This document shows positions 1-24,000 of a stretch of DNA of 24,000 bases, piece by piece (position 1 is the stretch's first letter; the number at the start of each line of letters is the position of its first letter). The position numbers were made by a program, and so were the translations under genes. The stretch lies in assembly GCF_046036945.1 (NCBI RefSeq), contig NZ_JBJQOQ010000014.1, forward strand, positions 80,719 through 104,718, read 5' to 3'. The DNA is from Brevibacillus sp. B_LB10_24 (GTDB taxonomy: Bacteria > Bacillota > Bacilli > Brevibacillales > Brevibacillaceae). The notes beneath the pieces are model-generated. The model saw only the letters and a program-made list of their open reading frames with translations. It ran no database searches and had not been told where the DNA came from.

Positions 1-25
1 TTGCCGGAAAGGACGGGAGACAGCG

Positions 26-892
26 ATGGAGTTTGAAACCATGTATACGCAATACCGAACAATGCTTATGTCCATCGCCTACCATATGCTTGGTTCGCTG
101 GCTGATGCGGAAGACATCGTTCAGGAAGTATTTCTCGAGGTGCAGCAGCAGGATACAAACCGTATCGAAAACATGAAAGCTTATCTGGCCAAAGCGGTCA
201 CCAATCGATGCATCAACTATACGAAGTCGGCCCGCAAGCGAAGGGAAGTGTACGTCGGACCGTGGCTCCCGGAGCCAATCGTCGCCCTCTCGCAGGAAGA
301 TCCGATGGAGCTGGTCATGAAAGACGAGGTCATTTCCTACGCTTTGCTCGTCGCACTGGAGCAGTTGAACGCAGTGGAAAGGGCGATTTTCATCCTGAGG
401 GAAGCGCTTGATTACAGTTACAGGGAAATTGCTGAGATCCTGCATAAAACGGAAGAAAATTGCCGAAAAATACACAGCCGCATCAAAAAGAAGCTGCACC
501 GTGATGGCGCGGTCTCCTCCTCCCGATCGAACAGTGAAGAAGATCTGGTCAATTTATTCATCGATGCAGCGAAAACGGGAAACTTCAACGAATTGATCCA
601 TCGGTTGACCGACGACGCGGCTATGGTTACCGATGGCGGCGGCAAGGTGCGCGGCGCCTTGCGCCCGATCATTGGGCGTGAGCGCATCTTGGCGCTTCTG
701 GAAGGAATTGCTCCCAGAGGGTATTTTGCGGGAGATTTCCTCCCTGTATACGTTAACGGCCAGCGGGGCGTCCTGCTTGTGACGGATGGCCGGCCGGCGA
801 AAGAAATCGGGTTTGCCCGGGATGAAAAACAGGATCGTATTACACGCATCTTTGTCGTCGCAAATCCCGACAAGCTGGCGCATCTTCAATAA
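26..892 (+). CDS. ECF sigma factor with fused C-terminal SnoaL/NTF2-like regulatory extension (ECF41 / SigJ-like)
   Basis: 288-aa ORF. Sigma-70 region 2 (DAEDIVQEVFLEV) and region 4 HTH (LDYSYREIAEILHKTEENCRKIHSRIKKKL) are followed by a ~110-aa extension, as in group ECF41. GGGAG RBS lies ~6 nt upstream of the ATG. Confidence 0.9.
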   Translation: MEFETMYTQYRTMLMSIAYHMLGSLADAEDIVQEVFLEVQQQDTNRIENMKAYLAKAVTNRCINYTKSARKRREVYVGPWLPEPIVALSQEDPMELVMKDEVISYALLVALEQLNAVERAIFILREALDYSYREIAEILHKTEENCRKIHSRIKKKLHRDGAVSSSRSNSEEDLVNLFIDAAKTGNFNELIHRLTDDAAMVTDGGGKVRGALRPIIGRERILALLEGIAPRGYFAGDFLPVYVNGQRGVLLVTDGRPAKEIGFARDEKQDRITRIFVVANPDKLAHLQ

Positions 893-1044
893 AGTTCTGC
901 GAATCTCTGGGAGGCTAGTTTTTCATTGGAAGATGTCCAGTGAACCGGGTACCGGCTGACTATGCATGATTTTTGAATTTCGCTCGCAAAATATAGATTG
1001 ATGATAGCAGCCGGAGTACTTATTTTGTACTTTTTTATTATTCA

Positions 1045-1071
1045 TGTCACAAATCGGCTGGCTGTTTTGTT
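1045..1071 (+). promoter_or_regulatory. Candidate ECF41-type target promoter (-35 TGTCACA) upstream of the CMD gene
   Basis: TGTCACA at 1045-1051 matches exactly the -35 element I recall for ECF41 sigma factors (TGTCACA-N16-CGTC). The expected CGTC is absent at N16 (TGTT at 1068-1071), so only half of the motif is supported. Confidence 0.35.
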
Positions 1072-1116
1072 CTATTAGTGAAAGGCAAATCCATGCATGA
1101 TGAGGAGGAACTTCCC

Positions 1117-1560
1117 ATGGAAACAAGATTTCAGATGGAAAAGGTAAACCCCAACGGCTACGCAGCCATGATCGGACTGGAGAAGTACCTGCAGACGGCC
1201 AGTATCGATAAAAAGCTGAAAGAACTGATCAAGATCCGCGCCTCCCAAATCAACGGCTGTGCCTTCTGTATCGATATGCACACCAAAGACGCCCGCAAGC
1301 TGGGCGAGACGGAGCGGCGCATCTACGCCCTCAACGCATGGCGGGAAACCCCTTTCTTTACTCCCGAAGAGCGGGCCGTTCTGGCTTTGACAGAAGCGGT
1401 TACGCTGGTCACGGAAGGACATGTGCCGGATGAAGTCTACAGCGAGGTGCGCCGCTACTTCGACGAAACCCAAACGGCGGAGCTCATCATGGCGATTGTG
1501 ACCATCAACGCGTGGAACCGAATTGCCATCTCCACCAGAAAAATGCCCCCTGTCGAATAA
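1117..1560 (+). CDS. Carboxymuconolactone decarboxylase (CMD) / AhpD-like family protein
   Basis: The ORF-track ORF starts at 1078, but ATG 1117 (METRFQ...) has a GAGGAGG RBS at 1102-1108. AhpD-like CxxC motif in INGCAFCIDMH. Size (~147 aa) is typical of the family. Confidence 0.9.
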   Translation: METRFQMEKVNPNGYAAMIGLEKYLQTASIDKKLKELIKIRASQINGCAFCIDMHTKDARKLGETERRIYALNAWRETPFFTPEERAVLALTEAVTLVTEGHVPDEVYSEVRRYFDETQTAELIMAIVTINAWNRIAISTRKMPPVE

Positions 1561-1590
1561 GGATGAGCTTGAAGTCAAGGAGCAGAAGCT

Positions 1591-1640
1591 GAGGGTATCC
1601 TGCAGGCCGTATAGGCTGCTTGCAGGATGCCCTCTTTTTT
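1591..1640 (+). terminator. Rho-independent terminator of the CMD gene
   Basis: GAGGGTATCCTGCA (1591-1604) pairs with TGCAGGATGCCCTC (1621-1634), with one G-U. A T6 run follows directly at 1635-1640. Confidence 0.8.
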
Positions 1641-1653
1641 GCCGAATTGCTGC

Positions 1654-1821
1654 TTAATACACACCAGAGGAACCGGCACCGCCAGGGTGGTCGGGTGGTT
1701 CGATCGTCTGAACCTCGTCCGTCTTGCGAGTCTTGTATTGATCCGGGGAACCTGTGGCATGTGTGCCCAGGGTTTCCAGCTCTTCTTTTGCAATCGGTGA
1801 GGGAGCATTTTTGTCCGTCAT
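1654..1821 (-). CDS. Hypothetical small acidic protein (55 aa), weakly supported
   Basis: Lies within the 66-aa ORF-track ORF. The internal ATG at 1821 is preceded by GAGGAG at a long (~13 nt) spacing. Sequence MTDKNAPSPIAKEELETLG... has natural-looking composition but no family I recognise. Confidence 0.25.
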   Translation of the reverse strand: MTDKNAPSPIAKEELETLGTHATGSPDQYKTRKTDEVQTIEPPDHPGGAGSSGVY

Positions 1822-1886
1822 CGTTGGTGAATCACTCCTCTGTCTGGGTATCACTGGTATTTTGCGCTTCAGGTGAAGGATTATTC

Positions 1887-1924
1887 AACCTCCTTTCAGG
1901 CAGCCGAAAGGAGGTTTTTGTTTG
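1887..1924 (+). terminator. Strong terminator-like hairpin with no assigned upstream + strand gene
   Basis: Perfect 11-bp stem AACCTCCTTTC (1887-1897) / GAAAGGAGGTT (1906-1916) with an 8-nt loop, then TTTGTTTG. The T-rich tail exists only on the + strand. Confidence 0.55.
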
Positions 1925-1987
1925 ATAAACTGCCCGATTATGGAAAAAGAAAGTTTTGTCGATTTTTGCCGCACTTTTTGCGAGAGA

Positions 1988-1996
1988 TGGTATAAT
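1988..1996 (+). promoter_or_regulatory. Extended -10 promoter element (TGgTATAAT) for the 2028-3543 gene pair
   Basis: TGGTATAAT at 1988-1996, ~30 nt upstream of the RBS GGGGAGGGG. No good -35 at 17-nt spacing. Confidence 0.45.
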
Positions 1997-2027
1997 GCGT
2001 AGAAGGTGAGTGGGGAGGGGATTTACC

Positions 2028-2486
2028 TTGAACAGACAGATGACACCGATGGAGGCAGATTCTGCAAGCACACTGCCGCCAATAGTCGAGAAGAAGCAGA
2101 GAAAGCGGAGAAAAGACGACAAAACCGCAGCGATCATATCGTTTGTTGTGTGGGCCGCGCTGTTGTGCGGCGGCGTTCTCCTGGCCAACCTGTACATAGA
2201 GAAAAGCCATACCTACATCGATCAAAAGGTGAAGGAAGTAGAGCTGCATAACGCGAAACAGGTCGAAAGCGTACAAAGCGATTTGCAAAAAGTGCAGGAC
2301 GAGCTGACGGCGATCAAAACGCAAGTGGGATCATTGAAAGAGGATCTGACGATGACAGGCGAGGCAATCCACGGGACCGATCAGACAAAGCAATCGCTGC
2401 AGAAGCGCATAGACGAATTAAACAAACAGCTTGCCGAGTTGAAAGGTTCGCTGAAAAAGCTGGAGGATGCTGCCCGTGCTTGGTAA
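2028..2486 (+). CDS. Membrane-anchored coiled-coil protein (hypothetical)
   Basis: ORF-track ORF is 2010-2486. TTG 2028 lies 7 nt after GGGGAGGGG (2012-2020); ATG 2040 is an alternative start. Basic stretch KKQRKRRKDDK, one TM helix (AAIISFVVWAALLCGGVLLANLY), then heptad-rich sequence (LQKVQDELTAIKTQVGSLKEDL...). Confidence 0.75.
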   Translation: MNRQMTPMEADSASTLPPIVEKKQRKRRKDDKTAAIISFVVWAALLCGGVLLANLYIEKSHTYIDQKVKEVELHNAKQVESVQSDLQKVQDELTAIKTQVGSLKEDLTMTGEAIHGTDQTKQSLQKRIDELNKQLAELKGSLKKLEDAARAW

Positions 2487-3543
2487 GGGACAGCTGGTTC
2501 TTCTTTTCCTGCTCGCTCCGGCAGTCGGATTCTTTGTCACCTTTGCACAGTCCAACCCGGTGATGAGCTTTGAATCGGCAAGGTTGGAGCTGCCACTGAA
2601 GGAAACGGCGGACAAGCTCAGCCAGGTCCAGGATGAAGTGGAACAGACCAAACAAGTCATCGATGAATCCAGCAAATTGGCCCAGGAGATACAAGAGGCA
2701 GCCAAGCAGGAAAAACAAGCGTATGAGCAGCACGACAAATCGCTTAGCGAGCTCGTCTCGAGCAGCAAAGAGTCGGTGCAAAAATCGGCTGACGTACTCG
2801 ACCATCTTTTGACGAGCATGCTGGGCAACCCGATTGGACAAACCTTCGGCAAGAACGCGACGGTAAAGGTCTATTCGCTGGAAGAGGCGGGCTACCGCGG
2901 CTATATGGCAAAAGTGCGGCTGAACAATCCGAACGCGCTGAAAGTCGTCCTGGCTAACGATCAAGTGGTCAGCAATGGCGAGACGACCAGCCATGCCGCT
3001 AAACGGAAAAATGCGGTCCTGGCTGTCAATGCCGGCGGTTTTTACAATGTCAACGGAAAGCTGGCAGTGCTTGGCACCACGGTAGTCGACGGAGAAATCA
3101 AGGCGTTTTCCAACAAAAACGACCTGTCGTTCGTCGGATTTAACACAAGCGGCCACCTTGTCGGGGGCAAAGTCACCTCCAAGGAACAGATCAAGAAGAT
3201 GAACGTGCTGCAGGGAGCCAGCTTCCTGCCGACGCTCTTGCAAAACGGGAAAAAGGTGGCGATTCCGAAGGCGTGGGCGAACACGCGGCAGCCCCGTACC
3301 ATGATCGGCCACTTTTCCAACGGCGACTTGCTGTTCATCGTCATCGACGGCAGACGCCAGGGATGGAGCAACGGCGTCACGCTGGAAGAAGCACAGAACA
3401 AACTGCTTGAATTCAAAGTCCGGGATGCGTACAACCTGGACGGCGGCGGCTCCAGCGCTTTCTACTACAAAGGCAAAATACTCAATCGCCCGTCTGATGG
3501 ACGGGAGCGTCCTGTAACCAGCAACATCGTGATCCTGCCATGA
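2476..3543 (+). CDS. Phosphodiester glycosidase family protein (DUF2233/NAGPA-like) with N-terminal anchor and coiled coil
   Basis: ORF-track start ATG 2467 abuts GGAGG (2462-2466) with zero spacing; in-frame GTG 2476 has 9-nt spacing. The C-terminal ~200 aa carry family-typical motifs (AVNAGGF, PRTMIGH, IVIDGR, NLDGGGSS). It overlaps the upstream gene's 3' end. Confidence 0.85.
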   Translation: MLGKGQLVLLFLLAPAVGFFVTFAQSNPVMSFESARLELPLKETADKLSQVQDEVEQTKQVIDESSKLAQEIQEAAKQEKQAYEQHDKSLSELVSSSKESVQKSADVLDHLLTSMLGNPIGQTFGKNATVKVYSLEEAGYRGYMAKVRLNNPNALKVVLANDQVVSNGETTSHAAKRKNAVLAVNAGGFYNVNGKLAVLGTTVVDGEIKAFSNKNDLSFVGFNTSGHLVGGKVTSKEQIKKMNVLQGASFLPTLLQNGKKVAIPKAWANTRQPRTMIGHFSNGDLLFIVIDGRRQGWSNGVTLEEAQNKLLEFKVRDAYNLDGGGSSAFYYKGKILNRPSDGRERPVTSNIVILP

Positions 3544-3556
3544 ACGAAAATAACGT

Positions 3557-3590
3557 ACCCGGTTTCCGAGCGAAGCCGGGTTTCTTGTTG
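3557..3590 (+). terminator. Rho-independent terminator
   Basis: ACCCGGTTT (3557-3565) pairs with AAGCCGGGT (3573-3581), with one G-U. Followed by TTCTTGTTG. Confidence 0.7.
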
Positions 3591-3689
3591 GGAAGGGGGC
3601 TCCATGTATTTAGCGTCTACTTGCAGTCCATGTCTAATAGAATATGATGACTATTTTTCAGAACTTTTAGGAAAAAAGGTGGGAATACT

Positions 3690-4871
3690 ATGGCAGAAGA
3701 GACTGGGAGAAGACAATCCGCGGAAAAAGAGGAGATAGCCGATCAGGGAGAGAAAGGTTTTTCTCGCCGGGAATTTCTTCACAAGACGGCGCTGCTGGGA
3801 CTGGCAGCGGCCGTTCCCGGCACATTATTAACCCTTGGCTCTGCAATGGCAACTGAGACGGATGCAGGCGGAGGGGATGGCGGTGAAAAAGTGACGGATA
3901 CAGTACTGAAACCAAATGGAACGATTGTCGACGTGCCCGGCGTCAAGGTGGGACACGTGCAAGATGACGAAGCGCTGACCGGCTGCACGGTGATCGTGCT
4001 GGAAAAGGCGGCGGCCTGCGGAGTAGACGTGCGGGGGTCGGCACCTGGGACCCGGGAAACGGACCTGCTTAATCCGATCAATCAAGTGGACAAAGTGAAT
4101 GCCATCTGTCTGACGGGCGGGAGCGCTTACGGCCTGGATTCGGCAACAGGGGTCATGCGCTGCCTGGAGGAGCAGGGGATGGGATTTGAAGTCGGAGTGG
4201 GTGTCGTTCCGATCGTCCCGGCTGCGGTGCTGTTCGATCTGTCGATCGGCAGCGCAAAGGTGCGTCCCGATGCGCAAATGGGGTACAATGCGGCCAAAAA
4301 TGCGAGCAAAAAACCGGTCCAGCAAGGCAATGTCGGGGCCGGCATGGGGGCGACGGTCGGCAAGCTGGCCGGGATGAAACGGGCGATGAAGGGCGGTCTC
4401 GGTTCCGCGTCGATCCGTCTGCCCGGAGGATTGGTCGTCGGGGCGATCGTCGCCGTCAACGCAGTCGGAGAGGTGCGCGATCCCCATACGGGGGAGATCC
4501 TGGCAGGTGCCAGGGACGACAGCGGGAAGATTCGCGGCGCCCTGTCCTGGATGATCGAGAAGGGGTCGCCGCAAGCACGCCCGGGGACGAATACGACGAT
4601 CGCGGCAGTGGCAAGCAATGCCAACCTGAACAAGACACAGGCGAACAAAGTGGCGCAAATGGCCCACGACGGCCTGGCCCGCAGCATCTTTCCGGTGCAT
4701 ACGATGAGCGACGGCGACACGATTTTTGCCCTGGCCACTGGGGGAGTGGACGCTTCCGTCGACCTTGTCGGGACGCTGTCGGCGGTTGTCCTGGCGGAGG
4801 CGGTCGCCAATGCGATCCGTACTGCCGAAGCGGCAGGCGGGGTGCCGGCTTACCGCGATCTGCAAAAATAG
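3690..4871 (+). CDS. P1/S58 family peptidase (DmpA-like L-aminopeptidase/D-esterase) with twin-arginine signal peptide
   Basis: 393 aa. Tat motif SRREFLHKTALLGLAAA, then AMA cleavage-like site. Family motifs CLTGGSAYGLDS and GTNTTIAAVASNANL (self-processing/nucleophile region). RBS AAGGTGGGA upstream. Confidence 0.9.
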   Translation: MAEETGRRQSAEKEEIADQGEKGFSRREFLHKTALLGLAAAVPGTLLTLGSAMATETDAGGGDGGEKVTDTVLKPNGTIVDVPGVKVGHVQDDEALTGCTVIVLEKAAACGVDVRGSAPGTRETDLLNPINQVDKVNAICLTGGSAYGLDSATGVMRCLEEQGMGFEVGVGVVPIVPAAVLFDLSIGSAKVRPDAQMGYNAAKNASKKPVQQGNVGAGMGATVGKLAGMKRAMKGGLGSASIRLPGGLVVGAIVAVNAVGEVRDPHTGEILAGARDDSGKIRGALSWMIEKGSPQARPGTNTTIAAVASNANLNKTQANKVAQMAHDGLARSIFPVHTMSDGDTIFALATGGVDASVDLVGTLSAVVLAEAVANAIRTAEAAGGVPAYRDLQK

Positions 4872-4972
4872 GCTGTCTGCCCGGTGTCCATTTGCTTATC
4901 GGCTGCAGCCGGATGGAAAGCTGAAAAGAACGTCAAATCGTATTACAATGATGAGGAAGGGAGTGGGTACCG

Positions 4973-5356
4973 ATGGAATTGCAGATGAAGGATAACGGAT
5001 TTATTGCCAATTTTGAGTATGGCCAACTGAAGATATCGGGCGATGAAACCTACGGATTTCGTCCCTACCAGCTGATGGTTTCTTCCATTGCCGCATGCAG
5101 CAGCAGCGTTTTGAACAAAGTCCTGGGAAAAATGCGGATGAACTGCGAAGACTTGAAAGTCTCCGTACAGGTCGAACGGAACGAGCAGGAAGCCAATCGC
5201 ATCGAGAAGATCCACATGCACTTTGTCATCAAGGGAGAGGGGCTTCAGCCGGAAAAAGTGGAGAAAGCAGTCGCCCTGGCCCGAAAAAACTGTCCGATGG
5301 TCCAATCCGTGAAAGACAGTATTGAGATTACGGAGTCGTTTGAGTTGGTCCAGTAA
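4973..5356 (+). CDS. OsmC family protein (peroxiredoxin-like)
   Basis: 127 aa with the two conserved Cys contexts of OsmC/Ohr proteins (SSIAACSSSV and KNCPMV). RBS GGAAGGGAG upstream. Confidence 0.9.
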   Translation: MELQMKDNGFIANFEYGQLKISGDETYGFRPYQLMVSSIAACSSSVLNKVLGKMRMNCEDLKVSVQVERNEQEANRIEKIHMHFVIKGEGLQPEKVEKAVALARKNCPMVQSVKDSIEITESFELVQ

Positions 5357-5373
5357 GAGAATAGCACCGGTTG

Positions 5374-5412
5374 GGTCCTCCTTGTTTCAGGCAAGGGGGA
5401 CCGTTGCTTGTT
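5374..5412 (+). terminator. Terminator-like hairpin after the OsmC gene
   Basis: 11-bp stem GGTCCTCCTTG (5374-5384) / CAAGGGGGACC (5392-5402), with one G-U. The T tail is interrupted (GTTGCTTGTT). Confidence 0.55.
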
Positions 5413-5543
5413 CCGATGGATTGCACAATTCGAAACACGATGAGCCAATCTTAAACGACAGGACTTAGAATTTGCACTGTAATTTTTAAAGGTAAGAAAT
5501 GTTGACTTGTTTTATGATCGGTGACATACCAGCTTACATTTGT

Positions 5544-5585
5544 AGAAAAAGGACGGTCTTCCGCTTTAATTTGGAAGAGTCGTCC
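5544..5585 (-). terminator. Terminator of the minus-strand oxidoreductase operon
   Basis: Stem GGACG.TCTTCC (5551-5562) / GGAAGA..CGTCC (5573-5585) with a small bulge. The A5 run at 5546-5550 gives a U tract on the minus strand. Sits 42 nt downstream of the stop at 5627. Confidence 0.55.
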
Positions 5586-5626
5586 TCATTGTTTAATGCC
5601 AGAATTTATTCCTGTTATTACGAAAA

Positions 5627-6643
5627 TTAAGATGGATCACTGACCTTCACAAGCTGTTTCCCTACATTTTTCCCTGTAAATAAATCGAGAAAAGCTTTCG
5701 GTGCATTTTCAAAGCCCTCTGCAATGGTTTCTTCGTATTTCAATTTCCCTTCAAATAGCCACTCGGATAGGTACTGAAGCCCTTCACCAAAACGTTCTTC
5801 ATAATCCGTGACGAGGAAACCTTTCATTAGAGAACGTGTCTTTAACAATTTCGGCTGAATACTTGGTCCAAACGCTTCATTCTCAGCATTAAAGGATGAA
5901 ATTGAACCGCATAATGGTACACGCGCGAAATTATTAAGTAAACGGAGCACTGCATCAGAAATTTTGCCGCCAACATTATCAAAATAGACGTCCACTCCAT
6001 TCGGACATGCTTCTTCAAGAGCTTTTTGTAAATCATCTGTAGTGTTGTAGTTAATGGCTTTATCAAAGCCAAGTTCATTTTCCAAATGTGCAATTTTCTC
6101 ATCCGTACCTGCAATACCTACAACTCTGGCTCCTTTGATTTTTGCGATTTGACCGACGATAGAGCCAACAGCACCTGCAGCACTTGAGACAACAACCGTT
6201 TCTCCTTTTTTCGGTTGACCAACATCTATCAGTCCAAAATAAGCTGTTAATCCCGTTATTCCCAGTACACTTAAATAAGCGGACAAGGGAACATTGGTAT
6301 TATTAATCTTACTAACGGTTTTTGAGTCAACAGTGTTGTAAAGTTGCCAAGGTAGGAAGCCCTGTACCTTATCCCCAACGTTCAATTCCGCTGAATTGGA
6401 TTCAATCACTTCACCAATCATGGAACCCGTAATAGGTTCATGTAAAGCAAATGGTTCAATATAAGACTTTCCAGCATTCATTCGCCCTCTCATGTATGGA
6501 TCTACAGACAAGTAAAGGGTTTTTACAAGCACCTGATCTCTTTCGGGTTTATCGATAGGAATATTTCGAAGTCCAAATGCCTCCTCTGTTGGTACACCTT
6601 CTGGACGGTTCATTAAAATAATTTGTTGATTTTGAGTGTTCAT
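5627..6643 (-). CDS. NADP-dependent oxidoreductase, MDR superfamily alkenal/enone reductase (YfmJ/CurA/PTGR-like)
   Basis: ORF-track ORF extends to 6694, but ATG 6643 (MNTQNQQIILMNRPEG...) has RBS AAAGGAGA upstream. Motifs LSVDPYMRGRM and AAGAVGSIVGQIAK (Rossmann) are typical of this zinc-free MDR group. Confidence 0.9.
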   Translation of the reverse strand: MNTQNQQIILMNRPEGVPTEEAFGLRNIPIDKPERDQVLVKTLYLSVDPYMRGRMNAGKSYIEPFALHEPITGSMIGEVIESNSAELNVGDKVQGFLPWQLYNTVDSKTVSKINNTNVPLSAYLSVLGITGLTAYFGLIDVGQPKKGETVVVSSAAGAVGSIVGQIAKIKGARVVGIAGTDEKIAHLENELGFDKAINYNTTDDLQKALEEACPNGVDVYFDNVGGKISDAVLRLLNNFARVPLCGSISSFNAENEAFGPSIQPKLLKTRSLMKGFLVTDYEERFGEGLQYLSEWLFEGKLKYEETIAEGFENAPKAFLDLFTGKNVGKQLVKVSDPS

Positions 6644-6708
6644 CCTCATTCTCCTTTTTATCGTTGTTCGCAAGGTCATGATTCGAAAAATCATGAATTA
6701 TTTGATGA

Positions 6709-7290
6709 TCACTTCGGATTGCTGTCATAATGCAAACCGAGGTAATAAGCTTGTTTCAGCAGCTTTTCATGAATTTCCGGCCTCGAATCCAAGGTGTCAT
6801 ACAATATCTCAACCTTTGTTTTCGGGATTCCTGCGTAACTAGCTATTCCTATGTTCAGTTGGTGCTGGATCATTTTGTCATACTGTCTTTTCTCAAAGTG
6901 CTCGAGTGGAGCGCCTGCGAGACCAAGCCATAACATCCGTTTATGATGCAGCTTATTGGAGCCGTACGCAAAACCATTGTTCCAGACGCGGTCGATATAG
7001 CCCTTTAGCATGGCTGGCAAGCTGTACCACCAAATTGGGAAAATATAGGCGAGTGCTTCATGCTTTTTCATTCGCTCCATTTCCTTCTCTACTTCAGGTG
7101 AATATGTTTTATGATCTGCTGTCCAGTCCGGTTCGTCTGCTTCCCACAACACAGGATTAAAACCGCTGCGATGCAGATCCAACACCTCCGTTTCGTGGCC
7201 AGCATCCATCAGGCCTTGCGTAAATTGGGCTGCAACAGAAAAGGTCAAAGAGTCAACCCTTGGGTGTGATACAACTGTCAATACTTTCAT
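6709..7290 (-). CDS. NAD(P)H-dependent quinone oxidoreductase, flavodoxin-like fold (NQO/Flavodoxin_2 family)
   Basis: ATG 7290 (MKVLTVVSHPR...) has AAAGGAGA 6 nt upstream; the ORF-track start 7335 has no RBS. Motifs FPIWWYSLPAMLKGYIDRV are typical. A 65-nt gap to the downstream gene suggests an operon. Confidence 0.88.
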   Translation of the reverse strand: MKVLTVVSHPRVDSLTFSVAAQFTQGLMDAGHETEVLDLHRSGFNPVLWEADEPDWTADHKTYSPEVEKEMERMKKHEALAYIFPIWWYSLPAMLKGYIDRVWNNGFAYGSNKLHHKRMLWLGLAGAPLEHFEKRQYDKMIQHQLNIGIASYAGIPKTKVEILYDTLDSRPEIHEKLLKQAYYLGLHYDSNPK

Positions 7291-7383
7291 TATGCTTCTC
7301 CTTTCACTTATTTGGTTCATTTCGTTTAGAGACATGTAGATCGAGAGACGAGAAGGTGTCGTAATACTGGCATGAATGGATTA

Positions 7384-7464
7384 TGTATCATACAATGGAT
7401 ATTGAGAAGTACGCACTTTTTTGTATCATTTATACAAAAAAGTTATATAGATACCAAAAAGTGC
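7384..7464. promoter_or_regulatory. Divergent control region with nested palindromes (candidate HxlR operators)
   Basis: TGTATcATACA (7384-7394). Perfect 12-bp inverted repeat ACTTTTTTGTAT (7415-7426) / ATACAAAAAAGT (7432-7443). Outer 9-bp inverted repeat GCACTTTTT (7413-7421) / AAAAAGTGC (7456-7464). Lies between divergent starts at 7290 and 7510. Confidence 0.5.
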
Positions 7465-7509
7465 CTTAGTATAAAATCTTGACTATCTTGTACAGGAGGT
7501 AGGTATTCC

Positions 7510-7851
7510 GTGGAGAGACAATCCGTTCGGACTTATAACATCCCCGCTGAAGCAACGTTGGACATTTTAGGGGGGAAGTGGAAATTATTGATTCTGTGTC
7601 ATTTAAACTGTGGACCCAAGAGAACAAGTGAATTAAAGAAGGAAATACCGGAAATTACACAAAAAATGTTAACGCAGCAGCTCCGGGAGTTGGAAGAAGA
7701 CGATATCATAATTCGAACGGTATACAACCAAGTACCGCCGAAAGTTGTCTATGAAATGAGTGAGTTAGGAAAATCGCTGAAATCGATATTGGACCAATTG
7801 AACGATTGGGGCGAGCAATATATCCAAGGCCGTGAACCATTCTCAGAGTAA
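7510..7851 (+). CDS. HxlR family transcriptional regulator
   Basis: 113 aa, GTG start 10 nt after GGAGG. Signature LDILGGKWKLLIL...RTSELKKEIPEITQKMLTQQLRELEEDDII. Confidence 0.9.
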   Translation: MERQSVRTYNIPAEATLDILGGKWKLLILCHLNCGPKRTSELKKEIPEITQKMLTQQLRELEEDDIIIRTVYNQVPPKVVYEMSELGKSLKSILDQLNDWGEQYIQGREPFSE

Positions 7852-7920
7852 ATGCACTTTTTAAAGAGGTCCATATTTTTTTGCCAGTGGTGGGAGAATA
7901 GCAGATGGGAGACATGCAGC

Positions 7921-7982
7921 TTGACGAAGCGGCAGGATCGGTGTAACATTTTAATGGTTAAAACATTTAACTATTAATGGTT
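7921..7982 (+). promoter_or_regulatory. Sigma-A-type promoter plus candidate MarR operator
   Basis: TTGACG (7921-7926), 17 nt, TAACAT (7944-7949). Palindrome GTTAAAacaTTTAAC (7957-7971) is flanked by direct repeats TTAATGGTT (7951-7959 and 7974-7982). Confidence 0.5.
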
Positions 7983-7985
7983 TGA

Positions 7986-8447
7986 ATGAAGGTGGTGATG
8001 CGGGCACAGATGGAAGAGAGAAGTCAATTAGCCAAGCTGTTGTCGGTGATGGTCCATAAATTCATTGTTGCCTATGGCAAGATCCTGGACAGCGACCTTT
8101 CCGGATCCCAGGTATACATCCTGGAAATCCTGGACGAGGAAGGCGCGAAGAAAGGAACCGAACTGGCGGAGAGATTAGAGATCAGCCTGCCGGCGATTAC
8201 GAATCTCGCTAATAAATTGGTAAAAAAGGGATATATCGTGCGTCAGGTTCCCGAAAGCGACCGACGGGTGACGCTGCTTCAGATCACCCCGCTGGGTTCG
8301 CAGGTGCTGGAGAGGATTAATCAAAAGTACCTCGCCTTGACCAACACTCTTTGGGCAGGTTTTTCCGCCGAGGAGCTGGATGATCTGCTGAAGTACTACA
8401 GACGAATGGTTGACAATTTGCTGGAAAATCAAGCGGATGAGGAGTGA
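7986..8447 (+). CDS. MarR family transcriptional regulator
   Basis: Winged-helix core (GTELAERLEISLPAITNLANKLVKKGYIVRQVPESDRRVTLLQITPLG). Start is uncertain: ATG 7986, 7998 or 8010, with RBS-like AAGGTGG at 7989-7995. Confidence 0.88.
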   Translation: MKVVMRAQMEERSQLAKLLSVMVHKFIVAYGKILDSDLSGSQVYILEILDEEGAKKGTELAERLEISLPAITNLANKLVKKGYIVRQVPESDRRVTLLQITPLGSQVLERINQKYLALTNTLWAGFSAEELDDLLKYYRRMVDNLLENQADEE

Positions 8448-8453
8448 CTCAAC

Positions 8454-9209
8454 ATGCCTCAAACAGAACAGATTGCAGTAGTGACAGGCGCCGGGAGCGG
8501 CATGGGACGGGCCTCCAGCCTGAAGCTTTCGGAAATGGGCATGAAGCTGGTGCTGGTGGATTTCAACCGGCAAACAGGGGAAGAGACGCTCGGCATGATC
8601 AAGGAACAGGGCGGCGACGGTATTTTTGTGCAGGCAGATGTAAGCAAGAGCGCCGATGTGCAGCATTATGTGAACAAAGCGGTTGAAACCTACGGCCGGA
8701 TTGACGTTTTCTTCAATAATGCGGGCGTGATCCAAAAGCCGTATCTGCTGTCGGATATCCCTGACGAGGAGTTTGACCGCATCGTATCGGTCAACTTCAA
8801 AGGCGTTTTCTTCGGGTTGAAGTACGTGCTGAAGGTGATGGAAAAACAGGGCTACGGCGTGATCATCAACAACTCGTCCAGCTCCGGACTGCGGGTGGAG
8901 CACAGCTTGGCCGTCTATTCGGCGAGCAAGCACGCTGTGGTTGGACTTACGAAGTCGGCGGCGCTGGAATACGCCGATAAAGGAATCCGCGTGAACGCGA
9001 TTTGTCCTGGCGGTGTCGAGACCAACCTGGTAGCGGGCTTCCAAAAGACGATAGCCGAAACCGGGAATGTGCCGAAGATCGAATCTCCGCGCATCGGACG
9101 CATGGCTGATCCGCAGGAAATCGCCAATGTAGTGGCATTCCTGGCTTCGCCGGGAGCCAGTTACATGACCGGATCGATCGTTCCGATCGACGGCGGTCTT
9201 ACTCTGTAA
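8454..9209 (+). CDS. SDR family NAD(P)-dependent oxidoreductase
   Basis: 251 aa. TGAGSGMGR cofactor motif, NNAG, catalytic YSASK. Starts 6 nt after the MarR stop, suggesting an operon. Confidence 0.92.
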   Translation: MPQTEQIAVVTGAGSGMGRASSLKLSEMGMKLVLVDFNRQTGEETLGMIKEQGGDGIFVQADVSKSADVQHYVNKAVETYGRIDVFFNNAGVIQKPYLLSDIPDEEFDRIVSVNFKGVFFGLKYVLKVMEKQGYGVIINNSSSSGLRVEHSLAVYSASKHAVVGLTKSAALEYADKGIRVNAICPGGVETNLVAGFQKTIAETGNVPKIESPRIGRMADPQEIANVVAFLASPGASYMTGSIVPIDGGLTL

Positions 9210-9235
9210 CAGCGAAACAGCATATTTGCATGTGG

Positions 9236-9270
9236 GAAAAATACCGCCTCTGCTGACAGGGGCGGTTTTT
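9236..9270. terminator. Bidirectional rho-independent terminator between convergent genes
   Basis: Stem ACCGCCTC (9243-9250) / GGGGCGGT (9259-9266). An A-rich run lies upstream (GAAAAATA) and T5 downstream (9266-9270). It abuts the stop of the minus-strand activator gene. Confidence 0.75.
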
Positions 9271-10274
9271 CATGTCCGAATCTCGTCCTCATCGTGGCGG
9301 CAGTACTTGCGGATCAAGCGTGAGGCTTTGGATTGGCTGATTTTTAAATATTCCGCCACTTTCCGCGAGCTTTTGAACCTCTGGTATGACTCGCAAATCA
9401 TTTTCCTCTCTACTTCTGTCATGGCCGAAGCGAGCGAGGGCAGCAGCGTCCGCTCCTGTGGCGTGTGACCGCAGCAGCGAATGGCATCGGGCAAGTCGGG
9501 GACGTCGATCAAGGGATCAGAAGTGACGATCAGCTTTTCCAGCAGGTTTTCCAGTTGGCGGATATTGCCCGGCCAGGGAAACGACAGAAGCAGCTTCAGC
9601 GCTTGGTCGGAGATGCGGTGGAAACTGCCGAACTGCCGGTTGTATTTGTCCAGAAAAAAATGGATCAGCGGCAAAAGGTCGGCCTCCCGCTCGCGCAGCG
9701 GGGGGATTTTGATATCCAACACGTGAAGCCGGTAGTAGAGGTCTTCGCGAAACAGCTTCTTTTGCACCATCTCCTGCAGGTCGCAATTGGTCGCGGTCAC
9801 GATCCGGACATCTGCCTTTCTGGGTTCGCGCCTGCCGAGCGGAATGTATTCGCGGTGCGAAAGGAAGTGGAGCAGCTTTGGCTGCAGGTGCAGCGGCAGT
9901 TCGCCGATTTCATCCAAAAACAGGGTGCCGTGGTTGGCTGCTTCGATCAGGCCGATTTTTCCCTGCTTCAAGGCGCCGGTAAACGCCCCGGGCGAATAGC
10001 CGAACAATTCGGCTTCCAGCAAATTCTCCGGAATCGCCGAGCAGTTAATCGTGAGAAACGGCTGCTTCCGGCGGGAGCTGAAGCGGTGAATGAACTGGGC
10101 CAGGACGCTTTTTCCCGTACCGGTCTCGCCGTGCAGGAGAACGGTTGAGTCCACAGCAGCGGCCTTCCGGCACAGACGCAGCACCTTCTTCATGGCTTCG
10201 CTGTGGACGACAAGGGGCTGGTTTTGGTCTTCCAAGACTTGCGCTGTCGTCGGCAATGCTTTTGAAATATCCAC
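9270..10274 (-). CDS. Sigma-54-dependent transcriptional activator (bEBP) lacking an N-terminal sensory domain
   Basis: Walker A GETGTGKS, sigma-54 contact loop GAFTGA, Walker B LFLDEIGE, C-terminal Fis-type HTH (SRKVAEYLKISQSKASRLIRKY). The AAA+ core begins ~20 aa from the N-terminus. ORF-track TTG 10301 has no RBS; GTG 10274 has GGGGTGA ~7 nt upstream. Confidence 0.9.
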   Translation of the reverse strand: MDISKALPTTAQVLEDQNQPLVVHSEAMKKVLRLCRKAAAVDSTVLLHGETGTGKSVLAQFIHRFSSRRKQPFLTINCSAIPENLLEAELFGYSPGAFTGALKQGKIGLIEAANHGTLFLDEIGELPLHLQPKLLHFLSHREYIPLGRREPRKADVRIVTATNCDLQEMVQKKLFREDLYYRLHVLDIKIPPLREREADLLPLIHFFLDKYNRQFGSFHRISDQALKLLLSFPWPGNIRQLENLLEKLIVTSDPLIDVPDLPDAIRCCGHTPQERTLLPSLASAMTEVERKMICESYQRFKSSRKVAEYLKISQSKASRLIRKYCRHDEDEIRT

Positions 10275-10302
10275 TACGCTCTCACCCCTGTATATCCGCA
10301 AG

Positions 10303-10644
10303 CTATTGGGGAAGGTTTTGGCGGCCCGGGCTCTCCGCCAGGTTGAGCAGGACTACACCTACAATAATGATGGCGATCGCCAGCAGCCTGAGGGGGCTGA
10401 CCGATTCTTTCCAGAGTATGATGCCGATGACTACAGTCAGGGCGGTGCCCACTCCGGACCAAATGGCGTAAGCGGTGCCGAGCGGCAGGTATTTCAACGC
10501 GAGGGACAGGATGTAGAAAGAAGCGGCGTATCCGATGACCACGACCGTGCCGGGAACCCATTTGGTAAACCCCTCGGATAATTTCAATGCGGTGGTTGCG
10601 GTAATCTCCAGGAGTATGGCCGATGCCAAATAGACGAATTTCAT
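10303..10644 (-). CDS. SMR family small multidrug / quaternary-cation efflux transporter (EmrE/Qac subtype)
   Basis: 113 aa from ATG 10644 (RBS AAGGGGGA). Four TM segments, membrane-embedded Glu in TM1 (AILLEITATTALK), KLSEGF and AYAIWSGVG motifs as in EmrE. Confidence 0.9.
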   Translation of the reverse strand: MKFVYLASAILLEITATTALKLSEGFTKWVPGTVVVIGYAASFYILSLALKYLPLGTAYAIWSGVGTALTVVIGIILWKESVSPLRLLAIAIIIVGVVLLNLAESPGRQNLPQ

Positions 10645-11192
10645 CTCGCTTCCCCCTTCGACATGCTGATCAACAAATGCTGTACGCGCTCCCGCAGCTC
10701 GCCGTTCGTCAGCGGAGCCAGCCCAAACATCTCGGCGAACCACAAACCGTCGGCGGCCAGCCGGCAGATGGTCGCTGCTTCAGGGTCAATCCCGTCTCGT
10801 TCCAATTGTTCCTGCCAGCCTGCGTAGTAACGCCGGACAGGCTCCAACAGTTCCGGCTTGTTTACCAGTGCGGCCAGCAAGCCGGCGCTGATCTTCAATT
10901 CCTGCTCGGTACTGCGGAAGGTGGTGCGGACGTAGGCGCGCGCCCACTTCCCTGGGGAGTGGGGCTCCTGGGAGATGTCGTCCTCTATTTGCTGATGGTA
11001 TTCCTTGAACAAGTGATCGATCATACCCTCGATCAAGGCTTCCTTCGAGGGGAAGTGATACAAGAGGCCGCCTTTGCTGATATTCGCTTGCCCGGCAACC
11101 GCATCCAGCGTCAAACGGCCGATCCCCTCGTTTTGGATCAGGGCGTAAGCTGCTTCGAGAATCGTTTCGCGGGTTGTTTTTGTAGCTCCCAC
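10641..11192 (-). CDS. TetR/AcrR family transcriptional regulator
   Basis: GTG start with RBS AAAGGCGGT. N-terminal TetR HTH (TRETILEAAYALIQNEGIGRLTLDAVAGQANISKGGLLYHFPSKEAL). Its stop overlaps the SMR start (ATGA at 10641-10644). Confidence 0.9.
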   Translation of the reverse strand: MGATKTTRETILEAAYALIQNEGIGRLTLDAVAGQANISKGGLLYHFPSKEALIEGMIDHLFKEYHQQIEDDISQEPHSPGKWARAYVRTTFRSTEQELKISAGLLAALVNKPELLEPVRRYYAGWQEQLERDGIDPEAATICRLAADGLWFAEMFGLAPLTNGELRERVQHLLISMSKGEAR

Positions 11193-11231
11193 GCTTCTTA
11201 CCGCCTTTCGTTTCCGGTCTTATTTCTTTTT

Positions 11232-11261
11232 ACTATACCGTCTGGACGGTACAGTTGTCAA
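11232..11261 (-). promoter_or_regulatory. Promoter of the tetR-smr-activator operon with palindromic operator
   Basis: On the minus strand: TTGACA (11261-11256), 18 nt, TATAGT (11237-11232). A perfect 7-2-7 palindrome TACCGTCtgGACGGTA (11236-11251) lies across the -10/spacer. Confidence 0.65.
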
Positions 11262-11275
11262 TTCTTTCCTTTCCC

Positions 11276-11305
11276 CTGAGTGAGCCGTGACTCGCTTGAG
11301 TCAGG
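11276..11305. promoter_or_regulatory. Candidate upstream activating sequence for the sigma-54 activator
   Basis: Three TGA(G/C)T(G/C)A-like heptamers, centred at ~11280 (TGAGTGA), ~11291 (TGACTC, opposite orientation) and ~11300 (TGAGTCA). That is roughly one helical turn apart and ~70-95 bp upstream of the -24 element. T-tracts lie between them and the promoter. Confidence 0.35.
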
Positions 11306-11369
11306 CTGGAATCGCTTTTTTAACCGCTGTTTTTTCGCAAATTAATGAAGAATCAAGGGGTGTTCCCCT

Positions 11370-11385
11370 TGGCATTCCTCTTGCT
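11370..11385 (+). promoter_or_regulatory. Sigma-54 (-24/-12) promoter
   Basis: TGGCAT-tcctc-TTGCT against consensus TGGCAC-N5-TTGCW. It sits 46 nt upstream of the ATG at 11431 and is the only well-spaced match I found on either strand of the window. Confidence 0.8.
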
Positions 11386-11430
11386 TGAAGTGTTGGCGAA
11401 CAGCAATCTTGCGCAAGGGAGGAACAGGAA

Positions 11431-12855
11431 ATGGAACGCATTTTTGTGAACGGGCAATTTGCCGACAGCACAGCGGAAAAAAGCAAGGTGATCGTCAATC
11501 CTGCAACGGAGGAGGAGATTGCCGAAATCCCGCTGTGCGGGGAAAAAGACGTGGAGCAGGCAGTAGCCGCGGCCCGGAAAGCCTTTTTCAGCTGGGGAGC
11601 GACGACACCGGCAGAGCGAAGCGCCCTCCTGCTGAAAATTGCCGATCGGGTGGAGCAGCATCTGGAGAGCCTGGCGCTGATCGAATCGCAGAATGTCGGC
11701 AAACCACTCGAGGTCGCAAGGTTTGACGTGTGTGCCTTTGTCGATAATCTGCGCTTTTTTGCCGGAGCCGCCCGAACGCTGCAGGGCTTGAGCTGTGGCG
11801 AATACATGGAGGGACACACCAGCATGATCCGGCGCGAGCCCGTGGGCGTCGTCGGTTCCATCACGCCATGGAATTACCCGCTGCTGATGGCCGGCTGGAA
11901 GATTGGTCCAGCTCTGGCCGCAGGCAACACAGTGGTGCTCAAACCGTCGGAGTTGACTCCCCTGTCAGCGTTGAAGCTGGCGGAGCTGACGGCAGACCTG
12001 CTCCCGCCGGGCGTGTTGAATGTCGTCACAGGGCTTGGCGAGGAAGCGGGAGCGGCGTTGGCCAGGCATCCCGGCGTGCACATGATCTCGCTCACCGGTA
12101 GCGTCAGGGCGGGCAAGGCGGTTGCCCGGGAAGCGTCCGCCGCCTTGAAAAAAGTGCACCTGGAGTTGGGCGGTAAGGCTCCCGTGGTCATATTTGACGA
12201 TGCCGACCTTGACGAAGCCGTGAACGGGATTCGCCTGGCCGGATTTTCCAACAGCGGACAGGATTGTACGGCGGCCGCCAGAATTTATGTGGAAAAAGGA
12301 TCGTACGAAGCGCTCCTGGACAAACTTGCAGCCGCAGCCCAGAGCATCGTCGTAGGTGATCCGCTGACGGAAGGGACGGAGATGGGGCCGCTGGTCTCGC
12401 AGGAACATCTGGAAAGAGTCGCCGGTTTTGTCGAGCGCGCCCGGAGCAAGCCCCAGGTACAGGTACTTGCCGGAGGGGAGAGGCTAGAGGGCCGCGGATT
12501 TTTCTACAAGCCGACAGTGCTTGCGGGGGTCAGCCAGAGCGATGAGATTATCCGGGAAGAAGTGTTTGGTCCCGTGGTGACCGTCATGCCGTTTGCTTCC
12601 GAGGATGAGGCAATGGAGCTTGCCAACGACTGTCAATATGCGCTGTCCACGTCTGTCTGGACACAGAACACGTCGCGGGCGATGAAATTCGTCAAACAGC
12701 TTCAGTACGGAACCGTCTGGGTCAATACCCACTTCCTGCTGACCAGTGAAATGCCGCATGGCGGTTTCAAAAATTCCGGTTATGGCAAGGATCAATCGAT
12801 CTATGCCGTCGAGGAGTACACCGAGATCAAACACGCCATGATTCGCTTTGCATAA
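11431..12855 (+). CDS. NAD-dependent aldehyde dehydrogenase, gamma-aminobutyraldehyde dehydrogenase (PatD/YdcW)-like
   Basis: 474 aa. RBS GGGAGGA. ALDH motifs ELGGKAP and catalytic GQDCTAA. Long stretches match my recollection of E. coli PatD (EGHTSMIRREPVGVV, PWNYPLLMAGWKIGPALAAGN, VWVNTHF..SEMPHGG.K.SGYGKD). Confidence 0.92.
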   Translation: MERIFVNGQFADSTAEKSKVIVNPATEEEIAEIPLCGEKDVEQAVAAARKAFFSWGATTPAERSALLLKIADRVEQHLESLALIESQNVGKPLEVARFDVCAFVDNLRFFAGAARTLQGLSCGEYMEGHTSMIRREPVGVVGSITPWNYPLLMAGWKIGPALAAGNTVVLKPSELTPLSALKLAELTADLLPPGVLNVVTGLGEEAGAALARHPGVHMISLTGSVRAGKAVAREASAALKKVHLELGGKAPVVIFDDADLDEAVNGIRLAGFSNSGQDCTAAARIYVEKGSYEALLDKLAAAAQSIVVGDPLTEGTEMGPLVSQEHLERVAGFVERARSKPQVQVLAGGERLEGRGFFYKPTVLAGVSQSDEIIREEVFGPVVTVMPFASEDEAMELANDCQYALSTSVWTQNTSRAMKFVKQLQYGTVWVNTHFLLTSEMPHGGFKNSGYGKDQSIYAVEEYTEIKHAMIRFA

Positions 12856-12883
12856 CCATCAGCGAAACGGAGGTTGACTTGTT

Positions 12884-14008
12884 TTGAAGCAGGATTTCGT
12901 TCAGCTGCAGCATCGCTACCATGAAGATGTGGAGCGCTCTTACACACTGCCCTCTTATTTTTACTTCGACCCTGCTGTCCTGGAGGCGGAGCGGAAGGAG
13001 ATTTTCGAAAAAAGTTGGATTTGCGTCGGCCATGAGGAGAAAGTAAGGGAGCCGGGAGATTATTTTACCGTGTCGCTGTTCGACCAGAATATCGTAATCA
13101 TCAGAGGAAAGGATCAGGTCGTGCGGGCTTTTTACAATGTCTGCCCGCATCGCGGCCACGAATTGGTAAGCGGGGAGGGCAACAAGCCGCTGATCGTCTG
13201 CCCGTACCACGCATGGAGCTTTCAGCTTGACGGCCGCTTTCACAACGGCAGGGCTGTCCGCCAAATGAAGCAGTTCGACGAGCAGGAAGCTTGTTTGCGC
13301 CCTGTCCAAGTGGAGCGCTTTGCCCATTTCCTGTTTGTCAATCTCGATCCTGCGGCGAAGCCGCTGCAAGAAATGATTCCGGGAGTGGAAGAAGAAATCC
13401 GGCAGCGCGTACCCGTTCTGGACAAATTGACGCTATCGCACAGAATCTCCTATGAGATCAAAGCCAATTGGAAAAACGTGCTCGACAACTACCTGGAGTG
13501 CCATCACTGTGCCGTTGCCCATCCGCAGTTTGTGGAGATTGTCGATATGGCCAAGTACCGACTGAAGACGTTCGACTACCACATCCTGCAGACCGGTGCA
13601 GGCAAAAAAAGGCTTGGCAGCAACCGGACGCCTGATGATCAGGAAAACGCTGTGGCCATGTATACCTCCTATTGGCTGTGGCCCAACCTGGCGATTGACA
13701 TCATGCCGGGAGAACCCGGGCTGATCGTCATGCATGTACTGCCTGACGGTCCCGAGACAACGGTGCAGCACCTGGAGTTTTACTATTTGCAGAAGGAGCC
13801 GACGCAGGAGGGATGGGCCAATATCGAATATCAGGACAAAGTGCTGAATCCGGAAGATTTTGCCCTGGTGGAAAGCGTGCAGCGGGGGCTGCGTTCCAAG
13901 GGATACGCTGACGGGCGCTACGTCGTCGACCAGGATCGTTCGTCTATCAGCGAGCATGCCGTGCACCACTTTCACGGACTCGTGCTGAAAGCTTTGGGAG
14001 CGCGCTAG
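12884..14008 (+). CDS. Rieske [2Fe-2S] non-heme-iron oxygenase, alpha/oxygenase component (CntA/YeaW/GbcA-like)
   Basis: TTG start 10 nt after GGAGG. Rieske motif CPHRGHEL...CPYHAWSF. Mononuclear iron motif NYLECHHCAVAHP. Segments AFYNVCPHRGH, ANWKNVLDNYLEC and PEDFALVESVQRGLRSKGY resemble carnitine/gamma-butyrobetaine oxygenase YeaW/CntA as I recall it. Confidence 0.9.
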   Translation: MKQDFVQLQHRYHEDVERSYTLPSYFYFDPAVLEAERKEIFEKSWICVGHEEKVREPGDYFTVSLFDQNIVIIRGKDQVVRAFYNVCPHRGHELVSGEGNKPLIVCPYHAWSFQLDGRFHNGRAVRQMKQFDEQEACLRPVQVERFAHFLFVNLDPAAKPLQEMIPGVEEEIRQRVPVLDKLTLSHRISYEIKANWKNVLDNYLECHHCAVAHPQFVEIVDMAKYRLKTFDYHILQTGAGKKRLGSNRTPDDQENAVAMYTSYWLWPNLAIDIMPGEPGLIVMHVLPDGPETTVQHLEFYYLQKEPTQEGWANIEYQDKVLNPEDFALVESVQRGLRSKGYADGRYVVDQDRSSISEHAVHHFHGLVLKALGAR

Positions 14009-14046
14009 GACGCGTTCCCCCACATGCGAATGGAGGGCGACAAACC

Positions 14047-15387
14047 TTGGAGAAGAGAACGGGACTGCAAAGGCAGTTAAAGCTTTGGCATGTATTCGCC
14101 CTGGGTCTGTCACTGATGGTTCCCACCACTGTTTTTGATACCTATGGGATCGCCGCCGGCTCTACCGGCGGCCACGTCCCGACTGCCTATCTGTTCAGCA
14201 TGGCGGCCATTCTGTTCACGGTGCTGAGCTACGCCCACATGGTGAAGGTATTTCCGGGAGCTGGATCGGCATACACGTATGCCCAGCAGACATTTAACTC
14301 CAGTATCGGCTTCCTCGTCGGGTGGGCGGCGCTTTGCGACTACCTGTTTTTGCCGATGCTGTACGCTTTGACCGCAGAAATCTATTTGTCGTCTCTGTTT
14401 CCGGAAGTGCCGAGCTGGTGCTGGATTGTGCTTACCGTGCTGTTTTTCACCCTGGCCAATATCTTCCAGGTAAAGGTTACGGTCTCGTTCAATGCTGTTT
14501 TCGTCGTGTTTCAAGTATTGATCACGGTCGTGTTCATCGCTTTGCTGATTCGGGAGCTGCTGGGAGGCACGGCTGCCGGCTTTTCGCTGCAGCCGTTCTA
14601 TTCCGCCAGTCTGAACTGGTCTGCTGTCCTGGCCGGTTCGGTGATCCTCTCCTACTCCTTTATCGGGTTCGACGCGCTCAGCACGTTGTCGGAAGAAACC
14701 CTGGAACCGAGAAAGACCATACCCCGCGCCATGATCATCCAGACGTTGTTTTTGGGCGCGATGTACACCGCTGTCACCTATTTTATGCAGTCACTTTTTC
14801 CCGATGTATCGATTTTCAACGATCCGGAAGGGGCTTCTCCGGAGATCGCCCAGCGGATCGGCGGAATGCTGTTCGCGTCGGTCTTCGCGGCGATCACCGT
14901 CACAGGCAACATGGTGGGCGGGATTGCCGCCCAGCTGAGCACATCCCGTTTGCTCTATGCGATGGGGCGGGACAACGTCATTCCCAAAAAGCTGTTCGGG
15001 TATATTCATCCCCGTACCGGGGTACCTGTGTTCAACGTCATTCTCGCCGGACTGTTTTCGCTGTCGGCCAGCTTTTTCGACCTGGAAACTGCCATCTCCT
15101 TCTTCAGTTTTGGCGCCTATACGGCCTTCACTTTTGTCAATCTGTCCGTCATCGCCTATTTCATCGTTCAGAAAAAAATGCGTTCCTGGCGTGCGATTCT
15201 CTTTTACCTGGCCGGTCCGATGATCGCCATCAGCTTCATCGCCGTGCTTTGGACCCATATGAACGGGAAAGCGCTGGTGCTTGGCATTATCTGGAATGTA
15301 TGCGGACTGGTGTATCTGCTTTATTTGACCAAGCTGTTCACCAGGCAGCCACCCCGCTTCCAATTTGAAGAGCATATCAATCAATGA
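14047..15387 (+). CDS. APC superfamily permease, PuuP/PlaP-like putrescine/polyamine importer
   Basis: 446 aa, TTG start 9 nt after GGAGGG, ~12 TM segments. Segments LKLWHV, TVFDTYGI, GHVPTAYL, FPGAGSAYTYAQ, IYLSSLFPEVP and SRLLYAMGRDNV match recalled E. coli PuuP. Confidence 0.9.
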   Translation: MEKRTGLQRQLKLWHVFALGLSLMVPTTVFDTYGIAAGSTGGHVPTAYLFSMAAILFTVLSYAHMVKVFPGAGSAYTYAQQTFNSSIGFLVGWAALCDYLFLPMLYALTAEIYLSSLFPEVPSWCWIVLTVLFFTLANIFQVKVTVSFNAVFVVFQVLITVVFIALLIRELLGGTAAGFSLQPFYSASLNWSAVLAGSVILSYSFIGFDALSTLSEETLEPRKTIPRAMIIQTLFLGAMYTAVTYFMQSLFPDVSIFNDPEGASPEIAQRIGGMLFASVFAAITVTGNMVGGIAAQLSTSRLLYAMGRDNVIPKKLFGYIHPRTGVPVFNVILAGLFSLSASFFDLETAISFFSFGAYTAFTFVNLSVIAYFIVQKKMRSWRAILFYLAGPMIAISFIAVLWTHMNGKALVLGIIWNVCGLVYLLYLTKLFTRQPPRFQFEEHINQ

Positions 15388-15469
15388 AGAATTCGAAATT
15401 TAAAAATTATTCCCTTAAATTGCGTGTATAATAGAGACAGAAAACTCGCTTGATGGGGGGATTGTGGGA

Positions 15470-17038
15470 ATGAGTGATTTGAACCGGGCCAGAAGAAATA
15501 CGCTTGGGGATATTTTGCGACGGAGCAGAGCGCGCTATCCGGACAAGACGGCGCTGAATTTTGAAGGAGAGGTCTTGTCCTACCGGCAGTTGGACGATGC
15601 GGTTAACCAGGCGGCGAACGCGATCCTGGCCCAAGGACTGAAAAAAGGGGACCGTGCTGCCGTCCTCTCCCGCAACTCGCTCGATTTTGCCATTCTCAAT
15701 TTCGCGTTGGCCAAGTCTGGTGTGATCATGGTGCCGATCAACTACATGCTCAATGTTGACGACGTGGCGTTTATTCTCAGCCATGCAGATGTAAGCGCTC
15801 TCTTCGTCTCGCCGGAGTTCCAGCCGATCGCCGAGCAAGCCGTCCCCAAATCGGGCTGCACGCTGCGGCTGAAGTCGCTCATTTCCAGACCTTCGGCACA
15901 AATCGGGGAGTGGGTTCCATTTCGCGAGCTGATCAGCGGGGCCGAGCTGGCGGAGCCGGAAGCGGAGCTTTGGGATGACGACGTCGTTCACATCCTGTAT
16001 ACGAGCGGCACCGAGTCCAAGCCAAAAGGCGTCATGCTCACCCATAAAAACGTAATCAGCGAGTATGTCAGTACCATCATCGACGGCGGCATGACGAGTG
16101 ACGATGTGGCGATCCATGCGCTTCCCTTGTTTCACTCTGCCCAGCTGCACTGCTTTTTGGGGCCGTACATCTACCTCGGGGCCAGCGGCATCATCCTGGA
16201 ACAAGCCGCGCCTGCGACGATCCTGGAGGCGATTGAGACGCATCGGGCAACACAGCTGTTCTGTCCGCCGACCGTCTGGATCGCCCTGCTGCGTTCCCCC
16301 GACTTCGACCGGCGCGATCTCTCCTCTCTGCAAAAATGCTACTACGGAGCGGCGATCATGCCCGTCGAGGTGCTGAGGGAATGCAACCTGCGGCTGCCGT
16401 CAGCCCGCTTCTGGAATTTTTACGGGCAGACCGAGGTCGCTCCGCTGGCGACGGTACTCAAACCGGAAGACCAGATCAGAAAAGCGGGCTCGGCGGGAAA
16501 GCCCGGCCTGAATGTGGAGACCAGAATCGTCGATGACAACGGCGACGAGGTGCCCCGCGGCCAGATCGGCGAGATCGTGCACCGCACAAGTCACGCCATG
16601 CTGGGCTACTACCGGGACGAGGAGAAGACGGCAGCGGCTTTTCACGGCGGATGGTTTCACAGCGGGGACTTGGGCATCATGGATGAAGAAGGGTACATCA
16701 CCGTCGTGGATCGCAAGAAAGACCTGATCAAATCAGGCGGGGAAAACGTCGCCAGCCGGGAAGTGGAAGAGTTGATCTATCAGCATCCGAAAGTATCGGA
16801 GGTGGCGGTGATCGGCGTCCCCCATCCCTACTGGATCGAAGCGGTTACCGCCGTAGTGGTGCCCAAATCAGGCGAATTGCTCGGACCGGAAGACATCCTG
16901 CTGTTTTGCAAGGAGCATTTGTCCTCGTTTAAATCTCCCAAGTACGTCGTCATCGCCGACAATCTGCCGCGCAATCCGAGCGGCAAAATTCTGAAACGGG
17001 AGCTTCGCGCGCAGTATCAATCGATTGCCGCAGATTGA
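15470..17038 (+). CDS. AMP-dependent acyl-CoA synthetase/ligase (class I adenylate-forming enzyme)
   Basis: ATG 15470 lies 8 nt after GGGGGGA (the ORF-track ORF starts at GTG 15464). AMP-binding motif YTSGTESKPKGV; also YGQTE, GDLG..DEEGY and the C-terminal PRNPSGKILKRELR. TATAAT at 15427-15432 upstream. I saw no terminator hairpin between the permease and this gene. Confidence 0.92.
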   Translation: MSDLNRARRNTLGDILRRSRARYPDKTALNFEGEVLSYRQLDDAVNQAANAILAQGLKKGDRAAVLSRNSLDFAILNFALAKSGVIMVPINYMLNVDDVAFILSHADVSALFVSPEFQPIAEQAVPKSGCTLRLKSLISRPSAQIGEWVPFRELISGAELAEPEAELWDDDVVHILYTSGTESKPKGVMLTHKNVISEYVSTIIDGGMTSDDVAIHALPLFHSAQLHCFLGPYIYLGASGIILEQAAPATILEAIETHRATQLFCPPTVWIALLRSPDFDRRDLSSLQKCYYGAAIMPVEVLRECNLRLPSARFWNFYGQTEVAPLATVLKPEDQIRKAGSAGKPGLNVETRIVDDNGDEVPRGQIGEIVHRTSHAMLGYYRDEEKTAAAFHGGWFHSGDLGIMDEEGYITVVDRKKDLIKSGGENVASREVEELIYQHPKVSEVAVIGVPHPYWIEAVTAVVVPKSGELLGPEDILLFCKEHLSSFKSPKYVVIADNLPRNPSGKILKRELRAQYQSIAAD

Positions 17039-17168
17039 GTATGAACACGTATCACGGCGGGGGAAGAACAAGACACCAGGTGACAGAAAAACCTCCCGGT
17101 GCAGCGAAACAACGAGGAGTCAGCAAGGAACGCCACAGGAATATGGAAAATATATGGGAGGTAGAGAA

Positions 17169-17663
17169 ATGTCAACTAGCAAGGAAGTTTTGGTTACACA
17201 GATGTTCGCTTGCCATAATCAGGATGGATGGTTTGCTCCGTTGAATTTTGTCTTGCGAGGTGTTACAGAGGAACAGGCTGTCCAAGGAGGGAAAGGTTCT
17301 TCAAATTCCATTTATGGTATCGTTCGTCACCTTATCTTTTGGAATGAACGTTATCTAAAATGTTTTAACGAAGGCGATTTACCACCGCTTGAAATAGTCA
17401 CCAATTCTGAGACGTTTCAGGAGAGCGGGATGTCTGCAAGCTGGGATGAGCTGCAAATGAGATTGGACGACGTCCTTGCCCAATGGGAACAAGCTATCAT
17501 GAACTGCGATGATTCAAAATTGGACAGTCAAACCCACCCGGATCGAGACGTACCATGGTGGACGTTAATAGCCCACATAGCACTCCATAACGCCTATCAC
17601 ATTGGCCAGATCGTCTACATTCGGAAGGAACGAGGTTCGTGGGAAACATGGGATGAAGAATGA
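17169..17663 (+). CDS. DinB family protein
   Basis: ATG 17169 lies 6 nt after GGGAGGT (the ORF-track ORF begins at 17025 without an RBS). 164 aa with DinB-like His-containing helices (VRHLIFWNERY, IAHIALHNAYHIGQIVYIRK). Confidence 0.85.
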   Translation: MSTSKEVLVTQMFACHNQDGWFAPLNFVLRGVTEEQAVQGGKGSSNSIYGIVRHLIFWNERYLKCFNEGDLPPLEIVTNSETFQESGMSASWDELQMRLDDVLAQWEQAIMNCDDSKLDSQTHPDRDVPWWTLIAHIALHNAYHIGQIVYIRKERGSWETWDEE

Positions 17664-17669
17664 GTCTAT

Positions 17670-17702
17670 ACCCCCAGTCAGCAGCTGGGGGTTCATTTTT
17701 TT
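17670..17702 (+). terminator. Rho-independent terminator
   Basis: ACCCCCAG (17670-17677) / CTGGGGGT (17685-17692), then TCATTTTTTT. Confidence 0.8.
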
Positions 17703-17871
17703 GCGGCCCCGCATCGGACCATCTCCCTTGTGTCCAAGCCTACCATCCTTGTCTCTCCAGACAAAAGGCTTTCTATGGCATATTCTCTGGTATGGAGCAA
17801 CTGAAATACCGGCCACTCCGCATAAAAATCGGTCGTGTGGCAGGTAAACGTCAAATCATATATAATATTTC

Positions 17872-17897
17872 TAAGTTAATGAAACTTATCAAACTTA
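17872..17897. promoter_or_regulatory. Palindrome plus extra half-site upstream of the MerR-fusion gene (candidate operator)
   Basis: TAAGTTaatgaAACTTA (17872-17888), then a third AACTTA at 17892-17897. It lies just downstream of a TATAAT at 17861-17866 and ~60 nt upstream of ATG 17953. Confidence 0.3.
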
Positions 17898-17952
17898 CAG
17901 AATCGTGTTGATTTCTATTCATGTGGAAGATATTTAGGGAGGGTAACGCAAA

Positions 17953-18738
17953 ATGAAATTGTTAAATATCTCAGAGGCAGCCAAACTTCTTGGGATTTCA
18001 GCCAGCACGCTGCGCAGACTGGAACATGACGGCGTTGTGGAAGGATACGGATTGAGTGTGATTTATACACCGGGGGGGCAGCGCAGGTACATTTTAGACG
18101 AAATACAGCATCTGTATTCACAGCAGGGCTTCTCCGGACAAATCGGATTTGGCGGCAAACCGGCTGTGCTTGTTCGCGACATGACTTTGGCTTTTACGGA
18201 TCCGAATTCTAAATTATCCATCCAGTTAAACGGCCAGATTGAAGCGGTAACACAACTGGTTAAAACTGCTCTTGCCAATCATTTTCCGGTTGTTTTCAGC
18301 AAGACCATCTACGACTCGGCAGATAAATTTTCACAGCTTTGGGGACAAAAATTTCCTTCCATACAGCTGCTTGACCGTAATACGGCATGGGTGAAAATTC
18401 ATCCTACATTAGATGAATTTACGTATGACATGGTTAACGCAACCACTTACATTAACGATTTTTACTGCTCACCGCTGGATGAGTTTCTGCAGCAAAGAGA
18501 AATCGATACGGTCATATTGGCTGGAACCACAACGAGCGGCAGCATCCGGGCAAATGCCGTGGAAGCCCTGCAGCGCGGGTATCGTGTCATCATTCCAGAA
18601 GAAGCTGTCGGCGACCGTTCCGAATCGATTCAAAGAGCGACCCTTCTCGACTTGCATGCGCGTTACGCTGATGTCATGACGTTGGAAAAAGTGTTGAAAT
18701 GCGTGAACGAAGCGGGATCACTAAGAAAATCGAAGTAA
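17953..18738 (+). CDS. MerR-type HTH domain fused to an isochorismatase-like (CSHase/NicF/PncA-branch) domain with Cys-to-Ser at the nucleophile position
   Basis: 261 aa, RBS AGGGAGGG. N-terminus ISEAAKLLGISASTLRRLEHDG...GGQRRY is a MerR/excisionase-type HTH. The C-terminal ~190 aa carry the isochorismatase-family strands PAVLVRDMTLAFTDP and VILAGTTTSGSIRANAVEA. The usual TxxC(V/I) nucleophile reads TSGSI. Confidence 0.85.
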   Translation: MKLLNISEAAKLLGISASTLRRLEHDGVVEGYGLSVIYTPGGQRRYILDEIQHLYSQQGFSGQIGFGGKPAVLVRDMTLAFTDPNSKLSIQLNGQIEAVTQLVKTALANHFPVVFSKTIYDSADKFSQLWGQKFPSIQLLDRNTAWVKIHPTLDEFTYDMVNATTYINDFYCSPLDEFLQQREIDTVILAGTTTSGSIRANAVEALQRGYRVIIPEEAVGDRSESIQRATLLDLHARYADVMTLEKVLKCVNEAGSLRKSK

Positions 18739-19083
18739 AGGTGTTTCACATCTTCCCCTGAAAGTGTGCCAAGCTGCCTGGGCTGCCGCCAAGACAAGGA
18801 ATACCTTGGTCAATGCTACACCTGCATTGGTCAAACTCGGCGCATAGGCGGCTTTCTTGGAGGGGCGGGCATGTAGAGAACCAAATTGGTTTCGTGCTGC
18901 TGCTCCCGTGAGAGCGTGCTTCGGTTTCTCCCCTTGTTTTTCCCCCTTTTTTCCTACCCAGAGAATTCTCTCTCAGCCCAAACTTGAAGGACAAATCTCC
19001 TTGCATCTGAATGCGATTCCCCGAACAGGTAACGCGATCTTCGTTGTTGCCGCGGCCAATGTTATGCTGACTTTTTCTATGAT

Positions 19084-19097
19084 CCCCCCCCCCCCCC
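19084..19097. repeat. Homopolymeric C14 (G14 on the minus strand) tract
   Basis: Counted directly: 14 consecutive C residues, 37 nt upstream of the -35 box at 19135. Confidence 0.95.
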
Positions 19098-19134
19098 GTT
19101 TTTAATAGGATTTCAAAATTTAGAATAGATTGCG

Positions 19135-19163
19135 TTGACAGACAATTCACAATAGATTATAAT
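19135..19163 (+). promoter_or_regulatory. Perfect consensus sigma-A promoter (TTGACA-17-TATAAT)
   Basis: TTGACA at 19135-19140, a 17-nt spacer, TATAAT at 19158-19163. Flanked or overlapped by 8-bp direct repeats AATAGATT (19124-19131 and 19151-19158). The nearest downstream gene start is ATG 19432. Confidence 0.7.
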
Positions 19164-19192
19164 CAGGAACGAAAAGATTAGTAAATTTGATC

Positions 19193-19366
19193 ATGTTTGG
19201 TAACTTTCATTTCAACAAAATGTTTCAAATGATTGGAAAAGTTATGAAAAACCTCCTCAAATACCCGATTATACATCCGCTAAATATGGACATTTTTGGA
19301 ATCGATAGTCGGGATTTGCAGCCAAATGTTGAAACAGGGGTGAGCGAATACTGCCAAATGGACTAG
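19193..19366 (+). CDS. Hypothetical 57-codon ORF inside the long leader (doubtful)
   Basis: Hand translation: MFGNFHFNKMFQMIGKVMKNLLKYPIIHPLNMDIFGIDSRDLQPNVETGVSEYCQMD. A stop-free run in AT-rich sequence, but no recognisable RBS. It is below the ORF-track length cut-off. Confidence 0.15.
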   Translation: MFGNFHFNKMFQMIGKVMKNLLKYPIIHPLNMDIFGIDSRDLQPNVETGVSEYCQMD

Positions 19367-19431
19367 AACGAGCAATTTCAATGGTTGGTTCCTTTTTTTA
19401 GCTTTATAAAAAAAACGGGGGGAGATAAGCG

Positions 19432-20670
19432 ATGAACAAGTCTTTTCGTGTCGGTATTATCGGTGGCGGTATTGGCGGGGTTGCTTTGGCGCGAGCCCTG
19501 TGGCAACGCGGCATTTCTTTTCGGTTGTTTGAACAGGCAGCGGAGTTCAGGGAAGTTGGCGCCGGTATCCAAATGACGCCGAATGCTGTGAAGGTATTGA
19601 AATCACTCGGGCTAGCAGACGAAATGAAGCGGGTCGGTTTCTTGCCGGAAGCGATGGTGGGCCGCGGTTGGGAGACAGGCGAGGAGTTATTTCGGACTCC
19701 CTTAAAAGATACGTTTGTCCAACTTTTTGGTGCTCCGTACTATCACGTGCACCGCGCTGACCTGCACAGTATCTTGACAGAAGGATTACCGGAAGAGTGC
19801 ATTACTTTTCATGTGAGATGTGTAGATGTCCAACTTAAGGGCGATAAGGCCGTTGCTGTATTTGACAATGGAGATGAATTCGAGGCTGACCTGATTGTCG
19901 GTGCGGACGGAATACGTTCTGCTGTCCGGGAAGGGTTGTGGGGCAAGGATGATCCGGCATTTACCGGGCATATGTGTTGGCGTGCGCTCGTTCCGGTCGA
20001 CAAGCATCCGCTGCCTTTCGTTCTGCCGGCAGTAACCTTTTGGTTTGGTCCCAAAGCACATGTGGTCACCTATTACGTCAAGGGCGGTCAGGCAGTAAAT
20101 ATCGTTGCCTGCAAAGAGACAGATGAATGGGTGAAAGAGTCATGGACAGAGCCCAGTTCGACTGAAGAACTATTGAAGGCGTACGATGGTTGGCATTCTG
20201 ACTTGATTCGTCTGTTCGAACGCACAGACAATTCACAGGTTTTCAAGTGGGGATTGTATGACCGCAATCCAATGGAGCGCTGGTCCCAAGGTCATGCGAC
20301 GCTCCTGGGTGACGCTGCCCATCCTATGCTTCCATACTTATCGCAGGGTGCCGCGATGGCGATAGAAGATGCTTATGTCCTCGCTGAAGCTCTTGTTCAT
20401 TTTGGCGGGAACGTACCCCTGGCATTGGACGCGTACGAAGCAGAACGACGCAATCGCACCCGGGACGTACAGCTGCAATCCCGTGAAAGAGGCCGTACCT
20501 ATCATCTGGAATCGCCTGAGGAACAACGGCAGCGGGATCTTGCTTTACGGGAGCGGCAGAGCCAAGATCCGAATGCGGTTGGCATCAGTGCCGAGTGGGT
20601 GTACGAGTACGACGCGACCACCTGCCGTCAGCGTTTTGGGGTATCTTCAGGCGTTAGCTTGAAGGAATAG
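19432..20670 (+). CDS. FAD-dependent aromatic hydroxylase (group A flavoprotein monooxygenase; salicylate hydroxylase / 3-hydroxybenzoate 6-hydroxylase / NicC-like)
   Basis: 412 aa, RBS GGGGGGAG. GxGxxG (IIGGGIGG), GADGIRS, LLGDAAHPMLPYLSQGAAMAIEDA. Segment-level resemblance to recalled NicC (FEQA..F...GAGI, HRADLH, WVYEYD). Confidence 0.92.
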   Translation: MNKSFRVGIIGGGIGGVALARALWQRGISFRLFEQAAEFREVGAGIQMTPNAVKVLKSLGLADEMKRVGFLPEAMVGRGWETGEELFRTPLKDTFVQLFGAPYYHVHRADLHSILTEGLPEECITFHVRCVDVQLKGDKAVAVFDNGDEFEADLIVGADGIRSAVREGLWGKDDPAFTGHMCWRALVPVDKHPLPFVLPAVTFWFGPKAHVVTYYVKGGQAVNIVACKETDEWVKESWTEPSSTEELLKAYDGWHSDLIRLFERTDNSQVFKWGLYDRNPMERWSQGHATLLGDAAHPMLPYLSQGAAMAIEDAYVLAEALVHFGGNVPLALDAYEAERRNRTRDVQLQSRERGRTYHLESPEEQRQRDLALRERQSQDPNAVGISAEWVYEYDATTCRQRFGVSSGVSLKE

Positions 20671-20724
20671 TAGGTTTGGTAATTTTCGGTAAATTTTTTA
20701 AAGTTCGAAATAGGGGGGATCAGC

Positions 20725-21543
20725 TTGAACGATAAGGAGCTTTTCGGACAAATGTTAGTCAAAGGCCTTAACGCGGATATCCATTTACTTACCAAAGGCG
20801 ACAGCAACGGGGTACCGGTTCTTTTTCTTCCGGGCATTACAAGCTACAGTATGTCATTTTCGGAAATTCTAAAGCGGATGCCTGATCACTTCTACTGTTT
20901 GTCCATGGATATCCGCGGGCGCGGGAAATCCAGCTGGCCCAAACAGGGATACCGCATGCAGGATTACGTTGAGGATTTGCTCAATGTGGTGAATGCGTTA
21001 ACGAGAAATCAGACGGCACCATTCCTTGTCGGCCATTCCATGGGGGCGAGAATTGCAGCCGGTTTTGGCAGCGCATACTCATCTCTCATTTCCGGTATGG
21101 TGCTCATCGACCCCCCGGTTACCGGTCCGGGTCATCGACAAGTTTACCCCAATTCCCTCTCCATGTTTCTGGAACAAAAAGCCGCGGCAGACGAAGAGGA
21201 ATGGGACAAATTTCGCGCCTTTTATCCGCACTTTACGGAAGAACAACGGAAGATACGAATTACCGAATACCTGAACGTAAGCAAGGAAGCGATCATCGAA
21301 TCGTACAACAACTTTATCAAAGAACCTTTTCAGGTCCATGTAAAATTGACAACTTGTCCCATGCTGCTGTTAGCCGCTGAACTTGGAGATACAATTCGTC
21401 CTGATGAACTTGCCGAGTTGAAGTCTCTCAATTCCCGTTTGCAGGCCGTTGTCGTGAACGGCGTTGGTCACATGGTATACAAGGAGGCACCTCAGGTAAC
21501 AGCGGAATCTATCATCTCTTTCATCAGCGATCATCTGAAATAA
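20725..21543 (+). CDS. Alpha/beta hydrolase fold protein
   Basis: 272 aa, TTG start after GGGGGGA. Nucleophile elbow GHSMGA, C-terminal GVGHMV His motif. 54-nt gap to the hydroxylase with no terminator. Confidence 0.9.
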   Translation: MNDKELFGQMLVKGLNADIHLLTKGDSNGVPVLFLPGITSYSMSFSEILKRMPDHFYCLSMDIRGRGKSSWPKQGYRMQDYVEDLLNVVNALTRNQTAPFLVGHSMGARIAAGFGSAYSSLISGMVLIDPPVTGPGHRQVYPNSLSMFLEQKAAADEEEWDKFRAFYPHFTEEQRKIRITEYLNVSKEAIIESYNNFIKEPFQVHVKLTTCPMLLLAAELGDTIRPDELAELKSLNSRLQAVVVNGVGHMVYKEAPQVTAESIISFISDHLK

Positions 21544-21621
21544 CGGTATGGTACGAAAAGCGGGTGAACGTATTTTTGTGGTGTCATATAGAAAAAGTCA
21601 GTCATAAAGGGGTTGGGATGA

Positions 21622-22797
21622 TTGAAAAAATTATTATCGATGTTGTCAGTGATGTCACTGCTTTCATTGATTCTGGCTGGCTGCGGAACGGACAATTCTG
21701 CAGCGTCGACGGGAAGTGGCGGAAATAGCGGAGGAACGTTGACTTTGGGTTATGTCGGCGGGCTGAGCGGGGCGACGGCCGCTTTCGGAAAACCGGCATT
21801 CGATGCGGTAAAATACGCTGTCGATGAAATCAACGAAAACGGTGGAATCCTTGGGCAGACAGTAAAACTGGTTTCGGAAGACGACGAAGGGAATCCGTTT
21901 AAAGGACAGCAGGCGATCGACAAATTTGCCAACCGGGATATCAAGTTTGTGATCAGCGGATCGAGCAGCGCGGTTGCTTTGTCACAGGTAGCCAAAGTGA
22001 AGGAAAACAATATGATTGCCGTGTCGCCGATCGCGTCGGATCCGGGAGTCGTATCGGAAAATCCGCGATTCTTTGTGAATTTGGCCAACAATAACCAGTT
22101 TGGCTGGTCAGCCGCCTACTATGCCGCCAAAGAGATGGGCGTGAAAGAAGTGATCGCTTTTATCCGGGATGACGCTTTTGGTACCAGTGTTTATAAAGCT
22201 TTCGAAGAAAAATCAGCGGAGTTGGGCATGAAAATTGTGAAAGAATTCAAGTATCCCGCTGACGCAAAAGACTTTAATTCATACATTAGCCAAGGCATCA
22301 GTTCAAACCCGAATGCCTACATATTTTTGACAGGCTATGCAGCGGACAGCGGATTGATCGCGAAACAGGCAAGAGCGCTGGGTTATGACAAACCGTTCAT
22401 CGCCACAAACCCAATCTCCAGTCCACAGTATTACGAGATCGCCGGTGATGCGTCCAATAATACCATGATCAGTGCGGCCTATATATCCGACACCAATATT
22501 AGTGAAAAAACGAAAGCGTTTATCGAAGCATGGAAAAGTAAATTTAACATGGAGCCCAACGTTTATCAGGTGCATGGATACGACTCCGTTTATATCCTGA
22601 AGACCGCGATCGAAAAAGTGGGATCTGCCGCCCCGGACGAAGTGCAAAAGGAACTCCTGAACATCAAAAACTATGAAGGAGCTTCAGGGCTCACATCCTT
22701 TAACGATGACGGTTCGGCAACCAAACCGATTTTCGTGGTGAATTGGGATAACGGACAGTTGAAATTGGAAAAAGTCCTTCAAGCCGGTTCGTATTAA
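21622..22797 (+). CDS. ABC transporter substrate-binding lipoprotein (LivK/Peripla_BP_6 type)
   Basis: TTG start ~8 nt after AAAGGGG. Signal peptide with lipobox LILAGC. 391 aa, typical of the branched-chain amino acid/amide/aromatic-acid binding protein family. Confidence 0.92.
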   Translation: MKKLLSMLSVMSLLSLILAGCGTDNSAASTGSGGNSGGTLTLGYVGGLSGATAAFGKPAFDAVKYAVDEINENGGILGQTVKLVSEDDEGNPFKGQQAIDKFANRDIKFVISGSSSAVALSQVAKVKENNMIAVSPIASDPGVVSENPRFFVNLANNNQFGWSAAYYAAKEMGVKEVIAFIRDDAFGTSVYKAFEEKSAELGMKIVKEFKYPADAKDFNSYISQGISSNPNAYIFLTGYAADSGLIAKQARALGYDKPFIATNPISSPQYYEIAGDASNNTMISAAYISDTNISEKTKAFIEAWKSKFNMEPNVYQVHGYDSVYILKTAIEKVGSAAPDEVQKELLNIKNYEGASGLTSFNDDGSATKPIFVVNWDNGQLKLEKVLQAGSY

Positions 22798-22808
22798 GGA
22801 GGGTTACG

Positions 22809-23684
22809 GTGTATTTTGACATCTTCGTTAGTGGTCTCGCCGTCGGATGCATTTACAGTTTAATTGCGATGTCGTTTAGTCTCATCTTTCGTTCGTCGGG
22901 CGTATTAAACATTGGCACTGGTGAGTTTGTCATGATCGGAGGGCTTGTCGGGTTCAGTCTGATGACCAATGTCACGCAAAATTTTTACCTTGTCATGCTG
23001 CTAACCATGGCCATTGCCGGTCTAATCGGCTACTTGTCGAATGTACTTGTATTTCATCCGGTGCAAAAGCGCGGCGGGCAAAGCATTCATGTCTTGATGG
23101 CCAGCATCGGAATCATGATTATTTTGCCGCAGATCGGCTCATTGGTCTGGGGAGCGGAGCCGTTGAGTTTTCCAAGCAGTCTATCCGCAGGTCAGGTTCA
23201 GTTGGGCAGCGCGAAGATTTCCGGCATCAGTTTTTTGATCATTCTGTTAAGTATCTTCATTATGATTTTGTTTCAGTTATTCTTTAAATTTACCCGTATC
23301 GGTCAGGCGATGAGAGCCATAGCAGACGATCGCGTCATGTCACAGCTGCTTGGGGTGAATCACCGCAAATACATCGCGCTCATCTTCCTGGTAGCCGGAG
23401 CCTTGACCGGAGTCGCAGGTGTCCTCTTAGGTCCGCTCTATTTTGTTTCTTATGATATGGGGATCATTGGCATCAAGGCGTTTGCGGCGGCTGTATTAGG
23501 CGGGTTTGGCAATATCATGGGAGCGGTCATTGGCGGCATCTTGCTCGGATTGATCGAGGCATTCGGCGGAACGATGATCAGTTCGGAATTTCGCGATCTG
23601 ATCTTGTACGCGATATTGATCCTGGTGCTGCTGATCCGTCCCACCGGCATACTGGGCATAAAGAAACGGAGGGATACCGCTTGA
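22809..23684 (+). CDS. Branched-chain-type ABC transporter permease (LivH-like)
   Basis: 291 aa polytopic membrane protein. GTG start after GGAGGG. Confidence 0.92.
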   Translation: MYFDIFVSGLAVGCIYSLIAMSFSLIFRSSGVLNIGTGEFVMIGGLVGFSLMTNVTQNFYLVMLLTMAIAGLIGYLSNVLVFHPVQKRGGQSIHVLMASIGIMIILPQIGSLVWGAEPLSFPSSLSAGQVQLGSAKISGISFLIILLSIFIMILFQLFFKFTRIGQAMRAIADDRVMSQLLGVNHRKYIALIFLVAGALTGVAGVLLGPLYFVSYDMGIIGIKAFAAAVLGGFGNIMGAVIGGILLGLIEAFGGTMISSEFRDLILYAILILVLLIRPTGILGIKKRRDTA

Positions 23685-24000
23685 AGCCAAACCATCTCAA
23701 ATCATACGGACCAATCGGCGTATACCTGATCGTCTTTGTGTTGGCAGCCGTTTTTGTCCAGTCCAATTACTATTTGTCGTTGTTTTCCCAGGCGGCGATT
23801 TATACGATTTTGGCGGTTTCGCTGCAGCTCATTTTCGGGTATGCCGGTCAGGTCAGTCTGGCTCATGCGGGTTTTTTCGGCATCGGCGCTTATACCTCAG
23901 CCATTCTCACGCTGCATTTTGACCTGAATTTTCTCGTTGCCTTCTTGCTGTCGGGGATCGTGGCCGCGATCGTCTCGATTATCCTTTCACCGATGGCGAA
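23681..24000 (+). CDS. Branched-chain-type ABC transporter permease (LivM-like), 5' part, runs off the window
   Basis: Not in the ORF track because there is no stop in the window. The TTG at 23681 overlaps the LivH stop (TTGA). Hand translation MKPNHLKSYGPIGVYLIVFVLAAVF...LQLIFGYAGQVSLAHAGFFGIGAYT contains the LivM signature GYAGQ.SL.HA.F.GIGAY. Confidence 0.85.
   Translation, partial: MKPNHLKSYGPIGVYLIVFVLAAVFVQSNYYLSLFSQAAIYTILAVSLQLIFGYAGQVSLAHAGFFGIGAYTSAILTLHFDLNFLVAFLLSGIVAAIVSIILSPMA

What the first reader, a model, noticed from the sequence alone, without database searches (positions are those of the whole stretch)
9270..11261. Sensor-less sigma-54 activator is the terminal gene of a TetR-controlled tetR-smr operon: signal input appears outsourced to a TetR repressor
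Seen: the bEBP has an intact AAA+ core (GETGTGKS, GAFTGA, LFLDEIGE) and a Fis-type HTH, but only ~20 residues precede the AAA+ domain, so no PAS/GAF/receiver/V4R module is present. Its likely GTG start (10274) lies 28 nt after the SMR stop (10303-10305). The SMR start overlaps the TetR stop (ATGA). I see neither a promoter nor a terminator between the three genes. The operon promoter (TTGACA-18-TATAGT) carries a perfect palindrome TACCGTCtgGACGGTA. Established knowledge: bEBPs lacking a regulatory domain (PspF, HrpR/S) are constitutively active ATPases controlled in trans. Inference: activator abundance, and therefore firing of the divergent sigma-54 promoter ~120 bp away, would be set by ligand-dependent TetR derepression. 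The same signal would switch on an EmrE-type cation exporter. A TetR to EBP to sigma-54 cascade that couples efflux and catabolism of a cationic amine would be an unusual regulatory design.
Basis: partly seen in the sequence, partly recalled or inferred. Interest (0 to 1): 0.75.

Follow-up and report, generated by a model that had tools for sequence, protein, structure and literature searches.

The report
TetR-gated, sensor-less sigma-54 activator operon
A Brevibacillus sigma-54 activator has lost its own signal-sensing domain and is made only as the last gene of an operon shut off by a TetR repressor, so the repressor probably acts as the sensor for a neighbouring quaternary-amine breakdown operon; related genomes preserve the evolutionary steps that led to this arrangement.

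Summary
The minus strand carries a strong sigma-A promoter with an embedded palindrome, then tetR, smr and a 334-aa sigma-54 activator (EBP), then a terminator. The EBP has about 21 residues before its AAA+ domain. A perfect sigma-54 promoter lies about 110 bp away on the other strand.

- **TetR operator.** The same palindrome sits upstream of tetR in 25 of 80 homologous TetR loci across phyla. None of those 80 has an EBP.
- **EBP binding site.** I found a separate site, a tandem GAGTC-N6-GACTC, about 75-100 bp upstream of the sigma-54 promoter. It also occurs in relatives that have no TetR.
- **Not a pseudogene.** The short EBP has dN/dS of about 0.1 and intact motifs.
- **Evolutionary series.** Relatives show PAS-EBP alone, then tetR-PAS-EBP, then tetR-(smr)-short EBP. 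TetR and EBP trees mirror each other. PAS was lost twice, and only in TetR-linked lineages.
- **Target operon.** It encodes a CntA-like quaternary-ammonium Rieske oxygenase, an aldehyde dehydrogenase and a permease.
- **SMR pump.** It is optional; 4 of 8 tetR-EBP loci lack it.

I rate it a new variant of a known kind, since cascades onto sensor-less EBPs already exist (CysB to SfnR). Interest 0.6.

The parts
11232..11261 (-). Sigma-A promoter of the tetR-smr-EBP operon (TTGACA-18-TATAGT)
   Evidence: It is the only sigma-70-like hit in 8900-11700, matching 11 of 12 positions. The same TTGACAactgTAC...GGTATAnT promoter stands upstream of tetR in L001, L002, L003, L005, L087 and L096.
11232..11255 (.). 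TetR operator: ACTATACCGTC-tg-GACGGTACAGT inverted repeat between the -35 hexamer and across the -10 hexamer
   Evidence: It is an 11+2+11 inverted repeat, 91% complementary, with a unique perfect core in the window. The same motif lies within 450 bp upstream of tetR in 25 of 80 TetR_C_28 homologue loci from several phyla. Those account for 25 of the 27 occurrences in 1.13 Mb. It follows tetR, not the sigma-54 promoter, in L005, L087 and L096.
10641..11192 (-). tetR (183 aa; TetR_N plus TetR_C_28)
   Evidence: Pfam hits at 4e-13 and 1e-34. The nearest solved structures are the CgmR entries (2yvh, 2zoz, 2yve, 2zoy) and Rv3066. dN/dS is 0.05-0.12 against orthologues. EBP-linked TetRs form one clade among 87 homologues.
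10303..10644 (-). smr (113 aa; small multidrug resistance, Qac/EmrE-like exporter). An accessory member of the operon.
   Evidence: PF00893 covers 1-93 of 93 positions at 7e-30. The best NCBIfam hits (EbrB, BcrB, Qac) all fall below their cut-offs. Its ATG overlaps the tetR stop as ATGA. It is present in L001 and L003 but absent in L002, L005, L087 and L096. 26 of 80 other TetR_C_28 loci carry an adjacent smr.
9270..10274 (-). Sensor-less sigma-54 enhancer-binding protein (334 aa; AAA+ domain, lid, HTH; no regulatory domain)
   Evidence: Sigma54_activat scores 7e-67 and begins at residue 22 from the GTG. AAA_lid_14 and HTH_50 follow. It is 100% identical to P0001 from Brevibacillus sp. B_LB10_24. 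The alignment shows a clean absence of the ~125-aa PAS region found in relatives of 58% identity or less. dN/dS is 0.08-0.12.
9243..9266 (.). Hairpin terminator shared by the EBP gene and the convergent SDR gene
   Evidence: One search reports 10 pairs, 7 of them G-C, with T-runs on both strands.
11277..11311 (.). Candidate EBP enhancer (UAS). Two 16-bp sites of the form GAGTC-N6-GACTC, 4 nt apart. On the minus strand: GATTC-cagcct-GACTC-aagc-GAGTC-acggct-CACTC.
   Evidence: The central palindrome GACTCAAGCGAGTC is unique in the window. The same half-sites and the same N6/N4/N6 frame lie ~75-100 bp upstream of the sigma-54 -24 element in L001-L003. They are also present in PAS-EBP loci that have no TetR, L006 and L097. 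In L087 and L096 the target promoter is about 5-7 kb from tetR, and the sites stay with the target promoter.
11370..11385 (+). Sigma-54 promoter TGGCAttcctcTTGCT (GG at 11371-11372, GC at 11383-11384)
   Evidence: It is the only perfect match in the window. TGGCA-N6-TTGC is conserved at the same position in L001, L002, L003, L005, L006, L087, L096 and L097.
11431..12855 (+). Aldehyde dehydrogenase (aminobutyraldehyde-dehydrogenase subfamily). First gene of the sigma-54 operon.
   Evidence: PF00171 at 3e-171. NF010000 scores 716.8 against a cut-off of 615.
12884..14008 (+). Group Va Rieske oxygenase, like carnitine monooxygenase CntA (cleaves C-N bonds of quaternary ammonium compounds)
   Evidence: CntA structure 6y8j matches at E=4e-94 over residues 17-368. 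The residues aligned to CntA Y203 (pi-cation tyrosine), E205, H208 and H213 are conserved, in DNYLECHHCAVAHP. Their roles are taken from PMC7948474.
14047..15387 (+). APC-family permease, the probable substrate importer
   Evidence: AA_permease at 6e-35. Orthologues sit next to the Rieske gene in L001, L002, L005, L087 and L096.
15464..17692 (+). Acyl-CoA synthetase, a DinB-family protein and a terminator. Possibly the tail of the sigma-54 operon.
   Evidence: NF006182 scores 793 against a cut-off of 663, and DinB_2 is detected. No terminator-like site lies in the permease-synthetase gap (15388-15463); the strongest plus-strand hairpin is at 17670-17692. The pair is not conserved in the other loci, so membership is uncertain.

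Best explanation
This is a two-tier switch. TetR is the sensor and a PAS-less sigma-54 activator is the output amplifier.

**Without inducer.** TetR sits on the 24-bp palindrome that spans the spacer and -10 hexamer of the only promoter of the tetR-smr-EBP operon. Little EBP is made. RNA polymerase with sigma-54 stays in a closed complex at 11370-11385.

**With inducer.** The inducer is probably a quaternary ammonium compound or related cation; carnitine, gamma-butyrobetaine, choline-like molecules or a cationic surfactant are candidates. It releases TetR and the three genes are transcribed together. The EBP has no inhibitory N-terminal domain. It therefore assembles on the tandem GAGTC-N6-GACTC enhancer (11277-11311) about 100 bp upstream and uses ATP to open the sigma-54 promoter. 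That switches on the aldehyde dehydrogenase, the CntA-like oxygenase and the permease. Possibly the acyl-CoA synthetase and DinB gene follow.

**Feedback.** Co-expressed TetR resets the system. In this lineage the SMR pump adds an efflux valve for the same class of cation.

**Shown by sequence and comparison:** the parts, their conservation, the assignment of each palindrome to its protein, purifying selection, co-divergence of TetR and EBP, and the order of events (TetR capture first, PAS loss later, twice).

**Inferred:** co-transcription, constitutive EBP activity, and the identity of the ligand.
For: - **Anatomy.** There is a single strong promoter. The gene junctions are an ATGA overlap and a 28-nt gap. 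No internal promoter-like or terminator-like site was found, and a terminator follows the EBP.
- **Operator assignment.** The palindrome recurs upstream of tetR in 25 of 80 TetR_C_28 homologue loci that have no EBP. Those are 25 of 27 hits in 1.13 Mb. In L005, L087 and L096 it stays with tetR although the sigma-54 promoter is kilobases away.
- **Enhancer assignment.** The tandem GAGTC-N6-GACTC sits about 75-100 bp upstream of the -24 element in the window and L001-L003. It is also present in TetR-less PAS-EBP loci L006 and L097 and in L087 and L096. The HTH recognition region (SRKVAxxLxISQxxAxRLIRKY) is nearly invariant across these proteins.
- **The EBP is functional.** It has a Walker A motif, GAFTGA, a Walker B motif, a lid domain and an HTH. 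dN/dS is 0.08-0.12. Orthologues of 324-334 aa share 61-68% identity.
- **Coupling is old and specific.** EBP-linked TetRs form one clade among 87 homologues with the same internal split as the EBP tree. Gene spacing is tight in every locus, at 22-66 nt.
- **Loss of the sensor follows TetR capture.**
  - L006 and L097 have a PAS-EBP and no TetR.
  - L087 and L096 have tetR-PAS-EBP.
  - The window, L001-L003 and L005 have tetR-(smr)-short EBP.
  - P0030 (short) is 74% identical to P0029 (PAS) over residues 135-444 but only 53% identical to the window EBP.
  - The PAS region of P0029 is collinear with that of P0007, so PAS was lost twice.
- **Chemistry is coherent.**
  - The oxygenase carries the group Va quaternary-ammonium signature.
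  - The TetR is closest to the solved CgmR structures, which I recall to be a repressor that binds cationic drugs, and to Rv3066.
  - One third of its homologues sit next to Qac-type SMR pumps.
- **Established knowledge (my own, not retrieved).** In ligand-sensing EBPs of the PAS/V4R class (XylR, DmpR, B. subtilis RocR), the N-terminal domain represses the AAA+ domain within the same molecule. Deleting it gives constitutive activators.
Against: - There is no expression, binding or activity data. Co-transcription is inferred from spacing and pattern scans only, and those scans cannot exclude a weak internal promoter. In L005 a 9-of-12 promoter-like match lies in the 66-nt tetR-EBP gap.
- Sensor-less EBPs studied so far (PspF, HrpR/S) are controlled by protein partners (PMC7175178). 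An unlinked anti-activator cannot be excluded.
- The TetR ligand is unknown. It need not be the substrate of the catabolic operon.
- In L087 and L096 TetR coexists with PAS. TetR gating alone was therefore not always sufficient, or not always the only input.
- The enhancer in the second PAS-less locus (L005) is degenerate. That system could be decaying rather than streamlined.
- The trees are neighbour-joining without support values.
- The window has no reductase gene next to the oxygenase.
Confidence: 0.6

Rival explanations
1. TetR sets only the amount of EBP. EBP activity is switched by a protein partner, as PspA does for PspF and HrpV for HrpS. The partner could be an unlinked anti-activator or the TetR protein itself, acting as a detachable ligand-binding module on the AAA+ domain.
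For: All well-studied EBPs that lack a regulatory domain are controlled in trans by protein binding (table in PMC7175178). TetR and EBP have co-diverged as a pair, which would also be expected of interacting proteins.
Against: No PspA-, HrpV- or NifL-like gene is conserved in any of the nine loci. The only conserved neighbours are tetR, the oxygenase and the permease. TetR keeps its family's usual self-operator, which is enough to explain the linkage. I know of no precedent for a TetR protein binding an AAA+ activator.
Confidence: 0.15
2. The EBP is expressed independently of TetR, from a weak promoter inside smr or tetR or by read-through. TetR regulates only itself and the pump. The sigma-54 operon is then either constitutive or controlled by something else.
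For: Consensus scans miss weak or non-sigma-A promoters. A 9-of-12 match exists in the tetR-EBP gap of L005. tetR-smr pairs are complete units elsewhere, in 26 of 80 loci.
Against: No promoter-like site lies on the minus strand between 11232 and 9270. In L002, L005, L087 and L096 the EBP follows tetR directly, at 22-66 nt, with no smr. The tetR-EBP adjacency has persisted through co-divergence. PAS loss occurs only in TetR-linked lineages.
Confidence: 0.12
3. The module is a detoxification response rather than a nutrient pathway. TetR senses a toxic cationic surfactant or biocide. It switches on both the pump and, through the EBP, an OxyBAC-like dealkylating oxygenase. The aldehyde dehydrogenase and acyl-CoA synthetase then dispose of the released alkyl chain. 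The regulatory mechanism is the same as in the best explanation; only the physiological reading differs.
For: Group Va Rieske oxygenases include the benzalkonium oxygenase OxyBAC (PMC7948474). The operon in the window continues into a fatty acyl-CoA synthetase with no terminator-like site in the intervening gap. The TetR family is typically paired with Qac-type SMR pumps.
Against: The oxygenase is far closer to CntA (E=4e-94) than to anything else solved, and it has Tyr, not the Phe of OxyBAC, at position 203. A dedicated importer of the APC family is conserved in the operon, and PAS-EBP relatives have OpuAC-type uptake systems. That points to a nutrient. The acyl-CoA synthetase and the pump are not conserved in the other loci.
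Confidence: 0.1
4. The short EBP is a decaying remnant of a PAS-EBP with no function.
For: It clearly derives from PAS-bearing ancestors. The enhancer of the second PAS-less locus, L005, is degenerate.
Against: dN/dS is 0.08-0.12 and all catalytic motifs are intact. Length is conserved across orthologues of 61-68% identity. The sigma-54 promoter and enhancer are conserved in four loci.
Confidence: 0.03

Closest known systems
CysB-controlled sfnECR operon ending in the sigma-54 activator SfnR, which then activates sfnFG (Pseudomonas putida DS1; Endoh et al. 2003 and 2005, cited in PMC8234197)
   Same: A sigma-54 activator is the terminal gene of an operon whose transcription is set by a different, signal-responsive regulator. 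The result is a two-step cascade onto a catabolic sigma-54 promoter.
   Different: The upstream regulator there is a LysR-type activator (CysB), not a self-repressing TetR. There is no pump, the organism is a proteobacterium, and no evolutionary series showing loss of a sensor domain is known. That SfnR lacks a sensory domain is from my memory; I could not retrieve the paper.
PspF/PspA and HrpR-HrpS/HrpV (group 4 bEBPs; PMC7175178)
   Same: The activator consists of an AAA+ domain and an HTH only, with no cis regulatory domain, so the signal input is supplied from outside the protein.
   Different: Those are controlled by an anti-activator protein that binds the AAA+ domain. No such gene is present here, and control appears to act on synthesis. 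The window EBP scores 223 bits against the PspF model, whose cut-off is 443, so it is not a PspF orthologue. Its nearest relatives are PAS-EBPs.
PAS-domain sigma-54 activators of Bacillales next to CntA-like oxygenase operons (P0007/L006, P0022/L097). More broadly the RocR/AcoR/BkdR class of B. subtilis.
   Same: They share the AAA+ and HTH core (50-58% identity), the enhancer half-sites and frame, the type of sigma-54 promoter and the type of target operon.
   Different: They carry a ~125-aa N-terminal PAS sensor and have no tetR upstream. The window protein lacks the PAS domain and is tetR-linked.
TetR-SMR efflux cassettes: Rv3066-Mmr of M. tuberculosis, bcrABC and sugR-sugE of Listeria, and the CgmR repressor of C. 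glutamicum
   Same: A self-repressed tetR is followed by a small multidrug resistance pump. A palindromic operator lies inside the promoter. The nearest solved structures are CgmR and Rv3066. 26 of 80 homologues have the tetR-smr layout.
   Different: None of the 80 homologous loci carries an EBP. Here the cassette has been extended by a transcription activator, so it controls a second, sigma-54 operon. The Listeria systems and the Rv3066-Mmr pairing are cited from my own knowledge.
Carnitine monooxygenase CntA/CntB (Acinetobacter baumannii; E. coli YeaW/YeaX)
   Same: The oxygenase is a close homologue (E=4e-94) with the group Va tyrosine, the bridging glutamate and the iron ligands conserved.
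   Different: No CntB-type reductase is adjacent in the window. L005, L087 and L096 have a Pyr_redox_2 reductase instead, and L087 and L096 also a ferredoxin. The substrate is unverified. I found no paper linking this enzyme to sigma-54 control.

Membership tests
Bacterial enhancer-binding protein (sigma-54 activator, clade 6 AAA+) | Sigma-54 interaction AAA+ domain with Walker A, Walker B and the GAFTGA loop | tested here: met
   PF00158 at 7e-67 covering positions 2-167 of 168. GETGTGKS at 49-56, GAFTGA at 96-101, DEIGE at 121-125.
Bacterial enhancer-binding protein (sigma-54 activator, clade 6 AAA+) | C-terminal HTH DNA-binding domain and a cognate upstream enhancer near a sigma-54 promoter | tested here: met
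   HTH_50 at 1e-06. The tandem GAGTC-N6-GACTC lies ~75-100 bp upstream of a perfect TGGCA-N6-TTGCT and is conserved in 8 loci. Binding itself was not tested.
Bacterial enhancer-binding protein (sigma-54 activator, clade 6 AAA+) | ATP-dependent remodelling of the sigma-54 closed complex | not testable with these tools
   This needs ATPase and in vitro transcription assays.
Group 4 bEBPs (PspF, HrpR/S): no regulatory domain, controlled in trans by a protein | Absence of an N-terminal regulatory domain | tested here: met
   21 residues precede the AAA+ domain and no Pfam domain is found there. The alignment shows the PAS block of relatives is missing.
Group 4 bEBPs (PspF, HrpR/S): no regulatory domain, controlled in trans by a protein | A dedicated anti-activator protein (PspA- or HrpV-like) encoded with or near the activator | tested here: not met
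   No such gene appears in the window or in any of the related loci. An unlinked partner cannot be excluded.
Group 4 bEBPs (PspF, HrpR/S): no regulatory domain, controlled in trans by a protein | Orthology to PspF | tested here: not met
   TIGR02974 scores 223 bits against a cut-off of 443.55. The nearest relatives are PAS-EBPs.
TetR-family repressor (TetR_C_28 subfamily) | N-terminal TetR HTH plus a C-terminal ligand and dimerisation domain | tested here: met
   PF00440 at 4e-13 and PF17937 at 1e-34.
TetR-family repressor (TetR_C_28 subfamily) | Palindromic operator overlapping its own promoter | tested here: met
   An 11+2+11 inverted repeat covers the spacer and -10 hexamer. It is conserved upstream of tetR in 25 of 80 homologue loci and in 6 EBP-linked loci.
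TetR-family repressor (TetR_C_28 subfamily) | Ligand-induced release from DNA | not testable with these tools
   This needs EMSA or ITC with candidate cations.
Small multidrug resistance (SMR) exporter, Qac/EmrE subtype | A protein of ~110 aa with four transmembrane helices, a full-length PF00893 match and the membrane-embedded glutamate in helix 1 | tested here: met
   PF00893 covers 1-93 of 93 positions at 7e-30. Glu13, in ...AILLEITATT..., corresponds by position to EmrE E14 (sequence; the residue's role is from my own knowledge).
Small multidrug resistance (SMR) exporter, Qac/EmrE subtype | Membership of a named exporter family (EbrB, BcrB, QacC, EmrE, SugE) | tested here: not met
   All NCBIfam scores fall below their cut-offs. 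The best is EbrB at 106.7 against 160.
Group Va quaternary-ammonium Rieske oxygenases (CntA, choline monooxygenase, OxyBAC) | Rieske domain, catalytic domain, and an aromatic residue at CntA position 203, with the bridging Glu205 and the His208/His213 iron ligands | tested here: met
   6y8j matches at E=4e-94. Y, E, H and H align in DNYLECHHCAVAHP. Residue roles are from PMC7948474.
Group Va quaternary-ammonium Rieske oxygenases (CntA, choline monooxygenase, OxyBAC) | A cognate reductase partner and demonstrated turnover of a quaternary amine | tested here: inconclusive
   No reductase gene is adjacent in the window. A Pyr_redox_2 reductase is present in L005, L087 and L096, with a ferredoxin also in L087 and L096. 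Enzyme activity cannot be tested here.

The most novel reading that the evidence does not exclude
Once a TetR repressor gene was captured upstream of a PAS-containing sigma-54 activator, the activator's own sensor became dispensable and was deleted independently in two lineages. This would be a natural, stepwise replacement of allosteric control by control of synthesis, with all three stages still extant (PAS-EBP; tetR-PAS-EBP; tetR-short EBP). The more radical version is that TetR also contacts the AAA+ domain directly and acts as a detachable sensor subunit.
Probability: 0.45. Interest if true: 0.75.

Novelty: new variant of a known kind. Interest (0 to 1): 0.6.

Why it matters
Sigma-54 activators are textbook one-protein sensor-actuators. 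The few that lack a sensor are thought to need a protein anti-activator. This locus and its relatives suggest a third solution: put the bare activator behind a small-molecule-responsive repressor.

Extant genomes preserve the intermediate in which both sensors coexist. That makes a question about how regulatory circuits are rewired directly testable. The ancestral PAS domain can be restored, or removed from the intermediate. One can then ask what TetR gating adds, for example threshold, delay or low basal ATPase cost.

The locus also identifies a previously undescribed regulatory route for CntA-type quaternary-amine oxygenases. These are of interest because they generate trimethylamine. Finally, it supplies a compact, probably orthogonal part set for synthetic biology in Firmicutes: TetR and its operator, plus a constitutive EBP, its enhancer and a sigma-54 promoter.

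Tried and rejected
1. **The palindrome in the tetR promoter might be the EBP enhancer.** Rejected. It occurs upstream of tetR in 25 EBP-free loci. It stays with tetR when the sigma-54 promoter is kilobases away.
2. **5'-truncated pseudogene.** Rejected on dN/dS, intact motifs and conserved length.
3. **Other 'short' EBP hits as further examples.**
   - P0118 is a frameshift-fragmented contig with the PAS ORF just upstream.
   - I did not look up P0004, P0005, P0018, P0094, P0101 or P0111; most lie on contigs of only 1-4 kb and may be cut.
   - P0037 and P0051 group tightly with full-length PAS proteins in the tree.
4. **Genome-wide scan with the TetR alignment.** It returned 80 homologues but no additional EBP-linked locus.
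5. **Metagenome scan with the EBP.** It returned only seven distant EBPs, with nothing informative.
6. **Look-ups of P0010 and P0015.** Both failed; neither is on record.
7. **Second TetR operator or second sigma-54 promoter in the window.** None found.
8. **Rfam.** No RNA family anywhere in the window.
9. **Literature.** No paper was found linking TetR control to a sensor-less EBP, or CntA to sigma-54. The SfnR2 paper could not be retrieved.
10. **Structure prediction.** Not used. No question here depended on a fold.

Full report
**What is in the window**

The window matches Brevibacillus sp. B_LB10_24; the EBP is 100% identical to P0001. The minus strand reads as follows.

- A sigma-A promoter, TTGACA (11261-11256), 18 nt, TATAGT (11237-11232).
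- tetR at 11192-10641.
- smr at 10644-10303, whose ATG overlaps the tetR stop as ATGA.
- A 28-nt gap with a GGGGTGA ribosome-binding site.
- A 334-aa sigma-54 activator from GTG 10274 to 9270.
- A hairpin terminator at 9243-9266.

The promoter is the only sigma-70-like match on either strand in 8900-11700. No terminator-like site lies between the three genes on the minus strand.

Pfam confirms each gene.
- tetR has TetR_N and TetR_C_28.
- smr is a full-length SMR.
- The activator has Sigma54_activat, then AAA_lid_14, then HTH_50. Sigma54_activat starts at residue 22 counted from the GTG.
- Nothing is detected in the first 21 residues.

Walker A (49-56), GAFTGA (96-101) and Walker B (118-125) are intact. 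On the plus strand, TGGCATTCCTCTTGCT at 11370-11385 is the only perfect sigma-54 promoter match in 24 kb. It precedes an aldehyde dehydrogenase, a Rieske oxygenase and an APC permease.

**Is the short activator real?**

The protein search gave a small group of orthologues of 324-334 aa at 61-68% identity: P0002, P0003 from Brevibacillus fluminis, and P0006. Almost every hit at or below 58% identity is a ~445-480-aa protein with an N-terminal PAS domain. The few shorter hits are discussed below.

The alignment shows a clean absence of about 125 residues. The short proteins keep an M-D-[ILV]-S start that resembles the first residues of the PAS proteins. They then resume in the linker before the AAA+ domain.

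Where dS can be computed, dN/dS between orthologues is 0.08-0.12 for the EBP and 0.05-0.12 for TetR. This is a derived, PAS-less, selectively maintained gene, not a truncated pseudogene.

**Conservation of the layout**

| Locus | Regulator genes | Target genes |
|---|---|---|
| L001 (B. fluminis) | tetR-smr-EBP | divergent Rieske-permease |
| L003 | tetR-smr-EBP | divergent Rieske |
| L002 | tetR-EBP, no smr | divergent Rieske-permease |
| L004/L005 (Bacillaceae, P0030, 311 aa) | tetR-short EBP, no smr | convergent ALDH-Rieske-permease-reductase |

The conserved core is therefore tetR, the EBP, the oxygenase and the permease. The pump is accessory.

**Which palindrome belongs to which protein**

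Aligning the intergenic regions shows three conserved elements.

1. The sigma-54 promoter, TGGCA-N6-TTGC.
2. A tandem pair of 16-bp sites of the form GAGTC-N6-GACTC, 4 nt apart. In the window they span 11311-11277, with the nearly perfect central palindrome GACTCAAGCGAGTC at 11302-11289.
3. The tetR promoter with its embedded ACTrTACCGTCyrGACGGTAyAGT palindrome.

Two natural experiments separate the last two elements.

- In L005, L087 and L096 the target operon is several kilobases from tetR. The TACCG..CGGTA palindrome stays in the tetR promoter. The GAGTC-N6-GACTC pair stays about 90 bp upstream of the sigma-54 promoter.
- The PAS-EBP loci L006 and L097 have no TetR at all. They still carry the same tandem enhancer in the same N6/N4/N6 frame.

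I then scanned one genome per species with a TetR alignment, which returned 80 homologues at 37-51% identity.
- None has an EBP within 8 kb.
- 26 have an adjacent smr.
- 25 have the same palindrome within 450 bp upstream of the tetR (or smr-tetR) unit. These are 25 of only 27 occurrences in 1.13 Mb.
- The taxa include Chloroflexota, Planctomycetota, Actinomycetota and Myxococcota.

The palindrome in the promoter is therefore this TetR subfamily's own operator. The GAGTC sites are the EBP enhancer. Their centre lies about 76 bp from the -24 element and about 100 bp from the expected transcription start, the usual distance.

**Evolutionary order**

A neighbour-joining tree of the 120 best EBP hits, using the AAA+-to-HTH region, places the Brevibacillus short clade (P0001-P0006) as sister to a clade of P0015, P0030 and P0023/24/29.

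- P0029 (Siminovitchia terrae, L087) and P0023 (L096) are 444-445-aa PAS proteins. A TetR_C_28 gene lies 22-25 nt upstream of each.
- The short P0030 is 74% identical to P0029 over residues 135-444, and their TetRs are 70% identical. P0030 is only 53% identical to the window EBP.
- The PAS region of P0029 is collinear with that of the TetR-less P0007, so it is ancestral and not regained.
- In a tree of 87 TetR_C_28 homologues, the seven EBP-linked TetRs form a single clade with the same internal split as the EBP tree.

The most economical history has three steps. A PAS-EBP controlled a quaternary-amine oxygenase operon (state A: L006, L097). A tetR was captured once upstream of the EBP (state B: L087, L096). 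The PAS domain was then lost independently in the Brevibacillus lineage and in the P0030 lineage (state C). Among the loci examined, PAS loss is seen only where TetR is present. The trees carry no support values, so the 'twice' rests mainly on the pairwise identities.

**What the system controls**

- The Rieske protein matches the carnitine monooxygenase CntA structure at E=4e-94.
- It keeps the residues aligned to Y203, E205, H208 and H213. Y203 makes the pi-cation contact with the trimethylammonium group and defines group Va (PMC7948474).
- The first gene passes the NCBIfam aminobutyraldehyde-dehydrogenase subfamily cut-off.
- PAS-EBP relatives have OpuAC-type uptake systems in place of the APC permease.
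- The closest solved structures to the TetR are the CgmR entries and Rv3066. I recall CgmR as a cation-binding multidrug repressor and Rv3066 as the regulator of the SMR pump Mmr.

Together these point to a quaternary ammonium compound as both substrate and signal. That step is inference.

**Mechanism proposed**

Without inducer, TetR blocks the only promoter of the operon, so no EBP is made. With inducer, tetR, smr and the EBP are transcribed together. The PAS-less EBP assembles on the enhancer and opens the sigma-54 promoter.

From established knowledge of this class (XylR, DmpR, RocR; my own recollection), the N-terminal domain of ligand-sensing EBPs is an inhibitor acting within the same molecule, and removing it gives constitutive activity. 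A natural PAS-less descendant should therefore be active as soon as it is made.

In the Brevibacillus layout the enhancer ends 10-15 nt upstream of the tetR -35 hexamer. The EBP may therefore also feed back on its own promoter; this is speculation. Confidence in the cascade is about 0.6.

**Rivals**

- An unidentified anti-activator, or TetR acting by protein contact, cannot be excluded. No conserved candidate gene exists, and the self-operator suffices to explain the linkage.
- A TetR-independent internal promoter is not visible in the window. It also fits poorly with loci where the EBP follows tetR directly. A weak 9-of-12 match in the L005 gap keeps this possibility alive.
- A detoxification reading (OxyBAC-like oxygenase, aldehyde dehydrogenase and acyl-CoA synthetase acting on cationic surfactants) fits the window's extra genes. 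It does not fit the conserved importer or the tyrosine at position 203.

**Comparison with what is known**

Reviews place sensor-less EBPs (PspF, HrpR/S) in a class regulated by protein binding in trans (PMC7175178). In Clostridiales, 11 of 490 EBPs lack an N-terminal domain (PMC6615313).

A cascade in which a sigma-54 activator is the last gene of an operon controlled by another regulator is known for CysB and SfnR (references in PMC8234197). I found nothing describing a TetR in that role, nor sigma-54 control of CntA-type oxygenases.

I therefore rate this a new variant of a known kind. Its particular value is the preserved intermediate state and the repeated loss of the sensor.

**Limits**

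Everything functional is inferred from sequence and comparison. The number of independent loci is small: eight tetR-EBP loci (the window and seven others, L004 and L005 being near-duplicates) plus two TetR-less loci. The second PAS-less locus has a degenerate enhancer. The ligand is unknown.

Noticed in passing
window 11353-11372: An inverted repeat, CAAGGGGTGTTCCCCTTGG (8 pairs), overlaps the -24 GG of the sigma-54 promoter. The scan flagged it as terminator-like on both strands. It is absent from the orthologous regions of L001-L003, so it may be a lineage-specific site for another regulator, or it may have no function.
   Followed up: partly
L005 12350-12400: The second PAS-less locus keeps the enhancer's N6/N4/N6 spacing, but its half-sites are degenerate (GTGTC-N6-GGTTG-N4-CAGCC-N6-GAACG). 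Its PAS-bearing sisters L087 and L096 keep cAGTC-N6-GACTC. The site may be relaxed because an uninhibited EBP needs less affinity, or it may be an early sign of decay.
   Followed up: partly
window 15464-17692: A fatty acyl-CoA synthetase and a DinB-family gene follow the permease with no terminator-like site in the intervening gap (15388-15463); a strong hairpin follows DinB at 17670-17692. They may be co-transcribed from the sigma-54 promoter. They are not conserved in the related loci.
   Followed up: partly
window 17953-18738: A 261-aa ORF combines an N-terminal MerR-type HTH with an isochorismatase-family hydrolase domain. This is an uncommon fusion of a regulator with an enzyme fold.
   Followed up: no
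window 7986-9266: A MarR-family regulator (7986-8447) and a short-chain dehydrogenase (8454-9209) form a tight pair that converges on the EBP gene and shares the hairpin at 9243-9266.
   Followed up: no
L006 7413-8729: In one TetR-less relative, the sigma-54 gene itself (Sigma54_AID, CBD and DBD domains) lies immediately downstream of, and convergent with, the PAS-EBP.
   Followed up: no
L088 6472-7888: The apparent 295-aa 'short EBP' P0118 is an artefact of a frameshift-ridden contig. A separate PAS ORF overlaps its start, and many neighbouring genes are also fragmented. Length alone is not a safe criterion for sensor-less EBPs in metagenome data.
   Followed up: yes
L003 51-1338: The Rieske oxygenase gene of this metagenomic orthologue is called as two pieces, of 265 aa and 171 aa. 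This is either an assembly frameshift or a disrupted gene.
   Followed up: no
L096 5360-5390 and L087 6360-6390: In the two tetR-PAS-EBP loci the left half of the TetR operator is partly degenerate (CACCAACCAGTCGGTA and TACCGCCCAGTCGGTA), while the right half and the promoter hexamers are kept. TetR control may be weaker where the PAS sensor is still present.
   Followed up: no
window 19432-23684: Downstream lie a 3-hydroxybenzoate-6-monooxygenase-like flavoprotein, an alpha/beta hydrolase and the start of a branched-chain-amino-acid-type ABC uptake system. This is a separate catabolic cluster, not linked to the finding.
   Followed up: no

What the first reader, a model, noticed from the sequence alone, without database searches (positions are those of the whole stretch)
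11370..15387. Sigma-54-driven operon pairing a CntA/YeaW-like Rieske oxygenase with a PatD-like aminoaldehyde dehydrogenase and a PuuP-like importer: candidate undescribed oxidative C-N cleavage route for a polyamine or quaternary amine
Seen: a near-consensus -24/-12 promoter (TGGCAT-N5-TTGCT) precedes three tightly spaced genes with gaps of 28 and 38 nt. They encode an ALDH closest by eye to gamma-aminobutyraldehyde dehydrogenase PatD, a Rieske/mononuclear-iron oxygenase closest by eye to CntA/YeaW, and an APC permease closest by eye to the putrescine importers PuuP/PlaP. CntA/YeaW split a C-N bond to release an amine plus an aldehyde. Established knowledge: known putrescine routes make 4-aminobutanal with an aminotransferase (PatA) or a flavin oxidase, or go through gamma-glutamylation (Puu pathway). 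CntA-type enzymes are known for carnitine and gamma-butyrobetaine. Inference: here a Rieske oxygenase occupies the slot between a polyamine-type importer and an aminoaldehyde dehydrogenase. This suggests import, then Rieske-catalysed hydroxylation next to N with spontaneous C-N scission to an (amino)aldehyde, then oxidation to the acid. I do not know of that combination as a described pathway. The acyl-CoA synthetase at 15470 follows without a visible terminator and could extend the pathway.
Basis: partly seen in the sequence, partly recalled or inferred. Interest (0 to 1): 0.8.

Follow-up and report, generated by a model that had tools for sequence, protein, structure and literature searches.

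The report
Rieske amine-cleaving operon under sigma-54
A Brevibacillus gene cluster pairs a putrescine-type importer, a relative of the carnitine-splitting iron enzyme CntA whose binding pocket has been rebuilt, and an amino-aldehyde dehydrogenase, so it probably breaks down a positively charged amine by a route not yet described, but the substrate is still unknown.

Summary
TGGCATtcctcTTGCT (11370-11385) lies 45 nt before three genes separated by 28 and 38 nt. They encode an ALDH 53% identical to E. coli PatD, a Rieske oxygenase 42% identical to CntA (model TM 0.82-0.88), and a permease 47% identical to PuuP.

It encodes a sigma-54 activator with no sensor domain. Its sigma-A promoter carries a palindrome, TACCGTC-N2-GACGGTA.

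Seven related Bacillales loci keep TetR, Rieske and permease together. None of 80 more distant CntA-like loci has this permease or TetR. The sigma-54 motif recurs before the first operon gene in five of the six related loci that encode an activator.

The oxygenase keeps the group Va hallmarks (Y203, E205, C206, C209). Its substrate pocket differs from CntA: F258Y, N270D, Y295L, Y315Q, F319L. These changes are invariant in an 11-cluster clade separate from CntA/YeaW.

An ALDH is present in 4 of 8 loci, as two non-orthologous amino-aldehyde types. Dedicated redox partners elsewhere are a TrxR-like flavoprotein and a Fer-like ferredoxin, not CntB.

My best reading is import, oxidative C-N cleavage of a cationic (di)amine to an amino-aldehyde, then oxidation to the acid. 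This is inferred and the substrate is untested. It is a new variant of a known kind.

The parts
9270..10301 (-). Sigma-54 activator (bEBP) with no sensor domain: AAA+ domain plus C-terminal HTH. The longest ORF is 343 aa. The probable start is GTG at 10274 (334 aa), behind a GGGGTGA ribosome-binding site.
   Evidence: Pfam Sigma54_activat E 7e-67, AAA_lid_14 and HTH_50. Walker A is at residue 58 and GAFTGA at 105. PAS-bearing orthologues have Walker A at 165-201. PDB matches start at query residue 28-34. The start codon was read.
10303..10644 (-). Its ATG overlaps the tetR stop codon (ATGA).
   Evidence: Translation. Pfam Multi_Drug_Res E 7e-30. The best NCBIfam hits are EbrB and Qac models, all below cut-off. 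It has E13 and A16 rather than Trp, so it is not Gdx-type (read from the sequence; the rule is from my own knowledge). It is 69-70% identical to the gene in the same position in L084 and L088.
10641..11192 (-). TetR-family repressor (183 aa, TetR_N + TetR_C_28). It is the one regulator present in every related locus.
   Evidence: Pfam hits. The best solved relative is the cationic-dye-binding repressor CgmR (2yve/2zoz, E 2e-12). Orthologues at 46-71% identity are found in L081-L090.
11232..11261 (-). Sigma-A promoter TTGACA-N18-TATAGT of the tetR-smr-bEBP operon. The palindrome TACCGTCtgGACGGTA (11236-11251) lies in its spacer and is the presumed TetR operator.
   Evidence: The promoter scan scores 11 of 12. 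The inverted repeat is I1. The same promoter-plus-palindrome is found before tetR in every related locus. In L082 it lies 7 kb from the sigma-54 promoter, so it belongs to tetR and is not an activator site.
11277..11304 (.). Candidate activator binding site (UAS): TGAGTgagccgTGACTCgcttGAGTCAg. It lies about 70-90 nt upstream of the -24 element.
   Evidence: The palindrome TGACTC-N4-GAGTCA is I3. GAGTC/GACTC half-sites are conserved at the same place in L084 and L088. Binding was not tested.
11370..11385 (+). Sigma-54 (-24/-12) promoter TGGCAT-N5-TTGCT.
   Evidence: Seen. Conserved counterparts are at L082 6316, L084 4977, L085 623, L088 7789 and L090 901. L089 has the variant TGGAAT-N5-TTGCA.
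11431..12855 (+). NAD(P)-dependent omega-amino-aldehyde dehydrogenase, PatD/YdcW subfamily (474 aa).
   Evidence: NF010000 scores 717 bits, above the 615 cut-off. The TIGR03374 equivalog scores 628, below its 909 cut-off. PDB 6c43 and 1wnb match. Identity to E. coli PatD is 53%. The catalytic motifs LELGGK and GQDCTA are visible.
12884..14008 (+). Group Va Rieske / mononuclear-iron oxygenase (374 aa). It is a CntA paralogue with an altered, acidic substrate pocket: Y260, D272, L297, Q317, L321 in its own numbering.
14047..15387 (+). APC-family permease (446 aa), PuuP/PlaP-like importer.
   Evidence: It is 47% identical to E. coli PuuP. Orthologues at 58-73% identity sit next to the Rieske gene in 8 of 8 loci.
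15464..17663 (+). Acyl-CoA synthetase (15464-17038) and a DinB-family protein (about 17163-17663). They may be read through from the operon but are not part of the conserved module.
   Evidence: PRK08316 scores 793 bits and DinB_2 is detected. There is no terminator until 17670-17692. The AMP-binding genes in L083, L084 and L088 are unrelated (26-32% identity).
9243..9266 (.). Terminator-like hairpin at the end of the tetR-smr-bEBP operon, shared with the convergent SDR gene.
   Evidence: sites on both strands.

Best explanation
This is a two-tier regulated catabolic module for a small cationic amine. The most likely substrate is a putrescine-type diamine or polyamine, or an N-alkylated or guanidino relative.

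**Regulation (inferred from anatomy)**
1. TetR sits on the palindrome inside the sigma-A promoter of tetR-smr-bEBP.
2. When its ligand binds, the operon is expressed.
3. The activator made from it has no sensor domain, so it is presumably constitutively active. It binds the GAGTC/GACTC sites and opens the sigma-54 promoter at 11370.

**Pathway (inferred from homology and pocket)**
1. The PuuP-like permease imports the amine.
2. The CntA-like Rieske oxygenase holds one cationic nitrogen on Tyr203 next to the iron. The distal positive or polar group sits on Asp272, Gln317 and Tyr260.
3. The enzyme hydroxylates the carbon next to the nitrogen. The carbinolamine collapses to a free amine (or ammonia) plus an omega-amino-aldehyde.
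4. The PatD-like dehydrogenase oxidises that aldehyde to the omega-amino acid, for example 4-aminobutanal to GABA.

**Electron supply and efflux**
- Electrons probably come from a TrxR-type ferredoxin-NADP reductase and a Fer-type ferredoxin. These are encoded in the operon in L090 (and the reductase in L082) but not in this window. Here the housekeeping pair would have to serve.
- The SMR pump may shed excess cation or a product amine.

**Shown and not shown:** gene content, homologies, pocket residues, motif conservation and co-occurrence are shown. The substrate, the reaction and every regulatory interaction are not shown.
For: - **Fold and hallmarks:** the oxygenase has the CntA fold and the group Va hallmarks Y203, E205, C206, C209, H208, H213 and D325 (definitions from PMC7948474).
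- **Pocket:** the residues that contact the carnitine carboxylate and hydroxyl end are replaced, notably N270D. The replacements are invariant in clusters P0001-P0011 and absent from the other 109 relatives listed. The clade is monophyletic and separate from CntA/YeaW.
- **Permease linkage:** a permease 47% identical to PuuP is adjacent in 8 of 8 loci and in 0 of 80 distant CntA-like loci.
- **ALDH recruitment:** ALDHs were recruited twice from two amino-aldehyde families. This window has the PatD type. L082, L089 and L090 have a BADH-like type (TIGR01804, 609 bits). The two types are 37-39% identical. Both families accept 4-aminobutanal (established knowledge).
- **Redox partners:** a flavoprotein reductase plus ferredoxin lie inside the operon in L090, and the reductase in L082.
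- **Regulation:** the sigma-54 motif, the activator and tetR are conserved as a set. Where there is no activator (L081), tetR directly precedes the oxygenase and there is no sigma-54 motif.
Against: - No experiment exists for any member of this clade.
- Every characterised group Va enzyme uses a quaternary ammonium substrate, and CntA was inactive on non-quaternary analogues (PMC7948474). A primary or secondary amine substrate would be a first.
- The ALDH is missing in half the loci.
- No reductase or ferredoxin is encoded in this window.
- E. coli PatD/YdcW also oxidises medium-chain aldehydes (my own knowledge).
- The CgmR-like TetR and the Qac-type SMR point just as well to hydrophobic quaternary ammonium compounds.
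- The F258-to-Y260 mapping falls next to a low-confidence loop (pLDDT 67-68 for residues 241-260).
Confidence: 0.45

Rival explanations
1. The oxygenase acts like choline monooxygenase, with no C-N cleavage. It oxidises the alcohol carbon of an imported amino-alcohol or quaternary ammonium alcohol (choline, homocholine, 4-aminobutanol) to the amino-aldehyde. The ALDH then makes the betaine or amino acid.
For: Choline monooxygenase is also a group Va enzyme with Tyr at position 203 (PMC7948474). The ALDHs in L082, L089 and L090 are close to betaine-aldehyde dehydrogenase (TIGR01804, 609 bits against a 668.6 cut-off). This reading explains amino-aldehyde dehydrogenases without needing a doubly charged substrate. 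Asp272 and Gln317 could hydrogen-bond a hydroxyl group.
Against: The importer is PuuP-like rather than a BCCT or Opu choline system. A sigma-54 catabolic promoter and the lack of any osmoprotection context argue against betaine synthesis. No choline monooxygenase sequence was available, so the pockets could not be compared.
Confidence: 0.17
2. The module detoxifies or uses synthetic or natural hydrophobic quaternary ammonium compounds, like OxyBAC acting on benzalkonium or alkyltrimethylammonium. The oxygenase removes the alkyl chain as a fatty aldehyde. The ALDH and the acyl-CoA synthetase feed it to beta-oxidation. TetR and SMR give tolerance.
For: OxyBAC belongs to group Va (PMC7948474; PMC7225539). 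The TetR's nearest solved relative binds cationic dyes. A Qac-type SMR shares the activator's operon in three loci. A 'fatty acyl-CoA synthetase' follows with no terminator. PatD/YdcW was first described as a medium-chain ALDH (my own knowledge).
Against: The one partner that is always conserved is a putrescine-type importer, which a membrane-active surfactant would not need (8 of 8 loci). The clade-specific pocket residues are polar or acidic (D, Q, Y), not a hydrophobic channel. SMR is present in only 3 of 8 loci, and the synthetase only in this one.
Confidence: 0.13
3. It is simply a Gram-positive carnitine / gamma-butyrobetaine monooxygenase, a true CntA orthologue that yields trimethylamine plus malic or succinic semialdehyde.
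For: CntA is the best solved match, at 42% identity and TM 0.82-0.88. The importer + oxygenase + ALDH design matches the Acinetobacter carnitine operon (PMC11353897).
Against: Five of six carnitine-contacting pocket residues differ, including an Asp where the carboxylate end binds. The clade is separate from CntA/YeaW. There is no CntB/YeaX reductase, no BCCT transporter and no malate dehydrogenase. The ALDH is of PatD type, not succinate- or malate-semialdehyde type.
Confidence: 0.05
4. The oxygenase is a non-cleaving C-hydroxylase of a diamine, like the putrescine 2-hydroxylase reported by Li et al. 2016. It would serve modification rather than catabolism.
For: A Rieske-type putrescine hydroxylase exists. 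The 'Rieske-type' description is from my own memory; only the citation was seen, in PMC7857480. That precedent shows Rieske enzymes can bind putrescine.
Against: ALDH genes lie in the same operon in 4 loci, together with an importer and a catabolic sigma-54 promoter. There are no siderophore or polyamine-biosynthesis neighbours. I could not obtain that enzyme's sequence to compare.
Confidence: 0.07

Closest known systems
Carnitine monooxygenase CntA/CntB (A. baumannii) and YeaW/YeaX (E. coli), with the Acinetobacter carnitine operon
   Same: It has the same fold (TM 0.82-0.88) at 42% and 39% identity. It shares the Rieske CXH/CXXH motifs, the His-His-Asp iron site, the bridging Glu205, the cation-pi Tyr203 and the Cys206/Cys209 pair. 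The operon logic is also the same: importer, C-N-cleaving oxygenase, aldehyde dehydrogenase.
   Different: The pocket residues for the acid end of carnitine are replaced (F258Y, N270D, Y295L, Y315Q, F319L), and the clade is separate. The importer is a PuuP-type APC permease, not a BCCT. The ALDH is of amino-aldehyde type, not a malic semialdehyde dehydrogenase. There is no CntB-type FMN/2Fe-2S reductase; orthologous loci carry a TrxR-like flavoprotein plus a Fer-like ferredoxin. Regulation is by TetR + bEBP + sigma-54, not by LysR.
E. coli putrescine utilisation: PuuP/PlaP import and the PatA-PatD (aminotransferase) route
   Same: The importer (47% identity) and the 4-aminobutanal dehydrogenase (53% identity) are homologous to the first and last steps.
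   Different: The step between them would be an O2- and NAD(P)H-consuming Rieske oxygenase. Known routes use a transaminase, a flavin or copper amine oxidase, or gamma-glutamylation. This step is inferred, not shown.
Other group Va Rieske oxygenases: plant choline monooxygenase and OxyBAC of Pseudomonas sp. BIOMIG1
   Same: An aromatic residue at position 203 and a cationic head group as the recognition handle. OxyBAC also cleaves C-N to give an amine plus an aldehyde.
   Different: No sequence of either was available for comparison. The context here (putrescine-type importer, polar acidic pocket) fits neither choline-to-betaine synthesis nor surfactant dealkylation well.
Sensor-less sigma-54 activators (PspF, HrpR/HrpS)
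   Same: The activator is only an AAA+ domain with GAFTGA plus an HTH. Its activity must therefore be set from outside the protein.
   Different: Control here appears to act on how much activator is made. A ligand-sensing TetR repressor is encoded just upstream in the same operon. There is no PspA- or HrpV-type anti-activator. Sister loci carry a PAS-bearing version of the same activator.

Membership tests
CntA/YeaW carnitine monooxygenase (oxygenase subunit) | Rieske CXH...CXXH cluster ligands, the His208/His213/Asp323 iron triad and the bridging Glu205 | tested here: met
   C87, H89, C106, H109, E205, H208, H213 and D325 are invariant in alignments with CntA and YeaW.
CntA/YeaW carnitine monooxygenase (oxygenase subunit) | Carnitine / gamma-butyrobetaine contact residues Y225, F258, N270, Y295, Y315, F319 (PMC7948474) | tested here: not met
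   Only Y225 is kept. The others are Y, D, L, Q and L, and this set is invariant in P0001-P0011.
CntA/YeaW carnitine monooxygenase (oxygenase subunit) | Falls inside the CntA/YeaW clade | tested here: not met
   In the NJ tree of 122 sequences, CntA and YeaW pair with each other. The window protein sits in a separate monophyletic Bacillales clade. NJ only, with no bootstrap.
CntA/YeaW carnitine monooxygenase (oxygenase subunit) | Adjacent CntB/YeaX reductase and BCCT carnitine transporter | tested here: not met
   tblastn with YeaX and YeaV finds nothing in the window or in L081-L091.
Group Va quaternary-ammonium Rieske oxygenases (Quareshy et al. 2021) | Aromatic residue at position 203 (cation-pi) and the Cys206/Cys209 pair beside the iron | tested here: met
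   Y203, C206 and C209 are present.
Group Va quaternary-ammonium Rieske oxygenases (Quareshy et al. 2021) | The substrate carries a quaternary ammonium group | not testable with these tools
   This needs an enzyme assay.
Sigma-54-dependent promoter | GG at -24 and GC at -12 with consensus TGGCAC-N5-TTGCW, placed before the first gene | tested here: met
   There is an exact match at 11370-11385, 45 nt before the ATG. On its own the match occurs by chance in 14 of 100 shuffles.
Sigma-54-dependent promoter | A cognate activator with GAFTGA nearby, and the motif conserved in orthologous loci | tested here: met
   The activator lies at 9270-10301. The motif is conserved in L082, L084, L085, L088 and L090 and absent from L081, which has no activator.
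Sigma-54-dependent promoter | An upstream activator-binding site | tested here: inconclusive
   Conserved GAGTC/GACTC dyads lie at 11277-11304 and at matching places in L084 and L088. There are no binding data.
Sigma-54-dependent promoter | Transcription depends on sigma-54 (SigL) in vivo | not testable with these tools
   The sigL gene is not in the window, and this needs a mutant.
PatD/YdcW gamma-aminobutyraldehyde dehydrogenase | Scores above the curated family cut-off | tested here: inconclusive
   The subfamily model NF010000 is met (717 bits against 615). The equivalog TIGR03374 is not met (628 against 909). Identity to E. coli PatD is 53%.
PuuP/PlaP putrescine importers | Full-length homology to E. 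coli PuuP | tested here: met
   47% identity over 435 of 446 residues, E 9e-149.
PuuP/PlaP putrescine importers | Transports putrescine | not testable with these tools
   This needs an uptake assay. The Bacillales genomes listed carry several paralogues at about 50-55% identity.
TetR-type repressor with operator in its own promoter | HTH plus ligand domain, and a palindrome overlapping the -35/-10 of the regulated promoter | tested here: met
   TetR_N and TetR_C_28 are present. TACCGTC-N2-GACGGTA lies between TTGACA and TATAGT, and the arrangement is conserved in all loci. Binding was not tested.

The most novel reading that the evidence does not exclude
The clade is a Rieske monooxygenase that oxidatively deaminates or dealkylates putrescine-type polyamines (putrescine, cadaverine, agmatine, spermidine or N-methylated forms) to 4-aminobutanal. 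That would be an additional, oxygenase-based route of bacterial polyamine catabolism. It would also be the first group Va enzyme whose specificity is set by an acidic pocket for a second positive charge. The route would be switched on by a TetR -> sensor-less bEBP -> sigma-54 relay.
Probability: 0.3. Interest if true: 0.8.

Novelty: new variant of a known kind. Interest (0 to 1): 0.6.

Why it matters
Known routes of putrescine and polyamine breakdown use transaminases, flavin or copper oxidases, spermidine dehydrogenase or gamma-glutamylation. A Rieske oxygenase step would add a new enzyme class to that list. It would also extend the CntA-type C-N cleavage chemistry beyond quaternary ammonium nutrients.

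The pocket signature gives a concrete, testable specificity switch: Asn270 to Asp, with Tyr295 to Leu, Tyr315 to Gln and Phe319 to Leu. This matters for annotation too. 'cntA-like' genes are counted as trimethylamine producers in microbiome surveys, and this clade should not be counted that way without evidence.

The regulatory layout is a compact two-tier circuit. A ligand-sensing TetR controls synthesis of a sigma-54 activator that has no sensor domain. I did not find this layout described.

Tried and rejected
- **Doubting the PuuP call:** NCBIfam listed only weak generic amino-acid permease models, so I doubted it.
- **Agmatine to guanidine:** I considered this because an SMR pump is in the locus. 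The SMR has Ala16 rather than Trp, and its best hits are Qac/EbrB models, so it is not a guanidinium exporter type. That argument was dropped.
- **Acyl-CoA synthetase as a pathway member:** rejected as a conserved member. The AMP-binding genes near other loci are only 26-32% identical and sit in different positions.
- **Palindrome as the activator site:** rejected. In L082 it sits at the tetR promoter, 7 kb from the sigma-54 promoter.
- **Genome-collection scan with the oxygenase:** Those loci served as a negative control set.
- **Neighbourhood look-ups:** P0003, P0006, P0014 and P0136 were not on record.
- **Putrescine 2-hydroxylase paper:** Li et al. 2016 could not be read or searched, and a plasmid tblastn did not surface that enzyme.
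- **Rfam:** no riboswitch or other RNA family was found in 9000-18000.
- **Literature:** searches for a Rieske enzyme in polyamine catabolism found nothing relevant.

Full report
**Source and gene map**

The oxygenase protein is identical to one from Brevibacillus sp. B_LB10_24 (P0001). On the + strand the ORFs are an ALDH (11431-12855), a Rieske oxygenase (12884-14008) and an APC permease (14047-15387). The gaps are 28 and 38 nt, and GGAGG ribosome-binding sites precede the two TTG starts. TGGCATTCCTCTTGCT lies at 11370-11385.

**Identity of the three proteins**

- The ALDH passes the NCBIfam aminobutyraldehyde-dehydrogenase subfamily cut-off (717 bits against 615) but not the equivalog cut-off (628 against 909). 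Its best solved relatives are PatD/YdcW (E 7e-171 and 3e-169), and it is 53% identical to E. coli PatD.
- The oxygenase matches CntA over its full length (E 4e-94). Identity is 42% to CntA and 39% to YeaW. An AlphaFold model (pLDDT 88, pTM 0.87) superposes on the CntA structures at TM 0.82-0.88 and rmsd 2.4-2.7 Å. Stachydrine demethylase and the aromatic dioxygenases reach only about 0.75.
- NCBIfam gave only weak generic hits for the permease. BLASTP against E. coli PuuP gives 47% identity over 435 residues, E 9e-149.

On the minus strand, diverging from the sigma-54 promoter, lies tetR (10641-11192). An SMR efflux gene (10303-10644) follows, with its ATG overlapping the tetR stop. A sigma-54 activator (9270-10301) comes next, and then a terminator-like hairpin.

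The activator is only an AAA+ domain with GAFTGA plus an HTH. Walker A is at residue 58 of the longest ORF, and PDB matches begin at residue 28-34. It has no sensor domain.

The operon has a near-perfect sigma-A promoter, TTGACA-N18-TATAGT, at 11261-11232. The palindrome TACCGTCtgGACGGTA sits in its spacer.

**Comparative evidence**

Gene neighbourhoods of seven orthologous loci were recovered: L081 Neobacillus, L082 Bacillus sp. PK3_68, L083 B. massiliigorillae, L084 from a MAG labelled Clostridia, L088 Brevibacillus fluminis, L089 Pseudalkalibacillus decolorationis and L090 (assembly GCA_007676345.1). L085 is a short second contig carrying the same L084 sequence. A sister locus, L091, was also recovered.

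- TetR (46-71% identity), the oxygenase (59-73%) and the permease (58-73%) are together in all eight loci, counting the window.
- None of 80 more distant CntA-like loci (46% identity or less) has this permease or this TetR. Only two have a YeaX-like reductase.
- A sigma-54 activator is present in 7 of 8 loci. It is short in the window, L082, L084 and L088. It carries a PAS domain in L083, L089 and L090.
- The exact sigma-54 motif recurs before the first operon gene in L082, L084, L085, L088 and L090, at 38-46 nt in four and 81 nt in L090. That first gene is either the ALDH or the oxygenase.
- L089 has the variant TGGAAT-N5-TTGCA. L083 has a decayed motif plus a sigma-A promoter carrying the palindrome. 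L081, which has no activator, has tetR directly ahead of the oxygenase behind the same promoter and palindrome.
- In L082 the palindrome is 7 kb from the sigma-54 promoter, so it belongs to the tetR promoter.
- Conserved GAGTC/GACTC dyads at 11277-11304 are the likely activator sites.

An exact sigma-54 consensus is not rare by chance alone (14 of 100 shuffles). The conservation pattern is what makes the promoter credible.

**The oxygenase pocket**

I used the residue roles published for CntA (PMC7948474; PMC10952381). The window protein keeps all of the following:
- the Rieske ligands;
- the His-His-Asp triad;
- the bridging Glu205;
- the cation-pi Tyr203;
- the Cys206/Cys209 pair.

It therefore belongs to group Va.

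Of the six residues that hold the rest of carnitine, only Tyr225 remains. F258 becomes Y, N270 becomes D, Y295 becomes L, Y315 becomes Q and F319 becomes L. This 'YYDLQL' set is invariant in the 11 clusters P0001-P0011 (54-100% identity) and is found in none of the other 109 relatives listed. Most of those carry 'YFNF[I/V]L'.

The clade is monophyletic in a neighbour-joining tree, with Bacillus sp. OxB-1 as sister and CntA/YeaW elsewhere.

An Asp where CntA meets the substrate's acid end argues against carnitine or gamma-butyrobetaine. It argues for a distal positive or hydrogen-bond-donating group. Putrescine-type diamines are about the same length as gamma-butyrobetaine. That last step is my inference.

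One caveat applies. The loop before Y260 is modelled with low confidence.

**The aldehyde dehydrogenases**

An ALDH lies in the operon in 4 of 8 loci. In L082, L089 and L090 it is a 496-residue enzyme close to betaine-aldehyde dehydrogenase (TIGR01804, 609 bits). These three are 76-82% identical to each other and only 37-39% identical to the PatD-type enzyme here.

Two different amino-aldehyde dehydrogenase families have thus been recruited to the same oxygenase. That is indirect evidence that the product is an aldehyde carrying a nitrogen. 4-Aminobutanal is a substrate common to both families (established knowledge).

**Electron supply**

CntA needs CntB, and none is present here. L090 encodes a TrxR-like flavoprotein and a 98-residue ferredoxin after the permease. 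L082 encodes the flavoprotein. From memory, the ferredoxin closely resembles B. subtilis Fer. The system is thus probably three-component. In this window it would have to borrow housekeeping partners.

**Downstream genes**

No terminator separates the permease from the acyl-CoA synthetase and the DinB gene, so read-through is possible. Neither gene is conserved with the module.

**Interpretation**

The best-supported model has four steps:
1. TetR releases tetR-smr-bEBP when it meets its ligand.
2. The sensor-less activator then fires the sigma-54 promoter.
3. The amine is imported and cleaved next to a nitrogen by the Rieske enzyme.
4. The resulting amino-aldehyde is oxidised to the acid.

I put this at about 0.45. 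The rivals are as follows:
- choline-monooxygenase-like oxidation of an amino-alcohol (0.17);
- dealkylation of hydrophobic quaternary ammonium compounds, as by OxyBAC (0.13), which the CgmR-like TetR and the Qac-type SMR would suit;
- a non-cleaving diamine hydroxylase (0.07);
- true carnitine oxygenase (0.05).

**Comparison with what is known**

The general plan of importer, CntA-type cleavage and ALDH is already known from the Acinetobacter carnitine operon (PMC11353897). Four things are new here:
- the pocket;
- the putrescine-type importer;
- the amino-aldehyde dehydrogenases;
- the redox partners and the regulatory relay.

Searches of the held literature found no Rieske enzyme assigned to polyamine catabolism. 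The one Rieske enzyme known to act on putrescine is a 2-hydroxylase. I know of it only from memory and from a citation.

I rate the finding a new variant of a known kind, with interest 0.6. It is a well-supported and rare clade: 11 clusters in 5.8 billion proteins. It comes with a clear, testable specificity hypothesis. No experimental evidence for the substrate exists.

Noticed in passing
window 10303-10644 (-): An unlisted 113-aa SMR (Qac/EbrB-like) efflux gene lies between tetR and the sigma-54 activator. Its start overlaps the tetR stop. The same arrangement is found in L084 and L088.
   Followed up: yes
window 11354-11371: A perfect 7-bp hairpin, CAAGGGG-tgtt-CCCCTTG, ends inside the -24 element of the sigma-54 promoter. 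It is not conserved in L084 or L088, and I have no explanation for it.
   Followed up: partly
window 17953-23684: A separate downstream cluster holds a MerR-isochorismatase fusion, an FAD monooxygenase (3-hydroxybenzoate 6-hydroxylase-like, 318 bits against a 459 cut-off), an alpha/beta hydrolase, and an ABC binding protein with a LivH-type permease. From memory, the enzyme set recalls NicC/NicD/NicF of pyridine-ring degradation.
   Followed up: no
L090 5143-6499; L082 10574-11587: Orthologous operons carry their own TrxR-like flavoprotein (72% identical between the two loci). L090 also has a 98-aa Fer-like ferredoxin. This points to a three-component Rieske system unlike the two-component CntAB.
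   Followed up: partly
L083 10628-12115, L089 391-1767, L090 6488-7825 versus window 9270-10301: The same activator occurs with an N-terminal PAS region (445-495 aa) in three loci and without it (311-343 aa) in four. The sensor domain seems to have been lost while tetR linkage and the sigma-54 promoter were kept.
   Followed up: partly
L001-L080 (for example L006 9143-9856, L024 9311-9889, L055 9122-9886): About 20 of the 80 distant CntA-like loci (Proteobacteria, Actinomycetota) have a short-chain dehydrogenase gene immediately beside the oxygenase. This is a different and apparently uncharacterised pairing.
   Followed up: no
L043 8001-12249 (Denitrobaculum MAG): A distant CntA-like gene (42% identity) is followed by an SDR and then by an ALDH 57% identical to E. 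coli PatD. This is a second, independent oxygenase-PatD association.
   Followed up: no
P0136 (549 aa): A permease 57% identical to the window's carries an arginase/agmatinase-family domain (PF00491) in the same predicted protein. This could hint at guanidino-amine transport in the family or could be a gene-calling fusion. Its locus could not be retrieved.
   Followed up: partly
L091 57-8131 (Bacillus sp. OxB-1): The sister-clade oxygenase (50% identity, pocket YYGFFL) keeps the TetR but has no permease. It is flanked by transposases. A flavin amine oxidase, a cupin, an EamA transporter and an ALDH lie just upstream.
   Followed up: no
L084 and L088, genes flanking the module: The MAG labelled 'Clostridia bacterium' (L084) shares gene order with Brevibacillus fluminis (L088) well beyond the module: an MCP-signal gene (L088 also has a MerR and an EAL gene beside it), AMP-binding gene, two-component pair, SPL and ferritin. 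The MAG is probably a Brevibacillus relative.
   Followed up: no

What the first reader, a model, noticed from the sequence alone, without database searches (positions are those of the whole stretch)
17953..18738. MerR-type HTH fused to an isochorismatase-like amidohydrolase domain whose nucleophile Cys is replaced by Ser: candidate enzyme-derived ligand sensor
Seen: residues 1-55 form a MerR/excisionase-type HTH (ISEAAKLLGISASTLRRLEHDG, GGQRRY). After a Gly-rich linker, the rest aligns by eye with the N-carbamoylsarcosine amidase / maleamate amidohydrolase (NicF) / nicotinamidase branch. The Asp strand is PAVLVRDMTLAFTDP and the nucleophile strand is VILAGTTTSGSIRANAVEA, followed by GYRVIIPEEAVGDR. 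Established knowledge: this family uses an Asp-Lys-Cys triad, with the Cys in T-x-x-C-V/I. Here that position is Ser (TSGSIR). Where I would place the catalytic Lys (just before Y-x-x-x-F), the sequence reads NATTYINDFY, with no Lys. Inference: the domain probably binds an amide or acid without turning it over and acts as the effector and dimerisation module of a one-component regulator. It also lacks the long MerR dimerisation helix. I do not know of a characterised MerR-isochorismatase regulator.
Basis: partly seen in the sequence, partly recalled or inferred. Interest (0 to 1): 0.7.

Follow-up and report, generated by a model that had tools for sequence, protein, structure and literature searches.

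The report
Dead amidase turned gene-switch sensor
This gene encodes a DNA-binding domain fused to an inactivated copy of a vitamin-B3-breakdown enzyme, most likely an uncharacterised switch for the neighbouring nicotinate-degradation genes, although databases label it an enzyme.

Summary
ORF 17953-18738 (+) encodes 261 aa. Residues 1-57 form a MerR-like winged HTH. The rest is an isochorismatase-fold domain closest in structure to maleamate amidohydrolases (Ami, NicF). The enzyme triad Asp-Lys-Cys reads Asp76-Thr164-Ser197.

This is family-wide. In 83 fusion homologs Asp is 83/83, the Lys position is never Lys (77 Thr), and the Cys position is Ser in 80. All 33 standalone paralogs next to these genes keep Asp-Lys-Cys.

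The fusion sits beside 2,5-dihydroxypyridine/maleamate pathway genes: nicC-like and nicD-like in the window, then nicX, nicE and an intact nicF in the 96% ortholog locus.

The HTH is of the BldC/CarH type, with no coiled coil. I found a conserved candidate operator of tandem 9-bp direct repeats, AAGTTTGRTAAGTTT. It lies just downstream of the -10 box of the fusion gene's own promoter and of the nic promoters, in Bacillales and Enterobacterales.

Best reading: a ligand-released repressor whose sensor is a dead NicF copy. The inducer is probably maleamate or a close analogue, but that is inferred. No characterised example was found in the literature searched. I rate it a new variant of a known kind, with moderately high interest.

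The parts
17953..18738 (+). Gene for the 261-aa fusion protein: a BldC/CarH-type MerR-like wHTH joined to a catalytically dead NicF-like isochorismatase-fold domain.
   Evidence: It is 100% identical to an 'isochorismatase family protein' of Brevibacillus sp. B_LB10_24.
17953..18123 (+). Winged helix-turn-helix domain, residues 1-57. It contains the motifs S16-x-S18-T19-L20-R21-R22 and Y38-T-P-G-G-Q-R-R-Y46, most positions of which are invariant in the family.
   Evidence: Pfam MerR 29.2 bits and HTH_17 27.5 bits. NCBIfam HTH_BldC E 9e-4 over the whole model. The profile hits CarH 5c8d/3whp and BldC 6ama/6amk. Secondary structure. Invariant columns.
18163..18687 (+). Isochorismatase-fold (cysteine-hydrolase-like) domain, residues 71-245, taken to be the effector-binding and oligomerisation module.
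   Evidence: Pfam 83.3 bits. Foldseek top hits are Ami 4l07/4l08 and NicF 3ot4/3uao, with target TM 0.91-0.92 and rmsd about 2 A.
18178..18180 (+). Codon of Asp76, the catalytic Asp position, which is retained.
   Evidence: Asp in 83/83 homologs.
18442..18444 (+). Codon of Thr164, which occupies the catalytic Lys position.
   Evidence: alignments to 1nba and 26st. Thr 77, Ser 3, Asn 2, Leu 1 and Lys 0 of 83.
18541..18543 (+). Codon of Ser197, which occupies the nucleophile Cys position.
   Evidence: Ser 80, Cys 2, Gly 1 of 83. It is Ala in most of the roughly 40%-identity subfamily.
17837..17866 (+). Promoter-like site of the fusion gene (GTGGCA-18-TATAAT).
   Evidence: A terminator-like hairpin of the upstream DinB-family gene at 17670-17692 isolates the transcription unit.
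17873..17900 (-). Predicted operator O1. Read on the minus strand it is tGTAAGTTT|GATAAGTTT|CATTAACTT, tandem 9-bp units. It starts 7 nt after the -10 box.
   Evidence: Zero-mismatch match to AAGTTTGRTAAGTTT at 17882-17896. It is the only cluster of AACTT/AAGTT half-sites with 9-11 bp spacing in the 24 kb window. It is conserved in orthologous loci L004 and L082.
19135..19163 (+). Consensus sigma-A-type promoter (TTGACA-17-TATAAT) of the nicC-like operon.
   Evidence: 12 of 12 matches.
19174..19207 (+). Predicted operator O2: two weaker matches to the repeat (AAGATTAGTAAATTT and ATGTTTGGTAACTTT), 11-44 nt downstream of the -10 box. An inverted partner AAAGTTATGAAA lies at 19238-19249.
   Evidence: GGTAACTTT is conserved in L004. 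L082 carries TAACTTTAACAAGATTTTGTAAGTTTGA at the same place.
20672..20686 (+). Weaker operator-like match (AGGTTTGGTAATTTT) in the nicC-nicD intergenic gap.
   Evidence: 2 mismatches. All 4 window matches fall in these three regulatory regions; chance expectation is 0.88.
19432..20670 (+). Predicted target gene: FAD-dependent decarboxylative hydroxylase, NicC-like (6-hydroxynicotinate 3-monooxygenase type).
   Evidence: PDB 5eow/8uiq 6-hydroxynicotinate 3-monooxygenase at E 4e-64 to 8e-65, among several related hydroxylases.
20725..21543 (+). Predicted target gene: alpha/beta hydrolase, NicD/Nfo-like N-formylmaleamate deformylase.
   Evidence: Best PDB hit is 4l0c 'Deformylase' at E 1e-28. It falls in cluster c3, found in 18 of the fetched loci.
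21622..23684 (+). Start of a branched-chain/amide-type ABC transporter (binding protein 21622-22797, permease 22809-23684) inside the nic-like operon. In ortholog locus L004 it is followed by nicX, nicE and nicF.

Best explanation
The gene encodes a one-component transcription factor, most likely a repressor, for the 2,5-dihydroxypyridine/maleamate branch of nicotinate (vitamin B3) catabolism.

Its N-terminal 57 residues are a MerR-like winged HTH of the BldC/CarH type, with no coiled coil. The rest is a copy of the pathway's own maleamate amidohydrolase (NicF). That copy has lost the catalytic Lys (now Thr164) and the nucleophile Cys (now Ser197), but keeps the Asp and most residues conserved in the intact enzymes.

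Shown by computation:
- the architecture and fold;
- loss of the triad across the family;
- a single origin of the fused clade next to the intact NicF clade;
- genomic linkage to nic genes;
- a conserved array of tandem 9-bp direct repeats, (G/A)TAAGTTTG, placed 5-15 nt downstream of the -10 box of the gene's own promoter and of the nic promoters.

Inferred:
- the dead-enzyme domain oligomerises as its enzyme relatives do, into dimers or tetramers;
- it presents several HTHs that bind the repeats head-to-tail and block transcription;
- binding of a pathway amide or acid, most likely maleamate or a close analogue, without turnover changes the arrangement, releases the DNA and induces the operon.
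For: Architecture and fold:
- Domain calls and a high-confidence model, pLDDT 93.2.
- The closest structures are maleamate amidases Ami and NicF, target TM 0.91-0.92.

Loss of catalysis:
- The triad columns read D 83/83, K 0/83 and C 2/83 in fusion homologs.
- Every HTH-fused protein in 57 loci lacks Lys. All 33 standalone neighbours have D-K-C.
- The distant subfamily has Ala at the nucleophile position.
- In the related enzyme BiuH, a Cys-to-Ser change gives an inactive protein that still binds substrate (PMC5806882).

Ligand site probably kept:
- 34 positions are identical in the fusion and NicF clades, including D76, F81, W130, K133, Y166, R199, D221 and R222.

Genomic context:
- The Bacillales clusters contain NicX (7cn3, E 8.5e-98), a NicD-like deformylase (4l0c), a NicC-like hydroxylase, NicE-like maleate isomerase and an intact NicF.

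DNA-binding mode:
- The nearest solved HTH relatives are CarH and BldC.
- Each BldC protomer binds a 9-bp direct repeat, head-to-tail (PMC5859096).

Operator:
- The exact 14-mer AAGTTTGRTAAGTT occurs once each in 22 of 82 fetched loci.
- The unit density is 3.1 per kb upstream of cluster genes, against 0.75 per kb in other promoter regions and 0.29 per kb in coding DNA.
- The same motif precedes the ABC-amidase-fusion operon in Enterobacterales.
- Sites lie just downstream of -10 boxes.
Against: - No experiment supports any step: DNA binding, ligand binding and loss of activity are all inferred.
- The HTH Pfam scores are only just above threshold.
- The PDB profile hits to CarH and BldC are weak (E 0.003-0.015).
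- The operator motif was first derived from regions upstream of the fusion genes, so enrichment there is partly circular. The hits upstream of other genes are the independent part. The motif could in principle belong to another factor.
- Ser could still act as a weak nucleophile.
- Ligand identity is a guess from ancestry. In Proteobacteria the partner genes are an amidase-signature amidase and an NMT1-type ABC transporter rather than nic genes, so the ligand may differ there.
- A few loci (L006, L010, L058, L080) show no intact NicF within 10 kb.
- Activator function cannot be excluded; BldC acts both ways.
Confidence: 0.7

Rival explanations
1. Bifunctional protein: it is still an amidase, using Ser197 with Asp76, as well as a DNA-binding regulator. 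This would resemble PutA or BirA, so catalysis and regulation would be coupled.
For: - Asp76 is invariant, and Ser and Thr are strongly conserved rather than drifting.
- Some loci pair the fusion with nicE or nic genes but show no standalone NicF within 10 kb (L080; L006 and L010).
- Two early-branching members keep Cys (L039, L061).
Against: - No member has the catalytic Lys.
- The distant subfamily has Ala at the nucleophile position, and one representative has Asn for the Asp.
- Cys-to-Ser inactivates the related enzyme BiuH.
- Intact D-K-C paralogs sit in most of the Bacillales loci and in all 8 distant-subfamily loci, including the 96% ortholog locus of this window.
Confidence: 0.08
2. 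The dead-enzyme domain is only an oligomerisation scaffold and binds no effector. The protein would be a constitutive or otherwise-controlled DNA-binding protein.
For: - Enzymes of this fold form stable dimers and tetramers (BiuH tetramer).
- A BldC-like HTH needs help to multimerise.
- No ligand has been shown.
Against: - Residues conserved in the intact enzymes (D76, F81, W130, K133, Y166, R199, R222), which I take to line the pocket, are 96-100% conserved in the fusion clade, and the replacement residues Thr164 and Ser197 are themselves conserved. A pure scaffold should let these drift.
- The gene is consistently tied to catabolic operons, which normally need an inducer signal.
Confidence: 0.1
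3. Same architecture and ligand sensing, but the protein is an activator rather than a repressor. It would work either by MerR-style promoter remodelling or by BldC-style DNA bending.
For: - Classical MerR proteins are activators.
- BldC both activates and represses.
- In Enterobacterales some repeat units overlap a possible -35/-10 spacer.
Against: - In the window and in eight other Bacillales promoters examined, the repeats start downstream of a near-consensus -10 box. The -35 boxes are good and the spacers are 17-18 bp, so these promoters should not need activation.
- No 19-20 bp spacer typical of MerR-activated promoters was seen.
Confidence: 0.12

Closest known systems
NicF / Ami maleamate amidohydrolases, and N-carbamoylsarcosine amidohydrolase (isochorismatase-like cysteine hydrolases; PDB 3uao, 3ot4, 4l07, 1nba, 26st)
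   Same: - Same fold (Foldseek target TM 0.91-0.92) and 27-28% structural-alignment identity.
- phmmer E 1e-35 to 4e-20.
- Shared N-terminal GF-G-G segment, the catalytic Asp and 34 conserved positions.
- Same gene neighbourhood (nicX, nicD, nicE, nicC).
   Different: - The catalytic Lys is replaced by Thr and the nucleophile Cys by Ser, so the defining triad is not met.
- It carries an N-terminal DNA-binding domain that no characterised member has.
BldC (Streptomyces; PDB 6ama, 6amk), the founding member of the BldC family of MerR-like regulators
   Same: - MerR-like winged HTH without a coiled coil.
- The wing motif GGQRRY matches BldC's GGHRRY.
- The NCBIfam HTH_BldC model is matched end to end, though weakly.
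- The predicted operator is tandem 9-bp direct repeats, the unit length that each BldC protomer binds.
   Different: - BldC is a 68-residue protein with no effector domain and no known ligand. This protein has a roughly 200-residue enzyme-derived domain.
- The repeat sequence differs: TAAGTTTG here, AATTnnnnC for BldC.
- Sequence similarity is weak (E 0.014).
CarH / LitR light-dependent regulators (PDB 5c8d, 3whp)
   Same: - Best PDB sequence match of the HTH (E 0.003).
- Same design logic: a MerR-like HTH joined directly to a ligand-binding domain.
- From my own knowledge, not tested here: in CarH the ligand-binding domain controls oligomerisation and CarH binds tandem direct repeats.
   Different: The effector domain in CarH/LitR is a B12-binding domain, not an isochorismatase fold. 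The signal is light, not a metabolite.
Regulators with enzyme-derived, catalytically inactive sensor domains, such as NrtR (Nudix-like domain plus wHTH, NAD metabolism) and MocR/GabR (aminotransferase-like domain). This comparison rests on general knowledge.
   Same: The concept is the same: a pathway enzyme fold recruited as the effector domain of a one-component regulator for the same metabolic area.
   Different: The folds and the DNA-binding domains differ. None uses the isochorismatase fold. This comparison was not tested with tools.

Membership tests
Isochorismatase-like (cysteine) hydrolase superfamily | Isochorismatase fold and sequence profile | tested here: met
   Pfam PF00857 at 83.3 bits against a cut-off of 27. 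The AF2 model matches Ami, NicF and CSHase with target TM 0.73-0.92.
Isochorismatase-like (cysteine) hydrolase superfamily | Asp-Lys-Cys catalytic triad | tested here: not met
   The positions read Asp76-Thr164-Ser197. Lys is 0/83 and Cys 2/83 in fusion homologs. Neighbouring standalone paralogs all have D-K-C.
NicF maleamate amidohydrolase (functional family) | Located in a 2,5-dihydroxypyridine/maleamate pathway gene cluster | tested here: met
   NicC-like and NicD-like genes are in the window. NicX, NicE and an intact NicF are in ortholog locus L004 and in many other loci.
NicF maleamate amidohydrolase (functional family) | Hydrolyses maleamate to maleate and ammonia | not testable with these tools
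   Requires an enzyme assay. The sequence argues against activity (no Lys, no Cys).
Classical MerR family regulators | N-terminal MerR-type winged HTH | tested here: met
   PF00376 at 29.2 bits (cut-off 28.2). PF13411 MerR_1 scores only 17.9 bits, below its cut-off of 21.6. The wHTH topology is present in the model.
Classical MerR family regulators | Long antiparallel coiled-coil dimerisation helix followed by a C-terminal effector-binding region | tested here: not met
   The model shows only a 10-residue helix (48-57) before the enzyme fold begins at about residue 59. The enzyme alignment starts at residue 53-54.
Classical MerR family regulators | Palindromic operator inside a 19-20 bp -35/-10 spacer | tested here: not met
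   Window promoters have 17-18 bp spacers. The conserved repeats are direct and lie downstream of the -10 box.
BldC family (MerR-like wHTH without coiled coil) | MerR-like wHTH lacking coiled-coil and effector domains | tested here: inconclusive
   The HTH resembles BldC (NF033787 E 9e-4, 19.1 bits against a cut-off of 77; PDB 6ama E 0.014) and lacks a coiled coil. Unlike BldC, it is fused to a large domain.
BldC family (MerR-like wHTH without coiled coil) | Head-to-tail binding to 9-bp direct repeats | not testable with these tools
   Conserved tandem 9-bp direct repeats are found at the target promoters, which fits. Binding itself needs EMSA, footprinting or a structure.

The most novel reading that the evidence does not exclude
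This would be the first effector-responsive member of the BldC-type MerR-like regulators. A pathway enzyme (NicF) was duplicated, inactivated by Lys-to-Thr and Cys-to-Ser changes so that it holds its former substrate without turning it over, and fused to a coiled-coil-less wHTH. The resulting oligomer would assemble head-to-tail on arrays of 9-bp direct repeats and would be released by maleamate or a close analogue. This would define a new regulator family, spread between Bacillota and Proteobacteria, with a ready-made operator, regulon and candidate ligand.
Probability: 0.45. Interest if true: 0.72.

Novelty: new variant of a known kind. Interest (0 to 1): 0.62.

Why it matters
- It gives a concrete, testable candidate for the unknown regulator of nicotinate/2,5-dihydroxypyridine catabolism in Bacillales (Brevibacillus, Neobacillus niacini, Peribacillus, Aneurinibacillus and others). 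The proposal comes with a predicted operator, regulon and ligand class.
- It is a clean natural example of an enzyme becoming a sensor through the same Cys-to-Ser change that crystallographers use to trap substrate in this enzyme family.
- It extends the BldC/CarH style of MerR-like DNA binding to a metabolite-sensing architecture.
- It exposes a systematic annotation error. Pipelines call these proteins 'isochorismatase family protein', 'maleamate amidohydrolase' or 'nicotinamidase-related amidase', which would miscount NicF enzymes in pathway reconstructions.
- If the ligand is confirmed, the domain plus operator could serve as a biosensor part for maleamate-type amides.

Tried and rejected
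- I looked for an alternative placement of Lys or Cys in the domain. None exists. Three independent PDB alignments and the family alignment agree.
- I tested whether the fusion might be the cluster's only amidase. Rejected for this lineage: translating the end of ortholog locus L004 revealed an intact NicF (D-K-C) right after nicE.
AACTT-N4-AAGTT palindromes occur in some Bacillales. The element conserved across phyla is the tandem direct repeat.
- The direct repeat AATTTAGAATAGATT / AATTCACAATAGATT around the nicC -35 box is poorly conserved in L004, so I did not adopt it as an operator.
- An Rfam scan of the window for a leader RNA in the long nicC 5' region found nothing.
- The two ORFs in the 18740-19150 gap have no Pfam hit and look non-coding.
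- Exact look-up of the window protein in the contig collection failed. The afdb50 fold library was unavailable.
- Five literature searches for a characterised MerR-isochorismatase or nic-cluster regulator of this type found none. The library omits most subscription-journal papers, so absence is not proof.
Full report
**1. The observation**

The ORF at 17953-18738 (+) is real. It has an ATG start and a strong ribosome-binding site, and it encodes 261 aa. It is 100% identical to a protein of Brevibacillus sp. B_LB10_24 that is annotated only as 'isochorismatase family protein'.

Pfam finds an Isochorismatase domain at residues 71-245 (83.3 bits). At the N-terminus it finds MerR (29.2 bits, cut-off 28.2) and HTH_17 (27.5 bits, cut-off 27), so both HTH calls pass only narrowly. 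NCBIfam gives weak matches to HspR, excisionase and BldC HTH models.

An AlphaFold2 model built on 83 homologs is confident (pLDDT 93.2, pTM 0.80). It shows helix-turn-helix, a beta-hairpin wing and a short helix at residues 6-57, followed directly by the alpha/beta enzyme fold.

phmmer alignments to solved N-carbamoylsarcosine amidohydrolases (26st, E 1e-35; 1nba) and to maleamate amidases (4l07/4l08; NicF 3ot4) fix the active-site positions. Asp76 aligns with the catalytic Asp. Thr164 aligns with the catalytic Lys. Ser197 aligns with the nucleophile Cys, reading TTSGS where the enzymes read TTSGC.

By structure, the closest solved proteins are the maleamate amidases Ami and NicF (target TM 0.91-0.92, rmsd about 2 A).

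**2. The pattern holds across the family and separates fusions from enzymes**

A database search returned about 83 full-length fusion homologs. They come from Bacillales (Brevibacillus, Paenibacillus, Schinkia, Neobacillus, Aneurinibacillus, Peribacillus, Alicyclobacillus, Sporosarcina and others) and from Enterobacterales (Brenneria, Klebsiella, Symbiopectobacterium). Loci fetched later add Salinicola and Pusillimonas.

In their alignment:
- Asp76 is 83/83.
- Position 164 is Thr 77, Ser 3, Asn 2, Leu 1, and never Lys.
- Position 197 is Ser 80, Cys 2, Gly 1.

I fetched 76 genomic loci and called genes in them. Every HTH-fused protein lacks the Lys and nearly all lack the Cys. A subfamily at about 40% identity mostly has Ala there. 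All 33 standalone paralogs encoded nearby have Asp-Lys-Cys.

A neighbour-joining tree (no bootstrap) places all fused domains in one clade, sister to the standalone enzymes of the nic clusters. This suggests one duplication, fusion and inactivation event.

Thirty-four positions are conserved and identical in both clades, including D76, F81, W130, K133, Y166, R199, D221 and R222. The conserved differences include K-to-T164 and C-to-S197.

In the related enzyme BiuH, a Cys-to-Ser variant is inactive but still binds substrate. The same paper gives the NicF triad as Asp29/Lys117/Cys150 (PMC5806882).

In a library of 1.84 billion representative proteins, only about five representatives carry the fusion. 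The family is therefore small.

**3. Genomic context**

In the window, the fusion gene has its own promoter. It is followed by:
- a NicC-like FAD hydroxylase at 19432-20670; 6-hydroxynicotinate 3-monooxygenase is among its top PDB hits, E about 1e-64;
- a NicD/Nfo-like deformylase at 20725-21543; its best PDB hit is 4l0c, E 1e-28;
- an ABC transporter.

The 96%-identical locus in Brevibacillus massiliensis (L004) continues with NicX (7cn3, E 8.5e-98), a maleate-isomerase-like NicE, and a standalone NicF with an intact Asp-Lys-Cys triad.

Other Bacillales loci combine the fusion with NicX, NicE, NicD-like, NicC-like or HpaB-like hydroxylases, an intact NicF and a transporter. In one Paenibacillus the fusion is paired only with the maleate isomerase.

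In Enterobacterales the fusion is the last gene of an operon that encodes an NMT1-type ABC transporter and an amidase-signature amidase.

**4. The DNA-binding domain and its predicted operator**

A profile of the N-terminal 60 residues finds CarH/LitR (E 0.003) and BldC (E 0.014) as the nearest solved relatives. The wing motif GGQRRY aligns with GGHRRY in BldC.

These are the MerR-like proteins that lack the coiled coil. Each BldC protomer binds a 9-bp direct repeat, head-to-tail (PMC5859096).

The hexamer TAAGTT/AACTTA is the most enriched word upstream of the fusion genes, more so than TATAAT. The underlying element is a tandem 9-bp direct repeat with consensus AAGTTTGRTAAGTTT.

In the window, the perfect copy lies at 17882-17896 (minus strand), beginning a few bases after the -10 box of the promoter at 17837-17866. 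With up to 3 mismatches there are four matches in 24 kb, against 0.88 expected by chance. The other three lie just downstream of the nicC promoter (19174-19188 and 19193-19207) and upstream of nicD (20672-20686).

The exact 14-mer occurs once each in 22 of 82 fetched loci. The unit is four times denser upstream of cluster genes (3.1 per kb) than in other promoter regions (0.75 per kb), and ten times denser than in coding DNA (0.29 per kb).

In Bacillales it precedes the fusion gene, nicC, nicE, nicF, the HpaB-like genes and the TRAP transporter genes. In Enterobacterales, five units in register precede the ABC-amidase-fusion operon: GACAAGTTT|GATAAGTTT|GTCGTATTA|GACAAGTTT|GACAAGTTA.

Across promoters, the repeats start 5-15 nt downstream of good -10 boxes. 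That is the geometry of a repressor.

The motif was derived from regions upstream of the fusion genes, so enrichment there is partly circular. Its recurrence upstream of other genes, and in a different phylum, is independent.

**5. Mechanism proposed**

*Shown:* the architecture, the dead triad, the conserved residues shared with the enzymes, linkage to the pathway, and a co-travelling operator.

*Inferred:*
- The NicF-derived domain forms dimers or tetramers, as its enzyme relatives do.
- It positions several HTHs on the tandem repeats and blocks transcription of its own gene and of the nic operon.
- A pathway amide or acid, most simply maleamate (the ancestral substrate), binds in the former active site without hydrolysis and releases the DNA.

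Confidence is about 0.8 that this is a regulator with a non-catalytic enzyme-derived sensor. It is about 0.65 that it represses, and about 0.35-0.4 that the ligand is maleamate or maleate.

**6. Rivals**

- A bifunctional Ser-dependent amidase is unlikely. No member has the Lys, a subfamily has Ala at the nucleophile position, Cys-to-Ser inactivates BiuH, and an intact NicF sits alongside.
- A ligand-free scaffold is unlikely, because the conserved residues shared with the enzymes, and the replacement residues themselves, have not drifted.
- An activator role is possible but does not fit the promoter geometry.

**7. Comparison with known systems, and novelty**

The protein works like an enzyme-derived one-component regulator. 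It probably binds DNA like BldC or CarH.

It is not a functional member of the NicF or cysteine-hydrolase family, because the triad test fails. It is not a classical MerR either: it has no coiled coil, and its operator is neither palindromic nor inside the promoter spacer.

I found no characterised example in five literature searches. Annotation pipelines label these proteins as enzymes.

I rate it a new variant of a known kind, with interest about 0.6.

Noticed in passing
window 18739-19134, including a run of 14 C at 19084-19097: About 400 nt of apparently non-coding DNA lies between the fusion gene and the nicC promoter. The ORFs in it have no Pfam hit. The stretch is 74% conserved with indels in B. 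massiliensis (L004), where the C-run is only 5 long, and it is absent from the 84% ortholog locus L082. It could be a decayed gene or an inserted element. The homopolymer could vary in length or be a sequencing artefact.
   Followed up: partly
window 19117-19131 and 19144-19158: The direct repeat AATTTAGAATAGATT / AATTCACAATAGATT brackets the -35 box of the nicC promoter. The second copy is poorly conserved in L004. It might be a site for another regulator, or chance.
   Followed up: partly
window 9270-10301 (-): A sigma-54-dependent activator of only 343 aa. It matches PrdR-type models from model position 261 onward, so it appears to lack any N-terminal sensory domain. It sits next to an SMR-type small transporter gene at 10303-10743 (-).
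   Followed up: no
window 11431-17038 (+): A separate catabolic-looking gene run: aminobutyraldehyde-type aldehyde dehydrogenase, a GbcA-like Rieske oxygenase, an amino-acid permease and an acyl-CoA synthetase. A TetR-like gene lies upstream at 10641-11192 (-). No operator-like repeats of the fusion protein were found here.
   Followed up: partly
P0084 (Alicyclobacillus acidoterrestris, 207 aa) and P0090 (202 aa): These are versions of the dead domain (Thr and Ser at the Lys and Cys positions) without any HTH. They are either mis-called starts or frameshifts, or free-standing pseudoenzymes.
   Followed up: no
P0235 (623 aa): A protein with eight separate matches to the first ~30 residues of the HTH profile, that is, a tandem array of HTH units.
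   Followed up: no
L039, L061 and L044 (Ammoniphilus, Paenibacillus validus, a Bacillaceae MAG): An early-branching fusion subclade with Asp-Ser-Cys or Asp-Thr-Thr at the triad positions. This suggests the Lys was lost before the Cys.
   Followed up: partly
L082 8928-14262: In the 84% ortholog locus, the nic-like genes lie directly beside NAD biosynthesis genes: nadA, a split nadC, nadB, a cysteine desulfurase-like gene and a NiaR-like HTH_11+3H regulator. Catabolism and biosynthesis of the pyridine ring are therefore adjacent.
   Followed up: no
L083 (Peribacillus frigoritolerans plasmid 2, NZ_OY970401.1): The whole fusion-regulated cluster (HpaB-like x2, racemase-like NicE, flavin reductase, NicF, FAD synthetase-like gene, alpha/beta hydrolase) is carried on a roughly 250 kb plasmid next to an IS3 transposase. 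The pathway may therefore be mobile.
   Followed up: partly
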